Source of the DNA: Bacilli bacterium | GTDB lineage: Bacteria; Bacillota_I; Bacilli_A; RFN20; CAG-826 | Length of the DNA stretch: 64,000 bases | NCBI GenBank assembly: GCA_024408335.1 | Contig: JAKSVB010000002.1 | Coordinates: 90,630 to 154,629, forward strand | Direction: 5' to 3' | Program-made: the position numbers and the translations under genes | The notes under the pieces: generated by a model | What the model saw: only the letters and a program-made list of their open reading frames with translations | Told to the model about the DNA's origin: nothing | Databases searched by the model: none | In this document: positions 1-64,000 of the stretch, in pieces | Position numbering within the stretch: position 1 is the stretch's first letter | Layout of the letters: each line of letters begins with the position of its first letter

Positions 1-369
1 CACAAACCTGATAACGCGATAATGGCAGGATACTGCAAAGGCAACATCATTCACGGCGCTTTCCAACTTGCTTCATGCCTCTTTTTCCCATCGCTAGAGG
101 AGACCGAAGGCATTGTAGTCTTAGAAGCCTTAGCATCAAAAACGCCTCTTGTAGTTAGGGATATCGGCGTCTATGAACCTTGGCTAAAAAACAAAACTAA
201 TGCCCATATATGTAAGGATAACGATGAATTCGTTTCTGAGATTTCTTCGCTCCTAGAAAACGGAGAAACAAAAGAGATAATCGATAATGGTTACGAGACC
301 GCAAAAGAAAGAAGCCTCGATATCATTGGAAGCAAATTAAAAGAGGCCTATGAAAGCCTCCTTAAATAA
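1..369 (+). CDS. glycosyltransferase family 4 (GT1/GT4 fold), C-terminal part; 5' end outside window (no stop upstream of 22 in frame)
   Basis: Motif EETEGIVVLEALASKTPLVVRDIGV is the conserved C-terminal E-x7-E nucleotide-sugar region of GT4 enzymes. The frame is open to base 1. Confidence 0.6.
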   Translation, partial: HKPDNAIMAGYCKGNIIHGAFQLASCLFFPSLEETEGIVVLEALASKTPLVVRDIGVYEPWLKNKTNAHICKDNDEFVSEISSLLENGETKEIIDNGYETAKERSLDIIGSKLKEAYESLLK

Positions 370-1323
370 TTATCCTAACCAGGTTCTCTTTAAGAACTGA
401 GAATAGCTTACTCCAGTTGTCTGAAGTGGCTTTTTCATGTTTTTGACAATCTTCCATTCGTTCATGACCGACTTAAGATATTCTTTGCTGGCACCGTTCT
501 TTTTGTCGATTTTTAAGTCGTATTTGAGCGAGAAATAGAAGCGGAGTCTATGAGCAGCGAATAACTTCAAAAGCTTCTCGTCATTAAAGAAGTTGAAGTG
601 GTGACGGATTAGAGCGAAAGTCCATAAATGTCTTTGAGCTCTATCTGTTCTTTTTGTTGTCGTGAGGCTTGATGGATTATCTTTGTGATAATAATAAAGT
701 GGGTCTTTAATAGTGACGACAGAGTCACAGAATTCTAAAAGCGAAGCAGTGAATGGAACGTCTTCGAAGAGGTCGTCATTCTCTCTTAAAAGAAGAATTG
801 GCCTATATAAGAGAATGTCTCTTTTAAACATTTTTGTCCATACGAATCCACGGAAAGAAATGTCGCTAAAGAAAGCATTCAAAGCTTTGTATTTGTCTAA
901 ACTGCTATTTTTTGCGAAAGGGAACTTTTTGACTTTGCCTTTGCTAGTTACTTCATAGAATGAACAATTGACGCAGTCGGCATCTGTCTCGATGGCTTTC
1001 TTATAGAGAGTGGAAAGGTAGTTTGGCGCAAGCTCATCGTCAGCGTCCATGAAACAGATGTGAGTGCCGTGGCTGATTTGAAAGGCTTCAAGTCTTCCTC
1101 CAGCGCAGCTCATACGTTCCTTCTTGGAAGCGACGTGGATGCTTTTATGTTTTTTCTCATATTGTTTGGCGATCTCGTAGCTTTCTTTGTCGCTGCTACT
1201 TACACCCATAATGAGTTCTACAGGTTCTTCTATGTCCTGGGCTAGGAATGAATCGAGTGCCCTAGCTAATGTTCTTTCGGCCTTATAGACAGGCATGATT
1301 ACTGAAATGACAGGTTTTTTCAT
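370..1323 (-). CDS. glycosyltransferase family 2
   Basis: N-terminal ISVIMPVYKAE...LAQ and a D-A-D-D (MDADDEL) motif typical of GT-A/GT2. The track ORF starts at GTG 1350; the ATG at 1323 (MKKPVISVIMPVY) is the more likely start. Confidence 0.7.
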   Translation of the reverse strand: MKKPVISVIMPVYKAERTLARALDSFLAQDIEEPVELIMGVSSSDKESYEIAKQYEKKHKSIHVASKKERMSCAGGRLEAFQISHGTHICFMDADDELAPNYLSTLYKKAIETDADCVNCSFYEVTSKGKVKKFPFAKNSSLDKYKALNAFFSDISFRGFVWTKMFKRDILLYRPILLLRENDDLFEDVPFTASLLEFCDSVVTIKDPLYYYHKDNPSSLTTTKRTDRAQRHLWTFALIRHHFNFFNDEKLLKLFAAHRLRFYFSLKYDLKIDKKNGASKEYLKSVMNEWKIVKNMKKPLQTTGVSYSQFLKRTWLG

Positions 1324-1434
1324 AGTCCTAAAAACATACCCTAAAGACACTTTAGTGTCAAATCTAAGAAAATAGTTGGCAAAGGAAGTGAGAAAAGATA
1401 GAATATTTGAGCACGAAAGAGAGGTGAATGTTAA

Positions 1435-1611
1435 ATGTCAGTCAAAACTGTTCTTCGCGAAGGTGAAAACCTCGATGAAGCCTTACGTCGTTTCAAGAGA
1501 AGCGTCAATAAGAGCGGCATCCTCCTCGAATCAAGAAAAAGAGAATTCTATCTCAAAACCGGTCTTCGTAGAAAAATGAAGTCCGAAATGGCCCGTCGTA
1601 AAAAATGGTAA
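1435..1611 (+). CDS. rpsU: 30S ribosomal protein S21 (58 aa; missed by ORF track because <60 aa)
   Basis: Translation [58 protein letters not shown] matches bS21 along its whole length. A rho-independent terminator follows. The track ORF 1376..1579 is an overlapping wrong-frame artefact. Confidence 0.85.
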
Positions 1612-1618
1612 AGATTAA

Positions 1619-1647
1619 CCTCTCGTAACTGAGAGGTTTTTTCTTTT
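1619..1647 (+). terminator. rho-independent terminator after rpsU (CCTCTCGTAACTGAGAGG + T-run)
   Basis: GC hairpin followed by TTTTTTCTTTT immediately 3' of the rpsU stop. Confidence 0.7.
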
Positions 1648-1793
1648 CAAATTTTGTGCAAACTGGATTTTCAATCAATCAACCTTCTTATGAAGGTGTC
1701 TTTTTGATGACTTCAGAGCTCATCTTGGGAGTGAAAACGTCATAATCTAAAAAATTTTTAAGTTTTTCGAAAAATTTCTCTTTTCGTCTCTAT

Positions 1794-3017
1794 ATGAAAG
1801 CGATGAGAAATTTTGTTTATCAAGGAGATGAGGATAGCTGCGGCCTTGCTTCCCTCAAAACGCTCCTCTTAGACCTAACTAAGAAAAAAGGTTACCGTTA
1901 CTATAGGCCAGACACTGAGAAGCCGCTTAATCTTGAAGAGATTCGAAGGCTCGCCTGGAAAGAAGGGGTGAACATCGAGTGGAAGAAAGCCCTAAGCAAA
2001 AAGGATATTGTTTGCTGCGAGACTTTTCCTCTCCTGGCTATGTTAGAAGGCGAGAACAAAGGACACTTAGTCTATTTAAAGAAAGGAACGAAAAAGAAGA
2101 TCCTTGTTCTTGATCCTGCTAGCGGACCGAAGTGGTACTTAAGAGAGGAACTCGCTAAAAAGTTCTCTCTTATATATGGTGAGGTTTCACTAATCTCGAA
2201 TGAGAAATGCATCTACAAAAAGCCAAAGATCATACGTCCTATAAGCATGATATTGCCGTGCATCACATCCTTTGTGGGTATTGCGTTCTTATTTGCTTCC
2301 CTCCTATTTATAGGAGATGAGAAAACTCATTTATTTGCCGCAATATGCTTAGCGCTATACGGCGTTTTCACGATTCTCTCGCGTTTTGTAAGCTCAAGAT
2401 TCAGCAAATCGTTTGACAAGAAATGGCTTAAGCATGTTCCGAGTATGGACAAGAAAAAACTTGCAAGGAATTATGAGAGATATTACACGTTTAAGAGCCA
2501 CGTATTCCCTGCTATGACAACTTTATTAGAGTCCGTTTGCTCAGTTTTTGGGATCATGTTTGTCTTTGGAATGAACGATCCGTTTTTCTGTTTGGCGGGT
2601 CTATCCTTGGCGGTTTATCTTTTCGTTGAGAGCCAGTGTTATAGAAAAAAGCAAGAAAAGGAGAAGTGCGAGCTTTCCTTAAAGGAAGAAGACCTTTTTG
2701 ATGCGACTAGATCCAAAAAGGAACAGATGAAATTAATCGGCGAAATCAACGACAAAGCAAGCAAAATAGGGGAGAACACCACTTATGCAAGAGTCATTTA
2801 TCTTGCTGTCATTGGATTCTTGTCAATCATGTCTCCGCTTATAAACGAAAACGTTTCGTTAAATTGCTATCTCTTCCAGTTCTTTGGACTCGTAGGATTA
2901 GGTCAAGCCATACGTTCTCTCTTCTATTTCTTTGAGACAAAAGTCATTAGAGAAAGAGCGTTTATATACTTTTGTGACAATTTCGCAAATAAAGAGAGCT
3001 CAAGATTTAAATCTTGA
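1794..3017 (+). CDS. peptidase C39-like domain fused to a ~6-helix ABC-exporter-like transmembrane domain; no ATPase domain
   Basis: N-terminal Q-x5-C-G (YQGDEDSCGLASLKTLL), then H (GHLVYL) and (I/V)-x-D-P (ILVLDPASG), matching the C39 Cys/His/Asp arrangement. About six hydrophobic segments follow. No Walker A/B motif anywhere in the protein. Confidence 0.55.
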   Translation: MKAMRNFVYQGDEDSCGLASLKTLLLDLTKKKGYRYYRPDTEKPLNLEEIRRLAWKEGVNIEWKKALSKKDIVCCETFPLLAMLEGENKGHLVYLKKGTKKKILVLDPASGPKWYLREELAKKFSLIYGEVSLISNEKCIYKKPKIIRPISMILPCITSFVGIAFLFASLLFIGDEKTHLFAAICLALYGVFTILSRFVSSRFSKSFDKKWLKHVPSMDKKKLARNYERYYTFKSHVFPAMTTLLESVCSVFGIMFVFGMNDPFFCLAGLSLAVYLFVESQCYRKKQEKEKCELSLKEEDLFDATRSKKEQMKLIGEINDKASKIGENTTYARVIYLAVIGFLSIMSPLINENVSLNCYLFQFFGLVGLGQAIRSLFYFFETKVIRERAFIYFCDNFANKESSRFKS

Positions 3018-3044
3018 TTTGTTTTGTGATAAACTAAGTGTCAT

Positions 3045-3503
3045 ATGGAAGTAGTATTTGATAACCCTTTTGGAACTGAATTCGATTGGCTAGAAAAACG
3101 TTACGAAAATATAACGAAAGCAGCTTTCGAACATCTTTTGGTAAACGTCAATTACGAGATCGATGTCTCGCTTGTTGACGAAGAAACAATTCACCAAGTT
3201 AACCGCGATTATCGTGGAGTCGACAGAGTTACTGATGTCATATCTTTCGCCTTTAACGACGACAAAGATCCGCATAACCAAATTCTTTCACCAGAAACTC
3301 CAAGAATGCTTGGAGAAATCCTCATCTGTTTGGAACAAGCAAAAAGACAAGCGAAGGATATCGGCAACACAATCGAAAGAGAACTCTCTTTCCTTTATGT
3401 CCATGGGCTTTTACACCTTCTTGGCTACGACCACATGAAAAAAGAAGATGAGGAAATCATGTTCCCTCTTCAAGAGAAAATCTTAGAACTCACAGGAGAA
3501 TAA
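3045..3503 (+). CDS. ybeY: endoribonuclease YbeY (rRNA maturation)
   Basis: HGLLHLLGYDH zinc-binding motif, about 150 aa, located upstream of era as in Bacillus. Confidence 0.9.
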   Translation: MEVVFDNPFGTEFDWLEKRYENITKAAFEHLLVNVNYEIDVSLVDEETIHQVNRDYRGVDRVTDVISFAFNDDKDPHNQILSPETPRMLGEILICLEQAKRQAKDIGNTIERELSFLYVHGLLHLLGYDHMKKEDEEIMFPLQEKILELTGE

Positions 3504-3504
3504 A

Positions 3505-4392
3505 ATGAAAGTAGGTTTTGTTTCAATTCTTGGCTTACCTAATGTTGGTAAGAGCACTTTAATAAACGCAATTCTTTCAAAAAAAGTCTCAATCGTTACC
3601 TGTAAATCACAAACCACACGTGACGCAATCATGGGTGTTTATAACGAAAAAGACCTTCAAATCGTCTACATCGACACTCCAGGTCTTTTCCCAGGCGATG
3701 AGGCTTTGTATCAACTTATGGAAAAGAGCGCACGCCGCTCAATTTCAGGCGTTGATGCTATTCTCTATGTCATCGACTCAACAAGCAAAAACTATAGCAA
3801 AGATGAGGAAATCCTCTCTTCAATCAAAACCGATTCCCCAATCATCTTATTATTTAATAAGATCGATGACGTGAGAGTCGAACAAATGGAAGCTCTCTTA
3901 GCTCATTACAACGAGAAATATCCTGATTACGAGAAGATCCAGATATCCGCTAAAACGAACTTCGGTCTTAAGGATATCAAGAAAGCGGTTCTCGCTCACC
4001 TCCAAGAAGGTCTTCCTTTCTACCCAGAAGAAGTCATCACCGATAAAGATGAGCCATTTATGGCAAAAGAAGTCATTCGCGAAGAAATCCTTCGCTTCCT
4101 TAACGATGAGATCCCTCATGAATGCGCCGTCGAAATCATGGACTTCCAAAAAAGAGATGGTGGAGTCTTTATCAAAGCTACAATCGTTTCCGAGAAAGAA
4201 GGCCAAAAGGCCATCATTATCGGCAGAAACGGAGAAATGGTTAAGAAGATCTCCATGGCTGCCCGCCACAATTTAGAGAAAATGTGGAAGACCCACGTTA
4301 CTTTAATCTGCCGCGTTGAATGCGTCCCAGGCTGGAGAAACGACCCACGCAAGCTTCAAAAGCTAGGATATGGCAGGAAGCAAGAATTTTAA
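3505..4392 (+). CDS. era: GTPase Era
   Basis: G1 GLPNVGKST, DTPG, NKID motifs and a C-terminal KH domain. Follows ybeY. Confidence 0.95.
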   Translation: MKVGFVSILGLPNVGKSTLINAILSKKVSIVTCKSQTTRDAIMGVYNEKDLQIVYIDTPGLFPGDEALYQLMEKSARRSISGVDAILYVIDSTSKNYSKDEEILSSIKTDSPIILLFNKIDDVRVEQMEALLAHYNEKYPDYEKIQISAKTNFGLKDIKKAVLAHLQEGLPFYPEEVITDKDEPFMAKEVIREEILRFLNDEIPHECAVEIMDFQKRDGGVFIKATIVSEKEGQKAIIIGRNGEMVKKISMAARHNLEKMWKTHVTLICRVECVPGWRNDPRKLQKLGYGRKQEF

Positions 4393-5107
4393 GAATATCG
4401 AAGGCTTTGCCCTTCGCATAAGCGCATACAAAGAAAACGATGCAATGGTCACCGTTCTTTCAGGCGATGGTCTCTTTTCGTTTTTGGCTCGAGGAGTTCA
4501 AAAAAGCACAAGCAAAAATTTTGCTAGTTGCACGCTTCTTGCTAAAGCAAAGTATTCCCTTAACGAGTCAGCAAGCGGCAACTTAACCCTTGCCGAAAGC
4601 GAAGTCTTAAGTGTTCCAGATGGAGGAGACGATCTAATTAGGCTCTCTTTGTTTAGCTTAATTAGCGAGATTTGCCTCAAACTCGTTTCCGAAGAGGAAG
4701 CTGCTTCGATTTACCCGTGGCTAGAAAAGGCGATGGAGCACACGAAAGAAAAAGGCAAAGAGGCCTCCGCAGTCCTCATTTTGTTATGCCACGTTTTAAA
4801 AGGAGCAGGATACGCTCTTGAAGTTGATGGATGTGTTAAATGTGGTTCAAAAACCGCAATTCAAGGCGTTTCTTTTAACGATGGTGGTTTTGTTTGCAAA
4901 GATTGCGTTTTGCCTAGCGAGAAACTCGATACAAGAAACCTAAAGATCTTACGTTTCTGCTTCAAGTGCGAACTTAGCGATATGGACCGCGTCTCTTTTG
5001 AGAACAAGGAATCGGTCGCAATGATTAGAAGACTTGCCCAATACATCGACGACTATACCGGCGTTAAACTAAAAAGTTTAAGTCTATTGACAAATTTTGC
5101 ATTTTAA
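4370..5107 (+). CDS. recO: DNA repair protein RecO
   Basis: C-terminal Cys4 zinc motif CVKCGSK...CKDC. Position era-recO-glyQS is conserved in Firmicutes. Confidence 0.85.
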   Translation: MAGSKNFKNIEGFALRISAYKENDAMVTVLSGDGLFSFLARGVQKSTSKNFASCTLLAKAKYSLNESASGNLTLAESEVLSVPDGGDDLIRLSLFSLISEICLKLVSEEEAASIYPWLEKAMEHTKEKGKEASAVLILLCHVLKGAGYALEVDGCVKCGSKTAIQGVSFNDGGFVCKDCVLPSEKLDTRNLKILRFCFKCELSDMDRVSFENKESVAMIRRLAQYIDDYTGVKLKSLSLLTNFAF

Positions 5108-5217
5108 ACAAAAAGTACACTCATAGTAGGTTGACTCGTTTTTGATTTTTGTTAATATTAACAAGGCTCTCAAGTCAGAACCTTTTTTATTTAATAAAAA
5201 ACGAAAGGAAAAAATCA

Positions 5218-6599
5218 TGGCAAACAAATTTTCTTTTGAGAAAATCACTACACACCTTCAACAAACAGGTTATGTTTACCCAGGCTCACAAATCTATGGT
5301 GGCCTCTCCAATTCATGGGACTATGGCCCATTAGGCGCAGAACTTAAGAAGAATGTTCGCGAAGCTTGGTGGAAGAAATTCGTTCAAGAATCACCAACCA
5401 ACGTCGGTATCGATGCTGGCATCCTTATGAACCCACACGTTTGGGAAGCAACAGGACACGTTTCAACTTTCAACGACCCAATGGTCGACTGCAAAGCTTG
5501 TAAAGCCCGTCACCGCGCTGACCAACTCATTAAATCAGAACATCCAGACGCAAACGTTGACGCAATGTCATTCGAAGAGATGGATGGATTCATCAAAGAA
5601 CACGGCGTCACTTGCCCAGAATGTGGCAAAGCTGACTTCACACCAATCCGTAAGTTCAACATGATGTTCAAAACCCATATCGGCGTCACCGAAGATAACG
5701 CAAGTGTCGTCTATCTCCGTCCTGAAACCGCTCAAGGTGTCTTCGTTAACTTCAAAAACGTTCAAAGAACCATGAGAAAGAAACTTCCTTTCGGTATCTG
5801 CCAAACAGGCAAAGCCTTCAGAAACGAGATCACTCCTGGAAACTTCACCTTCCGTATTCGTGAATTCGATCAAATGGAAATGGAATTCTTCTGCAAGCCA
5901 GGAACCGACCTTGAATGGTTCAATTACTGGAAAGAATACTGCCTCAAGTTCGTCGAAAGCCTCGGACCTAAAGCAGAAAACCTCCGTTTCAGAGATCATG
6001 AACAAGCCGAACTCGCCTTCTACTCAAAAGCTACAACCGACGTTGAATATGATTTCCCTAACCTTGGTTGGGGTGAAATCCTCGGTGTCGCTGATAGAAC
6101 CGACTACGATTTAGGCCGTCACCAAGAATTCAGCAAAGAAGACTTAACTTACTTCGATCCAGAGACAAATGAGAAATACCTTCCATACGTCATTGAACCT
6201 TCAATGGGTCTCGACCGTTTGATGCTCATGGTCATGATGGATAGCTATGACGAAGAAGTCCTTAACGAAAAAGACACTCGTGTCGTCATGCACATCGCTC
6301 CATTCCTTGCTCCATACAAAGTCGCAGTCCTTCCACTTTCTAAGAAACTCGAAGGAAAAGCAGAGGAAGTTCTCAATATCTTAAACAAGCACTTCGTCAC
6401 AACCATGGACCTTACTGGTTCAATCGGTAAGAGATATCGCCGTCAAGACGAAATCGGCACACCATACTGCGTTACCGTCGACTTCGATACAGTCGAAAAG
6501 GATAACGCTGTTACCATCCGTGACCGTGACACAATGGAACAAATTCGTTTACCAATCGATGAACTCGTCAAATATTTCGAAGAAAAACTCTTCTATTAA
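5218..6599 (+). CDS. glyQS: glycine--tRNA ligase, single-chain alpha2 type
   Basis: [10 protein letters not shown]...[11 protein letters not shown]-terminus and class II motifs. The start is chosen at MANKF preceded by AAAGGAAAAAATC; the track ORF begins further upstream at 5142. Confidence 0.9.
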
Positions 6600-6641
6600 T
6601 CATTAACTTAACAAACACGCTAAAGAAAAGGAGGTGAGAGA

Positions 6642-8459
6642 ATGGCTTATCCAAAGGAACTTGTAGATGAGATATTGTCTAAGGCTGACATAGTCCAAGT
6701 CATCAAGGCATATATCCCTGTAAACAAAAAAGGTCGTAACTATATGGCGATCTGTCCTTTCCACGATGACAAACATCCTAGCCTTTCCATCTCACCAGAG
6801 CGTCAAATCTTCAAATGCTTCGTATGTGGAACAGCCGGTAACGTATTCACTTTCGTTTCGAAATACGAAAATATTTCGTATCAAGAAGCCATTAAGAAAG
6901 TCGCTGACATTATCGGTTTCCACGATGAGCGTTTAGAAAAGGAAGCGTTCGTTCCCAAGAAAGACTCGACACTAGAGCCTTTATACAAGTGTATTGATGA
7001 CCTTCAAGGGCTTTACCAATATGGCTTAAACATCCCAGAAGGCAAAGAAGCCAAGGATTATTTAGGGGCAAGAAACATCGATCAAGAACAAGTCAAAAAA
7101 TACAAGATTGGCTATGCTCTTATGGATGGAAGAAAAACCGTCGAATACCTTATTGGCAAAGGCCATTCACTCAAATCGATTCAGGATATCGGTATCGCTT
7201 TAGCTAGCGCGAACGCCAAAGACGGCAATGCTGGAAGACTTATCTTCCCGCTTTGCGATCCTAATGGACAAGTCGTTGGTTTTAGCGCAAGAAAGCTAAA
7301 GAAAGAACAAGATCCTAAATACGTCAACTCACCAGAAACGCCTATCTTCCACAAAGGACGCATTCTCTATAACTACCATAACGTTAAGGGAAGCGCTCGC
7401 CATGCTGGATACGTCTATGTCCTTGAAGGGTTCATGGATGTTATGGCGTTAGATAAAGCAGGAATCCCTAACGCAGTCGCTTTAATGGGAACAGCCCTCT
7501 CGAATGAACAAATCAAGCTCCTTAGAAGACTTGGCTGCGAACTTAGACTTTGTCTAGACGGCGATGCCGCAGGTCAAATGGGTATGATGAAAATGATCAC
7601 CCAACTCCATGACTCAGGCATACCGTTTAGGCTTGTAAGTAACCCTAATGACTTAAGGGACCCTGATGATATTCTTCAGGAAAGCGGTCCAGAGGCCTTA
7701 AAAGAGGCGATGTCACATCTAGTTGACTCGATGGATTTTCAAATCAATTACTATCTTAACGTCAAAAAGCTAGATACCGCCGAGGAAAAGAAAAGAGTCC
7801 TTCTCTATTTCGTTAAGTTCCTTCAATCGATGGAACCTGGCATCGAACGTGAGAACTATATCGCTAAACTTGCCTCTGCAACCGGTTATAGAGCGGAAGC
7901 CATTAGAAGCCAACTTAGCGTTAAGAAACAAACAAAAGAAGAATATGAAGAAATCGAATTCGCCGTCGACCAAGAAAACTTCGGTCGTCTTCACCCAGAG
8001 AAAACGTACCTCAAGCGTCTTGTGATGGCGGAAAAAGAAGTGCTTTATTACATGCTCAAAGAGATGGGGGCAATCAAGTACTTCCAAGACGATGTTGACC
8101 ATTTCTACACCCCAATCTATCAATCGTTAGCCAATTACATCATTGACTACCAAGCAACAAGAAACGGCAACATTGCCATTCCGCTTCTGATTAACGATAT
8201 CGAACAAGCGGAAGATAACGAAACGGATGCCCTCGTTTCCCAGATCACAAAGATCTATAACGATGAACTTCATCCTCCGTATGACGACGCTCACATGAAA
8301 GAAGTCGTCCAGACAATCAAAGAGGAAAAAGAGAAGATATTCATCAAGGAACAGGCTGAAAAGAGCATTAACAAAGAGGGAATAACCGACAAAGAAAGAG
8401 GCGAGATACTTAAAAAGTATGCCGCCAGCAGAAAAAAGATTCTCGATAGCAGATCGTAA
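6642..8459 (+). CDS. dnaG: DNA primase
   Basis: Zinc ribbon CPFHDDKHPS...CFVCG, a TOPRIM region and a C-terminal helicase-interaction domain. Lies upstream of the sigma-70 gene. Confidence 0.95.
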   Translation: MAYPKELVDEILSKADIVQVIKAYIPVNKKGRNYMAICPFHDDKHPSLSISPERQIFKCFVCGTAGNVFTFVSKYENISYQEAIKKVADIIGFHDERLEKEAFVPKKDSTLEPLYKCIDDLQGLYQYGLNIPEGKEAKDYLGARNIDQEQVKKYKIGYALMDGRKTVEYLIGKGHSLKSIQDIGIALASANAKDGNAGRLIFPLCDPNGQVVGFSARKLKKEQDPKYVNSPETPIFHKGRILYNYHNVKGSARHAGYVYVLEGFMDVMALDKAGIPNAVALMGTALSNEQIKLLRRLGCELRLCLDGDAAGQMGMMKMITQLHDSGIPFRLVSNPNDLRDPDDILQESGPEALKEAMSHLVDSMDFQINYYLNVKKLDTAEEKKRVLLYFVKFLQSMEPGIERENYIAKLASATGYRAEAIRSQLSVKKQTKEEYEEIEFAVDQENFGRLHPEKTYLKRLVMAEKEVLYYMLKEMGAIKYFQDDVDHFYTPIYQSLANYIIDYQATRNGNIAIPLLINDIEQAEDNETDALVSQITKIYNDELHPPYDDAHMKEVVQTIKEEKEKIFIKEQAEKSINKEGITDKERGEILKKYAASRKKILDSRS

Positions 8460-8480
8460 CCATATAGAAAGGAGACACTT

Positions 8481-10019
8481 ATGGCAAAGAAGAAAGTTGA
8501 AGAAGTCGAAGAAACCGACACAAAGAAGAAGGAACCAAAAGCTCCAAAAAAGGAAAAGGTTTCCAAGAAAGAAGAAATTGAGGAAGAAGAAGCCCTTGAT
8601 TTCGATGACGTCTCAATCGATGACGAAGAAGACGCAACCTTAATGCAAAACCTTGAAATCATCAAAAAGCAATTTTTGAAGAAAGGCAAAGCAGCAGGAC
8701 AAATCAGCCAAGAAGAAGTCATGGACGTCGCATCTAAATACGATATCGGCGATAATGACCTCGAATCCCTTTTCACCTTCTTTAATGAAAATGAAATCAA
8801 AGTCATCACAGACGAAGAAGAAGCAGGGGTCGACGATTTTGATCCTAACCTCGTTGATTTAGAGAAAGCAAACGCTGAAGCAGAAGCGGCTGAACTCGAT
8901 GATGAAGACATCGAACTCGACGAAAGCGACAAAGAAGCAGTCGACAGCATCGATGAATTCGCCCGCGTTCAATCTGGCGAAGTCAAAGTCAACGACTCTG
9001 TCAAAATGTACCTTAAGGAAATCGGTAAGGTACGCCTTCTCACCGCTAAAGAAGAAACAGAACTCGCTAAGCAAATCGTCGAAGGCGATAACAAGATGGC
9101 TGAGTACCAAGCACACATCGATAATGAAGAAGCCGAACTCGCTGAACTTGCCGCTAAATGCGAAGCAGAAGGTCTTGACCTCAAAATCGAAACAGCAAAA
9201 AGAACAATGAAGCTTCGTGCTTTGAAATATGACGCCGACGAAGGACAAAACGCTAAGAATCGCCTTATCACAGCCAACCTTAGACTTGTCATCGCTATCG
9301 CTAAGCACTACGTTGGCCGTGGCATGCACTTCCTTGATCTTATTCAAGAAGGCAACATGGGCTTAATCAAAGCAGTCGAAAAGTTTGACTACACCAAAGG
9401 TTTCAAGTTCTCAACATACGCTACCTGGTGGATCCGTCAAGCCATCACCCGTGCCATTGCTGACCAAGCAAGAACAATCAGAATCCCAGTTCACATGGTC
9501 GAAACCATCAATAAGATGACCAGAGTCCAACGTCAACTCGTCCAAGAACTTGGCCGTGAACCTACACCAGAGGAAATCAGCGCGAAGATGGAAGGAAGCT
9601 TAACACCTGAAAGAATTCGCGAAATCCAAAGAATCGCTCTTGAACCAGTTTCACTTGAAACCCCAATCGGTGAAGAAGACGATTCACACCTTGGTGACTT
9701 TATCGAAGATAAAGAAGTTCAATCTCCAGAGGAATTCACAACCAAATCCCTCTTAAAGGATGAACTTTACGAGATCATGCGTGACCTCACTGACCGTGAA
9801 GAAAAAGTCCTTAGACTTCGTTACGGTCTTGATGACAACCGTCCAAGAACCCTTGAAGAAGTCGGTAAGGAATTCGGCGTCACTCGTGAACGTATCCGTC
9901 AAATCGAGGCTAAAGCAATTCGTAAGCTTCGTCACCCAACAAGAGCAAAACGTCTTGGTGACTACCAAGATGCATATTACCCAGAGGGACCAGAAACCCA
10001 CTCAAAGGGAAAGAAATAG
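8481..10019 (+). CDS. sigA: RNA polymerase primary sigma factor (sigma-70 / SigA), with long acidic N-terminal region
   Basis: Regions 2-4 are conserved ([34 protein letters not shown], helix-turn-helix [18 protein letters not shown]). Confidence 0.95.
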
Positions 10020-10030
10020 TAACGCTAACG

Positions 10031-10708
10031 ATGAAGAACCTTTCTAAGAGACTTTTAACCATTGCTTCTTTTGTTAAGGAAGGTTCTTTCATCGCGGACA
10101 TCGGAAGCGATCATTGTTTGCTTCCGATTTTTCTTTGTAAGGAAGGAAAGATATCTGGAGCCTTTGCCGTTGATAACAAACCTGGACCATATGAGCGTAT
10201 GGTTTTGGCAATTAATAGCAGTGGTTTCAAAGAGATTATCTCCGCCTCTTTAAGCAGCGGCATTGAGAAGCTTGACCCTCGTGCAGACACTGTGATTCTT
10301 GCGGGTATGGGAGGAATCCTAATCTCCGAAATTCTCCTTAGCCACAAGGAAAATCTTAAGAATGTAAAGAATATCATCGTTGACGCTCATACTGATATGC
10401 ATGAAGTTTATAAAGCTTTAAGTAGTCTAGGTTATGCCTTAAAAGATAGCCGTTTCTTATTAGATAACGAGAAACCATATGACGTTATGCTTTGGGAAAA
10501 GGCTAGCGAAAAAGTAACCTACAGCGACAAAGAGATGAAGTATGGTTTATTCAATCTCTCTAAGCCTAATGAGGATTGGAGACAATACTATACCCACAGA
10601 ATTGAAATTAACAAAAAGCTCATTTCGATGCTTCCTAAGGGCAACGAAAAAATTGCTCTTTTGGAAAAAGAAGACAATGAAATCGAAGAGATTCTAAATA
10701 CTCTCTAA
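10031..10708 (+). CDS. trmK: tRNA (adenine22-N1)-methyltransferase TrmK (YqfN family)
   Basis: ADIGSDHCLLPIFL SAM-binding N-terminus, about 225 aa, downstream of sigA as in Bacillus. Confidence 0.8.
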   Translation: MKNLSKRLLTIASFVKEGSFIADIGSDHCLLPIFLCKEGKISGAFAVDNKPGPYERMVLAINSSGFKEIISASLSSGIEKLDPRADTVILAGMGGILISEILLSHKENLKNVKNIIVDAHTDMHEVYKALSSLGYALKDSRFLLDNEKPYDVMLWEKASEKVTYSDKEMKYGLFNLSKPNEDWRQYYTHRIEINKKLISMLPKGNEKIALLEKEDNEIEEILNTL

Positions 10709-11566
10709 ATAATCTTTTACTGCGTCGAATTCTTTTAAACTCGTGGAGGCTCCGCTGATTAAGGCAGCCTTTTTATTTTTGCTTAGGTCGTAGTCCTTTA
10801 GTTCGTTAACGTCTAAGGCTCTAATGACCATTGCATTAGGGTATTTCTCTTTTGCGAGATTAAAAAGCTTGATTGTGTTGTTGCTCGTTTTAGAACCCAT
10901 GATGACATAAAGATCTATATCAGTAGGGGCATTAGATATAGCGTTTTGCCTCTTTTCTGTCGCATCGCACGCTTTAGCGGCAAGAACAGCTTTGGCAAAT
11001 TTCTCTTTTAAGAGATGAACTGTTTCTTCGATCTCGTCTAATCCCATGGTTGTCTGAGAAACAAGAAGAGGCTCATCGTCCTTGACTGATTCATAGTCAA
11101 AAGGCTTATTTGGCTCACAAAGAAGGATGGCGTTCTCATCGATTCCTAAGGCGCCCATCGCTTCGGCGTGTCCTTTTTGACCGATATAGATGACTTGTCC
11201 GCCTTCGAGCACTTTGTTTTTGATGAATAGTTCATTGGCTTTAACAAATGGGCAAGTCGCATCATATACTTTTAATTTTTTGGTTTTCGCGAGTTCATTT
11301 AGTTTTGGTGAGTGGCCATGGGCGCTAAAAACTACGACATCGCCTTCATTTAGTAATGTTATCCATTCTTCTAAAGAATGTTCTTTTTCATGGAGTATAT
11401 TAAAACCGTCAGCCTTCAAATCTGAGATGACGCATTCATTATGAACAAGCGTTCCAAGGATGTTTATCTGACTGTTTGGGTTCTCGTTTTTAGCTTTATA
11501 GGCAAGTTCGATAGCCTTATCGACGCCTCTACAAAAGCCATGTGGATTGATAACAATTACTTCCAT
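10694..11566 (-). CDS. ispH: 4-hydroxy-3-methylbut-2-enyl diphosphate reductase (MEP pathway)
   Basis: N-terminus MEVIVINPHGFCRGVDKAIE and the conserved Cys-containing segments of IspH/LytB. Confidence 0.9.
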   Translation of the reverse strand: MEVIVINPHGFCRGVDKAIELAYKAKNENPNSQINILGTLVHNECVISDLKADGFNILHEKEHSLEEWITLLNEGDVVVFSAHGHSPKLNELAKTKKLKVYDATCPFVKANELFIKNKVLEGGQVIYIGQKGHAEAMGALGIDENAILLCEPNKPFDYESVKDDEPLLVSQTTMGLDEIEETVHLLKEKFAKAVLAAKACDATEKRQNAISNAPTDIDLYVIMGSKTSNNTIKLFNLAKEKYPNAMVIRALDVNELKDYDLSKNKKAALISGASTSLKEFDAVKDYLESI

Positions 11567-11627
11567 AACTTCATTATCACGCAGAAATGGTATGAATAAA
11601 AGAAAAGTCCTCTATAATATAGAGGTT

Positions 11628-12983
11628 ATGAGTTTCAAATCTTTCAATTTATCAGATAACATGACCAACGCCTTAAGTAAGCTTGGATATCATGAACCTT
11701 CACCTGTCCAAAAGGCCGTCATTCCTAAGGCTTTAAGAGGAACATCTCTCTTAGCACAATCAGAGACAGGAAGCGGAAAGACCCATTCTTTCCTTATCCC
11801 TCTTATCGAGAAGATCGACATGAACCTTAATCGTCCACAGGCTCTTATCATCTCCCCAACTAGAGAACTTGCTAGACAAACATATGAATTTGCCTTTGCT
11901 TTTACTCGTTTCTTCCCAAAACTCAAAGTTCGTTTATACACCAGCGAAGCTGATGTTTCAGACAACCTTGAAGGAAAAAGCGTTCCTCCTCAATTAATAA
12001 TCGGCACACCTGGCCGTCTTGAAGACCTTCTTATCACCAAACATATCTTCTTCTTAGGAAATATGAAAAGAGTGGTCCTCGATGAGGCCGATATGCTTCT
12101 TGATATGGGGTTCTTCGATTCCATTGAGAAGATCTTCGCTAACTTAGATGAACCACAAACAATGGTTTTTAGCGCTACCCTCAAACAAAACCTCAAAGAC
12201 GAACTTCTCAAATTCGTAAGAAGCGACTTCGAATTTGAAAACGACAAAGTCATGACTTCATCCGGCGTCAAACACCACCTTGTCGATATCAAACACTCAG
12301 GTGAGAATCCTGCTATTCTTTCATTCTTGAACATCAGAAAACCATATCTATGTTTGATCTTCGCCTCAACAGTCGAAAAGGTTAACTCAATCAATAGATT
12401 CCTTAAAGAAAACGGAGTCCAAACCATTTACTTCACAGGATCTCTTGATGACCGTTCAAGAAAGAAAGCCCTTAGAGAAATCAAGAGCAACAAATATAGC
12501 GTTATCGTAGGAAGCGACATCCTTGCTAGAGGTATTGATATCCCTGATATCACAGATGTCATTTCAATCGATTTACCAAACGATCTCGAATTCTATCATC
12601 ATAGAGCAGGCCGTACTGGAAGATTCGGAAAATCCGGTGATTCCTGGGTTTTCTACAACGCTGACAGCGTTGCAGGACCTCTTGCCCTCCAAAAAGAAGG
12701 TGTTAAGTTTGACTATTTCTCTCTTAGAGGAGATGAACTTAAACCTGAAACTCTTGGACCAACTGAAAAGAGAAAGTTAACTCATAAGAAAGAACTTCCT
12801 GAGAATGAGATGAAAGACATCAAAATCGCAAAGGCTCTTTCTAGAACCAAAGGCGTTGAACCAGGCTATAAGAAGAAAAAGAAACTTGCGATTGAGAAAG
12901 TCAAAAGAAAATACCGCCGTAAGGCAATCAGGGAAAGCGTTAGAAAACAATTAAATAAGAGCTTTAAGGGAGACGAAGATTAA
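11628..12983 (+). CDS. cshB: DEAD-box ATP-dependent RNA helicase (CshB-like)
   Basis: Q-motif F...PSPVQ, AQSETGSGKT, PTRELA, DEAD, SAT and HRAGRTGR motifs. Start is uncertain between TTG 11547, ATG 11592 and ATG 11628. The 11628 start places the Q-motif at the N-terminus as in CshB. Confidence 0.8.
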   Translation: MSFKSFNLSDNMTNALSKLGYHEPSPVQKAVIPKALRGTSLLAQSETGSGKTHSFLIPLIEKIDMNLNRPQALIISPTRELARQTYEFAFAFTRFFPKLKVRLYTSEADVSDNLEGKSVPPQLIIGTPGRLEDLLITKHIFFLGNMKRVVLDEADMLLDMGFFDSIEKIFANLDEPQTMVFSATLKQNLKDELLKFVRSDFEFENDKVMTSSGVKHHLVDIKHSGENPAILSFLNIRKPYLCLIFASTVEKVNSINRFLKENGVQTIYFTGSLDDRSRKKALREIKSNKYSVIVGSDILARGIDIPDITDVISIDLPNDLEFYHHRAGRTGRFGKSGDSWVFYNADSVAGPLALQKEGVKFDYFSLRGDELKPETLGPTEKRKLTHKKELPENEMKDIKIAKALSRTKGVEPGYKKKKKLAIEKVKRKYRRKAIRESVRKQLNKSFKGDED

Positions 12984-14029
12984 TCTCTGTTGATCTCTTG
13001 GATGAGGGCGTCAAACGCGTCCTCATCTTTTACTTTTGTTACGACCTCGCCTTTACGGAAGATGACCCATTCGCCATTTCCTCCGGCAATGCCAATATCA
13101 GCGTGTCTTGCTTCGCCTGGACCATTGACGATGCAGCCCATAACAGCGACTGTTTTATAGATTTTATGTTCCTCAAGGTAAGACATTACCTTTTTAGCAA
13201 GTGGAATGAGGTTAACTGCGGTTCTGCCGCATGTTGGACAAGAAATGAAAGTAGGCCAATTCTTGTTTAAGCCTAAATCATGGAGCAAGCGTGATGCTGC
13301 TTTGATTTCTTCTTCTGGATCTTCTGTAAGTGAGATTCTAATCGTGTCGCCAATTCCTTCTAAAAGAAGAGGAGCAAGTCCTGCTGCGCTTCTAATTAAT
13401 GAAATCTCCATTGGACCGGCTTCCGTGATGCCTAAATGAAGTGGGTAAGGGAATCTTTCGGAGGCTAAACGGTATGCGGCAAGAGTCTCTTGGACATCGC
13501 TTCCTTTTAAAGATATGACAATGTCATGGAAGTCATGTTTTTCAAGAATCTCAACGTGCTTTTTGGCGCTTTCATAGAGCCATTCGCCTTTGATTTTCTC
13601 TTTTCCGAAGTAGATTGATTTATCTAATGAGCCACCATTAACGCCGATTCTAATAGGGGCGTGGCAGGCTTTTGCTTTCTCGACGACTTCTTTGATGTGC
13701 TCTTCGCTTCCGATGTTGCCTGGGTTGATTCTAATTGCATCAACGCCTGCATCTAAAGCAGCAAGAGCGAGTCTGTAATCAATATGAATATCCGCAACAA
13801 GAGGAATGGAGACTCTTTTTTTGATCTCCCTAAATGCTTCTGCGTCTTCAAAATCGAGAACGCTGCATCTCATAAGCTCTGCGCCTAAAGCAGCGCATCT
13901 ATTGATTTGAGCGCTTACTTCCTCGACTTTCGAGGTTTTGATGTTACACATCGATTGGATAACGATGTGATCGCTAGAACCCATAGATAATGGGCCGATT
14001 TGCACTTTTCTTGTTTGATTGCGTTTCAT
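12980..14029 (-). CDS. ispG: 4-hydroxy-3-methylbut-2-en-1-yl diphosphate synthase (flavodoxin), MEP pathway
   Basis: TIM-barrel N-domain and a C-terminal [4Fe-4S] motif ISCPTCGRT...GCIVNGPGE typical of GcpE/IspG. Confidence 0.9.
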   Translation of the reverse strand: MKRNQTRKVQIGPLSMGSSDHIVIQSMCNIKTSKVEEVSAQINRCAALGAELMRCSVLDFEDAEAFREIKKRVSIPLVADIHIDYRLALAALDAGVDAIRINPGNIGSEEHIKEVVEKAKACHAPIRIGVNGGSLDKSIYFGKEKIKGEWLYESAKKHVEILEKHDFHDIVISLKGSDVQETLAAYRLASERFPYPLHLGITEAGPMEISLIRSAAGLAPLLLEGIGDTIRISLTEDPEEEIKAASRLLHDLGLNKNWPTFISCPTCGRTAVNLIPLAKKVMSYLEEHKIYKTVAVMGCIVNGPGEARHADIGIAGGNGEWVIFRKGEVVTKVKDEDAFDALIQEINRD

Positions 14030-14128
14030 ATATGAAACATTTTAATAAAATTGATGTATTTATTGTAGATAAATTTGTTTACCTATGGTATTCTTCTTGT
14101 CGCACAAGAAAGTGAGGAAGAACTATTT

Positions 14129-14290
14129 ATGGCTAACAGCAAACGTGACCAAGTCATTCTCGCCTGCAGCGAATGTAAAGAACACAACTACATTACAACC
14201 CGCAATAAGAAACTTCATCCAACCAAAATGGAAATCAAAAAATATTGCAGACGCTGCAATAAGATGACTCTCCATAAGGAATGCAAATAA
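14129..14290 (+). CDS. rpmG: 50S ribosomal protein L33
   Basis: [28 protein letters not shown]...CRRCNK has the bL33 zinc-ribbon signature. A GAGGAAG RBS precedes it and a terminator follows. The track ORF starts earlier at 14075. Confidence 0.85.
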
Positions 14291-14291
14291 T

Positions 14292-14313
14292 AAGGCTACG
14301 GCCTTATTTTTTT
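14292..14313 (+). terminator. rho-independent terminator after rpmG
   Basis: AAGGCTACGGCCTT hairpin plus a T8 run. Confidence 0.7.
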
Positions 14314-14347
14314 ATTCTTTGCCTAGTTTATCTAGAAAGAGAAGATT

Positions 14348-14995
14348 ATGAAAATCGCAAAATTTCAACCTGGTGATGATAAGACCTGCAATGTCTATAT
14401 TATCGGAGAAGAAGGAAAGCCATGCATCGTCGTGGATCCTGGAAGCAACGATAAGGATTTCATTGATAGATATGTCGACAAACATCACGCAGGAGAGATT
14501 CTTGGAATCCTCTTAACCCATGGTCACTATGACCACATCAGAGGGCTTGTTACCCTCAAACACAAATGCACCGTATTCCTTCATGAGGATGAAGCCGAGC
14601 ATTTGGTTGAGCCAGCATATAATGGCAGTGGGTGGCACGAAGAGATGGATGATATTGTCTTAGACAATATAAACACCTATCTTCTTAGCGATGAGGATGA
14701 GATAACTCTTGGAGAATACACATTCAAGATCATCCATACGCCATTCCACACTAGAGGCAGCTCTTGCTACTACGTCGAGAGCGAAAAAGTCCTTTTCTCA
14801 GGAGACACATTGTTCCATTTGGCCGTTGGGAGAACTGATCTTCCTACAGGTTCAAGTAGAAGCATGATGGCTTCTTTATCAAAGCTTGCAGCCCTCCCAG
14901 GAGACGTAAAAGTCTATCCAGGACACGCTGAAAGCACAACAATAGCTAACGAGTTGGCATTCAATCCATACCTTTCTGAGGTTAAATGTAGATAG
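14348..14995 (+). CDS. MBL-fold metallo-hydrolase (YqgX-like)
   Basis: HxHxDH motif LLTHGHYDHIRG with downstream His/Asp ligands, about 215 aa. Confidence 0.8.
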   Translation: MKIAKFQPGDDKTCNVYIIGEEGKPCIVVDPGSNDKDFIDRYVDKHHAGEILGILLTHGHYDHIRGLVTLKHKCTVFLHEDEAEHLVEPAYNGSGWHEEMDDIVLDNINTYLLSDEDEITLGEYTFKIIHTPFHTRGSSCYYVESEKVLFSGDTLFHLAVGRTDLPTGSSRSMMASLSKLAALPGDVKVYPGHAESTTIANELAFNPYLSEVKCR

Positions 14996-15046
14996 TCAAC
15001 TTAATTTGGTATAAAATACCAATTAGATTTTCAAAGGAGAATTAAA

Positions 15047-15604
15047 ATGAACGTTACAGAATTACGCCCTGGCAACTATTTCGAAGATGAAAATACCCTT
15101 TATCAAGTCATCGACATCCTTCTTAACAAAACCGCAATGAGAAAGATGGTTGCAAAGGTCAAAGTTAAAAATGTCCGTAGTGGTGCAATCACCGAACTCG
15201 CACGTAACTCAGGTTACGATGTTACCCTTGTCAGCGTTGGCAAGAGACAAATGCAATATCTTTACGATGGTGGAACAACACTTGTCTTCATGGATCCAGA
15301 AACCTATGAACAAGTCGAAATCTCAAAAACAACTCTCGAAAGAGAAATGAATTTCTTAGCTCCAAACGGAACTGTTACCATCAACTTCTATGATGAAGAA
15401 ATCCTTGGCGTCGAACTTCCAGCAAAAGTCGCTCTCGAAGTCATCGAATGCGAACCAGGCGTCCGTGGTGACACAGTTACAAACGCAGGTTCAAAAGAAG
15501 CAACTCTTGAAACTGGTTTAAAGATCAGAATCCCACTCTTCATCGAACAAGGTGAAAAGGTTATCGTTGATACTGCAAGCGGAAAATACGACAAGAGAGG
15601 CTAA
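15047..15604 (+). CDS. efp: translation elongation factor P
   Basis: Alignable end to end with EF-P (185 aa, KOW-OB-OB). The loop carrying the normally modified residue reads NKTAMRKM instead of the canonical KPGKG. Confidence 0.85.
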   Translation: MNVTELRPGNYFEDENTLYQVIDILLNKTAMRKMVAKVKVKNVRSGAITELARNSGYDVTLVSVGKRQMQYLYDGGTTLVFMDPETYEQVEISKTTLEREMNFLAPNGTVTINFYDEEILGVELPAKVALEVIECEPGVRGDTVTNAGSKEATLETGLKIRIPLFIEQGEKVIVDTASGKYDKRG

Positions 15605-15609
15605 TTAAG

Positions 15610-15834
15610 ATGGTTAGCATGCCAATTGTTGGCTTCATCTTTACATTATTAGGTCTCGCACTCGCCGGTGCTGTTGGCGGCTTCTTCCTTGCTAGATACC
15701 TCATTCAAAAGGAACTCAAGAAGAACCCACCTATTAACGAAAAGCAAATTCGTGCTATGTACGAACAAATGGGCCGTAAGCCTAGCGAAAAGCAAATTCG
15801 TGCAATCATGAATTCTGTCAAAAACAACAAATAA
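15610..15834 (+). CDS. yneF: UPF0154 family small membrane protein (YneF-like)
   Basis: One N-terminal TM helix followed by KKNPPINEKQIRAMYEQMGRKPSEKQIRAIM, matching the YneF/UPF0154 pattern. Neighbours plsY (yneS) as in Bacillus. Confidence 0.75.
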   Translation: MVSMPIVGFIFTLLGLALAGAVGGFFLARYLIQKELKKNPPINEKQIRAMYEQMGRKPSEKQIRAIMNSVKNNK

Positions 15835-15851
15835 GTAAGTTGAAGAACTTA

Positions 15852-15877
15852 AGCCGAAAGAAATTTCGGCTTTTTTT
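15852..15877 (+). terminator. rho-independent terminator after yneF
   Basis: AGCCGAAAGAAATTTCGGCT hairpin plus a T7 run. Confidence 0.75.
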
Positions 15878-15899
15878 AATGTTTTTCGAAAAATTTTGA

Positions 15900-16275
15900 A
15901 TTTGGGCAGTATATGAATGTGAGGACGGTTAAGAACACACTTAGCTAAGTATCTCTAAAAGCTTTATTGTCGTCTTCGTGGCGGGCATCCTTCCCTAATA
16001 GCAATATTAATTAGTCTAAAAGACGGTGGCAAAGCGGATAGAGGTAGTGTTAGTAATCGAACTCAGGCTGACTCCCTTATATATAATAAGGATATAGAGT
16101 CGGTTAAGGCTGCCTAGCTAGCGGCTATAAAAGTCGGCGTCACAGGTTGAGTGCCGTCTCCCTATAAAAAGCCTTTTCCTTCTTCTTTGTGCTTGCTACC
16201 TTTATTTCATTGGAGAAAGTACTCCCTTTTAGCGGCAAAGAAGAGGGAAGAGGTGGAGGGTTCTCAAATTTCCAT
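15900..16275. ncRNA. candidate structured non-coding RNA or long structured leader (class unrecognised)
   Basis: About 390 nt with no ORF of at least 60 aa in any frame. It is visibly GC-richer than flanking intergenic DNA. It contains several hairpins, including a 12-bp stem CCTTCTTCTTTG / CAAAGAAGAGGG at 16179-16238, CGGCG...TGCCG, and CTTATATATAATAAG. Confidence 0.35.
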
Positions 16276-16289
16276 CTATAATAGGACAC

Positions 16290-16748
16290 ATGAAATATAA
16301 TCCTCTTAGATCATCTAACTCATATTACTTCTATCTCATGAGCGCTCTCTACGTCGCTGGGACGGTTGTGCTGTTCCTTTTTAAGGTTCTTGAGAACACT
16401 CCAGCCGTTTGGTTTTACTTCATCTTGTCAAGCGTTGGAGAACTCTATTTTTTGATTACTACAATCATTGAGATTAGAGATTATTTGAAAGGCAAAAAGC
16501 TTGTCATAACAGACAAAGAAATCACCTTCTATTTAGAAGAGGAAAAGAAAACAAAAACCATCAGCGTGGATGATCTTCTTGAATTCAAATACGATAAAAA
16601 AGGAAAGATATCATTCGTATATAAGAAGCATGGAAGAGCCTCATTTGAGTTCCTTGGACACGTCTATAACAAGAAGGAATGCGCTTTATTTGATTCGATA
16701 ATAGAGAAGGTTAGAAACACGGAGGCAGGGGTAAATCTCCGTAAGTAA
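16290..16748 (+). CDS. hypothetical membrane protein, two N-terminal TM helices plus PH-like (bPH/YdbT-like) C-terminal domain
   Basis: Two hydrophobic helices followed by a lysine-rich beta-rich domain (KKLVITDKEITFY...). No SD is visible. TATAAT lies 7 nt upstream of the ATG, so the mRNA may be leaderless. Confidence 0.5.
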   Translation: MKYNPLRSSNSYYFYLMSALYVAGTVVLFLFKVLENTPAVWFYFILSSVGELYFLITTIIEIRDYLKGKKLVITDKEITFYLEEEKKTKTISVDDLLEFKYDKKGKISFVYKKHGRASFEFLGHVYNKKECALFDSIIEKVRNTEAGVNLRK

Positions 16749-16789
16749 TAGGCCTCTAATAACATTAGTTTCTTTGAAGAAATAGTTAA

Positions 16790-16813
16790 GAAGCAGATTT
16801 TCTGCTTCTTTTT
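16790..16813 (+). terminator. rho-independent terminator
   Basis: GAAGCAGATTTTCTGCTTC plus T-run. Confidence 0.75.
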
Positions 16814-16871
16814 ATCTATATTAACTATTGTCCAGTGAGAAAGTGTAGGTGCCATCGAAAGAATACAGGAA

Positions 16872-16893
16872 AAGGCGCCATTCCTGACGCCTT
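16872..16893 (-). terminator. terminator downstream of plsY (AAGGCGTCAGGAATGGCGCCTT on - strand)
   Basis: Inverted repeat AAGGCG/CGCCTT with a weak T-rich tail on the - strand. Confidence 0.5.
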
Positions 16894-16923
16894 ATAGATA
16901 TTTACTTAAAAACTACTAATTAA

Positions 16924-17643
16924 TTACTTCCATTCTAAAGGTTTCTCTTCACCTTTTCTAATTCTTTGGATATTAGCTGAGTGACGAATAACGAGAAGGA
17001 CATAAGCGGAAACCATGGCGATCATCATCTCCCATCCGAAGTAGACACCGCCGCCTGCTCCGAAGTTCCACATAAGAGGATCGAAGAGTTTGTAGTTGCC
17101 TGTTGCCATTGTTATTGTTGCGAACACTCCAGCAATCAAAACAAGAATCGCACCAGAAAGGATTGAAGCCTTTGACATGACTTTCTTTAAGCCGAAGAAA
17201 CTAACGAAGAAGACGACGAGTGAAATGGCAAAACCAGCCCAGCTTGAACCACCGAAAATCGCCATGAAGCAAGCGACTGCCTTTCCACCTTTGAAGTGAA
17301 GCCAAGGTGAGAAGCAGTGGCCGAAGCATGCAGCAGCTTGTGCGAAATATGCATAAAGGACGCCGCCATCAAATAACTTAGCAGGTCCGATTGCGAATCT
17401 TAAGATAGCCCAGACGCTCCAGAAAGCGACAACGTTTTTGGCAATGTCGAGGACCATGACAAGGATTCCGACTTTCTTTCCTAAGACACGACCAGTGTTA
17501 GTTCCGCCTGAATTGTGGGAGCCAAATTCTCTTGGGTCTTTTCCAAAGAAGACTTTTCCAACGACGACGCCTGTTGGGATGCTTCCTAATAAGAAGCCAT
17601 AAACAACGCATCCGATTGCGACAATGATATTTAGTAGTAACAT
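16924..17643 (-). CDS. plsY: glycerol-3-phosphate acyltransferase PlsY
   Basis: N-terminal LLGSIPTG...HNSGGTNTGRVLG acyl-phosphate transferase motifs. About 30 aa longer at the C-terminus than typical PlsY. Confidence 0.85.
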   Translation of the reverse strand: MLLLNIIVAIGCVVYGFLLGSIPTGVVVGKVFFGKDPREFGSHNSGGTNTGRVLGKKVGILVMVLDIAKNVVAFWSVWAILRFAIGPAKLFDGGVLYAYFAQAAACFGHCFSPWLHFKGGKAVACFMAIFGGSSWAGFAISLVVFFVSFFGLKKVMSKASILSGAILVLIAGVFATITMATGNYKLFDPLMWNFGAGGGVYFGWEMMIAMVSAYVLLVIRHSANIQRIRKGEEKPLEWK

Positions 17644-17760
17644 TTTTTACCTCGCCCTAAGCAGACTATTATTAATAATAGGGTCTACTTTTCGTTCTGT
17701 TTCTTTGCTATAATAACTAAAAATTGAGAAATACTCAATATTTGAGGCATTTGAATACAG

Positions 17761-19692
17761 ATGGACGAGATGAATTATACTGCGAAAGACATAGAGGTTT
17801 TATCAGAACTCGAAGGCGTTAGAAAGCGCCCTGGCATGTATATCGGCAGTACCAACCTTAATGGTCTTCACCACTTAGTTTGGGAAATTGTTGATAACGC
17901 TGTGGACGAAGCCGTCAACGGTCATGGTAAAAAGATTACCGTCACCATGATGTCCGATGGATCGATTACCGTCGAAGACGAAGGACGTGGTGTCCCTGTT
18001 GACGTTCATGAAAAAACCGGAATACCAGCTATTCAGTTAATTTACACAACCCTTCATAGCGGTGGTAAATTCAATAGCAAAAACTACAAGACCAGCGCTG
18101 GTTTACACGGCGTCGGCGCTACAGTTACAAACGCTTTAAGCGAAGCTTTGGACGTAACTGTTTTTAGAGATGGAAAAATCCACGAAATCAAATTCGCTAA
18201 CGGCGGACAACTCGTCAGTCCTTTAACCGTTATCGGAACAACCAACAAACATGGCACAAAAGTCCATTTCAAACCAGATCCAACAATCTTCCCTAACACT
18301 AAATTCAGCTGGGATACCATTTATCATCGCTTAGAAGAGAAATCATTCCTTTTAACTGGTGTTCATTTCATTCTTAAAGACCAAGCCTCTGGCAATTCAC
18401 ATGAATTCGTCACCGAACACGGCTTAAGAGAATACGTCGAATCACTCACTGCTGAGAAGACACCTTTGGCAGACACCATTGACTTTATTGATGAAGTCAG
18501 CTCAATCAAAATCGAAGTCGCTATGAAATGGTGCGTCGGTGATTATGGCGAAAACGTCTATAGCTATGCTAACGACGTCCGTACTGCTGATGGCGGTACC
18601 CATGAAACGGGATTTAAGACATCATTAACCAAGATTCTTAACGACTGGGCATCAAATAACGAACTCCTTAAAGGCAACCAATCAATCGATGGTGCGGATA
18701 TTCGTGAAGGCTTAACCGCCGTTCTTTCTGTTCAAGTCCCTGAGAACAAACTCGAATACGAAGGACAAACAAAAGGAAAACTCGGAACCCCAGAAGCTAC
18801 AGCAGCAGTTGCTACAGCAATGGCAGGCTTCCTCCCATATTACTTAACCGAACACAAAGAGTTTGCAGTCGCCTTGATCAAGAAGTGCGCTCAAGCAAAA
18901 GAGGTTCGTGAAGCAGCTAGAAAAGCCCGCGAACAAGCTAGAGGCGCTAAGAAAAAAGTCCAAGACGTCATGATTAGCGATAAACTCGCAAGCGCCCAAA
19001 GCAAGGATTACAAGAATAACGAGCTCTTTATCGTTGAGGGTGATTCTGCAGGCGGCAGCGCAAAATCAGGACGTGATAGACTCCATCAAGCTATCCTCCC
19101 ATTACGTGGTAAACCTTTAAATACCCATAACGTTTCTAACCAAGCCATCATTGATAACCTCGAATTCTCAACGCTTATCCAAACAATCGGCGCTGGATTT
19201 GGTGACGACTTCCATCCTGAACAAAGCAGATATGGAAAAATCATCATCATGACAGATGCTGACACCGATGGCGCTCATATTCAGACTCTTCTCTTAACGT
19301 TCTTCTATAACTACATGAAGCCGTTAATCGATTTAGGCATGGTTTACATCGCTCAACCACCTCTCTATAGAGTTTTCAAAAAGAGCGATCCTTCAAAACA
19401 CATTTACTGCTGGAGCGACGAGGATCTCGAAAAAGCAAAAGCCAAGATCGGTGCCGGTTATGGCGTTAACCGTTACAAAGGTCTTGGTGAAATGAACGCA
19501 GACCAACTCGCTATGACCACAATGAACAAGAAAACCCGTGTTCTCTGTCAGGTCAAAATAGAAGATCCACTTTTAGCAGAAAAGCGCATCAATACCTTAA
19601 TGGGTAAAGACGCTGGCCCACGTTGGAATTGGATTCAAGAGAATGTCACCTTCAACGAGGTTGACGAATTCATTAAGGAAGTGAAGAAGTAA
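17761..19692 (+). CDS. parE: type IIA topoisomerase ATPase subunit; assigned as topoisomerase IV subunit B (GyrB not excluded)
   Basis: GHKL ATPase N-terminus ([17 protein letters not shown]), TOPRIM EGDSAGG, and PLRGK. Divergent from plsY, as yneS-parE-parC in Bacillus. Confidence 0.7.
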
Positions 19693-19694
19693 CG

Positions 19695-22325
19695 ATGGCA
19701 AAGAAGAAGATTATCGAAACCGAAGTAATTAAAGAAAACATCATCACCGACACCCTTGATGAACTCATGGGCGTCAAATTTGCGATTTATGCAAAAGACG
19801 TCATTCAAGATCGTGCTATCCCTGATGCAAGAGACGGCTTAAAGCCAGTTCAACGCCGTATTGTTTTCGATATGTGGAATACCGGAAACACAATTGATAA
19901 ACCAACAAAGAAATGTGCCCACATCGTCGGTGACGTCATGGGTAATTACCACCCTCATGGCGACTCTTCAATCTATGAAGCTCTCGTCCACATGTCACAA
20001 ACATGGAGCTACCGTTATCCTCTTATCGATTTTCAAGGAAACAACGGTTCAATCGATGGCGATAGCGCTGCTGCGTACCGTTACACCGAAGCCCGTTTAG
20101 CGGCAATCGCCAATGAACTCGTCGCCGATATCGATAAAGAAACCGTCGATATGGAACTCACTTACGACGACAAACATGAGGAACCAATCGTTCTCCCATC
20201 TCTTTATCCAAACCTTTTCGTTAACGGCTCTGAGGGTATTGCTGTTGGTATTTCAACATCAATCCCACCTCATAACCTCCGTGAAGTCACTAACGCTGTC
20301 ATTTATAGAATCAAGCACCCAAACTGCGAAATCGAAGATCTCATGAAATTCGTTCCTGCTCCTGATTTCCCAACAGGCGGCATCATCTACAAGTCTGAAG
20401 GTCTTGAAGATATTTATAGAACAGGCCGTGGCAAGCTCATTATGAGTAGCAAATGCTCTATCGAGACCGATGAAGAAGGAACAAAGCAAATCATCATCAC
20501 CGAAATCCCATATCAAGTTAACAAATCGATGCTTGTCAAATCCATCGACAAGATTCGTCATGACAAAACAATCCCTGGTATCGTTGAAGTCAGAGACGAA
20601 ACTGATAAGCAAGGCTTAAGAATCGCCATCGACTTAAAGAACGAAAGCAATCCAGAAGCTATTTTGGCTTTCTTAATGAGCAAGACTCAACTTAAGACCT
20701 CTTTCAGCGCTCAAATGGTCGCAATCGTCGATGATAGTCCAAAGACACTTGACCTTATCACGTACTGCGATTGCTATATCCAACACCAACTCGATGTCAT
20801 TACCAGAAAGAGTCACTTCCTTTTAAACAAATACACAGCAAGACTATCGATCGTCGAAGGCTTAATCAAAGCCATCAGCGTTCTTGATAGAGTCGTCGAA
20901 ATCATTAAAGGCAGCAACGATAAAGCCGATTCCAAAATCAATATCGAAAAGGAATTCGGATTCACCGAGCCTCAAGCAGAAGCCATCGTCATGATGCCTT
21001 TATACAAACTCTCGCATACTGACATCAAGGTTTTGGAAGAAGAAAGAGTTAAACTCCAATCTGACATTGATTACCTTAATGGCATTCTTAATGACCAAAC
21101 CAAACGTGAGGCCGTCATTATTAGCACCCTTCAAGGCATCGCTAAGAAATATGGCGATAATCGTAAATCAGAAATCGTTGACGAAGAGAAGAACGTCGTC
21201 ATCGATAAGAGAGACCTCATCGCTAAAGAGACGATTAAGCTTGTCGTCACTCAAGACGGCTACATGAAACGTTCCTCAATCAAATCATGGAAGAGCTCAG
21301 GCGGACATAACGGCGTTAGAGCAGGTTTGAAAGCAGGGGACTCATTCATCTTTGATGGCGAATGTGAAACAACAGACACCCTCCTTGTTTTCACCGCAAA
21401 CGGTAACTACCTCTATATCCCAGTTAACGAAATCAAAGATAACAAATGGAATGATGAAGGCTTCCACGTCAATACGATGGTTAGCTTAGACGCTGACGAT
21501 AGACTCCATAGCGCATTCGCTATTAGAAATTTCAGAAGCGACCTCTACATTGTCCTTTTAACCAGAAACGGATCGATCAAGAGAATCAGACTCGACTCAT
21601 TCCCAGTCGTAAGAAGAAGCAAGCCAATCGCCGCAATCAAAATGAGCAAAGGCGATACCCTTGTCGGCGTCGCTTTAACTAGTGGCAATAGCAACCTCTT
21701 CGTCATCAGCGAAGAAGGAAGAGCTTCTTTCTATAACGAAAACGACATTTCCGTCTCTAATCCTAAGAGCGGTGGCGTCAAAGCCGGTTCCTTCTTAGGG
21801 AAACCTATGGCAGGACTTGTTGCCTTTGCGCCAAACGAAGAAGAGAAGAAGATCCTTTTCTTAACTAACCGCGCTCACACAAGAGTCTTCTCAATCACAA
21901 ATATCGAACTTGGAAAACGCGTTGGCAAATCAATCGAACTCTATAGCATGTTCAAAAAAGAGCCTCATAAGCTTATCAGCGTCATGAAGCTTAATGGACA
22001 AGAAGCCCCATATGAAATCGATACCGTCTTAGAAGATGGAACCGAATACAAAGCCAAATACGAAGACTTCTATTTGACTCCGATGGAGAAATACGCGAGA
22101 AAGCCTGATGACTTTGCCGCTAAAAACATCATCGCTAGAGTTAGCAAAGACAAATTCTATTCGCCTCTTGTCGATGACTCCATCGTTAGCTTTGCGCCTC
22201 CTGTAGTGGAAACCCCAGTGGAAGAGGTTGAGGAAAGCGAAAAGATCACCATCGAAAGCGCTGGATCATTTGAGCAGATTTCTCTCTTTGATGACCTTAT
22301 GGGTGAGGATGACAATAAGGAATAA
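19695..22325 (+). CDS. parC: type IIA topoisomerase subunit A; assigned as topoisomerase IV subunit A
   Basis: Active-site region AARYTEARL with catalytic Tyr. N-terminal [14 protein letters not shown] is ParC-like. There is no canonical GyrA box QRRGGKG; it reads KSSGGHNG instead. Confidence 0.7.
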
Positions 22326-22327
22326 CC

Positions 22328-22858
22328 ATGAATAAGAAGAAGATTTGGGTACCAACATATCAAGCTTCATCTATCTATGACATTCCTATGTCCTTTTTCC
22401 TTGAGAAAGGCATAACCACAGTCTTATCGGACTTAGATAACACATTAGACGCGTATAACGTCAAGGACCCTTCTCCTAGGGCCTTTGAGCTTGTCGCTAG
22501 ATTCAAAGAAGCTGGCATCGCCTTTTATATTGCGTCCAACAATACCTCGAAACGTGTTAAACGTTACGCCCAAAACCTTGGAATCAAGGCATTCTGTGGC
22601 TTAAAGAAACCTTTTAGTGGACCATTAAAGAAAACCATCGCTAGTGAAGGGTTTGACAAAGCAAAGACCGTTCTTATTGGCGATCAAGTCCTTACCGACG
22701 TCATCGCAGGTAATGGAGCGGGAATCTTAACCATTCTCACTAACCCTGTTTCAAAACTTGACGCCCCATGGACTAGAGTCAACCGCATCCTCGAAAAAGG
22801 AAAACGAAAGAGACTAAATAAAGAACCGTATAATTCTAAAGAGAGGGTCATTGTATGA
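22328..22858 (+). CDS. yqeG: YqeG-family HAD-IIIA phosphatase
   Basis: DxDxT (LSDLDNTL), GDQVLTDV motif, and position immediately before yqeH. Confidence 0.8.
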   Translation: MNKKKIWVPTYQASSIYDIPMSFFLEKGITTVLSDLDNTLDAYNVKDPSPRAFELVARFKEAGIAFYIASNNTSKRVKRYAQNLGIKAFCGLKKPFSGPLKKTIASEGFDKAKTVLIGDQVLTDVIAGNGAGILTILTNPVSKLDAPWTRVNRILEKGKRKRLNKEPYNSKERVIV

Positions 22859-24021
22859 GTTTAGTTACAGCAGTTCGCCGTTGTTACAGGTGTGGTAATG
22901 CTTTACAGGGTGAAAACCCTAATGAGAAAGGCTATTGTGAGCCTGCTCTTCTTGCTAATGATTCAAAATTCCAGATCATCCTTTGCAAGGAATGCTATGA
23001 AGAGCTTCATTACAACCAAAAGCCAGCCGGAGCAGAAGCACCAAGTGGTTTCGCTAAGATGCTCATCGACGCCAAAAGACAAAACGCCCTCATTGTCTAT
23101 CTTGTCGATTGCTTAAACTTCGAATGCTCATTCATCCCTGACGTTCTTGAAATGATTGATGAGCTTCCAGTCATCGTGGTCGGCTCAAAATTTGACTTAA
23201 TGCCTTCTGGCGCAAGCCAAGAACACGTCAAAGAATACATCGCTCACCGTTTTAGGGGAGAAGGATTCAAAAACGCGAAAGCAGAAGACGTAGTTCTTAT
23301 GGATTACACTAGCCACGCTGACGCTAGTAAAGCTAAAGAGCTCATCGAAGAGAAAAGAAAAGGCAAAAACGTCTTCGTTATCGGCGCAAAAGGAGCGGGA
23401 AAGAGTAATTTCATCACTAGTTTCTTACGTCAATACAAAAACCAATCATCGCATGGCGTCTCGATCTCCAATTACCCTGAGACCGATCTTGAAGTTTGGC
23501 AAATCCCGCTCGACGAGAATTCATGGATCTATGACACTCCTGGCACAGGAATCAAAAACATGATGATCGGCATCGAAGGTTTCCCAAAAGAAATCATGAT
23601 GACGACAAAAGTGGCTCCTCGAAAAGAAGAAATTGCAGAAAAAGGAAGCCTCTTTATTGGTCTTTTAGGAAGAATTGACCCTATTAGTATCAAGAACCCA
23701 AAGAAAAAAGTGACATTCACCTGTTACTTTGCTCCAAAAGTCGAACTCAAAAGCGTTTCGGCCAAAAAAGATATGAATTCCTTATGGAACAAATACCTTA
23801 AGAAGAAAGCGATGAAGCCAAAACTCATCTCAATCGCCTCTATAGCCGATATGGATGTCTTCGATATAACTTTAGTGGAAGATGGTCCAAGAGATATTGG
23901 CATCGCAGGTTTAGGCTGGGTTTCCTTTAACGGAATGACCGGCGACATTTACCGTGTCTACGTTCCAAAGAACATAGGCGCATACGCGTCACGCGCGAAA
24001 GTAATTAATAATAAGAAGTAG
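22855..24021 (+). CDS. yqeH: ribosome biogenesis GTPase YqeH (circularly permuted GTPase)
   Basis: N-terminal zinc finger CYRCG...C..C, permuted G-motif order (NKFD before GAKGAGKS), and a C-terminal domain. Confidence 0.85.
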   Translation: MSLVTAVRRCYRCGNALQGENPNEKGYCEPALLANDSKFQIILCKECYEELHYNQKPAGAEAPSGFAKMLIDAKRQNALIVYLVDCLNFECSFIPDVLEMIDELPVIVVGSKFDLMPSGASQEHVKEYIAHRFRGEGFKNAKAEDVVLMDYTSHADASKAKELIEEKRKGKNVFVIGAKGAGKSNFITSFLRQYKNQSSHGVSISNYPETDLEVWQIPLDENSWIYDTPGTGIKNMMIGIEGFPKEIMMTTKVAPRKEEIAEKGSLFIGLLGRIDPISIKNPKKKVTFTCYFAPKVELKSVSAKKDMNSLWNKYLKKKAMKPKLISIASIADMDVFDITLVEDGPRDIGIAGLGWVSFNGMTGDIYRVYVPKNIGAYASRAKVINNKK

Positions 24022-24029
24022 GTAAGAAT

Positions 24030-24323
24030 ATGTTAGCTCCAAAAAATCGTGCTTATCTCAAAGGATTAGCAAATACATTAAAACCATCACTCAACATCGG
24101 TAAGGGCGATATCAATGAAGGCGTCCTTGACGTCCTCGACAAAGCCTTAGAGGCCCATGAACTCGCAAAAGTCCGTCTTCTTGACACCGTTGGCTCAACC
24201 GCTGACGAAGTCGTCGAAGAACTTTGCAAAGGCGTAGGCGCTGAGTTTGTAGGTAAATGTGGTCACATCATCACCCTTTACCGCCCAAGCAAGAAGAATA
24301 AGAGAATTACCCTCCCTAGATAA
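24030..24323 (+). CDS. yhbY: CRM-domain RNA-binding protein YhbY/YqeI
   Basis: LKGLANTLKPSLNIGKGDI...KVRLL CRS1/YhbY signature, 97 aa. Confidence 0.85.
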   Translation: MLAPKNRAYLKGLANTLKPSLNIGKGDINEGVLDVLDKALEAHELAKVRLLDTVGSTADEVVEELCKGVGAEFVGKCGHIITLYRPSKKNKRITLPR

Positions 24324-25447
24324 TGAAAAAGCTTATAGTCTACGGTGGAAGCTTCGATCCGCCTCATAACGGTCATTTGGCAATCGCTAAAGCGGCAGCC
24401 AAGTCTTTTGGTTGCTCTTTATGCTTAATGCCTGCTAAACACGCTAGATGGAAAGACAATGAAGCATCGACCGAAGATAGACTTAAGATGGCATCTATTG
24501 CCGCGGATATCTTAAACAAAGATATGCCTGGCACCTTTTTCGTCTCTGATTATGAAATTAGACAAGAGGAAGAAGGGGAAACTCATTCAATCGATGCCGT
24601 TAGACACTTCGCGAAAGAATATGAGAAACTCTATTTTATTATCGGTGCTGACCAAGTTGCCCTCTTCGACAAATGGTATAAGCCTGATGAGATAGCATCG
24701 CTTGCTCAAATCGTCTACGTTTCTAGACCTGGTAATGAGATAAGTGACTCTAATGTCGCTAAATACCATATGATTAAGCTAGAAATGGAAGAATACCCTG
24801 TTTCTAGCACCCAAATAAGAAACCTTGAGTCGATTGATTACCCTGATGAGATTCGTCATTACGTCGAGGTGAAGAGACTCTACTTATTAAGTAAGTTTGG
24901 CAACTACCTTAAGCCAAAGAGATTAGAGCATTCCATATCTGTCGCTAACGTGGCTTTAAAGATTGCTATAAATAATCCTGAAGCAGCATTGCCGATCGAA
25001 GCGTATAGAGCAGGTCTTCTCCACGATTTAGGCAAATACGTTAATGATGAGGCTGCTATAGCAATGATTAAGGAGAATTTTGATGAGAAATACACCAAAT
25101 ATCCTTCTTGGGCGTATCACCAGTGGACTGGTGCGGTCATAGCAAAAGACGTATTTGGCGAAAAGAACCAAAAAGTCTTAGACGCAATTACTTATCACTG
25201 CACAGGCCGTCCCAAAATGGGGCCTTTAGAGCAAATCATTTATAGTTCAGATAAGATTGATCCATTGCGTGGATACGATTCGTCTGGATTCATCAAATCT
25301 TGCATAAATGATTACCATCAAGGTTTCATTGATGTCCTTGCCGCGAATAGAATCTATTTAGCGGAGAAAGATCTTCATCAAGATGATTCGAAAGATCTCA
25401 AAGACATGTGTTACGAATACTATTTAGACAAAGGAGAAAAAGAATAA
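24323..25447 (+). CDS. nadD: fusion: nicotinate-nucleotide adenylyltransferase NadD (N-terminal) + HD-domain YqeK bis(5'-nucleosyl)-tetraphosphatase (C-terminal)
   Basis: N-terminal GGSFDPPHNGHL (H/TxGH nucleotidyltransferase). The C-terminal half has HD-domain residues LEHS...LLHDLGKY...YHC in the YqeK pattern. One ORF of 374 aa. Confidence 0.8.
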   Translation: MKKLIVYGGSFDPPHNGHLAIAKAAAKSFGCSLCLMPAKHARWKDNEASTEDRLKMASIAADILNKDMPGTFFVSDYEIRQEEEGETHSIDAVRHFAKEYEKLYFIIGADQVALFDKWYKPDEIASLAQIVYVSRPGNEISDSNVAKYHMIKLEMEEYPVSSTQIRNLESIDYPDEIRHYVEVKRLYLLSKFGNYLKPKRLEHSISVANVALKIAINNPEAALPIEAYRAGLLHDLGKYVNDEAAIAMIKENFDEKYTKYPSWAYHQWTGAVIAKDVFGEKNQKVLDAITYHCTGRPKMGPLEQIIYSSDKIDPLRGYDSSGFIKSCINDYHQGFIDVLAANRIYLAEKDLHQDDSKDLKDMCYEYYLDKGEKE

Positions 25448-25776
25448 TGGAATATCCAAAATTAATACAAGAAACAATTGCCTTATTAGAAGAAAAGAAA
25501 GGCGAAGAGATTGTCGCGATTGACGTTAGAGAAAGAACTCCGTTCACAGATTTCTATATTCTTGTCACCGCGCCAAACATGAGAGCAGTAGGTGCTTACG
25601 CTGAATCTCTTGAAGAGTTCTTTGAAGGCAAAGTTGAAGACCTTAGAAAGATCGAAGGACAACCTGAATCCGGTTGGGTTCTAGTTGACGGAGGCGAAGT
25701 CGTCGTTCATATCTTCACCGAACAAAAGAGAAGAGAACTTAGCCTTGAGGACTTGTTCTTGAAGAGCTTAGCCTAA
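25447..25776 (+). CDS. rsfS: ribosome silencing factor RsfS (Iojap/YqeL)
   Basis: MEYPKLIQETIALLEEKKGEEIVAIDV...DFYILVTAPN...GWVLVDGGEVVVHIF. The start is taken at MEYPK; the track ORF starts at 25408, inside nadD. Confidence 0.85.
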   Translation: MEYPKLIQETIALLEEKKGEEIVAIDVRERTPFTDFYILVTAPNMRAVGAYAESLEEFFEGKVEDLRKIEGQPESGWVLVDGGEVVVHIFTEQKRRELSLEDLFLKSLA

Positions 25777-25798
25777 TTGATTCTCATAAATAAACAAT

Positions 25799-25828
25799 GG
25801 GTTCTAGATAAGGAACCCTTTTCTTTTT
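25799..25828 (+). terminator. rho-independent terminator after rsfS
   Basis: GGGTTCTAGATAAGGAACCC hairpin plus TTTTCTTTTT. Confidence 0.75.
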
Positions 25829-25960
25829 GCCTATCTATAACTGGCGGAAAGTGATAGCAGTGGACCACGAAATTCAAACTCAAAAACAAGAGCAAAAATA
25901 ACAGTCAATTAGTAGATTTGGTTTCTTTGGATTTTTGAGCGAACCTAAGAAATCAATATA

Positions 25961-25988
25961 ACTACGCATAATAGCCCTTATGTTAACC
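25961..25988. other. dif: candidate dif site (Xer chromosome-dimer resolution site): ACTACGCATAA-TAGCCC-TTATGTTAACC
   Basis: The right arm matches the XerD-arm consensus TTATGTTAAAT (E. coli) and TTATGTAAACT (B. subtilis) at 9/11. The left arm carries CGCATAA, as in GGTGCGCATAA. The central region is 6 bp. It lies in an AT-rich intergenic region about 145 bp 3' of a xer gene and exactly at the gene-orientation switch. Confidence 0.55.
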
Positions 25989-26131
25989 AAACAATAAAGA
26001 AATAGCGACAAATAGCCGTTTTCTAAATATTGTCTATTATTGTGTTCTTACTTTATCAACTGAAAATACTAGGTTATCAACACTATTTAGAAACTACTAA
26101 ATAACTACTAATCTATAATTGATTCCTGAAC

Positions 26132-27013
26132 CTATTTTCTAGAACTAAACTTGTCGTAAGCCGCCATGATTCTGTTCGTAGATAAATGTGTGTAGATTTG
26201 GGTTGTTGAGATTTTGCTATGTCCTAACATTTCCTGGACCGCTCTAAGATCTGCGCCGTTGTTTAATAAGTGAGTCGCAAAACAATGTCTTAATGTGTGA
26301 GGCGATATTGCATCATCGACTCCAGCGATTTCCGCGTATCTCTTTATCTGCTTAAAGAAATAAATTCTTGAGATTGGTTTGCCTTCTCTATTTAGGAATA
26401 TGTAATTGGATGAATGACCTTTGTTCTTTCTTCTTGTTCCATCAATATACTTTCTTAAATAATCCATTGAGAAACTGGAAACCGGAACGCTGCGTTGCTT
26501 ATTGCCTTTGCCGTATACTGTTATGACTCCTGATTCAAAATCAATGTTCTTAAACTGCAATGTGATGAGTTCAGAAACACGTAATCCGGTCGCATACATG
26601 ATTTCGAGCATCACTCTATCTCTTTGGCCGGTTTCCTTTTTCATATCTGGCGCCTCAAGAAGCAAATCGATGTCTTCAGTCGATAAAACAAATGGCAGTT
26701 TTTTGTCGCCTTTTGGTTTTTGGAGATTTGGAATATCGACATCGATGATTCCTTCGCCGACTAAAAACTGAAAATAGTTCTTTAGACAGCTATATCGCCT
26801 AAGGATTGTTGAGGCCGCTTTAAGATCTTCGCTCTCTTTTTGAATGAAGCCAGATATTTGTTCGACCATTAAGTCATCCGTTGTCTTGATGTCCTCAAAA
26901 ACCGAGAAAAAGAGTTTAAGATCTTCTCTATAGTTTTGGATTGTTATCCTCGAAACGCCTTTTTCAACTTGAAGATGCTGAAAATAAAGGGAAACAGAAT
27001 CATTTATTTCCAT
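26132..27013 (-). CDS. xerD: tyrosine site-specific recombinase, XerC/XerD-like
   Basis: N-terminal SAM-like core-binding domain. Catalytic R...HxxR...Y region is LRHCFATHLL...GHSKISTTQIYTH. 293 aa. Confidence 0.8.
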   Translation of the reverse strand: MEINDSVSLYFQHLQVEKGVSRITIQNYREDLKLFFSVFEDIKTTDDLMVEQISGFIQKESEDLKAASTILRRYSCLKNYFQFLVGEGIIDVDIPNLQKPKGDKKLPFVLSTEDIDLLLEAPDMKKETGQRDRVMLEIMYATGLRVSELITLQFKNIDFESGVITVYGKGNKQRSVPVSSFSMDYLRKYIDGTRRKNKGHSSNYIFLNREGKPISRIYFFKQIKRYAEIAGVDDAISPHTLRHCFATHLLNNGADLRAVQEMLGHSKISTTQIYTHLSTNRIMAAYDKFSSRK

Positions 27014-28187
27014 TTTTCTTTACCTCACTAGCCATAACCAAGAGTTTCTTGTTGGCTTTTCTGTTTAATGAATTGACGAGTAGCTTTGTTTCGTCTTCTT
27101 TTTCGTATGATTCATAGTTCCATAAAGACATCTGGACGTTCTTTTCTTTTAAAGGGACTAAGTTACCTGCTGTAACGCCGATAAGTCGAATTACGATACC
27201 TAAAAACGTGTTGTTATAGATTCTATTTGCTACTTTGATTATATCTTCCTCTTCAAATATAGGTTCATCCAAAGAAACGACCTTTGAGAATGACTTAAAG
27301 TGTTCATCTTTGATGTTCACGGTTATCGAACGAGCCTTTTTCTTTTCTCTAGCGATTCCTCTAGCGACTCTTGCACACAAATTATTGAGCATTTCGCGAA
27401 TTTCATCAGGATCATTCGTGTCAAATAGGAAGGTTTGGCTATGCCCTAAAGACTTTTGGTCAGGATATTCGGTAATGACTACGTCATCGCCGTTTCCTCG
27501 AATGTTATTTAGATACCAATCGTATGACTTCCCGAAATGTTTTCTCATTTCGTCTTCTTTTGTTTCGAGAATATTAACGAAATCGCCAATTGTCTTAACG
27601 CCTAATGTATCTAGGTAGGCTGCGCTTTTCTTTCCAACTCCAAAGAAATCGCCGATTTTCAAAGGATAGAGCATCTTTTTGATGTCTCTACGCCTAATTA
27701 CCGTGATGCCCATAGGTTTTTTCATATCGGAGCCCATCTTCGCTAAAAACTTTGTTGGAGCAACGCCTATGGAGCACTTGAGACCGAGCTCTTTATATAG
27801 ACCTTCCTGAAGTTCCTTGAGGCATTTTATAGGATCTTTCTCTTTTTGAAGGTATTTGGTCATATCGACAAACCCTTCATCGATGGATGCTTCCTCGATA
27901 AGCGATGAATAGTTTCTAAGATAACCGAAAAACGATCTAGAAAGGAGTTCGTAGTATTCAAAATCTGGAAATAAGTAAATTCCTTGAGGGCAAAGTCTTC
28001 TTGCTTCGCCAATAGGCATAGCCGAATGCACGCCGAAAGCTCTAGCTTCATAAGAACACGTTGATACAACGCCTCTAAGGCCTAAACCGCCTACAATGAC
28101 AGGCTTTCCTTGATATTCAGGGTTCTTGATTTGTTCTGCGGTCGCATAGAACGCATTCAAATCAATGTGCATGATGATTTTCGACAT
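27000..28187 (-). CDS. dinB: DNA polymerase IV (Y-family)
   Basis: N-terminal IMHIDLNAFYATAEQ...KPVIVGG, matching the UmuC/DinB palm. About 395 aa. Confidence 0.85.
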   Translation of the reverse strand: MSKIIMHIDLNAFYATAEQIKNPEYQGKPVIVGGLGLRGVVSTCSYEARAFGVHSAMPIGEARRLCPQGIYLFPDFEYYELLSRSFFGYLRNYSSLIEEASIDEGFVDMTKYLQKEKDPIKCLKELQEGLYKELGLKCSIGVAPTKFLAKMGSDMKKPMGITVIRRRDIKKMLYPLKIGDFFGVGKKSAAYLDTLGVKTIGDFVNILETKEDEMRKHFGKSYDWYLNNIRGNGDDVVITEYPDQKSLGHSQTFLFDTNDPDEIREMLNNLCARVARGIAREKKKARSITVNIKDEHFKSFSKVVSLDEPIFEEEDIIKVANRIYNNTFLGIVIRLIGVTAGNLVPLKEKNVQMSLWNYESYEKEDETKLLVNSLNRKANKKLLVMASEVKKNGNK

Positions 28188-28226
28188 GTCTATATTCTAA
28201 AAGATATGTTCCGTTATGTTAACAAA

Positions 28227-30080
28227 TTATAAGATTTCTTTTAAAACGGAATCGACGTCAACGCCGTATTCCTTTTCTTGTTCAGCAATCGTTGAATGTT
28301 GAACGAATGTGTTTGGTATGGCAAACGATTTGAATTCGCCTTTGAATCCGTTTTCTAAAAGCGATGACGCTACAGCTTCAGCAAAGCCGTTTTTGGTGCC
28401 ATAGGAATCGTAAACCGTCACTTTTTCGTAGCCTAAAAGGCTCTTAATATCTTTCTCATCAACTGGTAAGAGTCTTAAGGCTTTGATTAGCGAGCCTTTA
28501 TAGCCATTATCTTTAAGCGTCTTAAGTAATTCAGCGCCTTTAGGCCCAACAGCGATCACAGCCTCTTTTGAATCACCTTTTTCGAGCACATTCCAAGGCT
28601 TGATCTCAACTTCGTTATAGGAATCTTGTTTTGGCATTAAGGTATGTGGGTATCTAATTGCAACGATTCCACTGCCTTTTGTCATAGACATATCCATAAG
28701 AGATTTAAGTTCGTCAAACGTTGTAGGCATGTATAAATTGATGCCTGGGATGGATTTTAGGTAAGCCTCATCGTAAATACCCATATGGGTATCACCATCT
28801 TTGCCAACTAAACCGGCTCTATCGATGAGTAAGGTCAAATCCGATTTGTTTCTAGCGCAGTCATGGAGAAGCTCATCGTAGGCTCTTTGCAAGAAAGTTG
28901 AATAAAGACAAACGATTGGGTGATATCCAGCTGCAAATGTAGCGCCAGCCATCGTTAAAGCGTGTTCTTCAGCGATACCAACGTCGATACATCTATCTGG
29001 ATATGCCTCAAAAGCGCCTTCAAGATGACTGCCTTTGATCATCGCAGGACAAATAAGAACGCTGTCTTCGTGTTTGGCCATCTCTTCTTTAACGAAATCA
29101 CCAACGATATGTGGCCAGGAAACCGTTGTTGGGTGAACGTTCAAAGGTTCGCCTGTTTCTTTATTAAATGGTGTTGCGCCATGCCAATAACCTGTTTTGT
29201 CATTCTCTGCAGGAGCATAACCCTTTCCTTTTTGGGTTACGACGTGAAGAACAACGCTTTTGGTTGAGTTTTTGGCACGTTTAAAGGCTTTATCTAAGGC
29301 TTTGATATCGTGTCCGTTAAATGGACCCATATACGTGTAGCCTAAGCCATCGAATAAGGTTAACGGAACCAAAGTACGTTTGATTCTTTCTTTAACTGCT
29401 TTTGAGAAGCGGTAAATCGCTCTTCCTGGAGCATTCGAATAAAGAAGCTTACGGTATCCGTTTTTGAATTTGTTATATGACTTAGCGGTTGAGATGCCTC
29501 TAAAGAATTTGCCAACGCTGCCGACTGGTCTAGAGATAGACATATCGTTATCGTTAACGACGATGATGAACTTCTTGAAACGTCCGCCGATGTGGTTCAA
29601 GGCTTCGAATGACAAACCGTTAACTAAGGATGAGTCACCGATTAAGGCGACAATATAGATGTCTTCTTTTTTGAGATCACGGACATTGGCGAATCCTTCA
29701 GCGACAGATAATGATGTTGAAGAGTGTCCAGCGCCGAATGCGTCGTATTCAGATTCATCAGGTCTAATGAATCCGCTAGTTGAATCTTTTGCGTTAAGAT
29801 TCTCCAAACTCCTGCCTGTCAAAATCTTGTGAGCGTAGCATTGATGCGAGACGTCAAAGATGAGTTTGTCTTTTGGGAAATCGAAGTTTCTATGAAGCGC
29901 GACGGTGAGTTCAACGACTCCAAGATTCGAGCTTAAATGGCCTCCATGTTTGGAGACGACGTCAATGATTTCGTTTCGAATATCGTGACATAGAACTGCC
30001 AAAGACTTGTATCCTAACGTTTTGACAAAGGACGGTTCTTTGATAGCCTTTATGTCGACACGCTCTATCTTCTCTTTCAT
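28227..30080 (-). CDS. dxs: 1-deoxy-D-xylulose-5-phosphate synthase
   Basis: TPP-binding GHSSTS...GDG...N motif and transketolase-like domains, 617 aa. Confidence 0.9.
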   Translation of the reverse strand: MKEKIERVDIKAIKEPSFVKTLGYKSLAVLCHDIRNEIIDVVSKHGGHLSSNLGVVELTVALHRNFDFPKDKLIFDVSHQCYAHKILTGRSLENLNAKDSTSGFIRPDESEYDAFGAGHSSTSLSVAEGFANVRDLKKEDIYIVALIGDSSLVNGLSFEALNHIGGRFKKFIIVVNDNDMSISRPVGSVGKFFRGISTAKSYNKFKNGYRKLLYSNAPGRAIYRFSKAVKERIKRTLVPLTLFDGLGYTYMGPFNGHDIKALDKAFKRAKNSTKSVVLHVVTQKGKGYAPAENDKTGYWHGATPFNKETGEPLNVHPTTVSWPHIVGDFVKEEMAKHEDSVLICPAMIKGSHLEGAFEAYPDRCIDVGIAEEHALTMAGATFAAGYHPIVCLYSTFLQRAYDELLHDCARNKSDLTLLIDRAGLVGKDGDTHMGIYDEAYLKSIPGINLYMPTTFDELKSLMDMSMTKGSGIVAIRYPHTLMPKQDSYNEVEIKPWNVLEKGDSKEAVIAVGPKGAELLKTLKDNGYKGSLIKALRLLPVDEKDIKSLLGYEKVTVYDSYGTKNGFAEAVASSLLENGFKGEFKSFAIPNTFVQHSTIAEQEKEYGVDVDSVLKEIL

Positions 30081-30116
30081 ATTGTAAATACTTTAAAACT
30101 ACTAATTATCTACTTA

Positions 30117-30314
30117 TTACTTATCAGCCTTAATTAACGCGATTTTTGCTTCTGCTTCATTCAAAGTCTTCTGGAGGTCTTTAATTAAGAGGTTACCTTC
30201 TTCATAAAGTTTCATAGCTTCATCTAAAGGAAGTAGCTCATTCTCAACCTTATTAACGATCTCATTAAGCTTATTTAGTTTCTCTTCAAAACTGAGTTCT
30301 TTCTCTTGTTCCAT
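30117..30314 (-). CDS. xseB: exodeoxyribonuclease VII small subunit
   Basis: 65-aa helical protein LSFEEKLNKLNEIVNKVEN..LPLDEAMKLYEEG. Immediately downstream of xseA. Confidence 0.85.
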   Translation of the reverse strand: MEQEKELSFEEKLNKLNEIVNKVENELLPLDEAMKLYEEGNLLIKDLQKTLNEAEAKIALIKADK

Positions 30315-30317
30315 AAG

Positions 30318-31520
30318 TTACTCCTTTGCTGATACTGTGCTGATTATAATACCATCTTTCAAAACTGTATGCAGTTTTTCTCCGACTTTAATCTCGGTCG
30401 ATGATGTGATGACTTTCCCTTCATCGTTTGTTGTCATTGAGTATCCCCTGCTAATGACGTTTTTTGGGTTTAGGGATTTTAGTTTTCCTTCTAAGTTTGT
30501 TATCTCGCTAGCCTTCTTTTCTAATTGGTGTGTAATGGCGAATTCTAGTCTAGAAGAGAGTTGGCTCACTTGTTCGATTGCTTTCTCGTAACTAGATGCA
30601 GGATTCTTGAAGAATGGCCTTTCTGATAATCTTAGAAGCATTTCTTTCTTTCTACTTAGAAGATAGCCGATCGATGTGTCTAAGGATTCTTCTGCCCCCA
30701 TTAGAATTGATCTAATCTCATTTTGATCTGGCGTTGCTGCTTCTGCGGCCCCTGTTGGAGTTGAAACCCTTAGGTCTGATACGTAATCGATTAATGTTGT
30801 ATCTATTTCGTGACCGACTGCTGAGATGCATGGAATCTTACATGAATAGAGTTCCCTGGCAAGAGCTTCATCATTAAAGGCGTCTAAATCCTCATTTGAG
30901 CCACCGCCTCTAGCGATAATTAGCGTATCTAGAGGATAACTCTCCGCAAGCTTTAACGCGCGTAATAAGTCTTTTGGTGCTTCTTTGCCTTGAACGAGGG
31001 ATGGGAATACATAAATCTCGCATATTGGCCAACGTCTATTGATGTTGGTGATAAGATCCGCCTCTGCAGCGCTACTTGCGCCAACGATAAGGCCAATCTT
31101 CTTAGGGAAGGCTGGGATTTCTAGTTTATGCGAAGGATCGAATAACCCTTCTGCCATGAGTTTCTTCTTTAGAGCCTCTAAAGCAAGGAGTTTGGCTCCT
31201 TGGCCAAATTGCTCCATGGTTCTTACTGTTAGGTTATATGTTCCTCTACCGACATAAACGCTCACGGAACCTAAAACAACTACTTGATCGCCGCTTTTTG
31301 GCTCAAAAGGAAGATACATGTAGTTATTTCTCCATATAACGCAGGAAATAACGCTGTCCTTGCCTTCAATCAAATTAAAAAAGAAACCGGAACTATATTC
31401 TTTCCAGTTGCTGATTTCTCCTTTGACGTAGATGTTTTTGAGGTCGTAATCACCCTCAAGCTTGTTTTTGATTAAAGTATTGAGTGTTGCGACGGTTATA
31501 TAGTTTTTGATTTCCATCAA
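30318..31520 (-). CDS. xseA: exodeoxyribonuclease VII large subunit
   Basis: N-terminal OB fold followed by a catalytic region, about 400 aa. Located nusB-xseA-xseB as in Bacillus. Confidence 0.85.
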   Translation of the reverse strand: MMEIKNYITVATLNTLIKNKLEGDYDLKNIYVKGEISNWKEYSSGFFFNLIEGKDSVISCVIWRNNYMYLPFEPKSGDQVVVLGSVSVYVGRGTYNLTVRTMEQFGQGAKLLALEALKKKLMAEGLFDPSHKLEIPAFPKKIGLIVGASSAAEADLITNINRRWPICEIYVFPSLVQGKEAPKDLLRALKLAESYPLDTLIIARGGGSNEDLDAFNDEALARELYSCKIPCISAVGHEIDTTLIDYVSDLRVSTPTGAAEAATPDQNEIRSILMGAEESLDTSIGYLLSRKKEMLLRLSERPFFKNPASSYEKAIEQVSQLSSRLEFAITHQLEKKASEITNLEGKLKSLNPKNVISRGYSMTTNDEGKVITSSTEIKVGEKLHTVLKDGIIISTVSAKE

Positions 31521-31933
31521 TTAAGGGTCTTGTCCAAGATTGCGTTGACGAATTTGTAATCGTTGGCATCAAGATACTTTTTAGCGAGTTCAACTGAAAC
31601 GTTGATAACGATAGCTTTGTCAGTCTTCTCTCTGCTATAGAAGTACTGGCAGTATGCGAGCATAAGAAGAGATTGCTCTAAAAGATTAAGACGGTCGAAT
31701 GTCCACTTTCTCATGCGTGATTCAAAGGCTGGAATGATATCTTTGTAGTGTTTAAGCATACAAACGACCATTTCTTTGACGAAATAATCACTATCGGCAT
31801 ATTCGGTTTCACATAAACCACTCACGATGTCCATAACTGGTGCTTCGAGATTGATTTTTGAGTATGTAAGGATGTCGTAGATTGCGAATAATGCGACTTC
31901 GTGTGCTTTGTTACGTGATAATTCTTTTTCCAT
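31517..31933 (-). CDS. nusB: transcription antitermination factor NusB
   Basis: 138-aa all-helical NusB pattern (AHEVALFAIYD...). Synteny with xseA. Confidence 0.8.
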   Translation of the reverse strand: MEKELSRNKAHEVALFAIYDILTYSKINLEAPVMDIVSGLCETEYADSDYFVKEMVVCMLKHYKDIIPAFESRMRKWTFDRLNLLEQSLLMLAYCQYFYSREKTDKAIVINVSVELAKKYLDANDYKFVNAILDKTLN

Positions 31934-32022
31934 TGTTAGATCAAGCCTTTGATTTTTTAGGCGCCTAAGTTTAACACATTTCTCTTGATTGTGAATATTA
32001 AATGTAATTTATTTACATAAAC

Positions 32023-32053
32023 AAGAAAAAAGCGTGGCCTTTTTGACCACGCT
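32023..32053 (-). terminator. rho-independent terminator after asp23-family gene
   Basis: On the - strand: AGCGTGGTCAAAAAGGCCACGCT followed by TTTTTTCTTG. Confidence 0.75.
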
Positions 32054-32068
32054 TTAACGGAAATTTAG

Positions 32069-32467
32069 TTATTTATGCTCTTTTGTAGCTTTTAGTGGCC
32101 TAACTTTTTCTTTCGATACATGGATTTCGACTGAGAAAGATAGGGTCTCGCACATCATAGAGACGACATTAGAGACCTCTTCTTGAATCCTTGTGCAAAG
32201 AGCGGCTATTTGAGTGATTTTTGGGTTCACTACGGTGTCGATTACGAAATCAACACGTCCGTCTTTTCTGAAAGACGCATGCACTGGGCGGACAAGAGAG
32301 AAGATTGAATTTAATTTGGCAATGATATTGTCTTGAACTAAGTCCTTGATCTTAACGTTTTGGAGGTTGTTGCTTGCGATTGTAGCAATCGTCTCAAACG
32401 CTTTTCTTGAGATGCCGCATTTTCCAGCGCGGTTTTTATATGTATCTAAGTAGTAAAATTCTGCCAT
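32069..32467 (-). CDS. Asp23/Gls24-family alkaline-shock-like protein (YqhY-like)
   Basis: 132 aa, DUF322/Asp23 pattern (GISRKAFETIA...). A YqhY-like gene sits in this xseA-nusB neighbourhood in Bacillus. Confidence 0.6.
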   Translation of the reverse strand: MAEFYYLDTYKNRAGKCGISRKAFETIATIASNNLQNVKIKDLVQDNIIAKLNSIFSLVRPVHASFRKDGRVDFVIDTVVNPKITQIAALCTRIQEEVSNVVSMMCETLSFSVEIHVSKEKVRPLKATKEHK

Positions 32468-32505
32468 GTATTAATATTAACTATTTAATGAGTGTAAATA
32501 AAGAA

Positions 32506-34470
32506 TTAAGCAAGAAGAGCTGCAATTTTTTCTGCAACCTTTTCTGCTGTGAAGCCGCATTCTGCCATAACTAAGTCAGCTGGGCCGCTGTAACCGAATT
32601 CATCTTGTGAGATGACGTTATCAGCGTATTTGTACCATGAGAGGCCGCTAAGCATTTCGATTGCGACGCGCTTTGCCTTTGGAAGAGTGATGATTGCATC
32701 TTTTTCTTCTTTGCTAAGAGCTTCGAAACGTTCGACGCTTGGCATTGAGATGACTGAGCACTTGATGCTTTTTTCTTTTAAGAGCTTAGCTGCGTTGACG
32801 GCAAGACCGACTTCGCTACCAGTAGCGATGAGTTCGAGGTCAGCTGCTTCTTCCTTAACGGTGACGTAAGCGCCTTTAGCGACTGCTTCTAAGCATGAAC
32901 CTTCGATGTTTTGGAGGTTTTGACGTGAAAGGATGAGACAGACTGGGTGATCTTTGGTTGCAATAGCGAGTTTCCAAGCTGCAATGCATTCACGGGTGTC
33001 AGCTGGTCTAATGACTTCGACGCCTGGGATTGATCTAAGAGCAACGAGTTGTTCAATTGGTTCGTGTGTTGGGCCATCTTCGCCGACTGCGATTGAGTCG
33101 TGTGAGAAGAGGTAGATTGCAGGTAAGTGTTGGATAGCACTCATACGGATAGCGTTTTTCATATAGTCACTGAAGACTAAGAATGCGCCGACGTATGAAA
33201 TGACGCCGCCATGGAGAAGCATACCGTTTTGAGCTGCTGCCATGACGAATTCACGGATACCGAAGTTGATGTTCTTAGCTGCACGGTGTTCTGCATCGAA
33301 ACCTGCATCGCCTGGGATAGCGGTTTTGACTGATGAAGCGACGTCAGCACTGCCGCCAAAGGTGAATGGGACTGCTTTAGCGATTTCGACTAACATCTTG
33401 CCGCTGCTATTACGGGTTGCGTCTGGTTTTTCGCCAACTGCTGGTTCAGCGATAGCAAATGGAGTGACGTCACGAGCAAATGCTGCTTCGAAGACTTTTG
33501 CATCTTCTGGGTGGGTTGCTTTGTATTCTGCGTAAGCTGCTTGGTAAGCCTTGTAAGCTTCTGCGCCACGCTTGCCAAATGATTCAGCAAGGACTTCATA
33601 AGTTGAAGCAGGAACGGTGAATTCTGGTTCGTTCCAGCCGAGGTTGGCTTTGGTTTGTGCACCAAGTTCTGCGCCAAGAGGGCTGCCATGTGTGGTGTGG
33701 CTTCCAACTTTTGGTGTGCCATAACCGATGATGGTGTTGAGTTGGATCATGGTTGGCTTGTCGCTCTTCTTAGCAGCTTCGATTGCTGCGTCGATTTCTT
33801 CAAGATCGTTGCCGTCTTTGACTTCGATGGTGTTCCATTCTGAAGCTTGGAAACGAAGCATTTCGTCTTCTGTCATTGAGTTGGTGGTTGGACCATCAAG
33901 AGTTGATTGGTTCTTATCATAGATAAGAATGAGTTTGTTGAGCTTTTGTTTGCCAGCAAGAGAGATAGCTTCTTGTGAGATGCCTTCTTCTAAGCAGCCA
34001 TCGCCACAGAGACAGTAGGTATAGTGATTCATGATCTTCTCACCTTCTTGGTATGAAGCAGCAATGTGAGCTTCTGCCATAGCCATACCAACAGCTTGAG
34101 CAACGCCTTGGCCTAATGGGCCACCAGTTGCATCAACGCCTTTTGTCCAGCCGAATTCTGGGTGGCCTGGGGTCTTTGAATGCATTTGACGGAATGATTT
34201 GATGTCATCCATGCTGACTTCGTAGCCTGCAACGTGGAGCATAGCGTAAAGAAGTGCGCTATTGTGGCCGCTTGAAAGGACGAAACGATCACGGTTGATC
34301 CATTCTGGGTTCTTTGGATCTGCAACGAGGTGGTTCTTGTAAAGAACGTACATTGCTGGGGCAATATCAAGAGCCATGCCTGGGTGGCCGCTGTTTGCTT
34401 TGTTGATTTCGTCAATCAAGAGAGCACGGATTGCGCTAACAGCAAGCGCGTCGGTTTTGTCGAATTTCAT
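32506..34470 (-). CDS. tkt: transketolase
   Basis: N-terminal TPP motif SGHPGMALD...GDGCLEEG, 654 aa. Confidence 0.95.
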   Translation of the reverse strand: MKFDKTDALAVSAIRALLIDEINKANSGHPGMALDIAPAMYVLYKNHLVADPKNPEWINRDRFVLSSGHNSALLYAMLHVAGYEVSMDDIKSFRQMHSKTPGHPEFGWTKGVDATGGPLGQGVAQAVGMAMAEAHIAASYQEGEKIMNHYTYCLCGDGCLEEGISQEAISLAGKQKLNKLILIYDKNQSTLDGPTTNSMTEDEMLRFQASEWNTIEVKDGNDLEEIDAAIEAAKKSDKPTMIQLNTIIGYGTPKVGSHTTHGSPLGAELGAQTKANLGWNEPEFTVPASTYEVLAESFGKRGAEAYKAYQAAYAEYKATHPEDAKVFEAAFARDVTPFAIAEPAVGEKPDATRNSSGKMLVEIAKAVPFTFGGSADVASSVKTAIPGDAGFDAEHRAAKNINFGIREFVMAAAQNGMLLHGGVISYVGAFLVFSDYMKNAIRMSAIQHLPAIYLFSHDSIAVGEDGPTHEPIEQLVALRSIPGVEVIRPADTRECIAAWKLAIATKDHPVCLILSRQNLQNIEGSCLEAVAKGAYVTVKEEAADLELIATGSEVGLAVNAAKLLKEKSIKCSVISMPSVERFEALSKEEKDAIITLPKAKRVAIEMLSGLSWYKYADNVISQDEFGYSGPADLVMAECGFTAEKVAEKIAALLA

Positions 34471-34499
34471 TTTCAGTTCTCCTTATATATAGAAATTTG

Positions 34500-36233
34500 T
34501 TAATCCTTTTTGATTTGAATGCCAACGTCATCAAGAGCGCCTTGGCTAACTTCGCCTGGAGCTTTTGACATTGGGTCGACTGCTTGAAGGTTCTTAGGGA
34601 AAGCGATGACATCACGGATGTTTTCGGTGCCGCTAAGAATCATTGATAAACGGTCAAGGCCAAGAGCGAATCCGCCATGAGGAGGAGCGCCATATTTGAA
34701 GGCATCAATGAACCAGCCGAACTTTCTAGCGGCGTCAGCATCGCTAAGACCCAAGAGTTTGAAGATCTTCCATTGGGTATCGTGGTCGTAGATTCTTAAT
34801 GTTCCACCACCAGCTTCGTAACCGTTGATGACGATGTCGTAAGCATAGGCTAAGACGCGTTCAGGATCTGTGTCAAGGTATTCAAGGTCTTCATCACGAG
34901 GACGTGTGAATGGATGGTGTTCTGCGGTGTATTGATTATCGCTTCCTTCGATCTTGTCGAACATTGGGAAGTTGATAATCCAGAGAAGATCATATGTGTT
35001 AGGTTTGATTAAGCCAAGTTCCTTAGCGAAGCGTGTTCTTAAGGCACCAAGACCGAAATCAACGAAACGTCTATTTGTTGAAGCTGCGATGAGGATGAGG
35101 TCATCTTCATTAAGGTTAAGGGTTGCAGCAAGTTCCTTTTGGCAGGCTTCGTCCATGAATTTGGCGAATGAACCATTTAAGGCACCTGCGTTATATTTGA
35201 GGATTGTTAAGCCCTTAAGGCCAAATTTCTTAGCTTCGTTAACGAGTTCATCTTGGACTTTGCGGCTTGCTTTTGCGCCATATCCAGGAACGACGATCGC
35301 ACGCATGTATTTTGCGTCTTTGAAGCCTTCGAATGAACTCTTCTTCATGACGTCATAGACGTTTTGGAGGAGTAAGCCATAACGAGTGTCAGGCTTATCG
35401 CTACCATAGTTATCCATAGCATCCCAGAAATCCATTCTTCTTAAAGGAAGCTCGATATCATAATTGACGATTTCCTTGAAGTAACGTTTGAGCATGCCTT
35501 CACACATGGTAAGAATCTCATCTTGACTCATGAATGAGGTTTCGACGTCGATTTGGGTGAATTCTGGCTGACGGTCAGCACGTAAGTCCTCGTCACGGAA
35601 GCATTTTGCGATTTGGTAGTAACGCTCAATGCCACCAATCATAAGAAGTTGTTTGAATAACTGTGGTGATTGAGGGAGAGCGTAGAAGTTTCCATGGTGA
35701 AGTCTAGCAGGAACGATGTAGTCTCTAGCGCCTTCTGGGGTAGCGAGGTTAAGGATTGGTGTTTCAACCTCTAAGAAGCGATTGCTATCGAGATATTCGT
35801 GGGTGATTTTGACGATTTGGCTTCTGACTCTGAGTTTTCTTTGAACTTCAGGACGGCGAAGATCGAGATATCTATATTGAAGTCTTGTGTCTTCGAGAGC
35901 GTCTGTTTTGTCAGCTATGATGAAAGGAGGGTTTTCCGCTTTGTTGATGACTTTGAGTTCGGAAACCACTACTTCGATTTCACCAGTCTTGAGTTTTGGG
36001 TTTGGAACGTCTTTCTTCGAGACGACGCCGGTAACAGAAATGACATATTCGTTTCTGGTATCAGGGACTTCAACGCCTTCCTTGACGTAAAGTTGGACGA
36101 TGCCGGTGTTATCACGGAGATCAATGAACTCAATAGCGCCAAGTCTTCTTCTTGTGGAGACCCAGCCGACGAGTTTGACTTCGCGTCCAACGTCCTTTAG
36201 CGATAATTCGCCATTGTAATCTGTTCTTTCCAT
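34500..36233 (-). CDS. aspS: aspartate--tRNA ligase
   Basis: N-terminal OB anticodon-binding domain and class IIb motifs (FRDEDLRADRQPEFTQID; GGGTLRIYD), 577 aa. Downstream of hisS. Confidence 0.95.
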   Translation of the reverse strand: MERTDYNGELSLKDVGREVKLVGWVSTRRRLGAIEFIDLRDNTGIVQLYVKEGVEVPDTRNEYVISVTGVVSKKDVPNPKLKTGEIEVVVSELKVINKAENPPFIIADKTDALEDTRLQYRYLDLRRPEVQRKLRVRSQIVKITHEYLDSNRFLEVETPILNLATPEGARDYIVPARLHHGNFYALPQSPQLFKQLLMIGGIERYYQIAKCFRDEDLRADRQPEFTQIDVETSFMSQDEILTMCEGMLKRYFKEIVNYDIELPLRRMDFWDAMDNYGSDKPDTRYGLLLQNVYDVMKKSSFEGFKDAKYMRAIVVPGYGAKASRKVQDELVNEAKKFGLKGLTILKYNAGALNGSFAKFMDEACQKELAATLNLNEDDLILIAASTNRRFVDFGLGALRTRFAKELGLIKPNTYDLLWIINFPMFDKIEGSDNQYTAEHHPFTRPRDEDLEYLDTDPERVLAYAYDIVINGYEAGGGTLRIYDHDTQWKIFKLLGLSDADAARKFGWFIDAFKYGAPPHGGFALGLDRLSMILSGTENIRDVIAFPKNLQAVDPMSKAPGEVSQGALDDVGIQIKKD

Positions 36234-36250
36234 AACAAATTTACCTTTCT

Positions 36251-37660
36251 TTATTCATCGTCATGATGATGGCAATGGCAGCCTTCTTCATGGCAGTGAC
36301 ATTCATGTTCTTCATCGCCGCATTCGCAATCGCATTCTTCGCAATCGCAATCGCATTCGCATTCGTGGCAATGGCAGTGATGTTCTTCTTCGCAACCGAA
36401 GATGTCATGGAGTTCTTCTTGAAGGTTCTCAAGAGAGATCTCCTGTTGTTCTTGTGTGGCGATGTTCTTGATCTTAAGGACTCCGTTTTCGAGTTCTTCT
36501 TCACCGACGATGAGGGCGTATTTAGCGCCAAGCTTCTCAGCTTTCTTGAACATCGTTCCGAATTTCATGCTTTGGAATGGTGAATCGGTTGAGTAACCGA
36601 AGGATCTACAAGCCATGGTGATTTCGAAAGCGTCGTTTAAGACTTTTTCGCCGACTGGCATGACATATAAATCAAGACCTTCTTCAATATCGTCTAAGAG
36701 ATGGTTTTCCATCATTAAGCTATAAAGACGTTCGACGCCCATTGCAAAGCCAACGCCTGCAAGATCTGGACCTCCGAGCTCTTTGAGGAGTCCGCCATAG
36801 TGGCCACCGCCACAAACAGCGCCGTAATCCTTGCCCTCAGGGCTAGTAAGATGGATTTCGAAGACGAATTCGCTGTAATAGTCTAAGCCACGGACGAGAT
36901 TCTCATCGAGTTCATATTCGATGCCCATAGCGTTGATGATTGAAAGGGTTTCATAGAATCTCTTTTCGCTAGCTTCGGTAAGGTAATCTTTGATTCTTGG
37001 AGCGCCTTTTGCGATCTCTTGGTCATGTTCGACTTTGCAATCGAGGATTCTAAGAGGGTTGAGTTCAAGACGTTCTTTGCAATCGCTACACATCTCGTCG
37101 ATATGGCCTTTGAAGTATTCGACAAGAGCTTCACGGTAGTTTGCTCTGGTTTCAGCATCTCCTAATGAGTTGATTTTGACTTTGACGTTTTGGAAGCCAA
37201 GCATTTGGAGGCCGCTGACGGCGAGAATGACGCATTCTGCATCTGCTCTAGCGTTATCTGATCCGACTTGTTCAATACCGAATTGATGGAATTGGCGGTA
37301 TCTTCCAAGTTGTGGTCTTTCATAACGGTATGCAGCGCCTGAATAGAATAATTTGAGTGGGAGATCACCAGCATAGAGTTTGTTGCTGATGATTGAACGC
37401 ATGACGCCTGCTGTGAATTCTGGACGCATGGTGACGCTTCTATTTCCTTTGTCGAGGAAGGTGTACATCTCTTTACGGACGATGTCACTTCCTGCGCCTG
37501 TGCCACGTGAGAAGACTTCTGTGTATTCAAGGGTTGGAAGCATGATCTCTTTGTAGTTATAAAGTTCGCAAGCAGCCGCTAAAACTGTCTCGATGTAGCG
37601 CATGCCTAAGACTTCTTTGCCATAAATATCATGTGTGCCTTTAACTGGTTGATATTGCAT
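36251..37660 (-). CDS. hisS: histidine--tRNA ligase with ~45-aa Cys/His/Glu/Asp-rich C-terminal tail
   Basis: Class IIa HisRS motifs (TLRPE..; GGGRYDGL-like GGGHYGGL) and an anticodon-binding domain. It ends with an in-frame tail ...EEHHCHCHECECDCDCEECDCECGDEEHECHCHEEGCHCHHHDDE. Confidence 0.9.
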   Translation of the reverse strand: MQYQPVKGTHDIYGKEVLGMRYIETVLAAACELYNYKEIMLPTLEYTEVFSRGTGAGSDIVRKEMYTFLDKGNRSVTMRPEFTAGVMRSIISNKLYAGDLPLKLFYSGAAYRYERPQLGRYRQFHQFGIEQVGSDNARADAECVILAVSGLQMLGFQNVKVKINSLGDAETRANYREALVEYFKGHIDEMCSDCKERLELNPLRILDCKVEHDQEIAKGAPRIKDYLTEASEKRFYETLSIINAMGIEYELDENLVRGLDYYSEFVFEIHLTSPEGKDYGAVCGGGHYGGLLKELGGPDLAGVGFAMGVERLYSLMMENHLLDDIEEGLDLYVMPVGEKVLNDAFEITMACRSFGYSTDSPFQSMKFGTMFKKAEKLGAKYALIVGEEELENGVLKIKNIATQEQQEISLENLQEELHDIFGCEEEHHCHCHECECDCDCEECDCECGDEEHECHCHEEGCHCHHHDDE

Positions 37661-37672
37661 ATGATTTCCTTT

Positions 37673-39922
37673 CTATTTCATAACGCGTTCACAGCTGTAA
37701 ACGCCTTTGACTTCTTGTATTGCTTGGAAGACCGTCGCTATCGTCTCTTTGTCTGGGACATAGATAGTGAGGTTAACGATATCGTGCATCGTCTTTGGGG
37801 CAAGGTGGATCTTAAGGTCGGTGACCAAGATTCCTTTTGATGAGAGGACACCCATCAAGTCGACGAGCAAGTTGCTTCTATCGTTCGCCGAGATTCTAAC
37901 CATTACCGGGAATTTGGCGGTCTTTCCTAAATTTTTGTTCCAGCTTACTGGGATTAGACGAGGTTTGCTCTTAAGTAAGTTAGGGCAATTCTCTCTATGG
38001 ACGACGATTCCTTTGCCATTAACGACATAGCCTACTATTTCGTCTCCCGGAACTGGCGTGCAGCACTTACCCATCGTAATGTGTAAGTTATCCGCGCCTT
38101 CGACGATGATTGGCGTATCAGCGTCGTTTTTGACATTGGATACGAGGTTCTTAGTGAATGATTGGCTCTTCTTCTTTCTAATGCCAAGGTAATCGATGAG
38201 GGCAAATGGCGCTGGATTTCTATTCGCGATAAGCTCATAGAGGTTTTCAAGCGATTTGGCCCCAAAGTGCTCCATGAGGACTGGGTCGTTGAGATATTTT
38301 TCCATCTCACCGCTTCCAATGCCTTGGGAAGCAAATGCCTCAAGCGCGTTTTCTTTGCCTTTTTCGATGATTTCCTCTTTGAGATATTCGTTCTTCTTTT
38401 GGAGGAATCTTCTAATATGGGCCTTAGCGCCTGATGTTTGAGCGATATCTAACCAAGATGGGTTAGGGCCGCTGGCGTTCTTGACCGTCCTAATTTCGCA
38501 GACATCACCGGTCTTTAAGGTTGTGCTAAGCGAGCAATGGGCGCCGTTGACGATTGCGCCAACCGCGCTTTCTGCGACTTTTGTGTGGATTCTATAAGCG
38601 AAGTCGAGGACCGTTGCCCCTGCTGGAAGATCGATGACCTTACCTAGTGGGGTGAAGACATAGACGTTAGCGTTGAAGACGTCGTGTTCGAGAGCTTCAA
38701 TGTATTCCTTAGCGTTTGTGTCGCTTGTGGCGTTAGACATCGAGACGAAGTCGCGGAACCAGTGAAGTTTCTCTTCGATATCCTTTTGTTCGGCTTGAGC
38801 GTTGTAGTTGCCGCCATCTTTGTATCTCCAGTGAGCGGCGACACCGCTTTCTGCGACTTCATCCATCTCCTCGGTTCTGATTTGAACTTCGTAGACGTTT
38901 CCGTCTCCAGAGATGATTGATGTATGGAGTGATTGATATAAGTTAGGTTTTGGGGTTGCTATATAATCCTTGAAACGTCCTGGGATTGGCTTATATGTCG
39001 CGTGGATGGTACCAAGAATCGTGTAGCAGTTAAGGACTGTGTCAGTGATGATACGAACCGCGAGGATGTCATATAGTTCATCGAATGAATGGTTTTTCTG
39101 ATACATCTTGCGGTAGATTGAATAGATTGATTTAACACGGGATTCGATTCTGAACTGGATTTTGTTTTCAAAGAGCAAGTCAGCGATTCTCTTTTGAAGG
39201 GCTCTAAGAGATTCCTGTCTATTCTCTTCTCTAGCGTTTAGAAGATTAAGGATTTCCGCGTATTTCTCAGGTTCGAGATACTTTAATGAGAGGTCTTCCA
39301 TCTCGCTTTGCATCTTGTAGATACCAAGACGGTGAGCGATAGGAGTAAAGACATCTAGCGTTTCTTGCGATAGAGCATGTTGTCTTTCAGGCTTTAAGGC
39401 ATCGAGTGTACGAAGGTTATGGAGACGGTCAGCAAGCTTAACGAGAATGACACGGACATCTCGGGCCATTCCAAGGAAAATCTTCTTATGGTCTTCCGCT
39501 TCAAAGTCTTGCTCGGTTCTATGTGAGAGCTTCATGCGTTGGATCTTAGTTAACGCATCAACGATCATAGCGACGTCTGGGGTAAATTCCCTTTTAATGT
39601 CCTCTACCGTTGTCTCCGTGTCTTCGACGACGTCATGAAGGAATCCTGAGGCCAGAGTTTCAGGACCGCCTTGAAGCTCGGCTAAGATGTAGGCGACTTC
39701 GAGAGGGTGCTGGATATAAGGCTCACCGCTTTTACGGAAAACGCCTTCATGTTGGCTCTTAGCGAACCTATATGCCTTAGCGACCATTTCCCTGTCTTTT
39801 GGGTTTTTGATGTAGGTATAGTAAAGATCTCTAAATTCCTCAAACGTATGCATTTTGTAGCCGCCATTTGGGACAAGAGCCTTAGGTTCAGTTGTGCTAA
39901 TTTCCTTCTTGATTTCTGACAT
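37673..39922 (-). CDS. relA: bifunctional (p)ppGpp synthetase/hydrolase (RSH; Rel/RelA)
   Basis: HD hydrolase domain (HPLEVA...HD), synthetase domain, TGS and ACT domains, 749 aa. Confidence 0.95.
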   Translation of the reverse strand: MSEIKKEISTTEPKALVPNGGYKMHTFEEFRDLYYTYIKNPKDREMVAKAYRFAKSQHEGVFRKSGEPYIQHPLEVAYILAELQGGPETLASGFLHDVVEDTETTVEDIKREFTPDVAMIVDALTKIQRMKLSHRTEQDFEAEDHKKIFLGMARDVRVILVKLADRLHNLRTLDALKPERQHALSQETLDVFTPIAHRLGIYKMQSEMEDLSLKYLEPEKYAEILNLLNAREENRQESLRALQKRIADLLFENKIQFRIESRVKSIYSIYRKMYQKNHSFDELYDILAVRIITDTVLNCYTILGTIHATYKPIPGRFKDYIATPKPNLYQSLHTSIISGDGNVYEVQIRTEEMDEVAESGVAAHWRYKDGGNYNAQAEQKDIEEKLHWFRDFVSMSNATSDTNAKEYIEALEHDVFNANVYVFTPLGKVIDLPAGATVLDFAYRIHTKVAESAVGAIVNGAHCSLSTTLKTGDVCEIRTVKNASGPNPSWLDIAQTSGAKAHIRRFLQKKNEYLKEEIIEKGKENALEAFASQGIGSGEMEKYLNDPVLMEHFGAKSLENLYELIANRNPAPFALIDYLGIRKKKSQSFTKNLVSNVKNDADTPIIVEGADNLHITMGKCCTPVPGDEIVGYVVNGKGIVVHRENCPNLLKSKPRLIPVSWNKNLGKTAKFPVMVRISANDRSNLLVDLMGVLSSKGILVTDLKIHLAPKTMHDIVNLTIYVPDKETIATVFQAIQEVKGVYSCERVMK

Positions 39923-39964
39923 ATCAAAAAGATTATACTCTTATTGCTATAATTCTAAACAAGT

Positions 39965-41512
39965 TTAGAAAGTCTTTTCACAAATAATGTCTAAAGATTT
40001 GCGACCTTTGTACTCATTTATTCTAAATGTCGCAACGAAATCGACCTTGGATTCACCGACAAAACTGTCTTGGCTGATCGAGAAAGAAAAGAGCCTCGAA
40101 TCGGTTGATATTTTAGTTGAAAGATATTTGCCTTCTTTGATGTAAGTGAAGGTTCTTGGATCAAGATTATTTAGTAGAAATTTAGGAGTTTCCCAACAGA
40201 AGCCAAAAGGCGCAAAAGTCTCGATGATTCGGTAACTTTGCATTGTGCATTCACCTAAAGAAAGAGGAATTCCCGTCTTCTCTTTTGGAGAGAGTTTGTG
40301 CTTAACTGCGGCATAGAGATAATCCTTCTTGAAAGCCGCAAAATCCTCCACTCTGATTGACACTCCTCCAGCGCATGGATGGCCACCTTTTGAGAGTAAA
40401 TTTACCTTCGTTCCTTCAAGTGCTTTAAGGACATCAAAACCCTCTTCGCTACGCATCGAACCAACTAAAATATTTTCGTCGTTTTCTTTTTTCGAAAAGA
40501 CAATTACAGGCTTGTGATAGTTAGAAAGGAGTCTTGAAGCGAGTAAACCGTTAAGTCCTTCAGGGATTTCCGCGTTAACGATAATGGCAGGTTCGTCCTC
40601 ATTAATCACGAGGTTTTCAAAGGATTCTTTGGTTATTTCTTTCCTTCTTTCATATACCTCATTTATATAGTTTGCGATAAGCGTTTTGTCACTTTCTGGG
40701 TTACCGAAATACGCCAAAAGCCTATTTGGTTCAGTGCCTTTTTCAAGTCTTCCGATGGAGTTAAGCTTAGGGTTAATTCCCATTTGGAAAGTCGATGCAT
40801 CGAACTCTTTCGCGTCACTAAGAAGAGCAAATTCTTCATATCTATTCTTGTTAACGATGTCTAACATCAAACGAACGATTTCGCGGTTGTATTTCCTTAG
40901 CGGCATCATGTCGCTAATTGTGGAAATTGCGCCTAAGGAAAGAAGATAATCATCCACTCTATTTAATAAGGCGACACTAAAAACGAAAGAAAGATATCCA
41001 GCACTAATTGGTACATCTCCATAAGAAACGGTTTCTGGGTGAATTACGATATCCGTTTCCGGCTTAACTAAGTCAAATTCGTGGTGATCAAGAATGATGA
41101 CTTCCACTCCTAGGTTCTTAGCTTCTAGCAATGCCTCATGGGCTGTAACGCCATTATCGCAGGTGAAAATGATTTTAAATCCTTTGGCTGCGATTTTCTT
41201 TACATTAGCGACTGTTAAGCCATAACCATCGAGATATCTTGAAGGTATGTATCCAGCGCAATCAAGACCGAATTCTTTGAATGCACGAAGAAGAATCGAA
41301 GCGCTAGCAATGCCATCGACATCGTAGTCGCCATAGATAAGAATCCTCTCTTCGGTATCACGCGCCTTCTTAAGCCTTTCTATCGCTTTCTTGACCTCTA
41401 TTTGGTCATCGATCAAAGGGATATTACTAAAAGAAGGAGGAAGTATGAGTCCTTCATACTCCTCCTTCGTAATGCCGTAGTATGTAAGTAATCTATCGAG
41501 AAGGCTTTCCAT
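39965..41512 (-). CDS. recJ: single-stranded-DNA-specific exonuclease RecJ-like DHH/DHHA1 protein
   Basis: DHH motifs ILIYGDYDVDGIAS, ILDHHE and the DHHA1 GGGH. 515 aa. Located secDF-recJ-relA as in Bacillus. Confidence 0.8.
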   Translation of the reverse strand: MESLLDRLLTYYGITKEEYEGLILPPSFSNIPLIDDQIEVKKAIERLKKARDTEERILIYGDYDVDGIASASILLRAFKEFGLDCAGYIPSRYLDGYGLTVANVKKIAAKGFKIIFTCDNGVTAHEALLEAKNLGVEVIILDHHEFDLVKPETDIVIHPETVSYGDVPISAGYLSFVFSVALLNRVDDYLLSLGAISTISDMMPLRKYNREIVRLMLDIVNKNRYEEFALLSDAKEFDASTFQMGINPKLNSIGRLEKGTEPNRLLAYFGNPESDKTLIANYINEVYERRKEITKESFENLVINEDEPAIIVNAEIPEGLNGLLASRLLSNYHKPVIVFSKKENDENILVGSMRSEEGFDVLKALEGTKVNLLSKGGHPCAGGVSIRVEDFAAFKKDYLYAAVKHKLSPKEKTGIPLSLGECTMQSYRIIETFAPFGFCWETPKFLLNNLDPRTFTYIKEGKYLSTKISTDSRLFSFSISQDSFVGESKVDFVATFRINEYKGRKSLDIICEKTF

Positions 41513-44256
41513 TAGTCGTTGATACCAATGAAGATAGCTTCTTCAGGTTCGCTGCTCTTACGTTGGTTGGCTTTGTTAGCGGCTTTTCTAGCTTCTTGGG
41601 CTTTCTTGTAGCTTCCAGAAATTGAATTGCCTGCTGCTTTGAACCATTTACCAAAGGTAACAGCGAGTGGGACAAGAACAAAGAGAGCAAGTGCTGTAGC
41701 GATTGCTAAGCCAATGATTGCTCCAACGAACATGATCCAGTATTGTCTTGGACCAAATGCGACGAACGCTAAGAGGAATGCGCATAACATTCCAGCGAAG
41801 ATAAGGATTTCCCCTGCTTCTTCGCCAACGCCTTTTTCTAAGCAAGCGTTGCGGAAGGCGAGAGCGCTCTTATCGCGTTCACGTGAATCCTTAACGATTT
41901 CGTTTCCTCTATTAAGGAGATAGATAGCGAAATAAAGGAATGCAAGCGAAGCAACGACTGCTGCGATTGAAGCGATTGGAGTGACTGGTAATCTTGTTAA
42001 AGCGAAGAAACCAACGGTAACGACGCTTGTGCCAAGACCAAGGAGTCCAGTGACGAAGCCACGGGCAAGGCCGAATCTGAACATCATGTAGACGGCTGCT
42101 GCAACGAAGCCAAGGCCGAGGCCAAGATAAACAGTGCCAAGGTTTGGAGTGCCTGCTTGATAACGGACTGTAGCGCTTGTTGCGTAGATTGATGTGCCAC
42201 CGAATTCTTTAGCGGCTTCTTCGATAGCTAAGTTAAGGTTATTGAAGGTTGTGCCTGCAACTTTGAATGTTTCTTTTTCGTTATTGTCAGCGAAATAGAC
42301 GCTAAGTGGGATTTCGAAGTTATAGACATTGTAGGTTGTTTCGTCGTCGTTAAGATAGACGCTTGATTGTTCAAGGACGATCTTATCGGCGCTTGTTAAG
42401 TCTGCTAAGGTGCCATCTTTGTATTCGACCGTTGAAAGGAAGTCCATAGCTTGATCTTTCTTATAAAGAAGCTTGGTGCCTTGTGATTCTGTGTCGACAC
42501 GGTATTCGACTAAGAGTGATGTGGTGTTGTCGTATGCACCGCTGTAGTTATAGACATTACCAAGGGCATTGGTGACAATGATGCCACCAAGAGCAGCAAC
42601 AAGAAGAGCGATAGCGCCGATTAAGAATGGGCGTTTTGCTTTCTTGAAGTCTTTGTTAGCGAACTTACCGAAGTATGTTTGCTTTTCGTCTTTAAGAGAA
42701 TTTGGAATGACGCTGGTGTTGATTCCATAGAGTTTGCCATAGCTCTTTTCTGTGGAAGCGTCATTAGCAAGGAGTGCGCCTTGGATACGGAGAAGGATAA
42801 GGTTAAGGACTAAGCCGACTGCGGTTGTAAGGATGAGAGCTAAGCCTAAGTTACCGATTGTTGAGTGGACAAAGGCATAGACGAAGATACCGACAAGGAT
42901 TGAAACGACAGAGATGTCGATGGTTGGCCATAAAGCCTTCTTCATGCCTTCTTGGTGAGCTTTCTTGATTGTACGTCCTTCGTAGATTTGTTGTTTGAAT
43001 TTGTGGAAATAGTACATGCCACCGAATGAAGTGACCATTGCGCCAAGAGCGAAGCCGACGAGAGCGCCGATACCGAATTGTGCGCTGAAGTAAGCAAACA
43101 TAAGGATTGCGCCTTCGGTTGCAACTGCTGCGTTAGCTAAGATTGAGACAGCGCCGATTCTGTAGAATAAGCAAAGGGCTACGATGCCAAGAGCAAGAGA
43201 AACAAGAGCTGCGATTGCTGTTGGGCCGAAGTTGATGGCTAAGTGCCAATCGCCTGCTGTGACGAGTGGATCAACGCTTGGTGAGACGACGGTAGCGTGT
43301 GAGAATGAGACGTCATAGTCATATTCGCTAGCGTTAAGAACGTCGCGGTAGAATTTAGCAGCTTTGAATGCAGCGTTTGCTTTGCTTGGGTCGTAGCTGC
43401 CATCTTTAATAGCTGCGCTTGAAGGAATGAGCTGGATCTTCTTGTAGTTGTTGTCATCGTCAGCTGGGTCAACCCACCAGGAGTTGGCTGCTTCTTGACC
43501 GAAGAGAAGACGTGAACCCATGTTGACGTTGAAGTCTTCGTGGTTTGTATCTGAAGCAATAGCATAGCTATCATTTTCTTGTTTGTGATCCCAGAGACAG
43601 AAGAGAGTGCTCTTTGCTGCGACTGTTTCATTGCCGTCTTCATCGGTTTCAGCATCGTTAGTGTTGTCTTTGCAGTATTTGATGAGTTCGTTTAATGGGC
43701 CGTTTTCACCTTGGAAGGTTTCCTTGACTGGGATAGTAACGACTGGGATTGAGTTAACGTATTCGATTTGAGCGTTTGTTCCTTCTTCGAAGAGGCCGTT
43801 ATCAGCGAATTCAGGGCTGTTTGGTGCTTCAGCCATGATGTCTTCGTCACGTGATCCTGCTTCAACGGTGACGTGTTGGCCACTGTAAGCAAGATAGGTT
43901 TGAAGGTAGCTATATTCAACATCGTCACTGCCTTGGGTACGGACAGAGATTTTGACGGTGTGATAACCTTCTTTGATGACACTGGCATTGATGTCCCAGA
44001 ATTCGAGACGTTTTTCCATTTCTTTTGCGACTGCGTCAACTGCACCGTAGTTACGGGTTGTTGCATCTGCACCAATGTAACTTTCTGGGTTGACACCTTC
44101 GTATGTGGAATCTTTGACGGAAATGTTGAAATACAAATCCTTACCGCTGCCATAGCTGACATCGGTGTCCATTTTACTAAGCGATGAAGTGATGGTGACA
44201 CCAACTCCTAAAAGGAGGGAAGCACCAAGGAATAAATAAGCTAATCTTCTACGCAT
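41512..44256 (-). CDS. secDF: protein translocase subunit SecDF (fused SecD-SecF)
   Basis: Two RND-like 6-TM modules, each after a large extracytoplasmic domain. Start is chosen at MRRRLAYLFLG (44256) with GGAGGA RBS 7 nt upstream; the track ORF starts at 44304. Confidence 0.8.
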   Translation of the reverse strand: MRRRLAYLFLGASLLLGVGVTITSSLSKMDTDVSYGSGKDLYFNISVKDSTYEGVNPESYIGADATTRNYGAVDAVAKEMEKRLEFWDINASVIKEGYHTVKISVRTQGSDDVEYSYLQTYLAYSGQHVTVEAGSRDEDIMAEAPNSPEFADNGLFEEGTNAQIEYVNSIPVVTIPVKETFQGENGPLNELIKYCKDNTNDAETDEDGNETVAAKSTLFCLWDHKQENDSYAIASDTNHEDFNVNMGSRLLFGQEAANSWWVDPADDDNNYKKIQLIPSSAAIKDGSYDPSKANAAFKAAKFYRDVLNASEYDYDVSFSHATVVSPSVDPLVTAGDWHLAINFGPTAIAALVSLALGIVALCLFYRIGAVSILANAAVATEGAILMFAYFSAQFGIGALVGFALGAMVTSFGGMYYFHKFKQQIYEGRTIKKAHQEGMKKALWPTIDISVVSILVGIFVYAFVHSTIGNLGLALILTTAVGLVLNLILLRIQGALLANDASTEKSYGKLYGINTSVIPNSLKDEKQTYFGKFANKDFKKAKRPFLIGAIALLVAALGGIIVTNALGNVYNYSGAYDNTTSLLVEYRVDTESQGTKLLYKKDQAMDFLSTVEYKDGTLADLTSADKIVLEQSSVYLNDDETTYNVYNFEIPLSVYFADNNEKETFKVAGTTFNNLNLAIEEAAKEFGGTSIYATSATVRYQAGTPNLGTVYLGLGLGFVAAAVYMMFRFGLARGFVTGLLGLGTSVVTVGFFALTRLPVTPIASIAAVVASLAFLYFAIYLLNRGNEIVKDSRERDKSALAFRNACLEKGVGEEAGEILIFAGMLCAFLLAFVAFGPRQYWIMFVGAIIGLAIATALALFVLVPLAVTFGKWFKAAGNSISGSYKKAQEARKAANKANQRKSSEPEEAIFIGIND

Positions 44257-44372
44257 AAATATCCTCCAAGCAATTTGCCCTGCACAAAAAGAATGTGCTG
44301 GCAAGCCCTACAAGTTTACAACATACGCGAGCACGCGTACAAGAACAAAACATAGTTTTGTATTAAAAATCG

Positions 44373-45398
44373 TTAAAATAAGAGTCCCTGATAGGAGATT
44401 TTGAGGTGTTCATATGCCTTTGGGGTGGCAATTCTTCCTCTTGGGGTACGGTTAATGAGGCCAATCATGGTGAGATATGGTTCATAGACGTCTTCAAGGT
44501 TGGTGATCTCTTCGCCGATGGCGCTAGCAATTGATTCAAGGCCTACTGGGCCGCCATGGTATCTCTCGATGATGGCGCGAAGGTATTTGATATCGACATC
44601 GTCTAATCCGAGGTTGTCGATTTTCAAGGCGTTAAGAGCTTTATTGGCTAAAGCCATATCGATCATCTCAAGTCCATCAAACGAAGCAAAATCACGAACG
44701 CGCTTATAGATTCTATTGGCGATACGTGGGGTTCCTCTGCTTCTTTGAGCAAGAAGTTTGATGGCTTCTTTTTCCATAGGCATTCCTAATACTTTTGATG
44801 TTCTTTCGATAATCATCGCAAGCTCATCTTCCGTATAGAAATCGATTTTGGCGCTGATACCAAATCTAGCGCGAAGAGGCGAAGAAAGATCACCTGCTCT
44901 AGTTGTTGCGCCAACGAGAGTAAATGGAGGGAGAGGCATATTAAGAGATTTGGTTGCGCCATCCCTATTGATTGTGATCGAAAGCTCGAAGTCTTCCATT
45001 GCGGAATAAAGAACTTCTTCGACTTGTCTAGGAAGCCTATGAATTTCATCAATAAATAAGACATCCCCTGGTTCGAGATCGCATAAAATAGCGGCTAAAT
45101 CTCCACTTTTTTCGATTGAAGGACCATTGACGACTTTGATTTTGCCACCCATTTCATTGGCAATGACATGGGCTAAAGTAGTCTTTCCTAGTCCTGGTGG
45201 GCCATAAAGCAAAACGTGATCTAAGCACTCTTCTCTCTTTTTGGCCGCACCAATGAAAACGCTTAAGTTTTCTTTTAAAGCAGCTTGGCCAACATATTCT
45301 TTTAGGGTTTGAGGACGCAAAGTTAAATCAGTGGCGTTATCTCCACTTTCTTTTCTTGCATCTAAGATGCGTTCGCTGTCCTCTACTCTCTTTTTCAT
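44373..45398 (-). CDS. ruvB: Holliday junction branch migration ATPase RuvB
   Basis: AAA+ Walker [10 protein letters not shown], Walker B DEIHRL, and sensor motifs. 341 aa. Confidence 0.95.
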
Positions 45399-45400
45399 AA

Positions 45401-45961
45401 TTATTTCTTAAGTTTCTTTAAAGCTAGACGGAGGACTTCTTGGTTAGAAAGACCTGGTTCGCTAATGCTAGCAAGAACGTCATCAATGGCTTTGACTTTG
45501 AAGCCAAGTGACTTTAAGCCCTCACGAACTTCGTCATATTGATCAGGATTTCCCTTAACTCCGTTATCAGCAAGTCTACCTTTAAGATCAAGGATGATTT
45601 GGGCAGCAGCCTTAGGGCCAATGCCAGGGAGTTTCTTTAAGAACGAGGTGTTATTAGCCTCGATCGCTTTCATTAAATCGTTAGGGTTTGTGGCACCTAA
45701 TGCGTTGATGGCGGTCTTTGGACCAATGCCCTTAACTTGAATAAGGGACTTGAAAGCGTCTTTCTCAAGTTTGTCTTTGAAGCCGACTAAGTAATGATCG
45801 TTTTCATTAAAGACCTCATGGACGAAAATCGTTGTTTCCTCGTTTAAAGCATAGTCGCTAGTTCTAGCAACGAGAAGCTCATAAGCTATACCGCTATTAA
45901 CGAGAATAGCGACGCTTTCTTTGTCGATGTTGACGATTTTTCCTAAAAATGAGTAATACAT
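45401..45961 (-). CDS. ruvA: Holliday junction DNA helicase subunit RuvA
   Basis: OB fold followed by HhH motifs (GIGPKTA) and a C-terminal domain. Directly upstream of ruvB. Confidence 0.9.
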
Positions 45962-46073
45962 AATCTATTTATAAATGATACCAAACGTGACTGAAATGAT
46001 GAACATTACCGCTATAGCTGTTAAGCCAAGAAGCACTATCTGAACGCTCTTTTTCATGACTTATTATATAGCC

Positions 46074-47348
46074 TTATTTGAAGTAATCGAAGATGAAGTC
46101 GTTGATCTGAACTTTATCGCCGTCTTGGACCCCTGCTTCTTCAAGTTTCTCTTCGATTCCAATGTTATCGAGGTATCTGATTAAGCGCATGATACCTTCG
46201 TCAGTTGATGTGTTAATGAGGCCTGCATCTCTTTCAACTTTTTGGCCTTTGATGAGCCAGCCATTAGCGCCTCTAACGATTTCGTAATCTGAAGCTTCTT
46301 CTATCTCGCGGGCGTTATAGACCTTCATCTTGGTTTCTTCATTGACGCCTTTGATCTGGAATTCAGGAGTGTTTTCAATGAGTTCAATCGCTTTCTTTAA
46401 GAGCTCATTGACACCTTTATGGGTAAGGCTTGATAAGGCAATCGATTCGAATCCGAGTTTTGCATCGAATTCCTTTTTGATCTCTTCTGCGCCTTCCATA
46501 TCCATCATAGATGCGACGACGATTTGAGGTCTCTTTTCGAGGAATGCATCATAGGCTTTAAGTTCCTCGTTGATGGTGCAGTAATCCTCATATGGGTCAC
46601 GTTCACCGCTCATTGAGACAAGATGAATTAAGATTCTAGTTCTTTCGATGTGTCTAAGGAACTGAATACCAAGGCCTTTTCCTTCGTGAGCGCCTCTGAT
46701 TAACCCTGGCATATCGGCTAAGACGAAGCTTCTGCCATCTGGGAGATTACAAACGCCAAGGTTTGGGATAAGGGTAGTGAATGGATAATCAGCTGTTGGT
46801 ACATTAGCTTTGCTAACGACATTAAGGAATGTTGACTTACCAACGCTAGGGAAACCAACGAGACCTGCATCGGCTAAAAGCTTAAGCTCAAGGATGAGAC
46901 GCTTCTTCTCTCCTGGGTGTCCATTTTCGGCGATTCTAGGGATTCTATGACGTGATGATTTGAAACAAGCGTTGCCTCTGCCACCTCTTCCGCCTTTAGC
47001 AGCGAGAACTTTTTGGTTCTCTTCTTTGATATCTGCCAAAACACGTCCTGTGGCTTCTTCGGTGATGATGGTACCAACAGGAACTGGGATGATGATGTCC
47101 TCAGCGTTAGCGCCATATTTGTTCGTTTTCATTCCTCTTTCGCCATCTAAAGCGATGAACGTGCGGGAATGTCTGAAGTTATAAAGGTTATTAAGGTTCT
47201 TCTTGCCGATGAAATAGACAGAGCCACCACGGCCTCCGTTACCTCCATCAGGTCCACCTTTTTGGGTTTGCTTATCACGAAGGAAAGAAATGGCGCCATC
47301 GCCACCTTTTCCGCTTCTAACCTCAATTACGCAACGATCGATTAACAT
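46074..47348 (-). CDS. obg: GTPase Obg
   Basis: Gly-rich N-terminal Obg fold (GGDGGNGGRGGS), G domain GFPSVGKST, and a C-terminal OCT domain. Confidence 0.95.
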   Translation of the reverse strand: MLIDRCVIEVRSGKGGDGAISFLRDKQTQKGGPDGGNGGRGGSVYFIGKKNLNNLYNFRHSRTFIALDGERGMKTNKYGANAEDIIIPVPVGTIITEEATGRVLADIKEENQKVLAAKGGRGGRGNACFKSSRHRIPRIAENGHPGEKKRLILELKLLADAGLVGFPSVGKSTFLNVVSKANVPTADYPFTTLIPNLGVCNLPDGRSFVLADMPGLIRGAHEGKGLGIQFLRHIERTRILIHLVSMSGERDPYEDYCTINEELKAYDAFLEKRPQIVVASMMDMEGAEEIKKEFDAKLGFESIALSSLTHKGVNELLKKAIELIENTPEFQIKGVNEETKMKVYNAREIEEASDYEIVRGANGWLIKGQKVERDAGLINTSTDEGIMRLIRYLDNIGIEEKLEEAGVQDGDKVQINDFIFDYFK

Positions 47349-47350
47349 AA

Positions 47351-48118
47351 TTAGGCCTCCTTGACTTCTAAACCAAGACTCTTTCTTTCGTCATTGGTAA
47401 GAATGTAATTCTTTTTGTTCTTTTTGATTCTCTTCATGTCTTTCATGAAGTTCATGCTGGTGCTTCCAGCGTGTTTGATGGTGCTCTTTTCACCATCATT
47501 CCAGATACATGGAACTTCTTTGATCTTAAAGCCGTTAAGCTTACAGAAATAAAGGTATTCGACATCGAAAGCAAAGCCATCGATGATTTGTTTCTTCGCT
47601 AGGATCTTTGCGAGGTCTTTTCTAAAGAGTTTGTAGCCGCATTGAGTTTCTTTGAATCCAAGACCGAAAGATAATTTGATTAATAATCTGCTCATCCAGC
47701 TCACGATTCTTCTAAGAACGGTTTGTTTATTCATGATTTTGGCGCCCTTGCAGCGGCGTGAAGCGATAAATCCATCGTAATTAGAAATCTCAGGAAGGAT
47801 TTGATCAAGAACATGGAGATCTGTAGCAAAGTCAGCGTCCATAAAGAGGACAAAATCTCCAGTAGCTTCATTAAAGCCATGTTGGACGTTATGGCCTTTT
47901 CCAAGCTTTGGTTCATAATCAACTAACTTGATTTGCTTAGGCATATCCGCCATTTTCTCGTTAGCGATTTTGATGTTTTCCTCGTCGCTTCCATCAATAA
48001 CAAGCAAAAACTCATAATCGACTTTTAAAGCGTCGAAATATGGGATGCCAAGCTTCTCGATATTGCTAAAGAGAACGGCAGATTGGTTTTTGCAAGGAAT
48101 GACTACGGATAATTTCAT
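47351..48118 (-). CDS. glycosyltransferase family 2 (Dpm1-like)
   Basis: KLSVVIPCKN...DGSDE...FMDADFATD are GT2 DxD motifs. 255 aa, inserted between rpmA and obg. Confidence 0.7.
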   Translation of the reverse strand: MKLSVVIPCKNQSAVLFSNIEKLGIPYFDALKVDYEFLLVIDGSDEENIKIANEKMADMPKQIKLVDYEPKLGKGHNVQHGFNEATGDFVLFMDADFATDLHVLDQILPEISNYDGFIASRRCKGAKIMNKQTVLRRIVSWMSRLLIKLSFGLGFKETQCGYKLFRKDLAKILAKKQIIDGFAFDVEYLYFCKLNGFKIKEVPCIWNDGEKSTIKHAGSTSMNFMKDMKRIKKNKKNYILTNDERKSLGLEVKEA

Positions 48119-48160
48119 ATGTTAATTATAAGGGAATATTCCCTTATTGGGTAGACTAAA

Positions 48161-48194
48161 GAAAGAAAAAACGGACCTATTTTCAAGGCCCGTT
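48161..48194 (-). terminator. rho-independent terminator after rpmA
   Basis: On the - strand: AACGGGCCTTGAAAATAGGTCCGTT plus TTTTTCTTTC. Confidence 0.6.
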
Positions 48195-48216
48195 TAAATA
48201 ATCGTTTTTAAATCAA

Positions 48217-48498
48217 TTACTTTGCGTAGACAGAGACTTTCTTGCCTTTTTTGCCGACACGTTCAAATTTGACGATGCCTTCGACTAAAGCGTAGATTGT
48301 GTCGTCTCCACCCTTAGCGGTGTTGAGGCCAGGTTGGACACGGGTTCCTCTTTGTCTGTAAATGATGTTGCCAGCGAGAACGTGTTGTCCGTCACCGACT
48401 TTAGCGCCAAGACGTCTTCCTGCGGAATCACGTCCGTTTTTGGTGCTAGAGACACCTTTCTTAGAAGCAAATAATTGGAGATTAAGAACAAATTTCAT
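48217..48498 (-). CDS. rpmA: 50S ribosomal protein L27 with N-terminal pro-peptide (LNLQLFA|SKKG cleavage-type sequence)
   Basis: [22 protein letters not shown]... core of bL27, preceded by the [11 protein letters not shown] extension characteristic of Prp-processed L27 in Firmicutes. Confidence 0.9.
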
Positions 48499-48809
48499 TC
48501 TTCAATTTTCCTTTCTAGACTCACAAACTTCGAATAGGAAGTTGCTATGTCATTCAGCTGAGATTCAATCGTCTCAGTAACGATTTGGTCATGTGTGCTT
48601 TGCTTGCCTTTGACGGTAAGCTTCACGTCGCCTTCTTCTACCTTCGCTTCATAAATAGATTCATCTTTGAAGGCGTTGAGTCCTCCAACGACGACTGCGC
48701 TTACAGCAGCACAAACGAGATCTTCACCATAAGGTGCGCTATTTGCGTGACCTTTGACGGTGATTGATTTCAAACCCGATTTTGAATAAACGAACGTAGC
48801 TTTAATCAT
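48495..48809 (-). CDS. prp: ribosomal-processing cysteine protease Prp (YsxB/DUF464)
   Basis: 104 aa with conserved His (GHAN) and Cys (DLVCAAVS). Sits between rplU and rpmA. Confidence 0.85.
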
Positions 48810-49117
48810 TAGGCGTTAATGGCTTTGACGACCAATAAGGTGTAAGGTTGACGGTGACCGTGTTTGCGGCGGACGTTTGCCTTTGCCTTGTAGCGATAGA
48901 CTGTTAATTTCTTGCCTAATCCTTGTTTTTCAACTTTGGCGACAACAGTGGCACCTTTAACGTAAGGTTCGCCGACTTTGTTGGTCTCGCCGCCGATGAA
49001 GAGGACCTTGTCAAGAGTAACGTCTGATCCGGCTTCTGCTTCAAGTTTTTCGACGAAGATCTTGTCTCCGACTGCAACTTTCATTTGCTTGCCACCGGTT
49101 TCGATAATGGCGTACAT
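48809..49117 (-). CDS. rplU: 50S ribosomal protein L21
   Basis: [25 protein letters not shown], 102 aa. Confidence 0.95.
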
Positions 49118-49260
49118 GCTTTTTCCTCCTTATAGCTTAAGACTCGCTCCGTGCGGTTAATTACAAAGTAATTATTAGGGACCGTAGAAATGCGGTTGAG
49201 GCCCTATAGGGAGGGCGACAACGTGATTATCATACACGCGTAAAGGCAACTTGTGAAGAA
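49118..49260 (-). promoter_or_regulatory. putative L21-operon leader (autoregulatory leader upstream of rplU)
   Basis: About 140-nt structured 5' UTR on the - strand between a promoter-like region and the rplU RBS (AAGGAGG). Position is analogous to the Firmicutes L21 leader. I could not confirm the consensus by eye. Confidence 0.35.
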
Positions 49261-49335
49261 AAAACGAGCTTTTTATTATATAAACTTTCTTGGGCACCTT
49301 ATGTGCAACGTGCACACTCATCAAATTTTGGGCTG

Positions 49336-49518
49336 CTATTCCCAGTTAAACTGCCAGCCGCCAGGAACTTTCGCAGTGCCTTTTCTTGACTTCAAAAGAC
49401 GGTAAACGACAACAGAAATTATGCTGATTGATAAGACGGCTAAGACCGCTGTTAAGGCTAGTGCTTCACCAGGACAAATCTCTTCGCGTTCCTTCAAAGT
49501 TAAAGATCTTCCATTCAT
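49336..49518 (-). CDS. hypothetical small membrane protein (60 aa)
   Basis: MNGRSLTLKEREEICPGEALALTAVLAVLSISIISVVVYRLLK... has one TM helix. GAGGAGG RBS sits 6 nt upstream. The longer track ORF (to 49590) overlaps the valS terminator. Confidence 0.35.
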   Translation of the reverse strand: MNGRSLTLKEREEICPGEALALTAVLAVLSISIISVVVYRLLKSRKGTAKVPGGWQFNWE

Positions 49519-49570
49519 AGATTTTTCCTCCTCAATTACATATAGAGGCGAAAATCGAAATTTTTTTCGA

Positions 49571-49599
49571 AAAAAGAAAAACCGCCACAAAGTGACGGT
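49571..49599 (-). terminator. rho-independent terminator after valS
   Basis: On the - strand: ACCGTCACTTTGTGGCGGT plus TTTTCTTTTTT. Confidence 0.65.
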
Positions 49600-49619
49600 A
49601 AATCCTTAACTTTTTTTGA

Positions 49620-52205
49620 TTATAAAGATGCGAGTTTGTTGAGAACTGACTCAAGAAGAGCTTTGTTTTTCTCGAGTTTCTGAGTCTCGTTTTCGATCTT
49701 TTCTTTTGGAGCTTTTGCAACGAATCCAGGGTTTCCGAGCATCTTCTCACTACGAGCGATTTCGAAGCTTAAAGTCTCTTTGTCTTTAAGGAGTTTTTCC
49801 TTTAAGAGAGCTGGATCAACATCCTCTTCCACCATCATTTCGAATCCTGGGTAAAGGAAGCTTGAACCACCTAAGTTTTCTTTCTTGACTTCATATGATG
49901 AAGCGAAGGTGAAGCGCTTTAAGTAGTCGCCGTAACCTTTGAATGGCTCAGCTGGTGAGATGACGAGTTTGACTTTAGCGTTTGGAGCCATACCACCTGT
50001 TGATTTGTAGTTACGGATGTCTTTGATCATGCCTTCTAAGATAGCAAGTTTTTCGACAGCTTTCTTGTTAAGAAGGGTGCGGTCATATTCTGGATAGAGT
50101 TCATCCATGATGCTTTCTTTGTGGGCAGGAAGGGAAAGATACATTTCTTCTGTGACAAATGGAGTGTATGGATAAATCATGAGGATGATGTCCTTCATGA
50201 CGGTATAGAGAACGTCTTTTGTGACTTCTTTTTCTTCGCCTTCTTTAGCTAAAGCAACCTTACTCATTTCAAGATATGATGAGCAGAAATCGTCATAGAC
50301 GAAGTTATAAAGAATCGATGAGGCCTGACTAAAGTGGTATTTATCCATTTCAGCGCGGACTGCTTTGATTGTCCTCATAAGCTTATCGACGATAGCGGCA
50401 TCAAGAACGCCGAGAGTCTTCTTGTTTAATGGTCTAGGAGTGTAGTCCTCGCCAAGAACGCCTTCAACATAACGGCAGGCGTTCCAGATCTTATTGAGGT
50501 AGTTTTGAGCGCTTGCGACCTTTTCATCGATGTAACGCATATCCATGCCTGGAGTGGTGTTATTGGTGATGAAGTAACGCAATGCGTCAACGCCATATTT
50601 CTCAATGACGTCGATTGGGTCAACGCCGTTTCCAAGTGACTTAGACATCTTTCTGCCTTGTGCGTCACGGATAAGACCATGGATGACGACCTCATGGAAT
50701 GGTGATTTATCGGTGAAGTGAAGAGATTGGAAAACCATACGGCTAACCCAAAAGAAGATGATGTCATAGCCAGTGACTAAGACGCTAGTTGGGAAGTAAC
50801 GTTTGAAATCAGCTGCTTCCTCGTTTGGCCAGCCAAGGGTTGCAAATGGCCAAAGAGCGCTGCTGAACCATGTATCAAGGACGTCTTCGTCTTGCTTCCA
50901 AAGAGTTGGATCCATTGCCTCTTCTGTGACAACGAGTTCGCCTGTTTTGATGTTTGTGTATGCTGGAATACGGTGTCCCCACCAAAGTTGACGGGAGATG
51001 CACCAATCCTCAACGCCGCTCATCCATTGGATAAGGACTTTTTCGAAACGTTTTGGGATGAAATTGACTTTGTCGCTTCCTTTTTGGGTTGCAAGAACCT
51101 TCTCAGCAAGAGGTTTCATACGGACGAACCATTGTTTCGAAAGCATTGGCTCAACGACGGTGTCACTTCTTTCTGAGTGGCCGACTGAGTGAGTGATCTT
51201 TTCAATTTTGATGAGTTTGCCTGCTGCCTTAATATCTTCGACAAGGGCCTTACGGCATTCATAACGGCTCATGCCTTGGTATTTGCCAGCTTTCTCATTC
51301 ATATGGGCTGTTTCATCGATGCACTTAATGAATTCGAAGCCGTATTTCTTTCCTAGAAGGAAGTCGTTAGGGTCGTGAGCTGGTGTGCACTTCATCGCGC
51401 CGGTACCGAATTCGATATCGACATATTCATCTGCCATAAGAGGGATTTCCTCGCCATTGGCAGGGTTAATGACCATCTTACCGACTAAATGTTTGTATTT
51501 CTTATCGTTAGGGTTAACGAAGACCGCTGTATCGCCAAACATGGTTTCTGGACGGGTCGTGGCGACGGTTAATGATTCGTTAGTGCCAACGATATCATAC
51601 TGGAAGTAGAAGAACTCGCCTTCATCATCTCTATGTATGACTTCAATGTTACTTAATGCGGTTCTAAGTTCTGGGTCCCAGTTGATGATCTTTTCGCCTT
51701 GGTAGATGAGACCTTCGTTATAAAGAGTGACGAAAACGTGTCTAACAGCTGCGCTTAAGCCTTCATCAAGTGTAAATCTTTCTCTTGAGTAGTCGACGGA
51801 AAGACCTATTTTGGCCCATTGAGCGTGGATTGTGTCAGCGTATTCGTGTTTCCATTCCCAGGCTTTCTTAAGGAATCCTTCTCTTCCGAGATCAAAACGG
51901 GAAACGCCTTCTTCAGCGCGAAGCTTAGCTTCGACTTTGGCTTGGGTTGCGATACCTGCGTGGTCCATTCCAGGAACCCAAAGGACATCGTATCCAACTT
52001 CTCTTTTGTATCTTGCGATAATGTCTTCGATCGTTGTGTCCATGGCGTGTCCAAGATGGAGCTTACCAGTGACGTTTGGTGGAGGAATAACCATTGAGAA
52101 AGGCTTTTTGCTTAAGTCTCTTCCACCTTTGAAGTAATCGTTTTCTTTCCATTTCTCGTATTTGCCTGCTTCGACAGTACGAGGGTCATAGTGCTTATCT
52201 AACAT
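49620..52205 (-). CDS. valS: valine--tRNA ligase
   Basis: HIGH (PNVTGKLHLGHA) and KMSKS motifs, editing domain, C-terminal coiled coil. 861 aa. AGGAGG RBS. Confidence 0.95.
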   Translation of the reverse strand: MLDKHYDPRTVEAGKYEKWKENDYFKGGRDLSKKPFSMVIPPPNVTGKLHLGHAMDTTIEDIIARYKREVGYDVLWVPGMDHAGIATQAKVEAKLRAEEGVSRFDLGREGFLKKAWEWKHEYADTIHAQWAKIGLSVDYSRERFTLDEGLSAAVRHVFVTLYNEGLIYQGEKIINWDPELRTALSNIEVIHRDDEGEFFYFQYDIVGTNESLTVATTRPETMFGDTAVFVNPNDKKYKHLVGKMVINPANGEEIPLMADEYVDIEFGTGAMKCTPAHDPNDFLLGKKYGFEFIKCIDETAHMNEKAGKYQGMSRYECRKALVEDIKAAGKLIKIEKITHSVGHSERSDTVVEPMLSKQWFVRMKPLAEKVLATQKGSDKVNFIPKRFEKVLIQWMSGVEDWCISRQLWWGHRIPAYTNIKTGELVVTEEAMDPTLWKQDEDVLDTWFSSALWPFATLGWPNEEAADFKRYFPTSVLVTGYDIIFFWVSRMVFQSLHFTDKSPFHEVVIHGLIRDAQGRKMSKSLGNGVDPIDVIEKYGVDALRYFITNNTTPGMDMRYIDEKVASAQNYLNKIWNACRYVEGVLGEDYTPRPLNKKTLGVLDAAIVDKLMRTIKAVRAEMDKYHFSQASSILYNFVYDDFCSSYLEMSKVALAKEGEEKEVTKDVLYTVMKDIILMIYPYTPFVTEEMYLSLPAHKESIMDELYPEYDRTLLNKKAVEKLAILEGMIKDIRNYKSTGGMAPNAKVKLVISPAEPFKGYGDYLKRFTFASSYEVKKENLGGSSFLYPGFEMMVEEDVDPALLKEKLLKDKETLSFEIARSEKMLGNPGFVAKAPKEKIENETQKLEKNKALLESVLNKLASL

Positions 52206-52214
52206 CGATATAGC

Positions 52215-52440
52215 CTCCTAAAATATAAAAACCGCGCCCAACATAGGGACGCGGTGCGCGGTACCACCCTAATTCCTTATTAACATAAGGCTCTTAGATA
52301 ATCTTTAACGCAGATTGACGGGTATCTCTACCGTTCTATGGTTACGACTCACTTTGATTCCTATCCGCCTTTGCACCATCTAGCGGCTCTCTAAGTAGGA
52401 AGAGCAAAGATCCCTTAACCGTCATTGAACTGATTTATTA
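52215..52440 (-). promoter_or_regulatory. T-box riboswitch leader of valS
   Basis: The - strand carries the T-box consensus GGAATTAGGGTGGTACCGCG (plus coordinates 52251-52276). It overlaps an intrinsic terminator ACCGCGTCCCTATGTTGGGCGCGGTTTTTAT directly upstream of the valS RBS. Confidence 0.75.
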
Positions 52441-52477
52441 TAAGTTAGAGATTCTTAAAAAAGAATAACTAAGTTGA

Positions 52478-55306
52478 TTATTCGCTTCTTAAGGCTTTGA
52501 CAGGGTCTTGACGTGCTGCGCTTCTAGCAGGAGTTAAACCAGCGATTGTGGTTAAGCCAATGCTACAAAGGAGAACGACTAATGCGGCTGTCCAAGGTAA
52601 GTTAGCAATCATTCCTAAGTTATAGGTAACACCAACTGTGACGTTAAGAATGAATTCAAGGAGATACGTAACGGCTAAGCCAAAGAGGCCACCACCCATA
52701 CCGATGATGAAGGTTTCAGCGTTGAATAAGTGTGAAACGTCTTTCTTTCTGCCACCAAGCGATCTAATGACACCGATTTCTTTGACACGTTCCATAACAG
52801 AAACATAGGTGATGATGCCAATCATGACGGTTGAAACGACAAGAGATAACGCGGTGAAGCAAACAAGAGCGATTGTGACGATATCGACCATGCCGTTAAT
52901 CATGCCGATGATGAGCTCAAGGTTGTCGGTGTAATTGACTTCGCCTCTATCTGCAGCAGCTAATGGTGTTTGGCTATTACTTAAAGTAATAGGTTTATCT
53001 CCGTTCCAGGCTGAAAGGTAGTCAGTTACTAAGAATTTGTTATCGAAATCAAGAGGGTATATCTCAATTCTGCTTGGAAGCTTTTCGCCACCCGCTTGAC
53101 GAGGAGAGATTGAAGCGGTCTTAAGGATCTTAAAACTTTCGGATGAACCAGTTCCACCACCTTGTCCTTCTTCTCCTCCTTGGCCAGAACCTGAAGCGCT
53201 TGAAAGCATTGAGAAGAGACTAGACATGTTGTTTGTCGAACCGACTAAGAAAGTGCTTGTGCATCTCTTTCCTTCGAAATCGACGTTCATGTCATAACCA
53301 ATGCCTGAGATGATTTCTCCTAAACCACTAAGGTTAACAAGAGTTGAAGTGTATTCGCTTGCGCCTTTGTCGCTAGCGTTAAGTGTGTCACGGAGGAATG
53401 TGGTAAGTTCAGAGTCATAATTGTCTTCAATGAACTTTTGAGCGAATTTTGGTGTGTAGAATAAGCCGCTTGATAAGCAACCATAACGGACGTTCTCTTT
53501 TGGAGTAAGGACGCCTGTGACTTTCATCTTCATGCCGTTTTGAAGGTTACCATTATCAAGGTAATCATAGAAGAATGGCTGATAGACGGTCTTATCTAAT
53601 GGGTTGGCGTCAGGATCGTTATATGAAGGGTTCTTTCTAAAGATCGAATCGTTTGGATAATAGGTATATTCTTTACCGACGAGCTTTGAGACATCGATCG
53701 ATTGTTGCTTAGCCCAAAGTTCCTTGTCATAAGTGCCTTCTTTGCCTTCGTTGCTGAAATAGTAGATAGCGTTAGCAAATTCGTCTTGGCCATAGTAACC
53801 AAGAAGGGTAAGCACGAATTCTGTGACTTCGTTTTGGTGGTTAAGAACTACCATAAGCTCATTTGCTTCATGAGGATAGGTGCCTGCAACGACATTGTAT
53901 TGGGATAAGACGTATTCCTCGTTGTCGATGCATTGGCCAAAGGCGTTTGTATAACCGTCAACCATCGATCCGAAAGACTTGAATTCGCCATCGCGGCAGT
54001 TTTCAAGGATGGTTGTACAGATATTTGTGATACCTGAAATACTATATTGAGCGGTTTTGTAATTGATGCCTTCGTAGATAAGGCCAGTTTGAGTGTTCGT
54101 GAAGAGGTTGTTCTTAATATTAAGACCATAATCCATCGTCATGGCGTTGTAGTATGAGGAAGGCATGTCCTTAAGATATTGGATGTAATTCTCATCAATA
54201 TCATTCTCTTGGAGGGATTCTGAAACGCCGGTTGCGGTTTTGACAAGCGATTCCATTGCGAATTGGATATCGATTTTGCCATCTTTCCAGCTTTCGGAAA
54301 TGATCTTGGATTGAGTTAAGTTTGAAGCGCTTTGGAGAAGCTTAAGATAGTCCACGGAATTTTGGGTGATTTGGACTGGGTTGCCAGAAAGCATGTCGTC
54401 TTGGATGGAAGCAAGATAGCCTCTAACGCCATAGGAGACCGCTAAAACGGCGGAAACGCCAACAATGCCGATTGACGAAGCAACGACGGTCATGAATGTA
54501 CGTTTGAATTTGGTGATGAGGTTCTTTGTTGAGAGCTTGAAAGCAGTCCACCAGCTCATTTTGGCTTTTTCTTTGGCCTCATCGAATGCTGGAAGTCCTT
54601 TTTCGTATTCTTTTGCCTCTTCTTCCTCGGTATATGGGTTAGTGTCACCCACTACTCTGCCATCGAGAAGGGAGATGATACGGGTTGAGTATTCTTTGGC
54701 GAGTTCGTTGTTATGGGTAACCATGATGACGAGCTTATCTTTGGAAACTTCTTTGATAAGCTTCATGATCATGACTGAAGTTTCGCTATCTAAAGCGCCT
54801 GTAGGTTCATCGGCTAAGATGATGTCTGGTTCATTGACAAGAGCACGAGCGATTGCGACACGTTGGCACTGACCACCAGAAAGCTCATTAGGCTTTTTGG
54901 TGTACATGCCTTTTAAGCCGACCCTATCCAAGGCGGCTTTTGCTTTGGCGGTTCTTTCGGCTTTGCCCATACCAGCAATTGTTAAAGCAAGCTCAACGTT
55001 TTCGAGGATGTTTTGGTGTGGAATGAGGTTATAGGCTTGGAAAATGAAGCCAATTCTATGGTTACGGTAAACGTCCCATTCTCTATCGTGATAGTCTTTG
55101 GTTGATACGTTATTAATAAGAAGATCGCCGGTTGTGTATTTGTCTAAGCCGCCGATGATGTTTAAAGTCGTTGTTTTACCGCATCCTGAAGGGCCAAGAA
55201 TAGAAACGAATTCGTTCTTTCTAAAACAAAGAGAAACTTCGTCTAAGGCTTTAACTTCAAGAGTCGCTGTTTTGTAAATTTTTGAAATCTTTTTTAACTT
55301 AAGCAT
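52478..55306 (-). CDS. fused ABC transporter: N-terminal ATPase + MacB/FtsX-type permease with ~500-aa extracytoplasmic domain
   Basis: Walker A GPSGCGKTT, LSGGQCQRVAIARAL, Walker B ILADEPTGALD. One TM helix, a large external domain, a Gly-rich linker, and a C-terminal FtsX-like 3-TM module. 942 aa. Confidence 0.85.
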   Translation of the reverse strand: MLKLKKISKIYKTATLEVKALDEVSLCFRKNEFVSILGPSGCGKTTTLNIIGGLDKYTTGDLLINNVSTKDYHDREWDVYRNHRIGFIFQAYNLIPHQNILENVELALTIAGMGKAERTAKAKAALDRVGLKGMYTKKPNELSGGQCQRVAIARALVNEPDIILADEPTGALDSETSVMIMKLIKEVSKDKLVIMVTHNNELAKEYSTRIISLLDGRVVGDTNPYTEEEEAKEYEKGLPAFDEAKEKAKMSWWTAFKLSTKNLITKFKRTFMTVVASSIGIVGVSAVLAVSYGVRGYLASIQDDMLSGNPVQITQNSVDYLKLLQSASNLTQSKIISESWKDGKIDIQFAMESLVKTATGVSESLQENDIDENYIQYLKDMPSSYYNAMTMDYGLNIKNNLFTNTQTGLIYEGINYKTAQYSISGITNICTTILENCRDGEFKSFGSMVDGYTNAFGQCIDNEEYVLSQYNVVAGTYPHEANELMVVLNHQNEVTEFVLTLLGYYGQDEFANAIYYFSNEGKEGTYDKELWAKQQSIDVSKLVGKEYTYYPNDSIFRKNPSYNDPDANPLDKTVYQPFFYDYLDNGNLQNGMKMKVTGVLTPKENVRYGCLSSGLFYTPKFAQKFIEDNYDSELTTFLRDTLNASDKGASEYTSTLVNLSGLGEIISGIGYDMNVDFEGKRCTSTFLVGSTNNMSSLFSMLSSASGSGQGGEEGQGGGTGSSESFKILKTASISPRQAGGEKLPSRIEIYPLDFDNKFLVTDYLSAWNGDKPITLSNSQTPLAAADRGEVNYTDNLELIIGMINGMVDIVTIALVCFTALSLVVSTVMIGIITYVSVMERVKEIGVIRSLGGRKKDVSHLFNAETFIIGMGGGLFGLAVTYLLEFILNVTVGVTYNLGMIANLPWTAALVVLLCSIGLTTIAGLTPARSAARQDPVKALRSE

Positions 55307-55309
55307 ATC

Positions 55310-55876
55310 TTACCTCTGTAAAGTTTTTGCAAAAACTGCACGTAGTTGCTCTGCTTTTAACCCTTTACCGCTGAAGAGCACGTTATTAATTTGCTCTTCT
55401 ATCGCGAATTTCTTTCTTGCGGCGATTTCACTTTGTTTAGCTTGATCGCTTTTTGTGAAGATGATGGAGAATGGTGTGCCACTTTCCTTTAGGAACGAGA
55501 GGAACTCAAGGTCATCTTTTCCTGGCGCGTGACGGCAGTCAAGAAGCAAGAACGACATCACGAGCTGTGGATTTTCGAAATAGTGTTCCATCATGTCACC
55601 AAACGATGCGTCCTCTTTGCTTCCATAGGTGGTGTAACCATACCCAGGCGTGTCGACAAGGTAGAAAGTATTGTCGATTAAGAAGTAGTTTAGAAGTTTT
55701 GTCTTACCAGCTTGCTTACTAGAGAAGGCTAACTTCATGCCTGTAAGAAGATTAATCAAAGTCGACTTACCGACGTTACTTTTTCCGAATACGGCAATTT
55801 CAGGCATGCCGTTAATTGGTCTCATTTTGTAATCTGGCAATGAGATTATGTATTTCGCATTCCTAAAATTAATCAT
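55310..55876 (-). CDS. engB: ribosome biogenesis GTPase EngB/YsxC/YihA
   Basis: G1 GKSNVGKSTLIN, DTPGYG, TKSD. 188 aa, downstream of lon as in Bacillus. Confidence 0.9.
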   Translation of the reverse strand: MINFRNAKYIISLPDYKMRPINGMPEIAVFGKSNVGKSTLINLLTGMKLAFSSKQAGKTKLLNYFLIDNTFYLVDTPGYGYTTYGSKEDASFGDMMEHYFENPQLVMSFLLLDCRHAPGKDDLEFLSFLKESGTPFSIIFTKSDQAKQSEIAARKKFAIEEQINNVLFSGKGLKAEQLRAVFAKTLQR

Positions 55877-55914
55877 ACTTACTCCTTTTGGGCACTATAA
55901 TATGCCATTTTTCT

Positions 55915-55944
55915 TATTTAAGAAAGAGGAGCGAAATGCTCCTC
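55915..55944 (-). terminator. terminator after lon
   Basis: GAGGAGCATTTCGCTCCTC hairpin with T-runs on both sides. Confidence 0.6.
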
Positions 55945-55975
55945 AACTCTTTTTTAGCGTTTCGTATATTTTGTA

Positions 55976-58315
55976 CTATTCCTTCATAAGAGCAATTTCT
56001 AAGGCGTCATCGACATTTTTCATGTAAATGATCTTTAGAGCGCTCAAAACTTCTGGTGGAAGTTCAGATACGTCTTTTTTGTTCTCAAGAGGGACGATGA
56101 TAGTCTTGATTCCACTACGCAGTGCTGCAAGAGATTTTTCTCTTAATCCGCCAATCGCAAGAGCCTTGCCACGAAGGGTAACTTCGCCTGTCATTGCGAC
56201 GTTATTGTCAACGTGTTTGCCAGTTAAGCAAGAAATAATTGCTGTCGTGATTGCGACACCAGCGCTAGGGCCGTCCTTTGGAACAGCGCCTTCTGGAACG
56301 TGGATATGGATATCCTTTTTCTCAAACATCTCTGGAGCGATGCCATACTTTTCAGCGTTGGCTCTAACATAGTCAAGAGCGATTGTGCAGCTCTCTTTCA
56401 TGACGTCACCAAGCTTACCAGCAAGGACGAGCCCGCCCTTTCCCCCCCTCTCATTGACTTCCATTGCGAGCACGTCTCCACCGAATCCACTATAGGCAAG
56501 TCCAGGAACGACACCGACTTGCGGTTCTTTTTCTTTCTTTGTGTCTTCGAAGATCTCAACACCAAGATACTCTTGAACTTGTTTTGCGTCGATGACGATT
56601 GGTTTTGGGTGATTTGGGTTCTTGATGAGCTCAACAACGGCTTTTCTAGCGCATGAAGCGACAAGTCTTTCGAGATTACGGACGCCAGCCTCACGGGTAT
56701 AGCATTCGATCATCTCTTTGATGCCTTCTTCTGTGAACTCAATATCCCCTTCTTTCAAACCATTAGCCTCCATTTGTTTCTTAACTAACCAGCTTGAGGC
56801 GATTTTGATCTTCTCAAGTTCGGTATAGGAAGGAACTTCAATGAGCTCTAAACGGTCACGGAGTGGAGCAGGAACGTTCTCAAGGTAGTTCGCTGTCGCG
56901 ATAAAGAGAACGTTTGATAAATCATATGGTTCTTCTAAGAAGTTGTCGTTGAACTGGGAATTTTGCTCCGGGTCAAGAACTTCAAGAAGGGCGCTTGCAG
57001 GGTCGCCATGTAAGGAATTGCCTCCAACCTTGTCGATTTCGTCAAGAAGGAAGAGAGGGTTAACAACGCCTGCTTTGGTCATGCCGTGGATGATACGGCC
57101 TGGCATTGAGCCAACGTATGTTCTACGGTGGCCTCTAATTTCTGATTCGTCAGAAACGCCGCCTAAAGAAGCCTTGAAGAACTTTCTTCCAAGGGCTCTG
57201 GCGATTGATTTAGCAAGAGATGTCTTACCACATCCTGGCGGGCCATAGAAACAAAGGATAGGAGCTTTGAGGGAACCTGTAGCTTGTTTGACTGCAAGAT
57301 ATTCGATGATTCTCTTTTTGACCTTATCAAGACCAAAGTGATCTTCGTCTAAGATCTTTTGAACGTTATCGAGGTCATCATTGTCTTCGGTCCTCTCCCA
57401 CCATGGAGCATTCATGATGGTATTTACGTAGTTAAGGATAAGAGAGCTCTCAAGCGATGCTTCAGGCATCATGCTATAACGTTTGAGTTCTTTGTTGACC
57501 TTATCTTTGATGTTTTGTGGATAAGGATTCTCAGCGAGTTTCTTTCTAATTAGATCGACATCGCTTTCTTCGTTTGCGCCTTCGCCAAGTTCATCGCGGA
57601 TGGCCTTCATCTTCTCACGGAGAATGTATTCTTTTTGTTGCTTTTCAGCACGTGTTCTCACTGTTTCGTCGATTTTCTTATCGATGTTGGTGATTTGGAT
57701 TTGTTCATCAAGAAGTTCAGCGATCTTTAAAAGACGAGCGTTAACATTAGCTTCTCCTAATAAATCGATCTTGGCTTCTGGAGAGAATGGGAGATAGGCG
57801 CTTAAGGTATCACCGATTTCAATCGATGATTCTCCTCTGCCTAAGGTATTTAAAGCGGTCTTAGGGATGTTATGAGCGAGTTGAGGATTTTGTTCAACGG
57901 ATCTCACGATTCTTCTAACTAAGGCTGTTTCTTCTGTAACGTCTCCGAGTTCGTCTTCGACGACGTATCCTGTTCCTTTCCAAGAACCATCAGCGAAGAA
58001 GACTTCTTTTAATGAGATACGTTTGGAGCCGATGACTCTAATTCTATAAGTACCATTGCTATTAACAAAGTTAACGATACGGCATAAAGCGACATTCATG
58101 AAAATGTCCTCTGCTCCTGTAACTTCGTCTTTTTGGATGGATCTTTGAGTGCCTACGAAAAGCAAAGAGTTGCTTTGTTGTCTTGCTAAATCGATTGCTT
58201 TGATGCTGTAGCTTCTTGCGGCATCAATCGATTCAGTCATATTTGGGAATACCACGAGCCCACGCGTAATTAATAAAGGAAGAGTGAGCGTTTTTGGTTG
58301 ATAGTAATTGTCCAT
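55976..58315 (-). CDS. lon: ATP-dependent protease Lon (LonA)
   Basis: LON N-domain, AAA+ GPPGCGKTS, and a protease domain with catalytic Ser (DGPSAG) and Lys. 779 aa. Confidence 0.95.
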   Translation of the reverse strand: MDNYYQPKTLTLPLLITRGLVVFPNMTESIDAARSYSIKAIDLARQQSNSLLFVGTQRSIQKDEVTGAEDIFMNVALCRIVNFVNSNGTYRIRVIGSKRISLKEVFFADGSWKGTGYVVEDELGDVTEETALVRRIVRSVEQNPQLAHNIPKTALNTLGRGESSIEIGDTLSAYLPFSPEAKIDLLGEANVNARLLKIAELLDEQIQITNIDKKIDETVRTRAEKQQKEYILREKMKAIRDELGEGANEESDVDLIRKKLAENPYPQNIKDKVNKELKRYSMMPEASLESSLILNYVNTIMNAPWWERTEDNDDLDNVQKILDEDHFGLDKVKKRIIEYLAVKQATGSLKAPILCFYGPPGCGKTSLAKSIARALGRKFFKASLGGVSDESEIRGHRRTYVGSMPGRIIHGMTKAGVVNPLFLLDEIDKVGGNSLHGDPASALLEVLDPEQNSQFNDNFLEEPYDLSNVLFIATANYLENVPAPLRDRLELIEVPSYTELEKIKIASSWLVKKQMEANGLKEGDIEFTEEGIKEMIECYTREAGVRNLERLVASCARKAVVELIKNPNHPKPIVIDAKQVQEYLGVEIFEDTKKEKEPQVGVVPGLAYSGFGGDVLAMEVNERGGKGGLVLAGKLGDVMKESCTIALDYVRANAEKYGIAPEMFEKKDIHIHVPEGAVPKDGPSAGVAITTAIISCLTGKHVDNNVAMTGEVTLRGKALAIGGLREKSLAALRSGIKTIIVPLENKKDVSELPPEVLSALKIIYMKNVDDALEIALMKE

Positions 58316-58407
58316 AGGTTTCCTCCTGTTGCGATTATTATACTTAGCAAATTAGCACTGTCAATAAAAGAGTGCCAAATTGTTAGCGGTTCTAAAATAT
58401 TTTTAGA

Positions 58408-58438
58408 AAAGAAAAAGGGCCAAGCTTCAGCAAGGCCC
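58408..58438 (-). terminator. rho-independent terminator after tig
   Basis: On the - strand: GGGCCTTGCTGAAGCTTGGCCC plus TTTTTCTTTTC. Confidence 0.75.
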
Positions 58439-58456
58439 TAATTAACAAAGATTAGA

Positions 58457-59881
58457 TTATTCAGCTTCTTTTTTAGCAGCGGTTTTCTTGGCTGCAGGTT
58501 TTTTAGCAGCTGGTTTCTTTGCGGCTGGCTTTTCTTCGCCTTCTGTAACAGCGGCTTTCTTAGCAGGTGCTTTCTTTGCAGCAACACCTTCAGGTTTGCT
58601 GACACTTAAGATGAAGTCGTGAATCTTCTTTTGGAAGAGGTTGTTCTTGAAGCCATCGAGATCGCGGTTGATGAATCCACGGACTTGTTCTTCTTCCATC
58701 TTGTATTGTTCTGCCATTGCTTTGACTTCGGCATCGACATCAGCATCGGTGACGTAGAGTTTTTCAACTTCGCCAACGGTGTTGGTTGCGACGTAGACTT
58801 TAAGGTTAGCTTCAGCTTGTTTCATGAAGTTAGCTCTTAAATCTTCGAGCTTTGTAGCAGTGATGTCACAGTATTGGTCGAATGTGATACCGTTTTGTTC
58901 GACTTGCTTCTTAAGGTTTTCTTCCATTTGAGCAGCTTCGTTAGCGATGATAGCCTCATCAAGAGCGAAGGTTGCATTAGCAACGATCTTGTCGACGATT
59001 GCTTGGTAGAATCTTTCTTCGCTGTCACGAACTTTACGTTCGAGCATAGCTTTCTTTTCGAATTCTTTGAGTTCGTCCATGGTGTTGACGTTAGCGATGC
59101 CAAGTTCCTTGACTGCTGCATCATCAGCGGTTGGGACGACTTTCTCTTTGACTTCGTGGACTTTGACTTGGAATTGAGCGTGCTTGCCAGCGAGTTCTTT
59201 GACATAGTTCTCTGGGAAGTTGACTTTGAAAGATTTGGTTTGGCCAGCTTTCATGCCGACGATGCTATCTTCGAAGCCAGGGATGAATGAGCCTGAGCCA
59301 AGGAGAAGGTTGTAGTTTTCAGCCTTACCGCCATCGAATGGCTTAAGGTTGCCTTGTTCATCTGGTAAGAATCCGTCGAAGTCGATGGTGACGGTGTCGC
59401 CCATCTTAGCTTCGCGTTCGACTAAAACGAGTTCAGCATTGCTTTCGAAGCGGCGTGCGACTGCAGCAGCGACTTCTTCTTCGGTGACGCTGTCTGCTGG
59501 GCGTGGAGCTTCGAGTCCTTTATATTCACCAAGAGTTGCGGTAGGAACTGTGATGACTTGGAAAACGAGTTCAAGTTCGGTATCGCTGATTTTGGTAACG
59601 CCGACTTCTGGACGGAAGAATGGGCGTAATTGGGTTTCTTGAAGGACTGCAGCGAAGGTTGGGTTTAAGAGAGCATCAATAGCTTCATTCCAAACAGCTT
59701 CGTGGTTGATGTTCTTTTCAACGAGAGCTCTTGGAGCTTTGCCTGGACGGAAGCCAGGGACTTTGACCTTAGCGGCAACTTTCTTGAAAGCCTTTTCTTG
59801 GGCTTCTTTCCATGCGTCTGCTTCGACTGCGACTGCAACCTTGACGCGTGATGGAGAGACTTGTTCAATTGTGTGTTTCAT
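58457..59881 (-). CDS. tig: trigger factor with Lys/Ala/Pro-rich C-terminal tail
   Basis: Ribosome-binding N-domain, FKBP-like PPIase domain, C-domain, then (A/P)AKK repeats. The start is chosen at MKHTIEQ; the track ORF starts 10 codons earlier. Confidence 0.9.
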   Translation of the reverse strand: MKHTIEQVSPSRVKVAVAVEADAWKEAQEKAFKKVAAKVKVPGFRPGKAPRALVEKNINHEAVWNEAIDALLNPTFAAVLQETQLRPFFRPEVGVTKISDTELELVFQVITVPTATLGEYKGLEAPRPADSVTEEEVAAAVARRFESNAELVLVEREAKMGDTVTIDFDGFLPDEQGNLKPFDGGKAENYNLLLGSGSFIPGFEDSIVGMKAGQTKSFKVNFPENYVKELAGKHAQFQVKVHEVKEKVVPTADDAAVKELGIANVNTMDELKEFEKKAMLERKVRDSEERFYQAIVDKIVANATFALDEAIIANEAAQMEENLKKQVEQNGITFDQYCDITATKLEDLRANFMKQAEANLKVYVATNTVGEVEKLYVTDADVDAEVKAMAEQYKMEEEQVRGFINRDLDGFKNNLFQKKIHDFILSVSKPEGVAAKKAPAKKAAVTEGEEKPAAKKPAAKKPAAKKTAAKKEAE

Positions 59882-59967
59882 AAAAATGTAACCTCTTTTT
59901 GCGTTTAGCAACTGAAATAATATATCTTATCTTAAGATACTTTTACAAATAATATCGGCAATAATTC

Positions 59968-60897
59968 TTAAAAAGAAAGAATTTCTTCCTTTTCGCGGAC
60001 CTTTTTGATCGTTTCTTTGAGTTTTTTGACCTCTTCAAGGGAGAGATTTTTCTCTTTTGCCGCCTCTTCTAAGTCGAAGTCGCTAGCGAGTAACTCATGA
60101 CCGATAGCAGAAATCGCCAAAAGATAGGCGTCGTGCTTGTTTTTTAGATCAGGGAGTTCTGGATAAATATCGAAAATGTAGTTGTCCAAAACCTTTCTGG
60201 AAGCGCTTGCGACAGATGGGTCAGGGTTATATTCGCTTAAAGAAAGAGCAAAACGATTAAAATTGTCGCCTGTATATGGAGGTATGAGGTCTTTTGGAAC
60301 GACATTAAAGACTTTTCCTCTCTTTTCGAAAGTGATTTGTTTCTCGCTTTTCGCTGCGACTAAGAAAAGAAGAGCGTAAGTCCTTACTATTTCGCCTTTC
60401 TTTCCTTCCGCGAGCCCTATGAGTTCTTTGATGTATTGATTCGCTTTCAAAGGGCCGATCATGTTGAGGATGGCAATGATTTCATAATCGTCTTTTGCGA
60501 GTATGAGCTTGTCCTTAATCTCATCGGCATCATAATCTCTATTAATGAAAGCGTTTCTTTCTTCTGCTCTAATGAGTTTTGGGAGTTCTCTAAGATATTC
60601 TTCAACTTCTTGGCTAACATAAGGAAGATTCTCGAAATAAAGCATCTCATCATAAGCTTCCTCGAATTGCTTCAAAATGAACCTCATATCAAATAAGGAT
60701 TTCATATACGCGAGAGGATTGTCTTCATAGAGCTTCTTCTCGTTATTTTTAAAGATTTTTAGAGCGGTCTTTGCTTCGCCTTTCGCTAAAAAAGCAGCGG
60801 CTCTATAGATTAAACCTTGCGGTGAATCATCCCCATCAGTAAGAGTGATGAGTAAGTCGTAGTCTTTCTTCTCTAATATTGTTTTGTAGCTATCCAT
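59968..60897 (-). CDS. hypothetical protein, predicted all-helical (TPR-like?), 309 aa
   Basis: Complete ORF with good codon usage. No motif I can recognise. Confidence 0.5.
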   Translation of the reverse strand: MDSYKTILEKKDYDLLITLTDGDDSPQGLIYRAAAFLAKGEAKTALKIFKNNEKKLYEDNPLAYMKSLFDMRFILKQFEEAYDEMLYFENLPYVSQEVEEYLRELPKLIRAEERNAFINRDYDADEIKDKLILAKDDYEIIAILNMIGPLKANQYIKELIGLAEGKKGEIVRTYALLFLVAAKSEKQITFEKRGKVFNVVPKDLIPPYTGDNFNRFALSLSEYNPDPSVASASRKVLDNYIFDIYPELPDLKNKHDAYLLAISAIGHELLASDFDLEEAAKEKNLSLEEVKKLKETIKKVREKEEILSF

Positions 60898-60899
60898 AA

Positions 60900-61541
60900 T
60901 TATCTAAAAGCCTTTGGAGCGATCTCTAAGAGATCTTTGAACTCCTTTAAAGTGTATTCCGGATTCTTCGCTTTTCCAAAGCCAAATGAGGCAAAAACAA
61001 ACGGAAAGCCCGCTAAATGGGTCTCATTTTCGTCCATTTCGGTGTCTCCGACATAAACGCAATTCTCGTATCCGCCTCTTTCTAAAAGGACTTTGATGTT
61101 CTCGTGTTTCTTTTTTAGATTATCGCCCCAACAGACGTGATCCTTAAAAAGATATCCTAGACCCGTTCCTTCTAAGAACACTTCGATGTAATTCTTTTGG
61201 CAGTTTGAAAGAAGCAAAAGATCATAGTCATTTTTTAATATTTCTAAAGTTTCTTTAACATCTTTATAAAGAGTGCCTGGATGGGTTTTCAAATACTCGT
61301 TCTCAAAGAGTAAACAATCTTCAAGCATCTTAAGTTTTTCTTCGTGACTCATCTCATCAGGGAACAAGACATGAGCGAATTCCGTCATCGGTTTCCCCAT
61401 CAAAGGAACGATTTCTTTCTCTTTAATAATAAAAGGATTATGAAATTTTGAGGCTACGATGTTCCAGGATTCCGCCACTTGTTTAGTCGAGTCCCATAAG
61501 GTTCCGTCTATATCAAAAATAATCGCGTTTTTCATAACCAC
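60900..61541 (-). CDS. HAD-IA family hydrolase/phosphatase
   Basis: DxDGT (IIFDIDGTLWDS) motif I, motif III K, motif IV GDTEMD. Confidence 0.8.
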   Translation of the reverse strand: MVMKNAIIFDIDGTLWDSTKQVAESWNIVASKFHNPFIIKEKEIVPLMGKPMTEFAHVLFPDEMSHEEKLKMLEDCLLFENEYLKTHPGTLYKDVKETLEILKNDYDLLLLSNCQKNYIEVFLEGTGLGYLFKDHVCWGDNLKKKHENIKVLLERGGYENCVYVGDTEMDENETHLAGFPFVFASFGFGKAKNPEYTLKEFKDLLEIAPKAFR

Positions 61542-61619
61542 TATTTAATCTCATTACATCAATTTCTACAAAGAGAAAGTGTTGATGTCGTGCAATATTT
61601 TTGAAAATAACGCTAATTC

Positions 61620-61652
61620 ATAACATTATTAGCATTTTTTTGTACTCTAATA
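61620..61652. promoter_or_regulatory. inverted repeat GCTAAT-N10-ATTAGC in the divergent HAD/tetR promoter region (possible TetR operator)
   Basis: Perfect 6-bp arms separated by 10 bp, about 100 bp upstream of the tetR start. Confidence 0.3.
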
Positions 61653-61739
61653 CGCGTGCAAAAGGTTGTTTTAAGAAATATTTACCATATAATTTCTCCC
61701 ATAAGGATATAAATTTCTTATACATACAAGGAGAAAATT

Positions 61740-62375
61740 ATGCGTACAGAAAAAATGAGACAAAGAAACATTCAAAAAGTCTTTGCAGCAGCCCCAATCC
61801 TATTTGCTAAATACGGCGTCTTTGAGACAACCCTCCAAATGATCGCTCGTCAAGCTGGCTTAAGCACCAGATCAGTCGTCAACTATTTTGCGACAAGAGA
61901 AAACCTTCTTTATGAAGTCTATGCACGTTACTACAGACTCAAAGCCGAAGAAGTCAAAAACTATGGCGAAGAAACAAAGTACTTAAAGCGTACAGGTAAA
62001 GAACAAATCCTCACCGCTTTAAAGGCTTACTTAGATGACGTCAAGACTAACTACCAAGACCTCTGCTCACTCATCGAAATCCAAGCAGTCCTCGTTTCAA
62101 GCGGCAAGCTTAACGAAAAGACCCTCCACAAGGAATGGGCAGATGCAATTGAAATGCTCATCAAAGACGCTTACGAAAAAGGCGTTGAAGATGGTTCAAT
62201 CCACAACAAAGATCTTGATGCAGATACAGAGATCCCACTCTTACTCTTCACCGTTAAAGGTCTTTATAGACAATACGCTACCGCTTTAAAGACTGGCGAC
62301 AGAAAGAGCTCAAAAGCTTACGCCGCTGCTATTGAAGCCTTATTCGGTCACGTTAGCGTTCTCCTCGACAAGTAA
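61740..62375 (+). CDS. TetR/AcrR-family transcriptional regulator
   Basis: N-terminal HTH FETTLQMIARQAGLSTRSVVNYF. 211 aa. Confidence 0.85.
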   Translation: MRTEKMRQRNIQKVFAAAPILFAKYGVFETTLQMIARQAGLSTRSVVNYFATRENLLYEVYARYYRLKAEEVKNYGEETKYLKRTGKEQILTALKAYLDDVKTNYQDLCSLIEIQAVLVSSGKLNEKTLHKEWADAIEMLIKDAYEKGVEDGSIHNKDLDADTEIPLLLFTVKGLYRQYATALKTGDRKSSKAYAAAIEALFGHVSVLLDK

Positions 62376-62395
62376 TAGTCAACAAGTATAAGTTT

Positions 62396-64000
62396 ATGGC
62401 CGACCTCCAATTCGATAGGAACAACGGAAGTATCTTATTTATTGGAACTTCCCAACAAGAAAAGATGCTCTTTGCGTCTCTTTTTGGGTCTTTCTACAAA
62501 GTAGAATTCGTTGATCTTCCTTTGCCAAGTGAGGTCGGCCTTTCTTTTGATTTATACATCGTCAATGTCGACGCCCCATTAGGATGTGATTTCATTAAGG
62601 AATCGCTCGATGGAGAAAAGAAGAGAAACGTCCTCGTTTATGGTGACATTGCGAGCTTAACAAAAGACGAGATTGTCGTTGTTAGTCGCGCTTTAGATCA
62701 ATTCCAAACCCCTCTTGACCGCAAAACATTTGCAAAACGCATTAAGAACAATTTGGAATTCATCACCGCGAAAGAAAAGCCAAACGTAGTCTCAACGGAA
62801 AGAGATAACCTTACAGGCTTACAAAACCGCCAAGGATTCGTCAAAACCGTTGGACAAGCTATTGCCTCCAGCAGCGCTGGATCATGGGTTGTTACCTGTA
62901 TGGACATCGATGGCTTTAAGCACATCAACGAACGTATGGGCCATACCGAAGGCAATAACGTCCTTAAGACGGTCGCTGAGATTAGAAAAAGAGAAGTCTC
63001 CAAAGTAGGCGGCTATGTCTGTCGTGACATGGGTGACATATTCTTCGCTCTCGTCCCAAATGACGATGCTATTTTAGAAGAGATCACTAATGACCTTCAT
63101 GAACGTTTGAAGGAAATCAAAACTACATTCCCTCTTGGTTGCCATATCGGTAGATATGCAATCACCGACAAAGACACCAACGTCAACTCAATCCTTGACC
63201 GTGCCTTATTTGCTTGTAAATCAATCAAATACAGCACCACAAAACGTGAAGTCTGGTTCAATGAGAAGATGCTTGGCAACTACATCCTCGATCAAGAAAT
63301 GACCGAAGAGATGGAAAACGCTCTCGAAAACAGAGAATTCGTTGTCCATTACCAACCACAAATCAGATACGTTGATGGCACCCTTTCAGGTGTTGAAGCC
63401 CTTGTCAGATGGCAACATCCAAGAAGAGGCCTCATCCGTCCAAAGAACTTCATCGAATTATTTGAACGTAATGGTTTCATCGCAAAACTTGATCCATACG
63501 TTTGGGAAGAAGCCGCCAAATCGTTAGCGAAATGGAACGAAGAAGGACGTAAGATCCCTTCCATTTCCGTTAATGTGAGCTACGTTGACTTCGTTAACCT
63601 CGATTTAGTTGAAACTCTTCAAGACATTGTCATTAGAAACGGCATCAAACCATGGCAAATCCACCTCGAGATCAAAGAATCAACCTTCATCAATAACAAA
63701 GAGACAGTCCTTAAGACAGTCAATCACCTTAGAGAAATCGGATACATCATCGAAATGGATGATTTTGGTTCCGGCTCATCATCTTTAAATATATTAAAAG
63801 ACGTTCCTGCCCATTTCTTGAAGCTCGATAGTTCTTTCATCCGCGATTCCGAGACAAACGAAAAGAGTGGAATCATTCTTTCTTCAATCGTCAGAATGGC
63901 TAACTGGCTCCATCTTCCAGTCATTGCTGAAGGCGTTGAAAAACTCGAACAAGCAGAATTCCTTAAGACAATCGGTTGCCCTTACATGCAAGGCTACCAT
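62396..64000 (+). CDS. REC-like / degenerate GGDEF / EAL protein (predicted c-di-GMP phosphodiesterase); 3' end outside window; not in ORF track
   Basis: My own translation from ATG 62396 is open to the window end. The GGDEF-domain start is NLTGLQNRQGF, with a degenerate signature RDMGDIFF in place of GGDEF. EAL-domain motifs are EALVRWQHP, NVS, E..E, DDFGSG, LKLD, AEGVE and QGY. Confidence 0.8.
   Translation, partial: MADLQFDRNNGSILFIGTSQQEKMLFASLFGSFYKVEFVDLPLPSEVGLSFDLYIVNVDAPLGCDFIKESLDGEKKRNVLVYGDIASLTKDEIVVVSRALDQFQTPLDRKTFAKRIKNNLEFITAKEKPNVVSTERDNLTGLQNRQGFVKTVGQAIASSSAGSWVVTCMDIDGFKHINERMGHTEGNNVLKTVAEIRKREVSKVGGYVCRDMGDIFFALVPNDDAILEEITNDLHERLKEIKTTFPLGCHIGRYAITDKDTNVNSILDRALFACKSIKYSTTKREVWFNEKMLGNYILDQEMTEEMENALENREFVVHYQPQIRYVDGTLSGVEALVRWQHPRRGLIRPKNFIELFERNGFIAKLDPYVWEEAAKSLAKWNEEGRKIPSISVNVSYVDFVNLDLVETLQDIVIRNGIKPWQIHLEIKESTFINNKETVLKTVNHLREIGYIIEMDDFGSGSSSLNILKDVPAHFLKLDSSFIRDSETNEKSGIILSSIVRMANWLHLPVIAEGVEKLEQAEFLKTIGCPYMQGYH

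What the first reader, a model, noticed from the sequence alone, without database searches (positions are those of the whole stretch)
15885..16289. 390-nt GC-enriched, ORF-free structured region upstream of a small membrane protein gene
This is the largest non-coding gap in the window. It follows the yneF terminator and has no ORF of at least 60 aa, yet contains GC-rich islands with clear stems. These include a 12-bp helix at 16179-16238 and the hairpins CGGCG-N13-TGCCG and CTTAT-ATATA-ATAAG. I compared it by eye with tmRNA, RNase P RNA type B, SRP RNA and T-box consensus, and none fit. It could be a novel or divergent structured RNA (6S-like, raiA-like or other large ncRNA) or an unusually long regulatory leader for the downstream leaderless-looking gene.
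Basis: seen in the sequence. Interest (0 to 1): 0.55.

Follow-up and report, generated by a model that had tools for sequence, protein, structure and literature searches.

The report
New structured RNA beside membrane-protein gene
The gap holds a previously undescribed, roughly 340-base folded RNA with its own promoter, found only in a small group of uncultured rumen bacteria and always inherited together with the orphan membrane-protein gene next to it.

Summary
15835-16289 is the largest non-coding gap in the window. Its core has coding-like GC (0.44, against 0.33 for other non-coding DNA), has no conserved ORF, and folds better than shuffles on the + strand only.

Homologous gaps from about 25 contigs of related rumen MAGs fall into three divergent groups with one architecture. 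It has a 5' three-way-junction domain, two arms, two short palindromic hairpins and a long 3' hairpin. Compensatory changes support it: 8 of 117 pairs in the window's group, 11 of 71 in group B and 32 of 71 for B+C, against 0-8 in slid controls.

A promoter motif (TTTTCGAAAA-N17-TATATG) precedes the element and recurs three times in the window, with none expected. Rfam 15 and ARAGORN find nothing, although Rfam does detect a divergent T-box and an L21 leader elsewhere in the window.

The downstream gene has an invariant TATAAT 6-7 nt before its start codon and no Shine-Dalgarno, so it looks leaderless. It encodes an orphan protein with two transmembrane helices and a PH-like domain. Two sister lineages lack both the RNA and the gene.

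I read it as a new, clade-restricted structured RNA tied to that gene. A stand-alone ncRNA partner (OLE/OapA-like logic) is most likely, and a long cis-acting leader is the main rival. Expression is untested.

The parts
15851..15879 (+). Intrinsic terminator of yneF (UPF0154). It ends the upstream transcription unit.
   Evidence: 9-bp GC-containing stem plus T-run. A hairpin plus T-run is present at the same place in all relatives.
15883..15915 (+). Promoter-like motif TTTTCGAAAA-N17-TATATG for the RNA. The predicted start is about 15921-15923.
   Evidence: The same motif occurs 3 times in the window (1764-1796 +, 15883-15915 +, 49539-49573 -), with 0 expected from 100 shuffles. Relatives keep T-run/GAAAA, 17-19 nt, then TATAT[AG] or TATAAG. 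The start site is inferred from the spacing.
15920..16065 (+). Domain I. Helices P1/P2 (15920-15931 with 16054-16065) and P3 (15934-15938 with 16047-16051). Short palindromic hairpin H1 (15940-15942 with 15947-15949, CUUAGCUAAG). Long arm P4-P6 (15950-15976 with 16020-16046) with a branched tip.
   Evidence: RNAalifold on group A. Compensatory changes include C15926:G16059 to U:A among strains and A:U to G:C in P3 against L009. Wobble-consistent changes occur in P4. Groups B and C have the same three-way-junction topology.
16066..16105 (+). Arm H3 (GGCUGACUC...GAGUCGGUU with tip CCUUAU/AUAAGG). It directly abuts the 3' strand of P1.
   Evidence: The equivalent arm in B (CUGUAAUAG...CUAUGACAG) and C varies in length and carries compensatory changes.
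16108..16126 (+). Short palindromic hairpin H4 (GGCUGC-CUAGCUA-GCGGCU). In L009, B and C it reads CCGCUUGCAAG(C/U)GG.
   Evidence: It is invariant in all 15 B and C sequences.
16132..16159 (+). Hairpin H5 with a large loop (AGUCGGCGUCA...UGAGUGCCGUCU).
   Evidence: Three pairs have changes on both sides within group A. The stem is rewritten in other groups: GAUGAUG/CAUCGUC in L009, GAGCC/GGCUU and GGGCU/GGCUC in B, GAUCC/GGAUC in C.
16160..16260 (+). Domain III. Closing helix P7 (16160-16163 with 16257-16260). Long pyrimidine/purine hairpin H6 (16171-16190 with 16235-16254, and 16194-16198 with 16230-16234). Tip hairpin (16212-16215 with 16222-16225). No T-run follows.
   Evidence: In the B+C alignment, 10 of 24 pairs show changes on both sides. 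Model R2, built from B+C only, hits 16119-16263 as the best match in the 64-kb window (E 0.011) and hits L009 at E 2e-6.
16277..16282 (+). TATAAT -10 box of the downstream gene, 7 nt before its ATG. This predicts a leaderless mRNA.
   Evidence: It is invariant in all 21 loci at 6-7 nt from ATG/GTG, while the spacer sequence varies. Groups B and C add an extended -10 TG. No Shine-Dalgarno is conserved.
16290..16748 (+). Gene for the 152-aa orphan membrane protein (2 transmembrane helices plus a cytoplasmic PH-like domain). It always co-occurs with the RNA.
   Evidence: No Pfam family. There are 22 clusters in 5.8 billion proteins, and only 2 of 1.84 billion representatives match. AlphaFold2 pLDDT is 78, with 2 helices, 6 strands and a C-terminal helix. 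All best Foldseek PDB hits are PH/PTB domains, at a weak E of 3e-3.
16788..16810 (.). Bidirectional terminator shared with convergent plsY. It is the first canonical terminator downstream of the RNA promoter.
   Evidence: 10-bp stem with T-runs on both strands.

Best explanation
The gap encodes a previously undescribed, clade-restricted structured RNA on the + strand. It spans about 15921-16261 (about 340 nt) in the window and 270-330 nt in relatives.

It is transcribed from its own sigma-A-type promoter (15883-15915). It folds into a 5' three-way-junction domain, two variable arms, two short palindromic hairpins and a long 3' hairpin.

It forms a two-part module with the next gene, which has its own -10 box placed for a leaderless mRNA. 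That gene encodes an orphan protein with two transmembrane helices and a basic cytoplasmic PH-like domain.

My preferred mechanism is that the RNA is a stable non-coding RNA acting together with that protein as a membrane-tethered ribonucleoprotein. This is the logic of OLE RNA and its downstream-encoded membrane partner OapA.

**Shown:**
- conservation of the region
- covariation in the helices
- strand
- a recurrent promoter motif
- no match to any known family
- co-presence and co-absence with the gene

**Inferred:**
- that it is transcribed
- where it ends
- that it is separate from the translated mRNA
- that it binds the protein
For: **Structure**
- The + strand folds at z = -3.49 and the - strand at z = -1.23.
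- Group A (window, strain variants, L009): 117 pairs, 97.9% paired, 8 pairs changed on both sides, against 0-3 in slid controls and 0 of 500 shuffles.
- Group B: 71 pairs, 98.8% paired, 11 pairs changed on both sides, against 0-3 slid.
- B+C: 96.4% paired, 32 of 71 pairs changed on both sides, against 4-8 slid and 16 shuffled.

**Strand**
- G-U pairs fill 8-15% of cells: 104 of 682, 89 of 781 and 28 of 351. These would be A-C mismatches on the - strand.

**Homology across groups**
- Model R1 (B only) finds C at E 1e-11 to 1e-14.
- Model R2 (B+C 3' half) finds L009 at E 2e-6 and the window at E 0.011, as its best hit.

**Promoter**
- The motif occurs 3 times in the window, with 0 expected.

**Not a known family**
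- Rfam finds nothing at E up to 10 here or in relatives.
- The same search finds a sub-threshold T-box (86.7 bits) and an L21 leader elsewhere in the window.

**Separate translated transcript**
- TATAAT is invariant 6-7 nt before the start codon, with no Shine-Dalgarno.
- Other genes here use a Shine-Dalgarno, for example yneF.

**Module**
- All loci with the gene carry the RNA.
- Two sister lineages with EF-P 80-82% identical have efp-yneF-plsY with an AT-rich gap, and neither the gene nor the RNA.
- RNA and gene both evolve faster than their neighbours. Against L009, efp DNA is 95% identical, the RNA 72-73% and the gene 65-78%.

**Partner plausibility**
- 12 of 48 invariant protein positions are Lys, Arg or His.
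- OapA is encoded immediately downstream of ole and binds two palindromic sequences in OLE RNA (PMC12265935).
- This RNA has two conserved palindromic hairpins.
Against: - There are no expression data of any kind.
- No intrinsic terminator separates the RNA from the gene, whereas this genome otherwise uses canonical hairpin plus T-run terminators. Transcripts from the RNA promoter probably run into the gene, as a leader would.
- Co-occurrence is equally what a cis-regulatory leader predicts. Most conserved structures directly upstream of a gene are cis-regulatory (general knowledge).
- PH-like domains usually bind lipids or peptides, not RNA (general knowledge). The fold match is weak (E 3e-3).
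- No single-stranded sequence is conserved across all three groups, so there is no obvious active or binding site.
- The alignments hold few independent lineages. Much of the B+C covariation comes from one deep split, on an alignment fitted to the model.
- The absence test rests on only two sister lineages.
Confidence: 0.45

Rival explanations
1. It is a long, structured cis-acting 5' leader of the 152-aa gene. Transcription from the 15883-15915 promoter continues into the ORF. The fold controls read-through, stability or processing of that mRNA, or modulates or occludes the TATAAT promoter. It could respond to a protein, temperature or another signal.
For: - Same orientation, directly upstream, with no T-run terminator before 16788.
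- Strict co-presence and co-absence with the gene.
- Base rate: most such elements are leaders (general knowledge).
- The purine-rich 3' strand of H6 carries GGAGG-like runs paired to a pyrimidine strand.
Against: - No terminator/antiterminator or Shine-Dalgarno-sequestering platform is present. The GGAGG runs lie about 30 nt or more from the AUG, and no Shine-Dalgarno sits at a working distance.
- The invariant TATAAT at leaderless spacing implies the translated mRNA starts at the AUG and excludes the structure.
- No conserved unpaired core of the kind ligand-binding riboswitches have.
- 270-340 nt in three domains is large for a leader.
Confidence: 0.3
2. It is a stand-alone trans-acting or housekeeping-type ncRNA whose link to the neighbouring gene is only positional. 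It would have been acquired or lost with the gene as one insertion, and its targets or partners would be encoded elsewhere.
For: - Own promoter.
- Multi-domain fold with variable arms.
- The module looks like an insertion between yneF and plsY, judged against sister lineages.
Against: - RNA and gene stay adjacent in all three divergent groups. Both evolve at similarly high rates.
- No second copy or dispersed relatives were found: none in the window and only one, syntenic, match among 120 metagenome pattern hits.
Confidence: 0.12
3. It is a very divergent member of a known RNA class (6S, raiA, OLE, RNase P, tmRNA, SRP or a riboswitch) that Rfam models cannot recognise.
For: Rfam models score low in this lineage. 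The T-box and the L21 leader both fall just below their gathering scores.
Against: - Those two are still found at E 1e-18 and 2e-4. This region gives only microRNA or terminator noise at E up to 10, in the window and in five relatives.
- ARAGORN finds nothing.
- The sequence changes too fast for a universal RNA: 72-73% identity where efp DNA is 95%.
- It is absent from sister lineages.
Confidence: 0.04
4. It has no RNA function. It would be a decaying gene remnant, a small-protein gene, a mobile repeat, or DNA-level palindromes such as operators.
For: - Two perfect DNA palindromes are present (CTTAGCTAAG and CCTAGCTAGC here, CTTGGCCAAG and CCGCTTGCAAGCGG in relatives).
- The region evolves fast.
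Against: - Pairing is kept by changes on both sides and by G-U wobble on one strand only.
- No reading frame is conserved.
- No other copies exist in the window.
- GC is coding-like, unlike the AT-rich gap at the same place in sister lineages.
Confidence: 0.04

Closest known systems
OLE RNA with OapA (ornate, large, extremophilic RNA of Firmicutes; Rfam RF01071)
   Same: - A large multi-helix ncRNA in Firmicutes-type bacteria.
- The immediate downstream gene encodes a small membrane protein.
- No terminator lies between the RNA and that gene.
- OapA binds two palindromic sequences in OLE (PMC12265935), and this RNA has two conserved palindromic hairpins.
- The function of OLE is likewise unknown.
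   Different: - No Rfam OLE hit.
- About 340 nt rather than about 600 nt.
- OLE has long stretches of highly conserved sequence (PMC9723947 abstract). This RNA keeps almost none across its groups.
- The neighbouring protein has 2 transmembrane helices plus a PH-like domain. It is not a four-helix protein like OapA.
- Distribution is a handful of rumen MAGs, not many Gram-positive species.
Long structured cis-regulatory leaders of Firmicutes (T-box, riboswitches, protein-binding leaders)
   Same: - A promoter, then a structured RNA, then a gene in the same orientation.
- Strict association with one gene family.
- A true T-box in the same window shows what such leaders look like here.
   Different: - No terminator/antiterminator pair.
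- No Shine-Dalgarno to sequester.
- No conserved ligand-type core.
- The gene carries its own -10 box at leaderless spacing.
Orphan large bacterial ncRNAs found through long GC-rich intergenic regions (raiA, ROOL, GOLLD, HEARO; the GC-IGR/DIMPL approach)
   Same: - Detected the same way, as a long intergenic region with GC above the intergenic background (PMC8723152 and PMC8632094).
- Multi-domain fold supported by covariation.
- Unknown biochemical function.
   Different: - No match to any of these families.
- No prophage, tRNA or IscB-type neighbours.
- Far narrower distribution.
6S RNA
   Same: A non-coding RNA of a few hundred nucleotides with its own promoter.
   Different: 6S is a single long irregular hairpin with a central bubble, about 150-200 nt (general knowledge). 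This RNA is a multi-branch fold of 270-340 nt. There is no RF00013 hit.

Membership tests
OLE RNA (RF01071) | Match to the OLE covariance model or conserved OLE sequence blocks | tested here: not met
   No OLE hit at the gathering score or at E up to 10, in the window or in five relatives.
OLE RNA (RF01071) | Downstream oapA gene encoding a four-transmembrane-helix OapA protein | tested here: not met
   The downstream protein has 2 transmembrane helices plus a PH-like domain and no Pfam family. OapA has four transmembrane helices (PMC11332333).
OLE RNA (RF01071) | RNA bound and membrane-localised by the neighbouring protein | not testable with these tools
   This needs binding and localisation experiments.
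6S RNA (RF00013) | Covariance-model match, and a long hairpin with a central open-promoter-like bubble | tested here: not met
   No hit. The consensus fold is multi-branched.
raiA motif RNA (RF03072) | Covariance-model match | tested here: not met
   No hit at E up to 10.
tmRNA | tRNA-like acceptor and T-arm plus a tag reading frame | tested here: not met
   ARAGORN finds no tmRNA in the window. There is no Rfam tmRNA hit.
RNase P RNA / SRP RNA | Universal conserved core motifs and a covariance-model match | tested here: not met
   No hit. The element is absent from sister lineages, which an essential RNA gene would not be at a fixed locus.
T-box / riboswitch leaders | Match to a known aptamer or leader model | tested here: not met
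   None is found here, while the same search finds the valS T-box at 52242-52434 (-) with E 1e-18.
T-box / riboswitch leaders | Expression platform: a terminator/antiterminator pair or Shine-Dalgarno sequestration next to the start codon | tested here: not met
   No T-run follows the 3' hairpin. No Shine-Dalgarno is conserved before the start codon.
Leaderless mRNA (downstream gene) | -10 box about 6-8 nt upstream of the start codon and no Shine-Dalgarno | tested here: met
   TATAAT-N6-7-ATG/GTG in all 21 loci.
Leaderless mRNA (downstream gene) | Mapped 5' end at the start codon | not testable with these tools
   This needs 5'-end mapping.

The most novel reading that the evidence does not exclude
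The RNA and the orphan membrane protein (two transmembrane helices plus a PH-like domain) form a new kind of membrane-anchored ribonucleoprotein in small-genome, host-associated Bacilli. This would be a second, independent invention of the OLE/OapA arrangement. The two palindromic hairpins would serve as sites for protein binding or RNA dimerisation. RNA and protein would co-evolve rapidly.
Probability: 0.25. Interest if true: 0.75.

Novelty: new variant of a known kind. Interest (0 to 1): 0.6.

Why it matters
Large, covariation-supported bacterial RNAs with no assigned family are rare, and past examples have exposed unexpected biology.

This one sits in uncultured rumen Bacilli. One related genome scaffold is 1.06 Mb, which suggests small genomes. 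In such genomes, keeping a 340-nt RNA plus an orphan gene suggests a real function.

It comes with a defined candidate partner protein and a simple two-part locus. That makes the idea of an RNA working with a neighbouring membrane protein directly testable outside the OLE system.

It also shows that Rfam gathering thresholds under-call RNAs in this lineage. A T-box and an L21 leader in the same window both fall just below their cut-offs.

Tried and rejected
- **Rfam 15.** Gathering threshold on the whole window, and E up to 10 on the region and on five relatives. Only microRNA or terminator noise came up.
- **ARAGORN.** Nothing found.
- **Resemblances seen by eye.** A tmRNA-like 5' GGAUUCGA and an RNase P-like GAUGAAU...ACAG in group B were considered. 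I dropped them because no model match supports them and the order of the elements is wrong.
- **Metagenome pattern scan.** ACAGN{0,3}CCGCTTGCAAGCGG gave 120 stretches, of which only L126 is a true member.
- **Covariance models.** Model R1 (group B only) does not find the window with default filters and gives only 8 bits with filters off. A 3'-half model (R2) was used instead.
- **Global alignment.** A MAFFT alignment of all three groups was too poor for one consensus fold. The structures were therefore derived per group.
- **Structure-aware MAFFT modes.** These are not installed.
- **Other explanations tested.** Small ORF: none conserved. Repeat or mobile element: no other copies.
- **Origin of the protein.** It has no relatives in viral contigs. 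PADLOC gives nothing significant. Nothing was found by sequence in PDB.
- **Pseudoknot.** A possible pairing between the 5' GGAGG and the H5 loop CCUCC in group B has no covariation for or against it.

Full report
**1. The observation**

The region lies between yneF and a 152-aa ORF.
- yneF (UPF0154, 15610-15834) ends in a canonical terminator at 15851-15879.
- The 152-aa ORF runs from 16290 to 16748.

With ORFs of at least 70 aa as a gene map, 15835-16289 (455 nt) is the largest gap in the window. Its core, 15920-16260, has GC 0.437. All non-coding DNA averages 0.334 and coding DNA 0.429.

The region holds only 30-49-aa ORFs. The + strand folds at -127.2 kcal/mol (z = -3.49, 0 of 100 shuffles as good). 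The - strand has z = -1.23.

The '12-bp helix' is part of a 20+5-bp helix.

**2. Known families**

- Rfam 15 gives no hit at gathering thresholds in the whole window.
- With E up to 10 on 15780-16400 it returns only microRNA-type or terminator noise. The same holds for five related loci.
- ARAGORN finds no tRNA or tmRNA.

This negative result is informative. The same search at an E-value threshold does recover two lineage-divergent elements elsewhere in the window:
- a T-box at 52242-52434 (-), 86.7 bits against a gathering score of 93, E 1e-18, upstream of valS
- an L21 leader at 49130-49207 (-), 34.7 bits against 36

**3. Relatives**

The exact YneF protein and homologues of the 152-aa protein led to about 25 contigs from rumen or gut metagenomes and MAGs. 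These are labelled 'Bacilli bacterium' or 'uncultured Erysipelotrichaceae bacterium'.

All carry efp-yneF-[270-400-nt gap]-152-aa gene-plsY(-)-parE. The gaps fall into three groups:
- **Group A:** the window, its strain variants L001-L006, plus L009 and the partial L008.
- **Group B:** L010-L023, L029 and L126.
- **Group C:** L024-L028.

Between groups the sequence is barely alignable, but the plan is the same.

**4. Structure and covariation**

Per-group RNAalifold gives a common architecture:
- **Domain I:** helices P1 and P2 lead to a three-way junction. One branch is a short palindromic hairpin H1 (CUUAGCUAAG here, CUUGGCCAAG or CUCGGCCGAG elsewhere). The other is a variable-length arm, which in the window is extended to P4-P6.
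- **H3:** an arm that abuts the 3' strand of P1.
- **H4:** a second palindromic hairpin (CCGCUUGCAAGCGG in B, C and almost in L009; GCUGCCUAGCUAGCGGC here).
- **H5:** a hairpin with a large loop.
- **Domain III:** closing helix P7 and a long pyrimidine/purine hairpin H6 with a GGG/CCC-type tip.

| Alignment | Pairs | Cells paired | Pairs changed on both sides | Slid controls | Shuffles reaching observed |
|---|---|---|---|---|---|
| Group A | 117 | 97.9% | 8 | 0-3 | 0 of 500 |
| Group B | 71 | 98.8% | 11 | 0-3 | 0 of 500 |
| B+C (aligned to model R1) | 71 | 96.4% | 32 | 4-8 (shuffle mean 16) | 0 of 500 |

The B+C alignment is fitted to the model, so it leans towards the structure.

Even strains of the window's own species show C15926:G16059 changing to U:A, and wobble-consistent changes in P4.

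G-U pairs make up 8-15% of cells. On the - strand these would be A-C mismatches, and pairing would drop to about 83-92% (my arithmetic). Together with the fold z-scores, this assigns the RNA to the + strand.

Homology across the groups is supported in two ways:
- R1 (built from B only) finds C over its full length at E 1e-11 to 1e-14.
- R2 (3' half, built from B+C) finds L009 at E 2e-6. It finds the window at 16119-16263 with E 0.011, its best hit in 64 kb.

No reading frame is conserved. The element is not repeated elsewhere in the window.

**5. Transcription signals**

Just after the yneF terminator lies TTTTCGAAAA-N17-TATATG (15883-15915). This exact motif occurs three times in the window, with none expected from 100 shuffles. 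The other two copies are:
- 1764-1796, whose TATATG lies 6 nt before an internal ATG of a C39-peptidase-like ORF
- 49539-49573 (-), before a 60-aa membrane ORF with a Shine-Dalgarno

Relatives keep T-run/GAAAA, 17-19 nt, then TATAT[AG] or TATAAG. From the spacing, the RNA should start at about 15921-15923. This is an inference.

At the other end, no T-run follows P7/H6. The first canonical terminator is at 16788-16810, after the ORF.

The ORF is preceded in all 21 loci by an invariant TATAAT, 6-7 nt from ATG (GTG in three loci). The spacer is variable, groups B and C have an extended -10 TG, and no Shine-Dalgarno is conserved. The N-terminal extensions called in some contigs are not conserved. 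This is the signature of a leaderless mRNA with its own promoter.

**6. The neighbouring protein and the module**

The 152-aa protein has no Pfam, NCBIfam, PADLOC or PDB-sequence match above threshold.
- Its family has 22 clusters among 5.8 billion proteins.
- Only 2 of 1.84 billion cluster representatives match.
- There are no viral relatives.

AlphaFold2 (pLDDT 78) gives two transmembrane helices, six strands and a C-terminal helix. All top Foldseek PDB hits are PH or PTB domains, at weak E-values of about 3e-3.

Twelve of its 48 invariant positions are Lys, Arg or His. The positive-inside rule places the domain in the cytoplasm; this is an inference.

Two sister lineages have EF-P 80-82% identical to the window's, which makes them more distant than group B (86.5-88%). 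They carry efp-yneF-[280-460-nt AT-rich gap]-plsY-parE, with neither the gene nor any match to R1 or R2. RNA and gene are therefore present together or absent together.

Both also evolve faster than their neighbours. Identities against L009 are:

| Region | Identity to L009 |
|---|---|
| EF-P protein | 99.5% |
| efp DNA | about 95% |
| Flanking genes (DNA) | about 84% |
| The RNA | 72-73% |
| The 152-aa gene (DNA) | 65-78% |
| The 152-aa protein | 72% |
| Gap after the gene | about 65% |

**7. Interpretation**

Firmly supported:
- It is a real, conserved, + strand structured RNA element.
- It is unknown to Rfam.
- It is restricted to a small clade of rumen Bacilli.
- It is genetically coupled to an orphan membrane-protein gene.

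What it does is inferred. I favour a stand-alone ncRNA that works with the neighbouring protein (confidence about 0.45 for the package). The reasons are:
- The translated mRNA appears to start at the AUG and so excludes the structure.
- There is no expression platform.
- The fold is large and multi-domain, with variable arms and no ligand-type conserved core.
- RNA and protein are co-inherited and evolve fast together.

The closest precedent is OLE RNA. Its immediate downstream gene oapA encodes a membrane protein that binds two palindromic sequences in the RNA and tethers it to the membrane (PMC12265935). This is a functional analogy only, because the membership tests that could be run here fail.

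The main rival (about 0.3) is a long cis-acting leader. It is favoured by the lack of a terminator between RNA and gene and by base rates.

Minor rivals are:
- an unrelated trans-acting RNA
- a hyper-divergent member of a known class
- a non-functional or DNA-level feature, which the covariation largely excludes

**8. Limits**

- There are no expression data.
- Few independent lineages are sampled.
- The absence test rests on two sister lineages.
- Structure strings were derived from the same alignments on which pairs were counted. The slid and shuffle controls mitigate this but do not remove it.
- The group A to B/C homology is supported by synteny, architecture and modest model scores, not by strong sequence similarity.

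Noticed in passing
window 52242-52434 (-): T-box leader upstream of valS (861-aa ORF, 52205-49620, -). It carries AGGGUGGUACCGCG, a terminator and an AGGAGG Shine-Dalgarno. It scores 86.7 bits against Rfam's gathering score of 93, so the default scan misses it.
   Followed up: partly
window 49130-49207 (-): Ribosomal protein L21 leader (RF00559), just below threshold at 34.7 bits against 36, E 2e-4. It explains most of the GC-rich gap at 49118-49335.
   Followed up: partly
window 1764-1796 (+) and 49539-49573 (-): Two further copies of the promoter motif TTTTCGAAAA-N17-19-TATATG, which contains the palindrome TTTTCGAAAA. None is expected by chance. They may be a lineage-typical promoter form or a shared regulator site linking these units to the RNA.
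   Followed up: partly
window 1794-3017 (+), 48118 (-), 28187 (-): Other leaderless-looking genes. A -10-like box lies 6-7 nt before an ATG, and no Shine-Dalgarno was seen by eye in the short stretches printed (not scanned for). One is a C39-peptidase-like 407-aa membrane protein whose real start may be the ATG at 1803. Leaderless initiation may be common in this organism.
   Followed up: no
window 15940-15949 and 16113-16121; L009, groups B and C at the equivalent hairpins: H1 and H4 are perfect palindromes. In most relatives their centres are GGCC and UGCA. In the window's species both have become AGCU (UAGCUA). Self-complementary loops could mediate RNA dimerisation, H1-H4 kissing, or binding of a dimeric protein.
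   Followed up: no
L009 against window 14560-19290: L009 shares 99.5% EF-P identity with the window but only 72% identity in the 152-aa protein and 72-73% in the RNA. The module diverges much faster than its surroundings. This could reflect relaxed or diversifying selection, or exchange of the module by recombination.
   Followed up: partly
L150-L153 (sister lineages), 4783 to about 5240: At the same place between yneF and plsY, these genomes have a 280-460-nt AT-rich gap with no called gene and no match to the RNA models. This is either the empty site or the decayed remnant of the module.
   Followed up: partly
window 1435-1611 (+): A 58-aa ORF that I recognised by eye as ribosomal protein S21 (rpsU); it was not checked against Pfam. 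It accounts for the second-largest apparent gap, 1351-1793.
   Followed up: yes

What the first reader, a model, noticed from the sequence alone, without database searches (positions are those of the whole stretch)
25777..26131. Near-total gene-orientation switch marks a probable replication terminus
From 1 to 25,776, 23 of 27 genes are on the + strand. From 26,132 to 61,541, all 28 genes are on the - strand. In low-GC Gram-positive genomes most genes are co-directional with replication. Convergent replichores meeting at about 25.9 kb is therefore the simplest explanation. It coincides with the dif-like site and the xer gene.
Basis: inference. Interest (0 to 1): 0.5.

Follow-up and report, generated by a model that had tools for sequence, protein, structure and literature searches.

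The report
Chromosome terminus with conserved dif site
Two long blocks of housekeeping genes point at each other across a 355-base gap that holds a conserved dif site next to a xerD gene, so this is very probably the ordinary end-point of chromosome replication in an uncultured gut or rumen bacterium.

Summary
Genes run on + up to 25,776 (four exceptions) and on - from 26,132 to 61,541. A 28-bp dif site (25,961-25,988) lies in the gap, 143 bp beyond the stop codon of an intact XerD-type recombinase gene.

In 24 related loci from uncultured Bacilli (Xer 44-75% identical), the same 28-mer sits at the point where the two gene blocks converge. It stays there even where one to four other genes separate xerD from dif. 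Synteny is conserved on both sides. This supports a dif-centred terminus region.

It is not proven. No complete genome was found, so dnaA/oriC could not be placed.

GC skew does flip at this point, but from negative to positive, which is the polarity usually seen at an origin. The cause is that the coding strand of every gene strongly prefers C over G at codon position 3. Low-GC relatives show the classical polarity.

One side finding is unexplained. A pair of DnaA-box-like 9-mers and TTAGTAG repeats lie at fixed distances from dif, in this clade only.

The main finding is ordinary: a new member of a known kind.

The parts
1..25776 (+). Left arm: genes directed toward dif. They include ybeY, era, recO, glyQS, dnaG, rpoD, cshA-like, efp, parE, parC, yqeG, yqeH, yhbY, a nadD-yqeK fusion and rsfS. 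Four genes are counter-oriented: a glycosyltransferase, ispH, ispG and plsY.
   Evidence: ORF lists; NCBIfam scans
25799..25828 (.). Terminator-like hairpin predicted on both strands (GGGTTC-N-GAACCC plus a T-run), just after rsfS and left of dif.
25909..25917 (+). TTAGTAGAT motif, 43 bp outside the XerC-like arm of dif and reading toward dif. It is inverted relative to the copies on the other side. A copy at the equivalent position and orientation occurs in L002, L010, L011 and L023.
25961..25988 (+). dif site: ACTACGCATAA (XerC-like arm), TAGCCC (central region), TTATGTTAACC (XerD-like arm). The arm assignment is by analogy with E. coli dif.
   Evidence: The 28-mer is conserved at the convergence point in 24 related loci, with clade consensus ACTTCGCATAA-TGTCCA-TTATGTTAACT.
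26053..26061 (+). Weak DnaA-box-like 9-mer TTATCAACT (2 mismatches to TTATCCACA). It sits at the conserved -73 position relative to dif.
   Evidence: Sequence; positional conservation
26074..26082 (+). DnaA-box-like 9-mer TTATCAACA (1 mismatch). It sits at the conserved -94 position relative to dif, 21 bp from the previous one and in the same orientation.
26092..26111 (-). Two TTAGTAGTT copies 11 bp apart, reading toward dif. They occupy the conserved position of about -111/-122 in relatives.
26132..27013 (-). XerD-type tyrosine recombinase gene (293 aa). It overlaps dinB by 14 nt.
   Evidence: NCBIfam: XerD 321.6 bits, tyrosine-recombinase subfamily PRK00283 above its cut-off. Best solved structure is E. 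coli XerD 1A0P, with catalytic motifs aligned.
26132..61541 (-). Right arm: 26-27 genes, all directed toward dif. They include xerD, dinB, dxs, xseB, xseA, nusB, tkt, aspS, hisS, relA, recJ, a SecDF-like gene, ruvB, ruvA, obg, rpmA, prp, rplU, valS, a MacB-like ABC gene, ysxC, lon and tig.
61740..64000 (+). Two counter-oriented accessory genes beyond the right arm: a TetR-family regulator (61740-62375) and a GGDEF/EAL protein (from 62396, running off the window).

Best explanation
The 355-bp gap at 25,777-26,131 is the dif-centred replication termination region of the chromosome of an uncultured, Mollicutes-like member of the Bacilli.

Inferred: the two replication forks approach from left and right. 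As is usual in PolC-type low-GC Gram-positives, almost all genes, and all essential and highly expressed ones, are transcribed in the direction of fork travel, so the two gene blocks converge here.

Shown: the gap holds a single 28-bp dif site. Inferred from established Xer biology: the adjacent XerD-type recombinase, probably with an XerC partner encoded elsewhere, resolves chromosome dimers at dif after activation by an FtsK/SpoIIIE-type translocase.

Shown: the convergence, the dif sequence and its position, the intact xerD gene, and conservation of all three across a clade. Inferred and not tested: that forks actually meet here, and that oriC lies opposite.
For: (1) Orientation: 21 + to 4 - on the left and 26-27 of 26-27 on - on the right, with the switch in one intergenic gap.
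(2) The dif 28-mer matches the E. coli and B. subtilis type (11-6-11, arms GCATAA/TTATGT) and occurs once in the window.
(3) In 24 related loci (Xer 44-75% identical, GC 27-59%) the same 28-mer lies at the convergence point. The surrounding intergenic DNA does not align. In distant relatives deoB and ABC-transporter genes lie between xerD and dif, so the switch tracks dif and not xerD.
(4) Synteny is conserved on both sides...dxs-dinB-xerD... -> dif <- rsfS-nadD/yqeK-yhbY-yqeH-yqeG-parC-parE.
(5) XerD is intact and XerD-like.
(6) Low-GC relatives show classical G>C on both strands reading toward dif (+0.10 to +0.19). In L020 and L014, co-oriented genes have higher coding-strand GC skew than counter-oriented genes (+0.10/+0.08 against -0.05/+0.01), as expected for leading-strand genes (reference values in PMC2031905).
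(7) In published surveys dif lies within about 1.4% of genome length of the skew shift point in Firmicutes (PMC3025954).
Against: No complete genome of this lineage was available, so the position relative to dnaA/oriC and the replichore-scale orientation bias are untested. Only 26 kb and 35 kb flank the site, and the - block ends at 61.5 kb.

In the window itself GC skew has the opposite sign to a classical terminus (-0.017 on the left, +0.044 on the right). Every compositional or oligomer asymmetry tested follows the coding strand, so none is independent evidence: GC3/GC4 skew, GAAGAAG.

One or two DnaA-box-like 9-mers lie 65-94 bp from dif, which is an origin-type feature.

Kono et al. conclude that termination occurs near dif but not necessarily at it.
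Confidence: 0.85

Rival explanations
1. This is only a local convergent boundary. The 35-kb - block would be an inverted or merely long same-strand segment inside one replichore, and the dif-like site would not mark where forks meet.
For: The - block is bounded on the right by + genes at 61,740 onward. No replication-specific signal separable from transcription was found in the window. The genome-scale context is unknown.
Against: This would place 26-27 consecutive genes, including aaRS genes, ribosomal proteins, tig, lon and obg, head-on to replication, which is very unusual for Firmicutes. The junction, its flanking synteny and the dif at its centre are conserved across relatives down to 44% Xer identity, so this is not a recent inversion. 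The two + genes at 61.7 kb are accessory regulators, the kind of gene tolerated on the lagging strand.
Confidence: 0.08
2. This is a replication origin. The cumulative GC-skew minimum, DnaA-box-like 9-mers and TAG repeats (DnaA-trio-like) next to an AT-rich gap could be read as oriC.
For: The cumulative G-C minimum lies at about 26-31 kb. TTATCAACA and TTATCAACT sit 21 bp apart, next to TAGTAG repeats, on the same strand arrangement as the box-plus-trio module described for B. subtilis (PMC8287927). The B. subtilis geometry is taken from my own recollection of its oriC sequence.
Against: Genes converge on the site rather than diverge from it. No dnaA or dnaN is in the window. DnaA boxes are not enriched in the window: 13 found, 13.06 expected. 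The published criteria for the basal unwinding system (at least 3 consecutive NAN trios within 16 bp of a box) are not met: there are only TAG-TAG doublets, 11 nt apart and out of register (sequence; criteria). The skew polarity is explained by codon position 3 and reverses in low-GC relatives at the homologous site. A conserved dif lies at the centre.
Confidence: 0.02
3. This is a Xer-dependent mobile element or a self-contained xer-dif module, like XerS/difSL or an element that integrates at dif. The dif-like site would be the attachment or target site of the neighbouring recombinase, not a terminus marker.
For: xerD lies 143 bp from the site in the window. Single-recombinase systems with the gene next to the site are known (XerS, XerH; own knowledge, and PMC3025954 background).
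Against: No mobile-element genes are present, and both flanks are conserved core genes. In relatives, one to four housekeeping genes separate xerD from dif, so the adjacency here is secondary gene loss. The protein scores as XerD, not XerS (120 bits against a cut-off of 267) and not XerH. The site is a 28-bp XerC/D-type dif, not the 31-bp difSL.
Confidence: 0.04

Closest known systems
Bacillus subtilis terminus region with dif and RipX(XerD)/CodV(XerC)
   Same: The dif is a 28-bp site of the same type. The clade consensus ACTTCGCATAA-TGTCCA-TTATGTTAACT compares with B. subtilis ACTTCCTAGAA-TATATA-TTATGTAAACT (the B. subtilis sequence is from my own knowledge). The recombinase is XerD-type, genes are co-oriented with replication, and dif lies in the termination region (PMC13220808). 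The xerD-deoB neighbourhood seen in relatives also exists in B. subtilis (own knowledge).
   Different: In B. subtilis xerD lies hundreds of kb from dif (own knowledge), whereas here it is 0.1-4.5 kb away. No rtp gene and no recognisable Ter site were seen in the window; Ter sites were not searched for systematically. The coding-strand GC skew has the opposite sign to typical Firmicutes. A pair of DnaA-box-like 9-mers flanks dif.
Escherichia coli dif / XerCD / FtsK-KOPS system
   Same: The site has the 11-6-11 architecture and near-identical inner arm positions: GCATAA...TTATGTTAA against E. coli GGTGCGCATAA-TGTATA-TTATGTTAAAT (the E. coli sequence is from my own knowledge). XerD is the closest solved structure. 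dif lies where the two replichores' polarities converge.
   Different: No G-rich KOPS motifs were found: GGGNAGGG is absent from both arms (0 hits either way), and the B. subtilis SRS GAGAAGGG has 0 hits reading toward dif and 2 on the opposite strand. No Tus/Ter was identified. The gene-orientation bias is far stronger than in E. coli.
XerS/difSL (streptococci, lactococci) and XerH/difH (Helicobacter, Campylobacter) single-recombinase modules
   Same: The recombinase gene lies immediately beside its dif site at the terminus.
   Different: The protein is not XerS or XerH. The site is a classical 28-bp dif with two distinct arms. The adjacency is lineage-specific and arose by loss of intervening genes.
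DnaA-box clusters outside oriC (B. subtilis DBCs, E. coli datA)
   Same: One to three DnaA-box-like 9-mers lie in a non-promoter intergenic region away from dnaA and are conserved in position.
   Different: According to the title of Okumura 2012 as cited in PMC13220808, the known B. subtilis clusters are oriC-proximal. This one lies at a fixed 65-95 bp from dif, at the presumed terminus. DnaA binding has not been tested.

Membership tests
XerC/D-type chromosomal dif site | A 28-bp site with two 11-bp imperfectly palindromic arms around a 6-bp central region, matching the phylum consensus | tested here: met
   25,961-25,988 reads ACTACGCATAA-TAGCCC-TTATGTTAACC. The clade alignment shows both arms conserved and the centre variable. 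The same core is found in more than 120 metagenome contigs.
XerC/D-type chromosomal dif site | A single copy per chromosome | not testable with these tools
   It occurs once in the 64-kb window and once per related locus. The whole genome is not available.
XerC/D-type chromosomal dif site | Lies at the junction of replichore polarity (skew or orientation switch) | tested here: met
   It lies in the single gap where gene orientation switches, in the window and in 24 relatives. Purine and AT cumulative extremes fall within about 50 bp.
XerC/D-type chromosomal dif site | A cognate Xer recombinase is present | tested here: met
   An intact XerD-type gene lies 143 bp away. An XerC partner was not looked for outside the window.
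XerC/D-type chromosomal dif site | Supports Xer/FtsK-dependent dimer resolution | not testable with these tools
   This needs genetics or biochemistry.
Bacterial replication terminus region | Located roughly opposite oriC/dnaA on the circular chromosome | not testable with these tools
   Only MAG contigs (up to 400 kb) and 4.6-9.3 kb Logan contigs were found for this lineage.
Bacterial replication terminus region | Gene-orientation bias changes sign | tested here: met
Bacterial replication terminus region | GC skew changes from + to - along the + strand (G-rich leading strands converge) | tested here: inconclusive
   The window shows the opposite sign change (-0.017 to +0.044), caused by coding-strand C3 preference. 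Low-GC relatives show the classical sign at the homologous site. All of these signals are confounded with transcription direction.
Bacterial replication terminus region | A fork-trap system (Tus/Ter or RTP/Ter) | not tested
   No rtp-like or tus-like gene appeared among the annotated window genes. Ter motifs for this clade are unknown. Inverted TTAGTAG motifs flank dif, but nothing shows they act as a fork trap.
oriC / basal unwinding system (rival) | A DnaA box (up to 2 mismatches) followed within 0-16 bp by at least 3 consecutive NAN DnaA-trios (Pelliciari 2021) | tested here: not met
   Criteria from PMC8287927. The window has TAG-TAG doublets only, 11 nt apart.
oriC / basal unwinding system (rival) | Genes diverge from the site, and dnaA/dnaN are usually adjacent in Firmicutes | tested here: not met
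   Genes converge on the site, and no dnaA or dnaN is in the window.
XerS/difSL module | A XerS-family recombinase and a 31-bp difSL | tested here: not met
   The XerS model scores 120 bits against a cut-off of 267. The site is a 28-bp classical dif.

The most novel reading that the evidence does not exclude
In this clade dif may be part of a larger conserved terminus element of about 150 bp. Outside the XerD-binding arm lie two DnaA-box-like 9-mers at fixed offsets (about -94 and -73, 21 bp apart), preceded by TTAGTAG repeats at 11-bp spacing (about -111/-122). In several lineages an inverted TTAGTAG copy or further boxes lie on the other side of dif.

This could be a terminus-located binding platform for DnaA or another protein. 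Possible roles are a DnaA sink that is duplicated only when replication finishes, an accessory factor for Xer recombination, or a fork or SMC barrier. None of these has been described next to dif, as far as one full-text search showed.
Probability: 0.3. Interest if true: 0.65.

Novelty: new member of a known kind. Interest (0 to 1): 0.3.

Why it matters
For the finding as given, the value is practical. It anchors the terminus in a lineage known only from metagenome bins, and it gives a clade-specific dif consensus that can be used to orient and check assemblies.

It is also a worked warning about method. In this lineage a GC-skew plot would show a minimum, the usual origin signature, at the terminus, and DnaA-box-like 9-mers lie beside it. 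Automated origin finders that combine skew minima with DnaA boxes could therefore call oriC at the wrong pole.

If the dif-linked DnaA-box/TTAGTAG module proves functional, it would be a new physical link between the initiator protein, or another factor, and the site where replication and segregation end.

Tried and rejected
(1) Extending the window or finding a closed genome. Exact-protein look-ups returned only 9.3-kb and 4.6-kb Logan contigs from SRR17543911, or nothing. The genome scan returned only MAG contigs, with the best Xer identity at 75%.

(2) Separating replication skew from transcription skew in the window. GC4 skew of co-oriented and counter-oriented genes does not differ (the last gene was mis-framed by 1 nt there, which does not change the conclusion). 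Intergenic skew has the classical sign, but G-rich ribosome-binding sites on the coding strand could explain it.

(3) KOPS/SRS polarity. GGGNAGGG is absent from both arms, and GAGAAGGG has 0 hits reading toward dif and 2 on the opposite strand. GAAGAAG is 55:6 toward dif but follows the coding strand even in counter-oriented genes, so it is uninformative.

(4) Origin reading. Rejected: no DnaA-box enrichment, criteria for the basal unwinding system not met, and genes converge.

(5) Structured RNA or tRNA in the gap or the window: none.

(6) A sigma-70 promoter that would explain the conserved motifs: none predicted in the gap.

(7) A conserved small ORF between xerD and dif in close relatives: none seen by eye in the alignment.

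(8) Literature on DnaA boxes next to dif: one full-text search found nothing relevant.

Full report
**Observation**

The window has a sharp orientation switch. ORF lists and NCBIfam scans show a left block from 1 to 25,776 on the + strand. It carries ybeY, era, recO, glyQS, dnaG, rpoD, a cshA-like helicase, efp, parE, parC, yqeG, yqeH, yhbY, a nadD-yqeK fusion and rsfS. Four genes in this block are on the - strand: a glycosyltransferase, ispH, ispG and plsY.

The right block, 26,132-61,541, is entirely on the - strand. It carries xerD, dinB, dxs, xseB, xseA, nusB, tkt, aspS, hisS, relA, recJ, a SecDF-like gene, ruvB, ruvA, obg, rpmA, prp, rplU, valS, a MacB-like ABC gene, ysxC, lon and tig.

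One point was not reported: at 61,740 the orientation returns to +, with a TetR regulator and a GGDEF/EAL gene that runs off the window.

**The gap itself (25,777-26,131)**

The gap contains several features:
- A terminator-like hairpin predicted on both strands, just after rsfS (25,799-25,828).
- A 28-bp site, ACTACGCATAA-TAGCCC-TTATGTTAACC (25,961-25,988). It has the 11-6-11 layout and the inner arm bases of E. coli and B. subtilis dif (those reference sequences are from my own knowledge). The core GCATAA-N6-TTATGTTAA occurs exactly once in the window, where 0.17 matches are expected even at up to 2 mismatches.

The neighbouring 293-aa protein scores highest against the XerD models (321.6 bits, against 285.6 for XerC and 120 for XerS). 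Its closest solved structure is E. coli XerD, with the catalytic R, K, HxxR, H and Y motifs aligned. It overlaps dinB by 14 nt, so it is probably co-transcribed with it.

**Comparative evidence**

A scan of one genome per species found no identical organism. It did find 24 related loci in uncultured 'Bacilli', 'Erysipelotrichaceae' or 'Bacillales' MAGs from rumen and gut, with Xer identity of 44-75%.
- All 24 show the same convergent gene layout.
- Every locus that reaches the convergence point (23 of the 24) carries one copy of TT[AT]ACATAA-N6-TTAT[GAT]C, in the same orientation, in the gap where the two blocks meet. The 24th, L021, is a 6-kb contig that ends before that point.
- The clade consensus is ACTTCGCATAA-TGTCCA-TTATGTTAACT. 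Both arms are conserved, the centre varies, and the flanks do not align.
- Synteny is conserved on both sides.
- In the window, xerD ends 143 bp from dif. In the closest relatives the distance is about 390-470 bp. In more distant ones deoB, two ABC-transporter genes and a 190-aa gene lie in between, for 1.7-4.5 kb in total.

The orientation switch therefore tracks dif, not xerD. The tight xerD-dif adjacency in this window is a secondary result of gene loss.

**Interpretation**

Both arms carry essential and highly expressed genes. In PolC-type Firmicutes such genes lie almost exclusively on the leading strand (established knowledge; orientation-bias values in PMC2031905). For both arms to be leading strands, forks must converge between them.

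dif is the accepted sequence marker of the termination region. In 97 Firmicute chromosomes its position correlates with the GC-skew shift point to within about 0-1.4% of genome length. The same authors caution that termination occurs near dif rather than at it (PMC3025954). In B. subtilis dif lies in the terminus region, where RipX/CodV act with SftA/SpoIIIE (PMC13220808).

I conclude with about 0.85 confidence that this is the dif-centred termination region.

**GC skew: the proposed check would mislead**

The skew does invert here, but in the direction usually seen at an origin. The + strand skew is -0.017 on the left arm and +0.044 on the right, and the cumulative G-C minimum is at 31,421.

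The cause is visible gene by gene. The coding strand prefers C over G at codon position 3 in almost every gene, whichever strand it is on. GC3 skew is typically -0.2 to -0.75, and the pooled GC4 skew of co-oriented genes is -0.68. This outweighs the G excess at codon position 1.

AT, purine and keto excess do peak within about 25-160 bp of dif, but they too follow the coding strand.

Co-oriented and counter-oriented genes do not differ in GC4 skew in the window. The Lactococcus KOPS motif GAAGAAG is 55:6 toward dif but follows the coding strand even in counter-oriented genes. So nothing in the window isolates a replication-specific signal.

Relatives help. At the homologous locus the skew of the strands reading toward dif rises from about -0.05 to +0.19 as GC content falls from 59% to 27%. 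In the two low-GC loci that contain counter-oriented genes (L020, L014), co-oriented genes have coding-strand skews of +0.10 and +0.08, against -0.05 and +0.01 for counter-oriented genes. That is the pattern reported for leading-strand against lagging-strand genes in Firmicutes (0.124 against 0.027). This rests on four genes and is only a hint, but it points the right way.

**An unexpected conserved element beside dif**

Aligning the gap with close relatives revealed a second conserved block on the xerD side. Anchoring all loci on dif gives the following picture.
- TTAGTAG[TA]T lies at about -111, often with further copies at -122 and -135, i.e. at 11-13-bp spacing.
- 9-mers within one mismatch of the DnaA box lie at -92 to -98, read as TGTGGATAA on the xerD-sense strand. 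Others lie at -73 to -79.
- These boxes occur in 15 of 21 loci, or 11 of about 14 independent lineages. The background density is 0.26 per kb, counting both strands.

In the window these elements are:
- TTATCAACA at 26,074-26,082 (1 mismatch);
- TTATCAACT at 26,053-26,061 (2 mismatches);
- TTAGTAGTT twice, at 26,092-26,111 on the - strand;
- an inverted TTAGTAGAT at 25,909-25,917 on the far side of dif. A copy at the equivalent position occurs in L002, L010, L011 and L023.

TTAGTAGWT occurs 5 times in the window against 1.0 expected.

As a control, the same dif core was scanned in public metagenomes and gave 120 loci spanning GC 26-65%. Eight of them have a box at -93 to -104. Five of the eight share this clade's synteny (L097, L125, L131, L156, L183). 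Two are contigs too short to judge, and one is unrelated. About 110 other dif sites lack the box. L097, L131 and L183 have further boxes at +18 to +36.

The module is therefore clade-specific and tied in position to dif.

TAG repeats on the strand 5' of TGTGGATAA have the same arrangement as the DnaA-trio/DnaA-box unwinding module of oriC. However, the published criteria require at least three consecutive NAN trios within 16 bp of a box (PMC8287927). These are not met: there are only TAG-TAG doublets, and they are out of register. DnaA boxes are not enriched in the window overall (13 found, 13.06 expected), genes converge on the site, and no dnaA gene is present. I reject the origin reading.

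What the module does is unknown. One full-text search found no report of DnaA boxes next to dif. According to the title of Okumura 2012 as cited, the six known B. subtilis DnaA-box clusters are oriC-proximal. I list a functional terminus-linked protein-binding platform as the novel case, at a probability of about 0.3.

**Rivals**

A merely local convergent junction or inversion (0.08) is disfavoured by the deep conservation of the junction and by the gene content of the arms. An origin (0.02) and a mobile or self-contained Xer module (0.04) each fail tested defining features; see the membership table.

**Limits**

The lineage is known only from fragments. Exact-protein look-ups found 9.3-kb and 4.6-kb Logan contigs from SRR17543911, or nothing, and the longest related contig is 400 kb. 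The position of oriC, the uniqueness of dif, the presence of xerC and ftsK, and the replichore-scale orientation bias are therefore all untested.

The taxonomic placement, among Mollicutes-like gut and rumen Bacilli and possibly the group called RFN20, rests on MAG titles, the nadD-yqeK fusion model and my own knowledge. It was not tested.

**Verdict**

This is a well-understood kind of feature in a new lineage, so the interest is low to moderate. Two things add value: the origin-like skew polarity at a terminus, and the conserved DnaA-box/TTAGTAG module beside dif.

Noticed in passing
window 26053-26111 and 25909-25917; L002-L023, L040, L080, L097, L125, L131, L156, L183 at -135..-73 and +18..+48 from dif: A clade-specific conserved module lies beside dif. 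It has two DnaA-box-like 9-mers at about -94 and -73, and TTAGTAG[TA]T repeats at about -111/-122. Some lineages have inverted copies or extra boxes on the other side. About 110 unrelated dif sites with the same core lack it. Its function is unknown.
   Followed up: partly
whole window; related loci L002-L080: The coding strand strongly prefers C over G at codon position 3 (pooled GC4 skew of co-oriented genes about -0.68), so the presumed leading strands are slightly C-rich. A GC-skew plot would therefore show an origin-like minimum at the terminus. The effect scales with GC content across syntenic relatives (27-59% GC) and disappears in the low-GC ones.
   Followed up: yes
window 25989-26131 compared with L009-L023 and L080, about 10,880-14,600: Relatives have deoB (phosphopentomutase), two ABC-transporter genes and a 190-aa gene between xerD and dif. 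The window lineage and its closest relatives have lost them, leaving xerD directly next to dif.
   Followed up: partly
L083-L202 (metagenome contigs): The dif core ACTTCGCATAA-N6-TTATGTTAA is very widespread, in contigs of 26-65% GC from soil, marine, freshwater and gut samples. Most carry the central region TATACA or TATATA (read as).
   Followed up: partly
window 17761-22325: The Topo IV genes parE and parC lie 3.5-8 kb from dif. This neighbourhood is conserved in all relatives whose locus reaches that far. A review notes a Topo IV cleavage hotspot near dif in E. coli (PMC13220808). This may be coincidence.
   Followed up: no
window 16911-16919 (-) and 30097-30105 (-): The other two TTAGTAGTT copies in the window lie 5 and 12 nt downstream of the stop codons of plsY and xseB, and the copy at 26103-26111 lies 21 nt after the xerD stop. 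The motif may also serve as a post-stop or intergenic signal.
   Followed up: no
window 24323-25447: nadD and yqeK are fused into one 374-aa ORF. The best model is PRK07152, 249.8 bits against a cut-off of 315. I associate this arrangement with Mollicutes-like lineages (own knowledge).
   Followed up: no
window 41512-44304: A 930-aa ORF with only weak SecDF similarity, confined to residues 358-930 (100.9 bits against a cut-off of 500), and a long unassigned N-terminal region. Its TTG start is uncertain.
   Followed up: no
window 8481-10019: RpoD is 512 aa. The conserved sigma-70 regions lie at residues 258-496 (RpoD C-terminal model), leaving a long N-terminal region that begins [25 protein letters not shown]. 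This region gives the highest AT skew in the window (about +0.30) and a cluster of GAAGAAG repeats.
   Followed up: no
window 61740-64000: A TetR-family regulator and a GGDEF/EAL protein are the only + strand genes to the right of dif. They are counter-oriented accessory genes at the end of the 35-kb - block. The same pair is on a 4.6-kb Logan contig from SRR17543911.
   Followed up: partly
window 10031-10708, 16290-16748, 32069-32467, 59968-60897: Four ORFs of 132-309 aa have no NCBIfam match. The one at 32069-32467 has a weak Asp23 Pfam hit in the Logan record.
   Followed up: no

What the first reader, a model, noticed from the sequence alone, without database searches (positions are those of the whole stretch)
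25961..25988. dif-like 28-mer adjacent to a single xer gene
ACTACGCATAA-TAGCCC-TTATGTTAACC has the 11-6-11 architecture of dif. The XerD-type arm matches consensus at 9/11 and the other arm carries the conserved inner positions CGCATAA. It lies in a 355-bp AT-rich intergenic region about 145 bp downstream of a 293-aa XerC/D-like recombinase gene, an arrangement otherwise known for single-recombinase systems (XerS/difSL, XerH/difH). I estimate about 0.1 chance matches per 64 kb for this combined pattern, and far fewer inside this particular gap. If real, this lineage may use a single-Xer system with its site next to the gene, or the region could be an IMEX-type integration hot spot.
Basis: partly seen in the sequence, partly recalled or inferred. 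Interest (0 to 1): 0.65.

Follow-up and report, generated by a model that had tools for sequence, protein, structure and literature searches.

The report
Chromosomal dif site beside xerD gene
The 28-base motif is a real, conserved chromosome-dimer resolution site (dif) lying where genes converge at the probable replication terminus of an uncultured gut Bacilli/"Mollicutes" bacterium, next to an ordinary XerD-type recombinase gene, so it is a normal system in an unstudied lineage rather than a new kind.

Summary
ACTACGCATAA-TAGCCC-TTATGTTAACC lies at 25961-25988, 143 bp past the stop of a 293-aa tyrosine recombinase gene (26132-27013, minus strand), in a 355-bp intergenic gap with 31% GC. It is unique in the window.

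It is a genuine dif site.
- The same 11-6-11 site is found at the same position in about 25 related genomes (Xer identity 34-100%, GC 24-58%).
- Both arms are nearly invariant, while the spacer and flanks vary.
- It always lies between two converging conserved gene blocks: parE-parC...nadD-rsfS and nusB-xseAB-dxs-dinB-xer.
- Its core is the canonical XerCD dif core of Gamma- and Betaproteobacteria. Its XerD arm equals that of the predicted Acholeplasma laidlawii dif.

The recombinase is a canonical XerD type, not XerS or XerH.

The tight adjacency is secondary. Relatives carry one to several ordinary genes (0.45-5.8 kb) between xer and dif, and this sublineage lost them.

The single-Xer idea could not be tested, because only 64 kb is available. 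The conserved canonical XerC-type arm argues weakly against it. There is no sign of an IMEX (a mobile element that integrates at dif). Verdict: a new member of a known kind, of low to moderate interest.

The parts
25961..25988 (+). dif site, 28 bp, 11-6-11
   Evidence: Conserved at the orthologous position in about 25 related loci.
25961..25971 (+). XerC-type arm ACTACGCATAA (lineage consensus ACTTCGCATAA)
   Evidence: Majority-base fraction 0.96 across 10 sites found through xer homology. Identical to the XerC arm of many proteobacterial dif sites.
25972..25977 (+). Central region TAGCCC, where strand exchange takes place
   Evidence: Variable among relatives (TAGCCT, TGTCCG, TGCCCA, TGTAGA, TATATA and others), as expected for a dif spacer.
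25978..25988 (+). XerD-type arm TTATGTTAACC
   Evidence: The first 9 bases are almost invariant in relatives. The arm is identical to the XerD arm of the predicted Acholeplasma laidlawii dif (Kono 2011 supplement) and matches the E. coli arm at 9 of 11 positions.
26132..27013 (-). xerD-like tyrosine recombinase gene, 293 aa, transcribed toward dif
   Evidence: NCBIfam XerD 321.6 bits (cutoff 329.6); PRK00283 subfamily 308.5 (cutoff 279); XerC 285.6; XerS 120 (cutoff 267). The best solved structure is E. coli XerD 1A0P, 187 bits. The catalytic Arg, the GKGNK Lys, HxxR, His and Tyr are invariant in 13 orthologues.
27000..28187 (-). dinB (DNA polymerase IV); its stop overlaps the xer start by 14 nt. 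Part of the conserved block upstream of xer.
   Evidence: dinB-xer is conserved in all syntenic relatives.
25408..25776 (+). rsfS, last gene of the converging left-hand block. dif lies 0.1-0.8 kb beyond it (or beyond nadD) in all relatives.
25799..25828 (+). Intrinsic-terminator-like hairpin and T-run after rsfS
25777..26131 (.). 355-bp AT-rich intergenic gap between the two converging gene blocks. Gene orientation and AT skew change sign here.

Best explanation
This is the chromosomal dif site of an uncultured, reduced-genome Bacilli bacterium. The source protein is MCQ2799495.1, from a MAG labelled 'Bacilli bacterium'; relatives are labelled 'Mollicutes bacterium' or 'Candidatus Enteromonas'.

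Shown: a conserved 28-bp 11-6-11 site. It lies exactly where two long, conserved blocks of housekeeping genes converge, and next to a catalytically intact XerD-type recombinase gene.

Inferred mechanism, from the established XerCD/dif/FtsK pathway:
1. After an odd number of crossovers, the two dif copies of a chromosome dimer are brought together at the septum by FtsK.
2. One recombinase binds each arm. The encoded XerD-type protein binds TTATGTTAA. A partner, most likely a XerC encoded elsewhere in the genome, binds ACTWCGCATAA.
3. Two pairs of strand exchanges across the 6-bp spacer resolve the dimer.

The close spacing of xer and dif here results from loss of the genes (deoB-like and others) that separate them in relatives. 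That loss occurred inside a terminus-spanning syntenic block conserved in this clade.
For: - Site present and unique.
- Orthologous sites were found starting from xer homologues, with no use of the motif. 9 of 11 syntenic loci carry a site matching 17-20 of 22 arm positions, always downstream of xer and in the same orientation. The 2 exceptions (L012, L016) end 81 bp and about 2 kb after xer. By contrast, 71 non-syntenic xer loci (500 kb) give a best score of 18 or less, with median 14.
- Conservation is confined to the arms. Majority-base fractions are 0.96 and 0.87 for the arms, 0.75 for the spacer and 0.57 for the flanks.
- Search from the motif: the pattern retrieved 16 Bacilli/Firmicutes MAGs, one match per stretch. 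10 of them have a xer homologue in the same 8-kb chunk (9 at 42-75% identity, plus L196 at 34%), in the same orientation. All 14 with recognisable flanking genes have the rsfS/nadD block, the xer-dinB block, or both, beside the site.
- The same pattern retrieved about 100 proteobacterial dif sites, including mid-chromosome positions in three complete genomes: 1.82 of 3.56 Mb, 2.08 of 4.20 Mb and 3.98 of 7.43 Mb.
- Terminus-like context: 19 of 23 genes on the left are on + and 23 of 24 on the right are on -. AT skew flips at 26 kb. Intergenic GC skew is +0.035 on the left and -0.065 on the right. In 13 of 18 relatives the GC skew is higher on the rsfS side than on the xer side, which is the terminus-type direction.
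- Recombinase type.
- ruvA and ruvB are in the window, so crossover-generating recombination is expected.
- The predicted A. laidlawii dif has the identical XerD arm and lies 0.04 degrees from that genome's GC-skew shift point (PMC3025954 supplement).
Against: - No whole genome was available, so genome-wide uniqueness of the site, the position of the global skew extremum, and the presence of XerC and FtsK are all unverified.
- Total GC skew in the window has a cumulative minimum at the site, which is the origin-type shape. This is explained by a C3>G3 codon preference in every gene combined with the gene-strand bias, but it means skew alone does not prove a terminus here.
- The recombinase scores 8 bits below the XerD equivalog cutoff.
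- No binding or cleavage data exist.
Confidence: 0.85

Rival explanations
1. Single-recombinase system. The clade has lost XerC, and the encoded XerD-type protein alone binds both arms of a canonical-looking dif. The conserved xer-dif linkage would then reflect a gene-plus-site module, as in XerS/difSL and XerH/difH.
For: - There is no second xer in 64 kb.
- xer and dif lie within 0.15-5.8 kb of each other, in fixed relative orientation, across Xer identities of 34-100%.
- These are reduced genomes.
- The protein falls just below the XerD equivalog cutoff and also passes the archaeal XerA model cutoff (227.6 against 220).
Against: - The linkage is embedded in a larger conserved syntenic block on both sides, so it needs no special selection.
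- Unrelated genes have been inserted or retained between xer and dif in most relatives, and dif is anchored to the rsfS side, not to xer.
- The site keeps a distinct, almost invariant XerC-type arm (CG against AA at the discriminating outer positions), identical to that of XerC-containing Proteobacteria. It has not drifted toward symmetry.
- The protein is canonical in length and type, unlike XerS and XerH.
- The one Tenericutes genome analysed in the XerCD-based survey of Kono et al., A. laidlawii, has the same XerD arm.
Confidence: 0.12
2. IMEX or dif-module integration hot spot. The site would be mainly an attachment site where mobile elements enter and leave, which would explain the variable gene content next to it.
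For: - Gene content between xer and dif varies among relatives.
- Many IMG/VR viral contigs carry the same dif core.
- At least 10 independent assemblies of one relative break 259 bp after xer.
Against: - There is no second or degenerate dif copy in the window (next best 15 of 22) or in relatives' loci.
- The gap here is 355 bp with no ORF.
- The intervening genes in relatives are a deoB-like metalloenzyme, ABC permease components, Crp-type regulators and spo0A. None is an integrase, replication gene or phage gene.
- None of the viral contigs shows this lineage's synteny.
Confidence: 0.03

Closest known systems
Canonical XerCD/dif of Gamma- and Betaproteobacteria (E. coli dif GGTGCGCATAATGTATATTATGTTAAAT; many species have ACTWCGCATAATGTATATTATGTTAAAT)
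   Same: 28 bp with 11-6-11 layout. The XerC-arm sequence ACTACGCATAA occurs verbatim in several Gammaproteobacteria, and the XerD arm TTATGTTAA is shared. The recombinase's best solved-structure match is E. coli XerD.
   Different: The spacer is TAGCCC instead of TGTATA, and the last two bases are CC instead of AT. In the proteobacterial loci retrieved, no Xer orthologue lies near dif. Here xerD is 143 bp away.
Firmicute CodV(XerC)/RipX(XerD)/dif of Bacillus subtilis
   Same: Same class (Bacilli) and the same kind of housekeeping neighbourhood. In relatives, xerD is followed by a deoB-like gene. From memory, B. subtilis ripX is followed by drm (deoB); I could not verify this with the tools (one search found nothing).
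   Different: From memory, the B. subtilis dif (ACTTCCTAGAATATATATTATGTAAACT) has a different XerC arm and is hundreds of kb from ripX.
Predicted dif of Acholeplasma laidlawii PG-8A (Kono et al. 2011, PMC3025954, Table S1)
   Same: The XerD arm TTATGTTAACC is identical. It is 28 bp, from a wall-less relative of Bacilli, and lies at the GC-skew shift point.
   Different: The XerC arm is AGTGCCTATAA, against ACTACGCATAA here. Linkage to xer in that genome was not examined.
XerS/difSL (streptococci, lactococci) and XerH/difH (Helicobacter, Campylobacter)
   Same: The recombinase gene is genetically linked to its site (PMC5357621).
   Different: Those recombinases are about 355 aa and belong to separate families. 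Here XerS scores 120 bits against a cutoff of 267, and XerH 97 bits against 187 for XerD. difSL is 31 bp with an 11-bp spacer. Here both the protein and the site are canonical.

Membership tests
Canonical (XerCD-type) dif site | 28 bp: two 11-bp arms with inner inverted repeat ATAA/TTAT around a 6-bp spacer | tested here: met
Canonical (XerCD-type) dif site | XerD arm close to TTATGTTAAAT, and a distinct XerC arm ending in CGCATAA or similar | tested here: met
   9 of 11 and 7 of 11 against E. coli. The 19-position pattern built on this core (18 fixed bases plus one W) retrieves about 100 proteobacterial dif sites.
Canonical (XerCD-type) dif site | Conserved at the orthologous locus in related genomes, with arms constrained and spacer and flanks free | tested here: met
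Canonical (XerCD-type) dif site | Single occurrence per chromosome | tested here: inconclusive
   Unique in 64 kb and one match per retrieved stretch in relatives.
Canonical (XerCD-type) dif site | Located in the replication terminus region, at the skew shift point opposite oriC | tested here: inconclusive
   The switch in gene orientation, the AT-skew flip, the intergenic GC skew and the GC skew in 13 of 18 relatives are all terminus-like. Total GC skew in the window is dominated by codon usage, and oriC cannot be located.
Canonical (XerCD-type) dif site | Bound and recombined by Xer recombinase(s), dependent on FtsK | not testable with these tools
   Needs biochemistry or genetics.
XerD (NCBIfam TIGR02225 equivalog) | Score at or above the equivalog cutoff, and higher than for XerC | tested here: inconclusive
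   321.6 bits against a cutoff of 329.6, so just below. XerD scores 36 bits above XerC. The protein passes the PRK00283 subfamily cutoff, 308.5 against 279.
XerD (NCBIfam TIGR02225 equivalog) | Tyrosine-recombinase catalytic residues intact (Arg, Lys, His-x-x-Arg, His, Tyr) | tested here: met
   R145, the GKGNK motif (K169/K172), H239, R242, H265 and Y274 are invariant in 13 orthologues and align with E. coli XerD.
XerD (NCBIfam TIGR02225 equivalog) | Works with a XerC paralogue encoded in the same genome | not testable with these tools
   Only 64 kb is visible, with no second xer in it.
Single-recombinase Xer systems (XerS/difSL, XerH/difH) | Recombinase belongs to the XerS or XerH family (about 355 aa) | tested here: not met
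   293 aa. XerS model 120 bits against a cutoff of 267. XerH structure 97 bits against 187 for XerD.
Single-recombinase Xer systems (XerS/difSL, XerH/difH) | Atypical site (difSL is 31 bp with an 11-bp spacer; difH) | tested here: not met
   Canonical 28 bp with a 6-bp spacer.
Single-recombinase Xer systems (XerS/difSL, XerH/difH) | Site genetically linked to the recombinase gene | tested here: met
   143 bp here and 0.45-5.8 kb in relatives, in fixed orientation. However, the linkage sits within a larger syntenic block.
Single-recombinase Xer systems (XerS/difSL, XerH/difH) | Only one Xer recombinase in the genome | not testable with these tools
IMEX (mobile element integrated at dif) | Element flanked by dif and a second, often degenerate, dif-like site, and carrying mobile-element genes | tested here: not met
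   The next-best site in the window scores 15 of 22. The gap is 355 bp with no ORF. The intervening genes in relatives are ordinary chromosomal genes.

The most novel reading that the evidence does not exclude
This whole clade of uncultured, reduced-genome Bacilli may have lost XerC. It would then resolve chromosome dimers with a single canonical XerD-type recombinase acting on both arms of an unchanged canonical dif, with gene and site kept together at the terminus. That would be a fourth, independently evolved single-recombinase Xer system, and the first to retain both a canonical protein and a canonical site.
Probability: 0.12. Interest if true: 0.55.

Novelty: new member of a known kind. 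Interest (0 to 1): 0.25.

Why it matters
The site gives a precise terminus marker for a large clade of uncultured gut Bacilli and "Mollicutes" MAGs. The marker is the site itself plus its flanking synteny: parE-parC...rsfS | dif | ...xerD-dinB-dxs. It can be used to orient and scaffold those MAGs.

It also shows that total GC skew is misleading for this genome, because codon-driven C3>G3 inverts it.

Conserved xerD-dif proximity in a canonical system is mildly unusual. It makes the clade a reasonable place to ask whether gene-site linkage precedes loss of the second recombinase. Otherwise this is textbook biology.

Tried and rejected
- Second xer in the window: tblastn found none. This says nothing about the rest of the genome.
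- Exact look-up of the Xer protein: it returned only a 9-kb Logan contig, not the 161-kb MAG contig. The genome could therefore not be walked.
- Counting Xer paralogues in relatives: not possible. The collection scans return at most 8-20 kb around a match and are capped.
- Literature on Xer in Mollicutes, RF39 or Acholeplasma: nothing specific was found beyond Kono 2011 and the 2017 review. The ripX-drm synteny of B. subtilis could not be confirmed from the library.
- Total GC skew as a terminus test: rejected for this genome. GC3 skew is negative on the coding strand of every gene, whichever strand it lies on.
- KOPS-like polarity: GAAGAAG occurs 55 times toward dif and 6 times away. This is confounded with coding strand, so it was not used as evidence. 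GAGAAGGG occurs 0 and 2 times.
- Promoter, terminator and repeat scans of the gap: only the rsfS terminator was found, and nothing suggests accessory sites.
- tRNA and Rfam scans of the window: empty.
- Viral-contig scan for the motif: it returned many dif-carrying contigs whose sites mostly have the proteobacterial-type XerD-arm ending. None has this lineage's flanking genes.

Full report
**1. The observation**

Window 25961-25988 (+) reads ACTACGCATAA TAGCCC TTATGTTAACC. It lies in the 355-bp gap (30.7% GC, window 42.3%) between two ORFs. On the left is rsfS (25408-25776, +). On the right, 143 bp from the site, is the stop of a 293-aa ORF on the minus strand (26132-27013).

The 28-mer is unique in the window even with 3 mismatches allowed. 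The 16 specified core bases CGCATAA-N6-TTATGTTAA occur once. Base composition predicts 8.5e-5 such matches per 64 kb.

**2. The neighbouring gene**

The ORF is a XerC/D-family tyrosine recombinase.

| Model or structure | Score (bits) | Cutoff (bits) |
|---|---|---|
| NCBIfam XerD equivalog | 321.6 | 329.6 |
| PRK00283 subfamily | 308.5 | 279 |
| NCBIfam XerC | 285.6 | not passed |
| NCBIfam XerS | 120 | 267 |
| E. coli XerD structure 1A0P | 187 | - |
| XerA structure | 138 | - |
| XerH structure | 97 | - |

The catalytic Arg, the Lys motif GKGNK, His-x-x-Arg, His and Tyr are invariant in 13 orthologues. It is therefore a canonical XerD-type protein, not a member of the XerS or XerH families.

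Its start overlaps the stop of dinB by 14 nt. It is the last gene of a minus-strand block: tkt-asp23-nusB-xseA-xseB-dxs-dinB-xer. No second xer is present in the 64 kb.

**3. The organism and the region**

The exact protein is MCQ2799495.1, labelled "MAG: tyrosine recombinase [Bacilli bacterium]", on a 161-kb contig. Relatives are labelled "Mollicutes bacterium", "Bacilli bacterium" or "Candidatus Enteromonas".

The window carries only housekeeping genes:
- ybeY, era, recO, glyS, dnaG, sigA, efp, plsY, parE, parC, yqeH, nadD-yqeK, rsfS;
- then, past the site, xerD, dinB, dxs, xseAB, nusB, tkt, aspS, hisS, relA, recJ, ruvAB, obg, rpmA, rplU, valS, lon, tig.

On the left of the site, 19 of 23 genes are on the + strand. 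On the right, 23 of 24 are on the - strand. The two blocks therefore converge on the site, as leading-strand-biased genes do at a firmicute terminus.

**4. Conservation, starting from the gene**

Loci were fetched only through Xer homology: by exact protein look-ups and by one metagenome scan.

- In 9 of 11 loci that share the dinB-xer synteny, the best match to the window 28-mer scores 17-20 of 22 arm positions. It is always downstream of xer and always in the same orientation.
- The two exceptions end 81 bp and about 2 kb after xer.
- In 71 non-syntenic xer loci (500 kb), the best scores are 12-18, with median 14.

Across the 10 sites found this way, the majority-base fractions are:

| Segment | Majority-base fraction |
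|---|---|
| XerC-type arm | 0.96 |
| XerD-type arm | 0.87 |
| 6-bp spacer | 0.75 |
| 20-bp flanks | 0.57 |

This is the footprint expected of an 11-6-11 recombination site.

**5. Conservation, starting from the site**

The pattern CTWCGCATAA-N6-TTATGTTAA was scanned against one genome per species.

About 100 hits are dif sites of Gamma- and Betaproteobacteria, typically ACTTCGCATAATGTATATTATGTTAAAT. Three complete chromosomes are among them, with the site near mid-chromosome: 1.82 of 3.56 Mb, 2.08 of 4.20 Mb and 3.98 of 7.43 Mb. The window's arms are therefore those of the canonical XerCD dif.

Sixteen hits are Bacilli or Firmicutes MAGs.
- Ten carry a xer homologue within the same 8-kb chunk: 9 at 42-75% identity, plus L196 at 34%. 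The relative orientation matches the window.
- In five of the other six, the chunk or contig ends within about 1.5 kb on the side where xer is expected. In L185, no xer lies within the 2.5 kb available.
- All 14 with recognisable flanking genes have nadD/rsfS, xer-dinB, or both, beside the site.

No Xer orthologue lies near the proteobacterial sites.

Kono et al. 2011 predicted AGTGCCTATAATGTATATTATGTTAACC for Acholeplasma laidlawii, 0.04 degrees from that genome's skew shift point. Its XerD arm is identical to the one here (PMC3025954 supplement).

**6. Anatomy of the locus across the clade**

The conserved arrangement is: parE-parC-HAD-yqeH-yhbY-nadD-rsfS -> dif <- (variable genes)-xer-dinB-dxs-xseBA-nusB.

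dif stays 0.1-0.8 kb from rsfS or nadD. The xer-dif distance varies from 0.15 to 5.8 kb. The space between them is filled by a co-oriented deoB-like metalloenzyme gene, ABC-transporter components, Crp-type regulators, or spo0A in one distant relative. Only the window's own sublineage (Xer at least 75% identical: L003, L156) has lost these genes.

The 143-bp adjacency is therefore secondary. The linkage of xer and dif is part of a larger terminus-spanning syntenic block.

**7. Skew**

Total GC skew in the window shows a cumulative minimum at 25-31 kb, and AT skew flips from + to - at 26 kb.

Every gene, on either strand, has C3>G3. Total GC skew here therefore only mirrors gene orientation and would look origin-like. 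Two other measures give the terminus-type direction:
- Intergenic DNA gives +0.035 on the left and -0.065 on the right. The sample is small, about 2.5-3 kb on each side.
- In 13 of 18 relatives, notably the low-GC ones, GC skew is higher on the rsfS side of dif than on the xer side, which is the classical terminus direction.

I treat terminus location as well supported but not proven, because oriC and the whole genome are unavailable.

**8. Mechanism**

Shown: a constrained canonical dif, an intact XerD-type recombinase gene beside it, ruvAB in the window, and a converging, terminus-like context.

Inferred from the established XerCD/dif/FtsK pathway (reviewed in PMC5357621):
1. FtsK aligns the two dif copies of a dimer at the septum.
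2. XerD binds the TTATGTTAA arm, and a partner binds ACTWCGCATAA.
3. Sequential strand exchanges across the spacer resolve the dimer.

**9. One Xer or two?**

This could not be tested.

For a single Xer:
- the reduced genomes;
- the sub-cutoff XerD score.

Against:
- The linkage is explained by block synteny, and it tolerates inserted genes.
- dif is anchored to the other flank, not to xer.
- Both protein and site are canonical.
- The XerC-type arm is at least as conserved as the XerD arm. It is identical to that of XerC-bearing Proteobacteria and has not become symmetric with the XerD arm.

I put the single-Xer reading at about 0.12.

**10. IMEX**

There is no second dif-like copy: the next best is 15 of 22 in the window, and none was found in relatives' loci. 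The gap has no ORF, and relatives carry no mobile-element genes there.

Many IMG/VR contigs carry the same dif core. This is consistent with the known use of dif by integrating phages, but none shows this lineage's flanks.

**11. Verdict**

This is a correctly spotted, genuine dif site with an ordinary XerD-type recombinase: a new member of a known kind in an uncultured clade. The single-recombinase and IMEX interpretations are not supported by what could be tested. Interest is low to moderate (0.25).

Noticed in passing
window 1-64000 (per-gene values): Every gene has C>G at third codon positions (GC3 skew -0.02 to -0.75 on its own coding strand), whichever strand it lies on. Combined with the strong gene-strand bias, this makes the leading strand C-rich. 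Total GC skew therefore shows a cumulative minimum at the probable terminus, which is the origin-type shape. Low-GC relatives show the classical sign.
   Followed up: partly
window 27000-27013: The xer start codon overlaps the dinB stop by 14 nt. The dinB-xer pair and the upstream nusB-xseA-xseB-dxs block are conserved in all syntenic relatives, which suggests co-transcription of Pol IV, ExoVII and XerD.
   Followed up: partly
L005, L006, L007 (locus coordinates 6885-7144): In a relative with 65% identical Xer, at least 10 independent Logan assemblies all end 259 bp after the xer stop, inside a partial ORF. This is a consistent assembly break, possibly due to a repeat or to strain variation just past xer. 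No dif was reached.
   Followed up: no
window 41512-44304 (-): A 930-aa ORF has no Pfam match at E<=1e-8. It lies in the most GC-rich, most skewed part of the window (GC3 skew -0.75), between recJ and ruvB.
   Followed up: no
window 1-64000: No tRNA gene and no Rfam family reach the gathering score, despite four aminoacyl-tRNA synthetase genes (glyS-like, aspS, hisS, valS) and the rplU-ysxB-rpmA operon. No T-box or L21-leader elements were detected.
   Followed up: no
window 24323-25447 (+): A 374-aa fusion of NadD (nicotinate-nucleotide adenylyltransferase) with the YqeK HD-domain phosphatase. It matches the PRK07152-type model below cutoff and is conserved next to rsfS in relatives.
   Followed up: no
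window, both sides of 25975: The heptamer GAAGAAG (the lactococcal KOPS-like motif) points toward the dif site 55 times and away from it 6 times. The count is confounded with coding-strand Glu codons, so it is only suggestive.
   Followed up: partly
L110 (3409-3993) and L125 (3601-4224): In two proteobacterial genomes (Halomonas sp. KAO, Ca. Oceanisphaera merdipullorum), a distant tyrosine recombinase (26-28% identical to the window Xer) lies within about 1 kb of the canonical dif. These may be IMEX or island integrases.
   Followed up: no
L211, L231, L245 and other IMG/VR contigs (L209-L328): More than 120 viral contigs, many only 4-10 kb, carry the same dif core. Several low-GC contigs share GCTTCGCATAATTTATCTTATGTTAAGT or ACTTCGCATAATTTATCTTATGTTAAGT. 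These are probably small phages or IMEX elements that use host Xer.
   Followed up: no
L079 3087-3114: The DNA encoding the conserved Xer C-terminal motif TTQIYTH in an unrelated xer gene (ACTACTCAGATTTATACTCATGTTAACC) matches the window dif at 18 of 22 arm positions. This is a coincidental source of false dif-like hits inside xer genes.
   Followed up: no
L061 7408-8238: A distant syntenic relative (43% identical Xer, 26% GC) has spo0A between xer and dif. The dinB-xer...dif arrangement therefore extends to a genome that carries the sporulation regulator gene spo0A.
   Followed up: no
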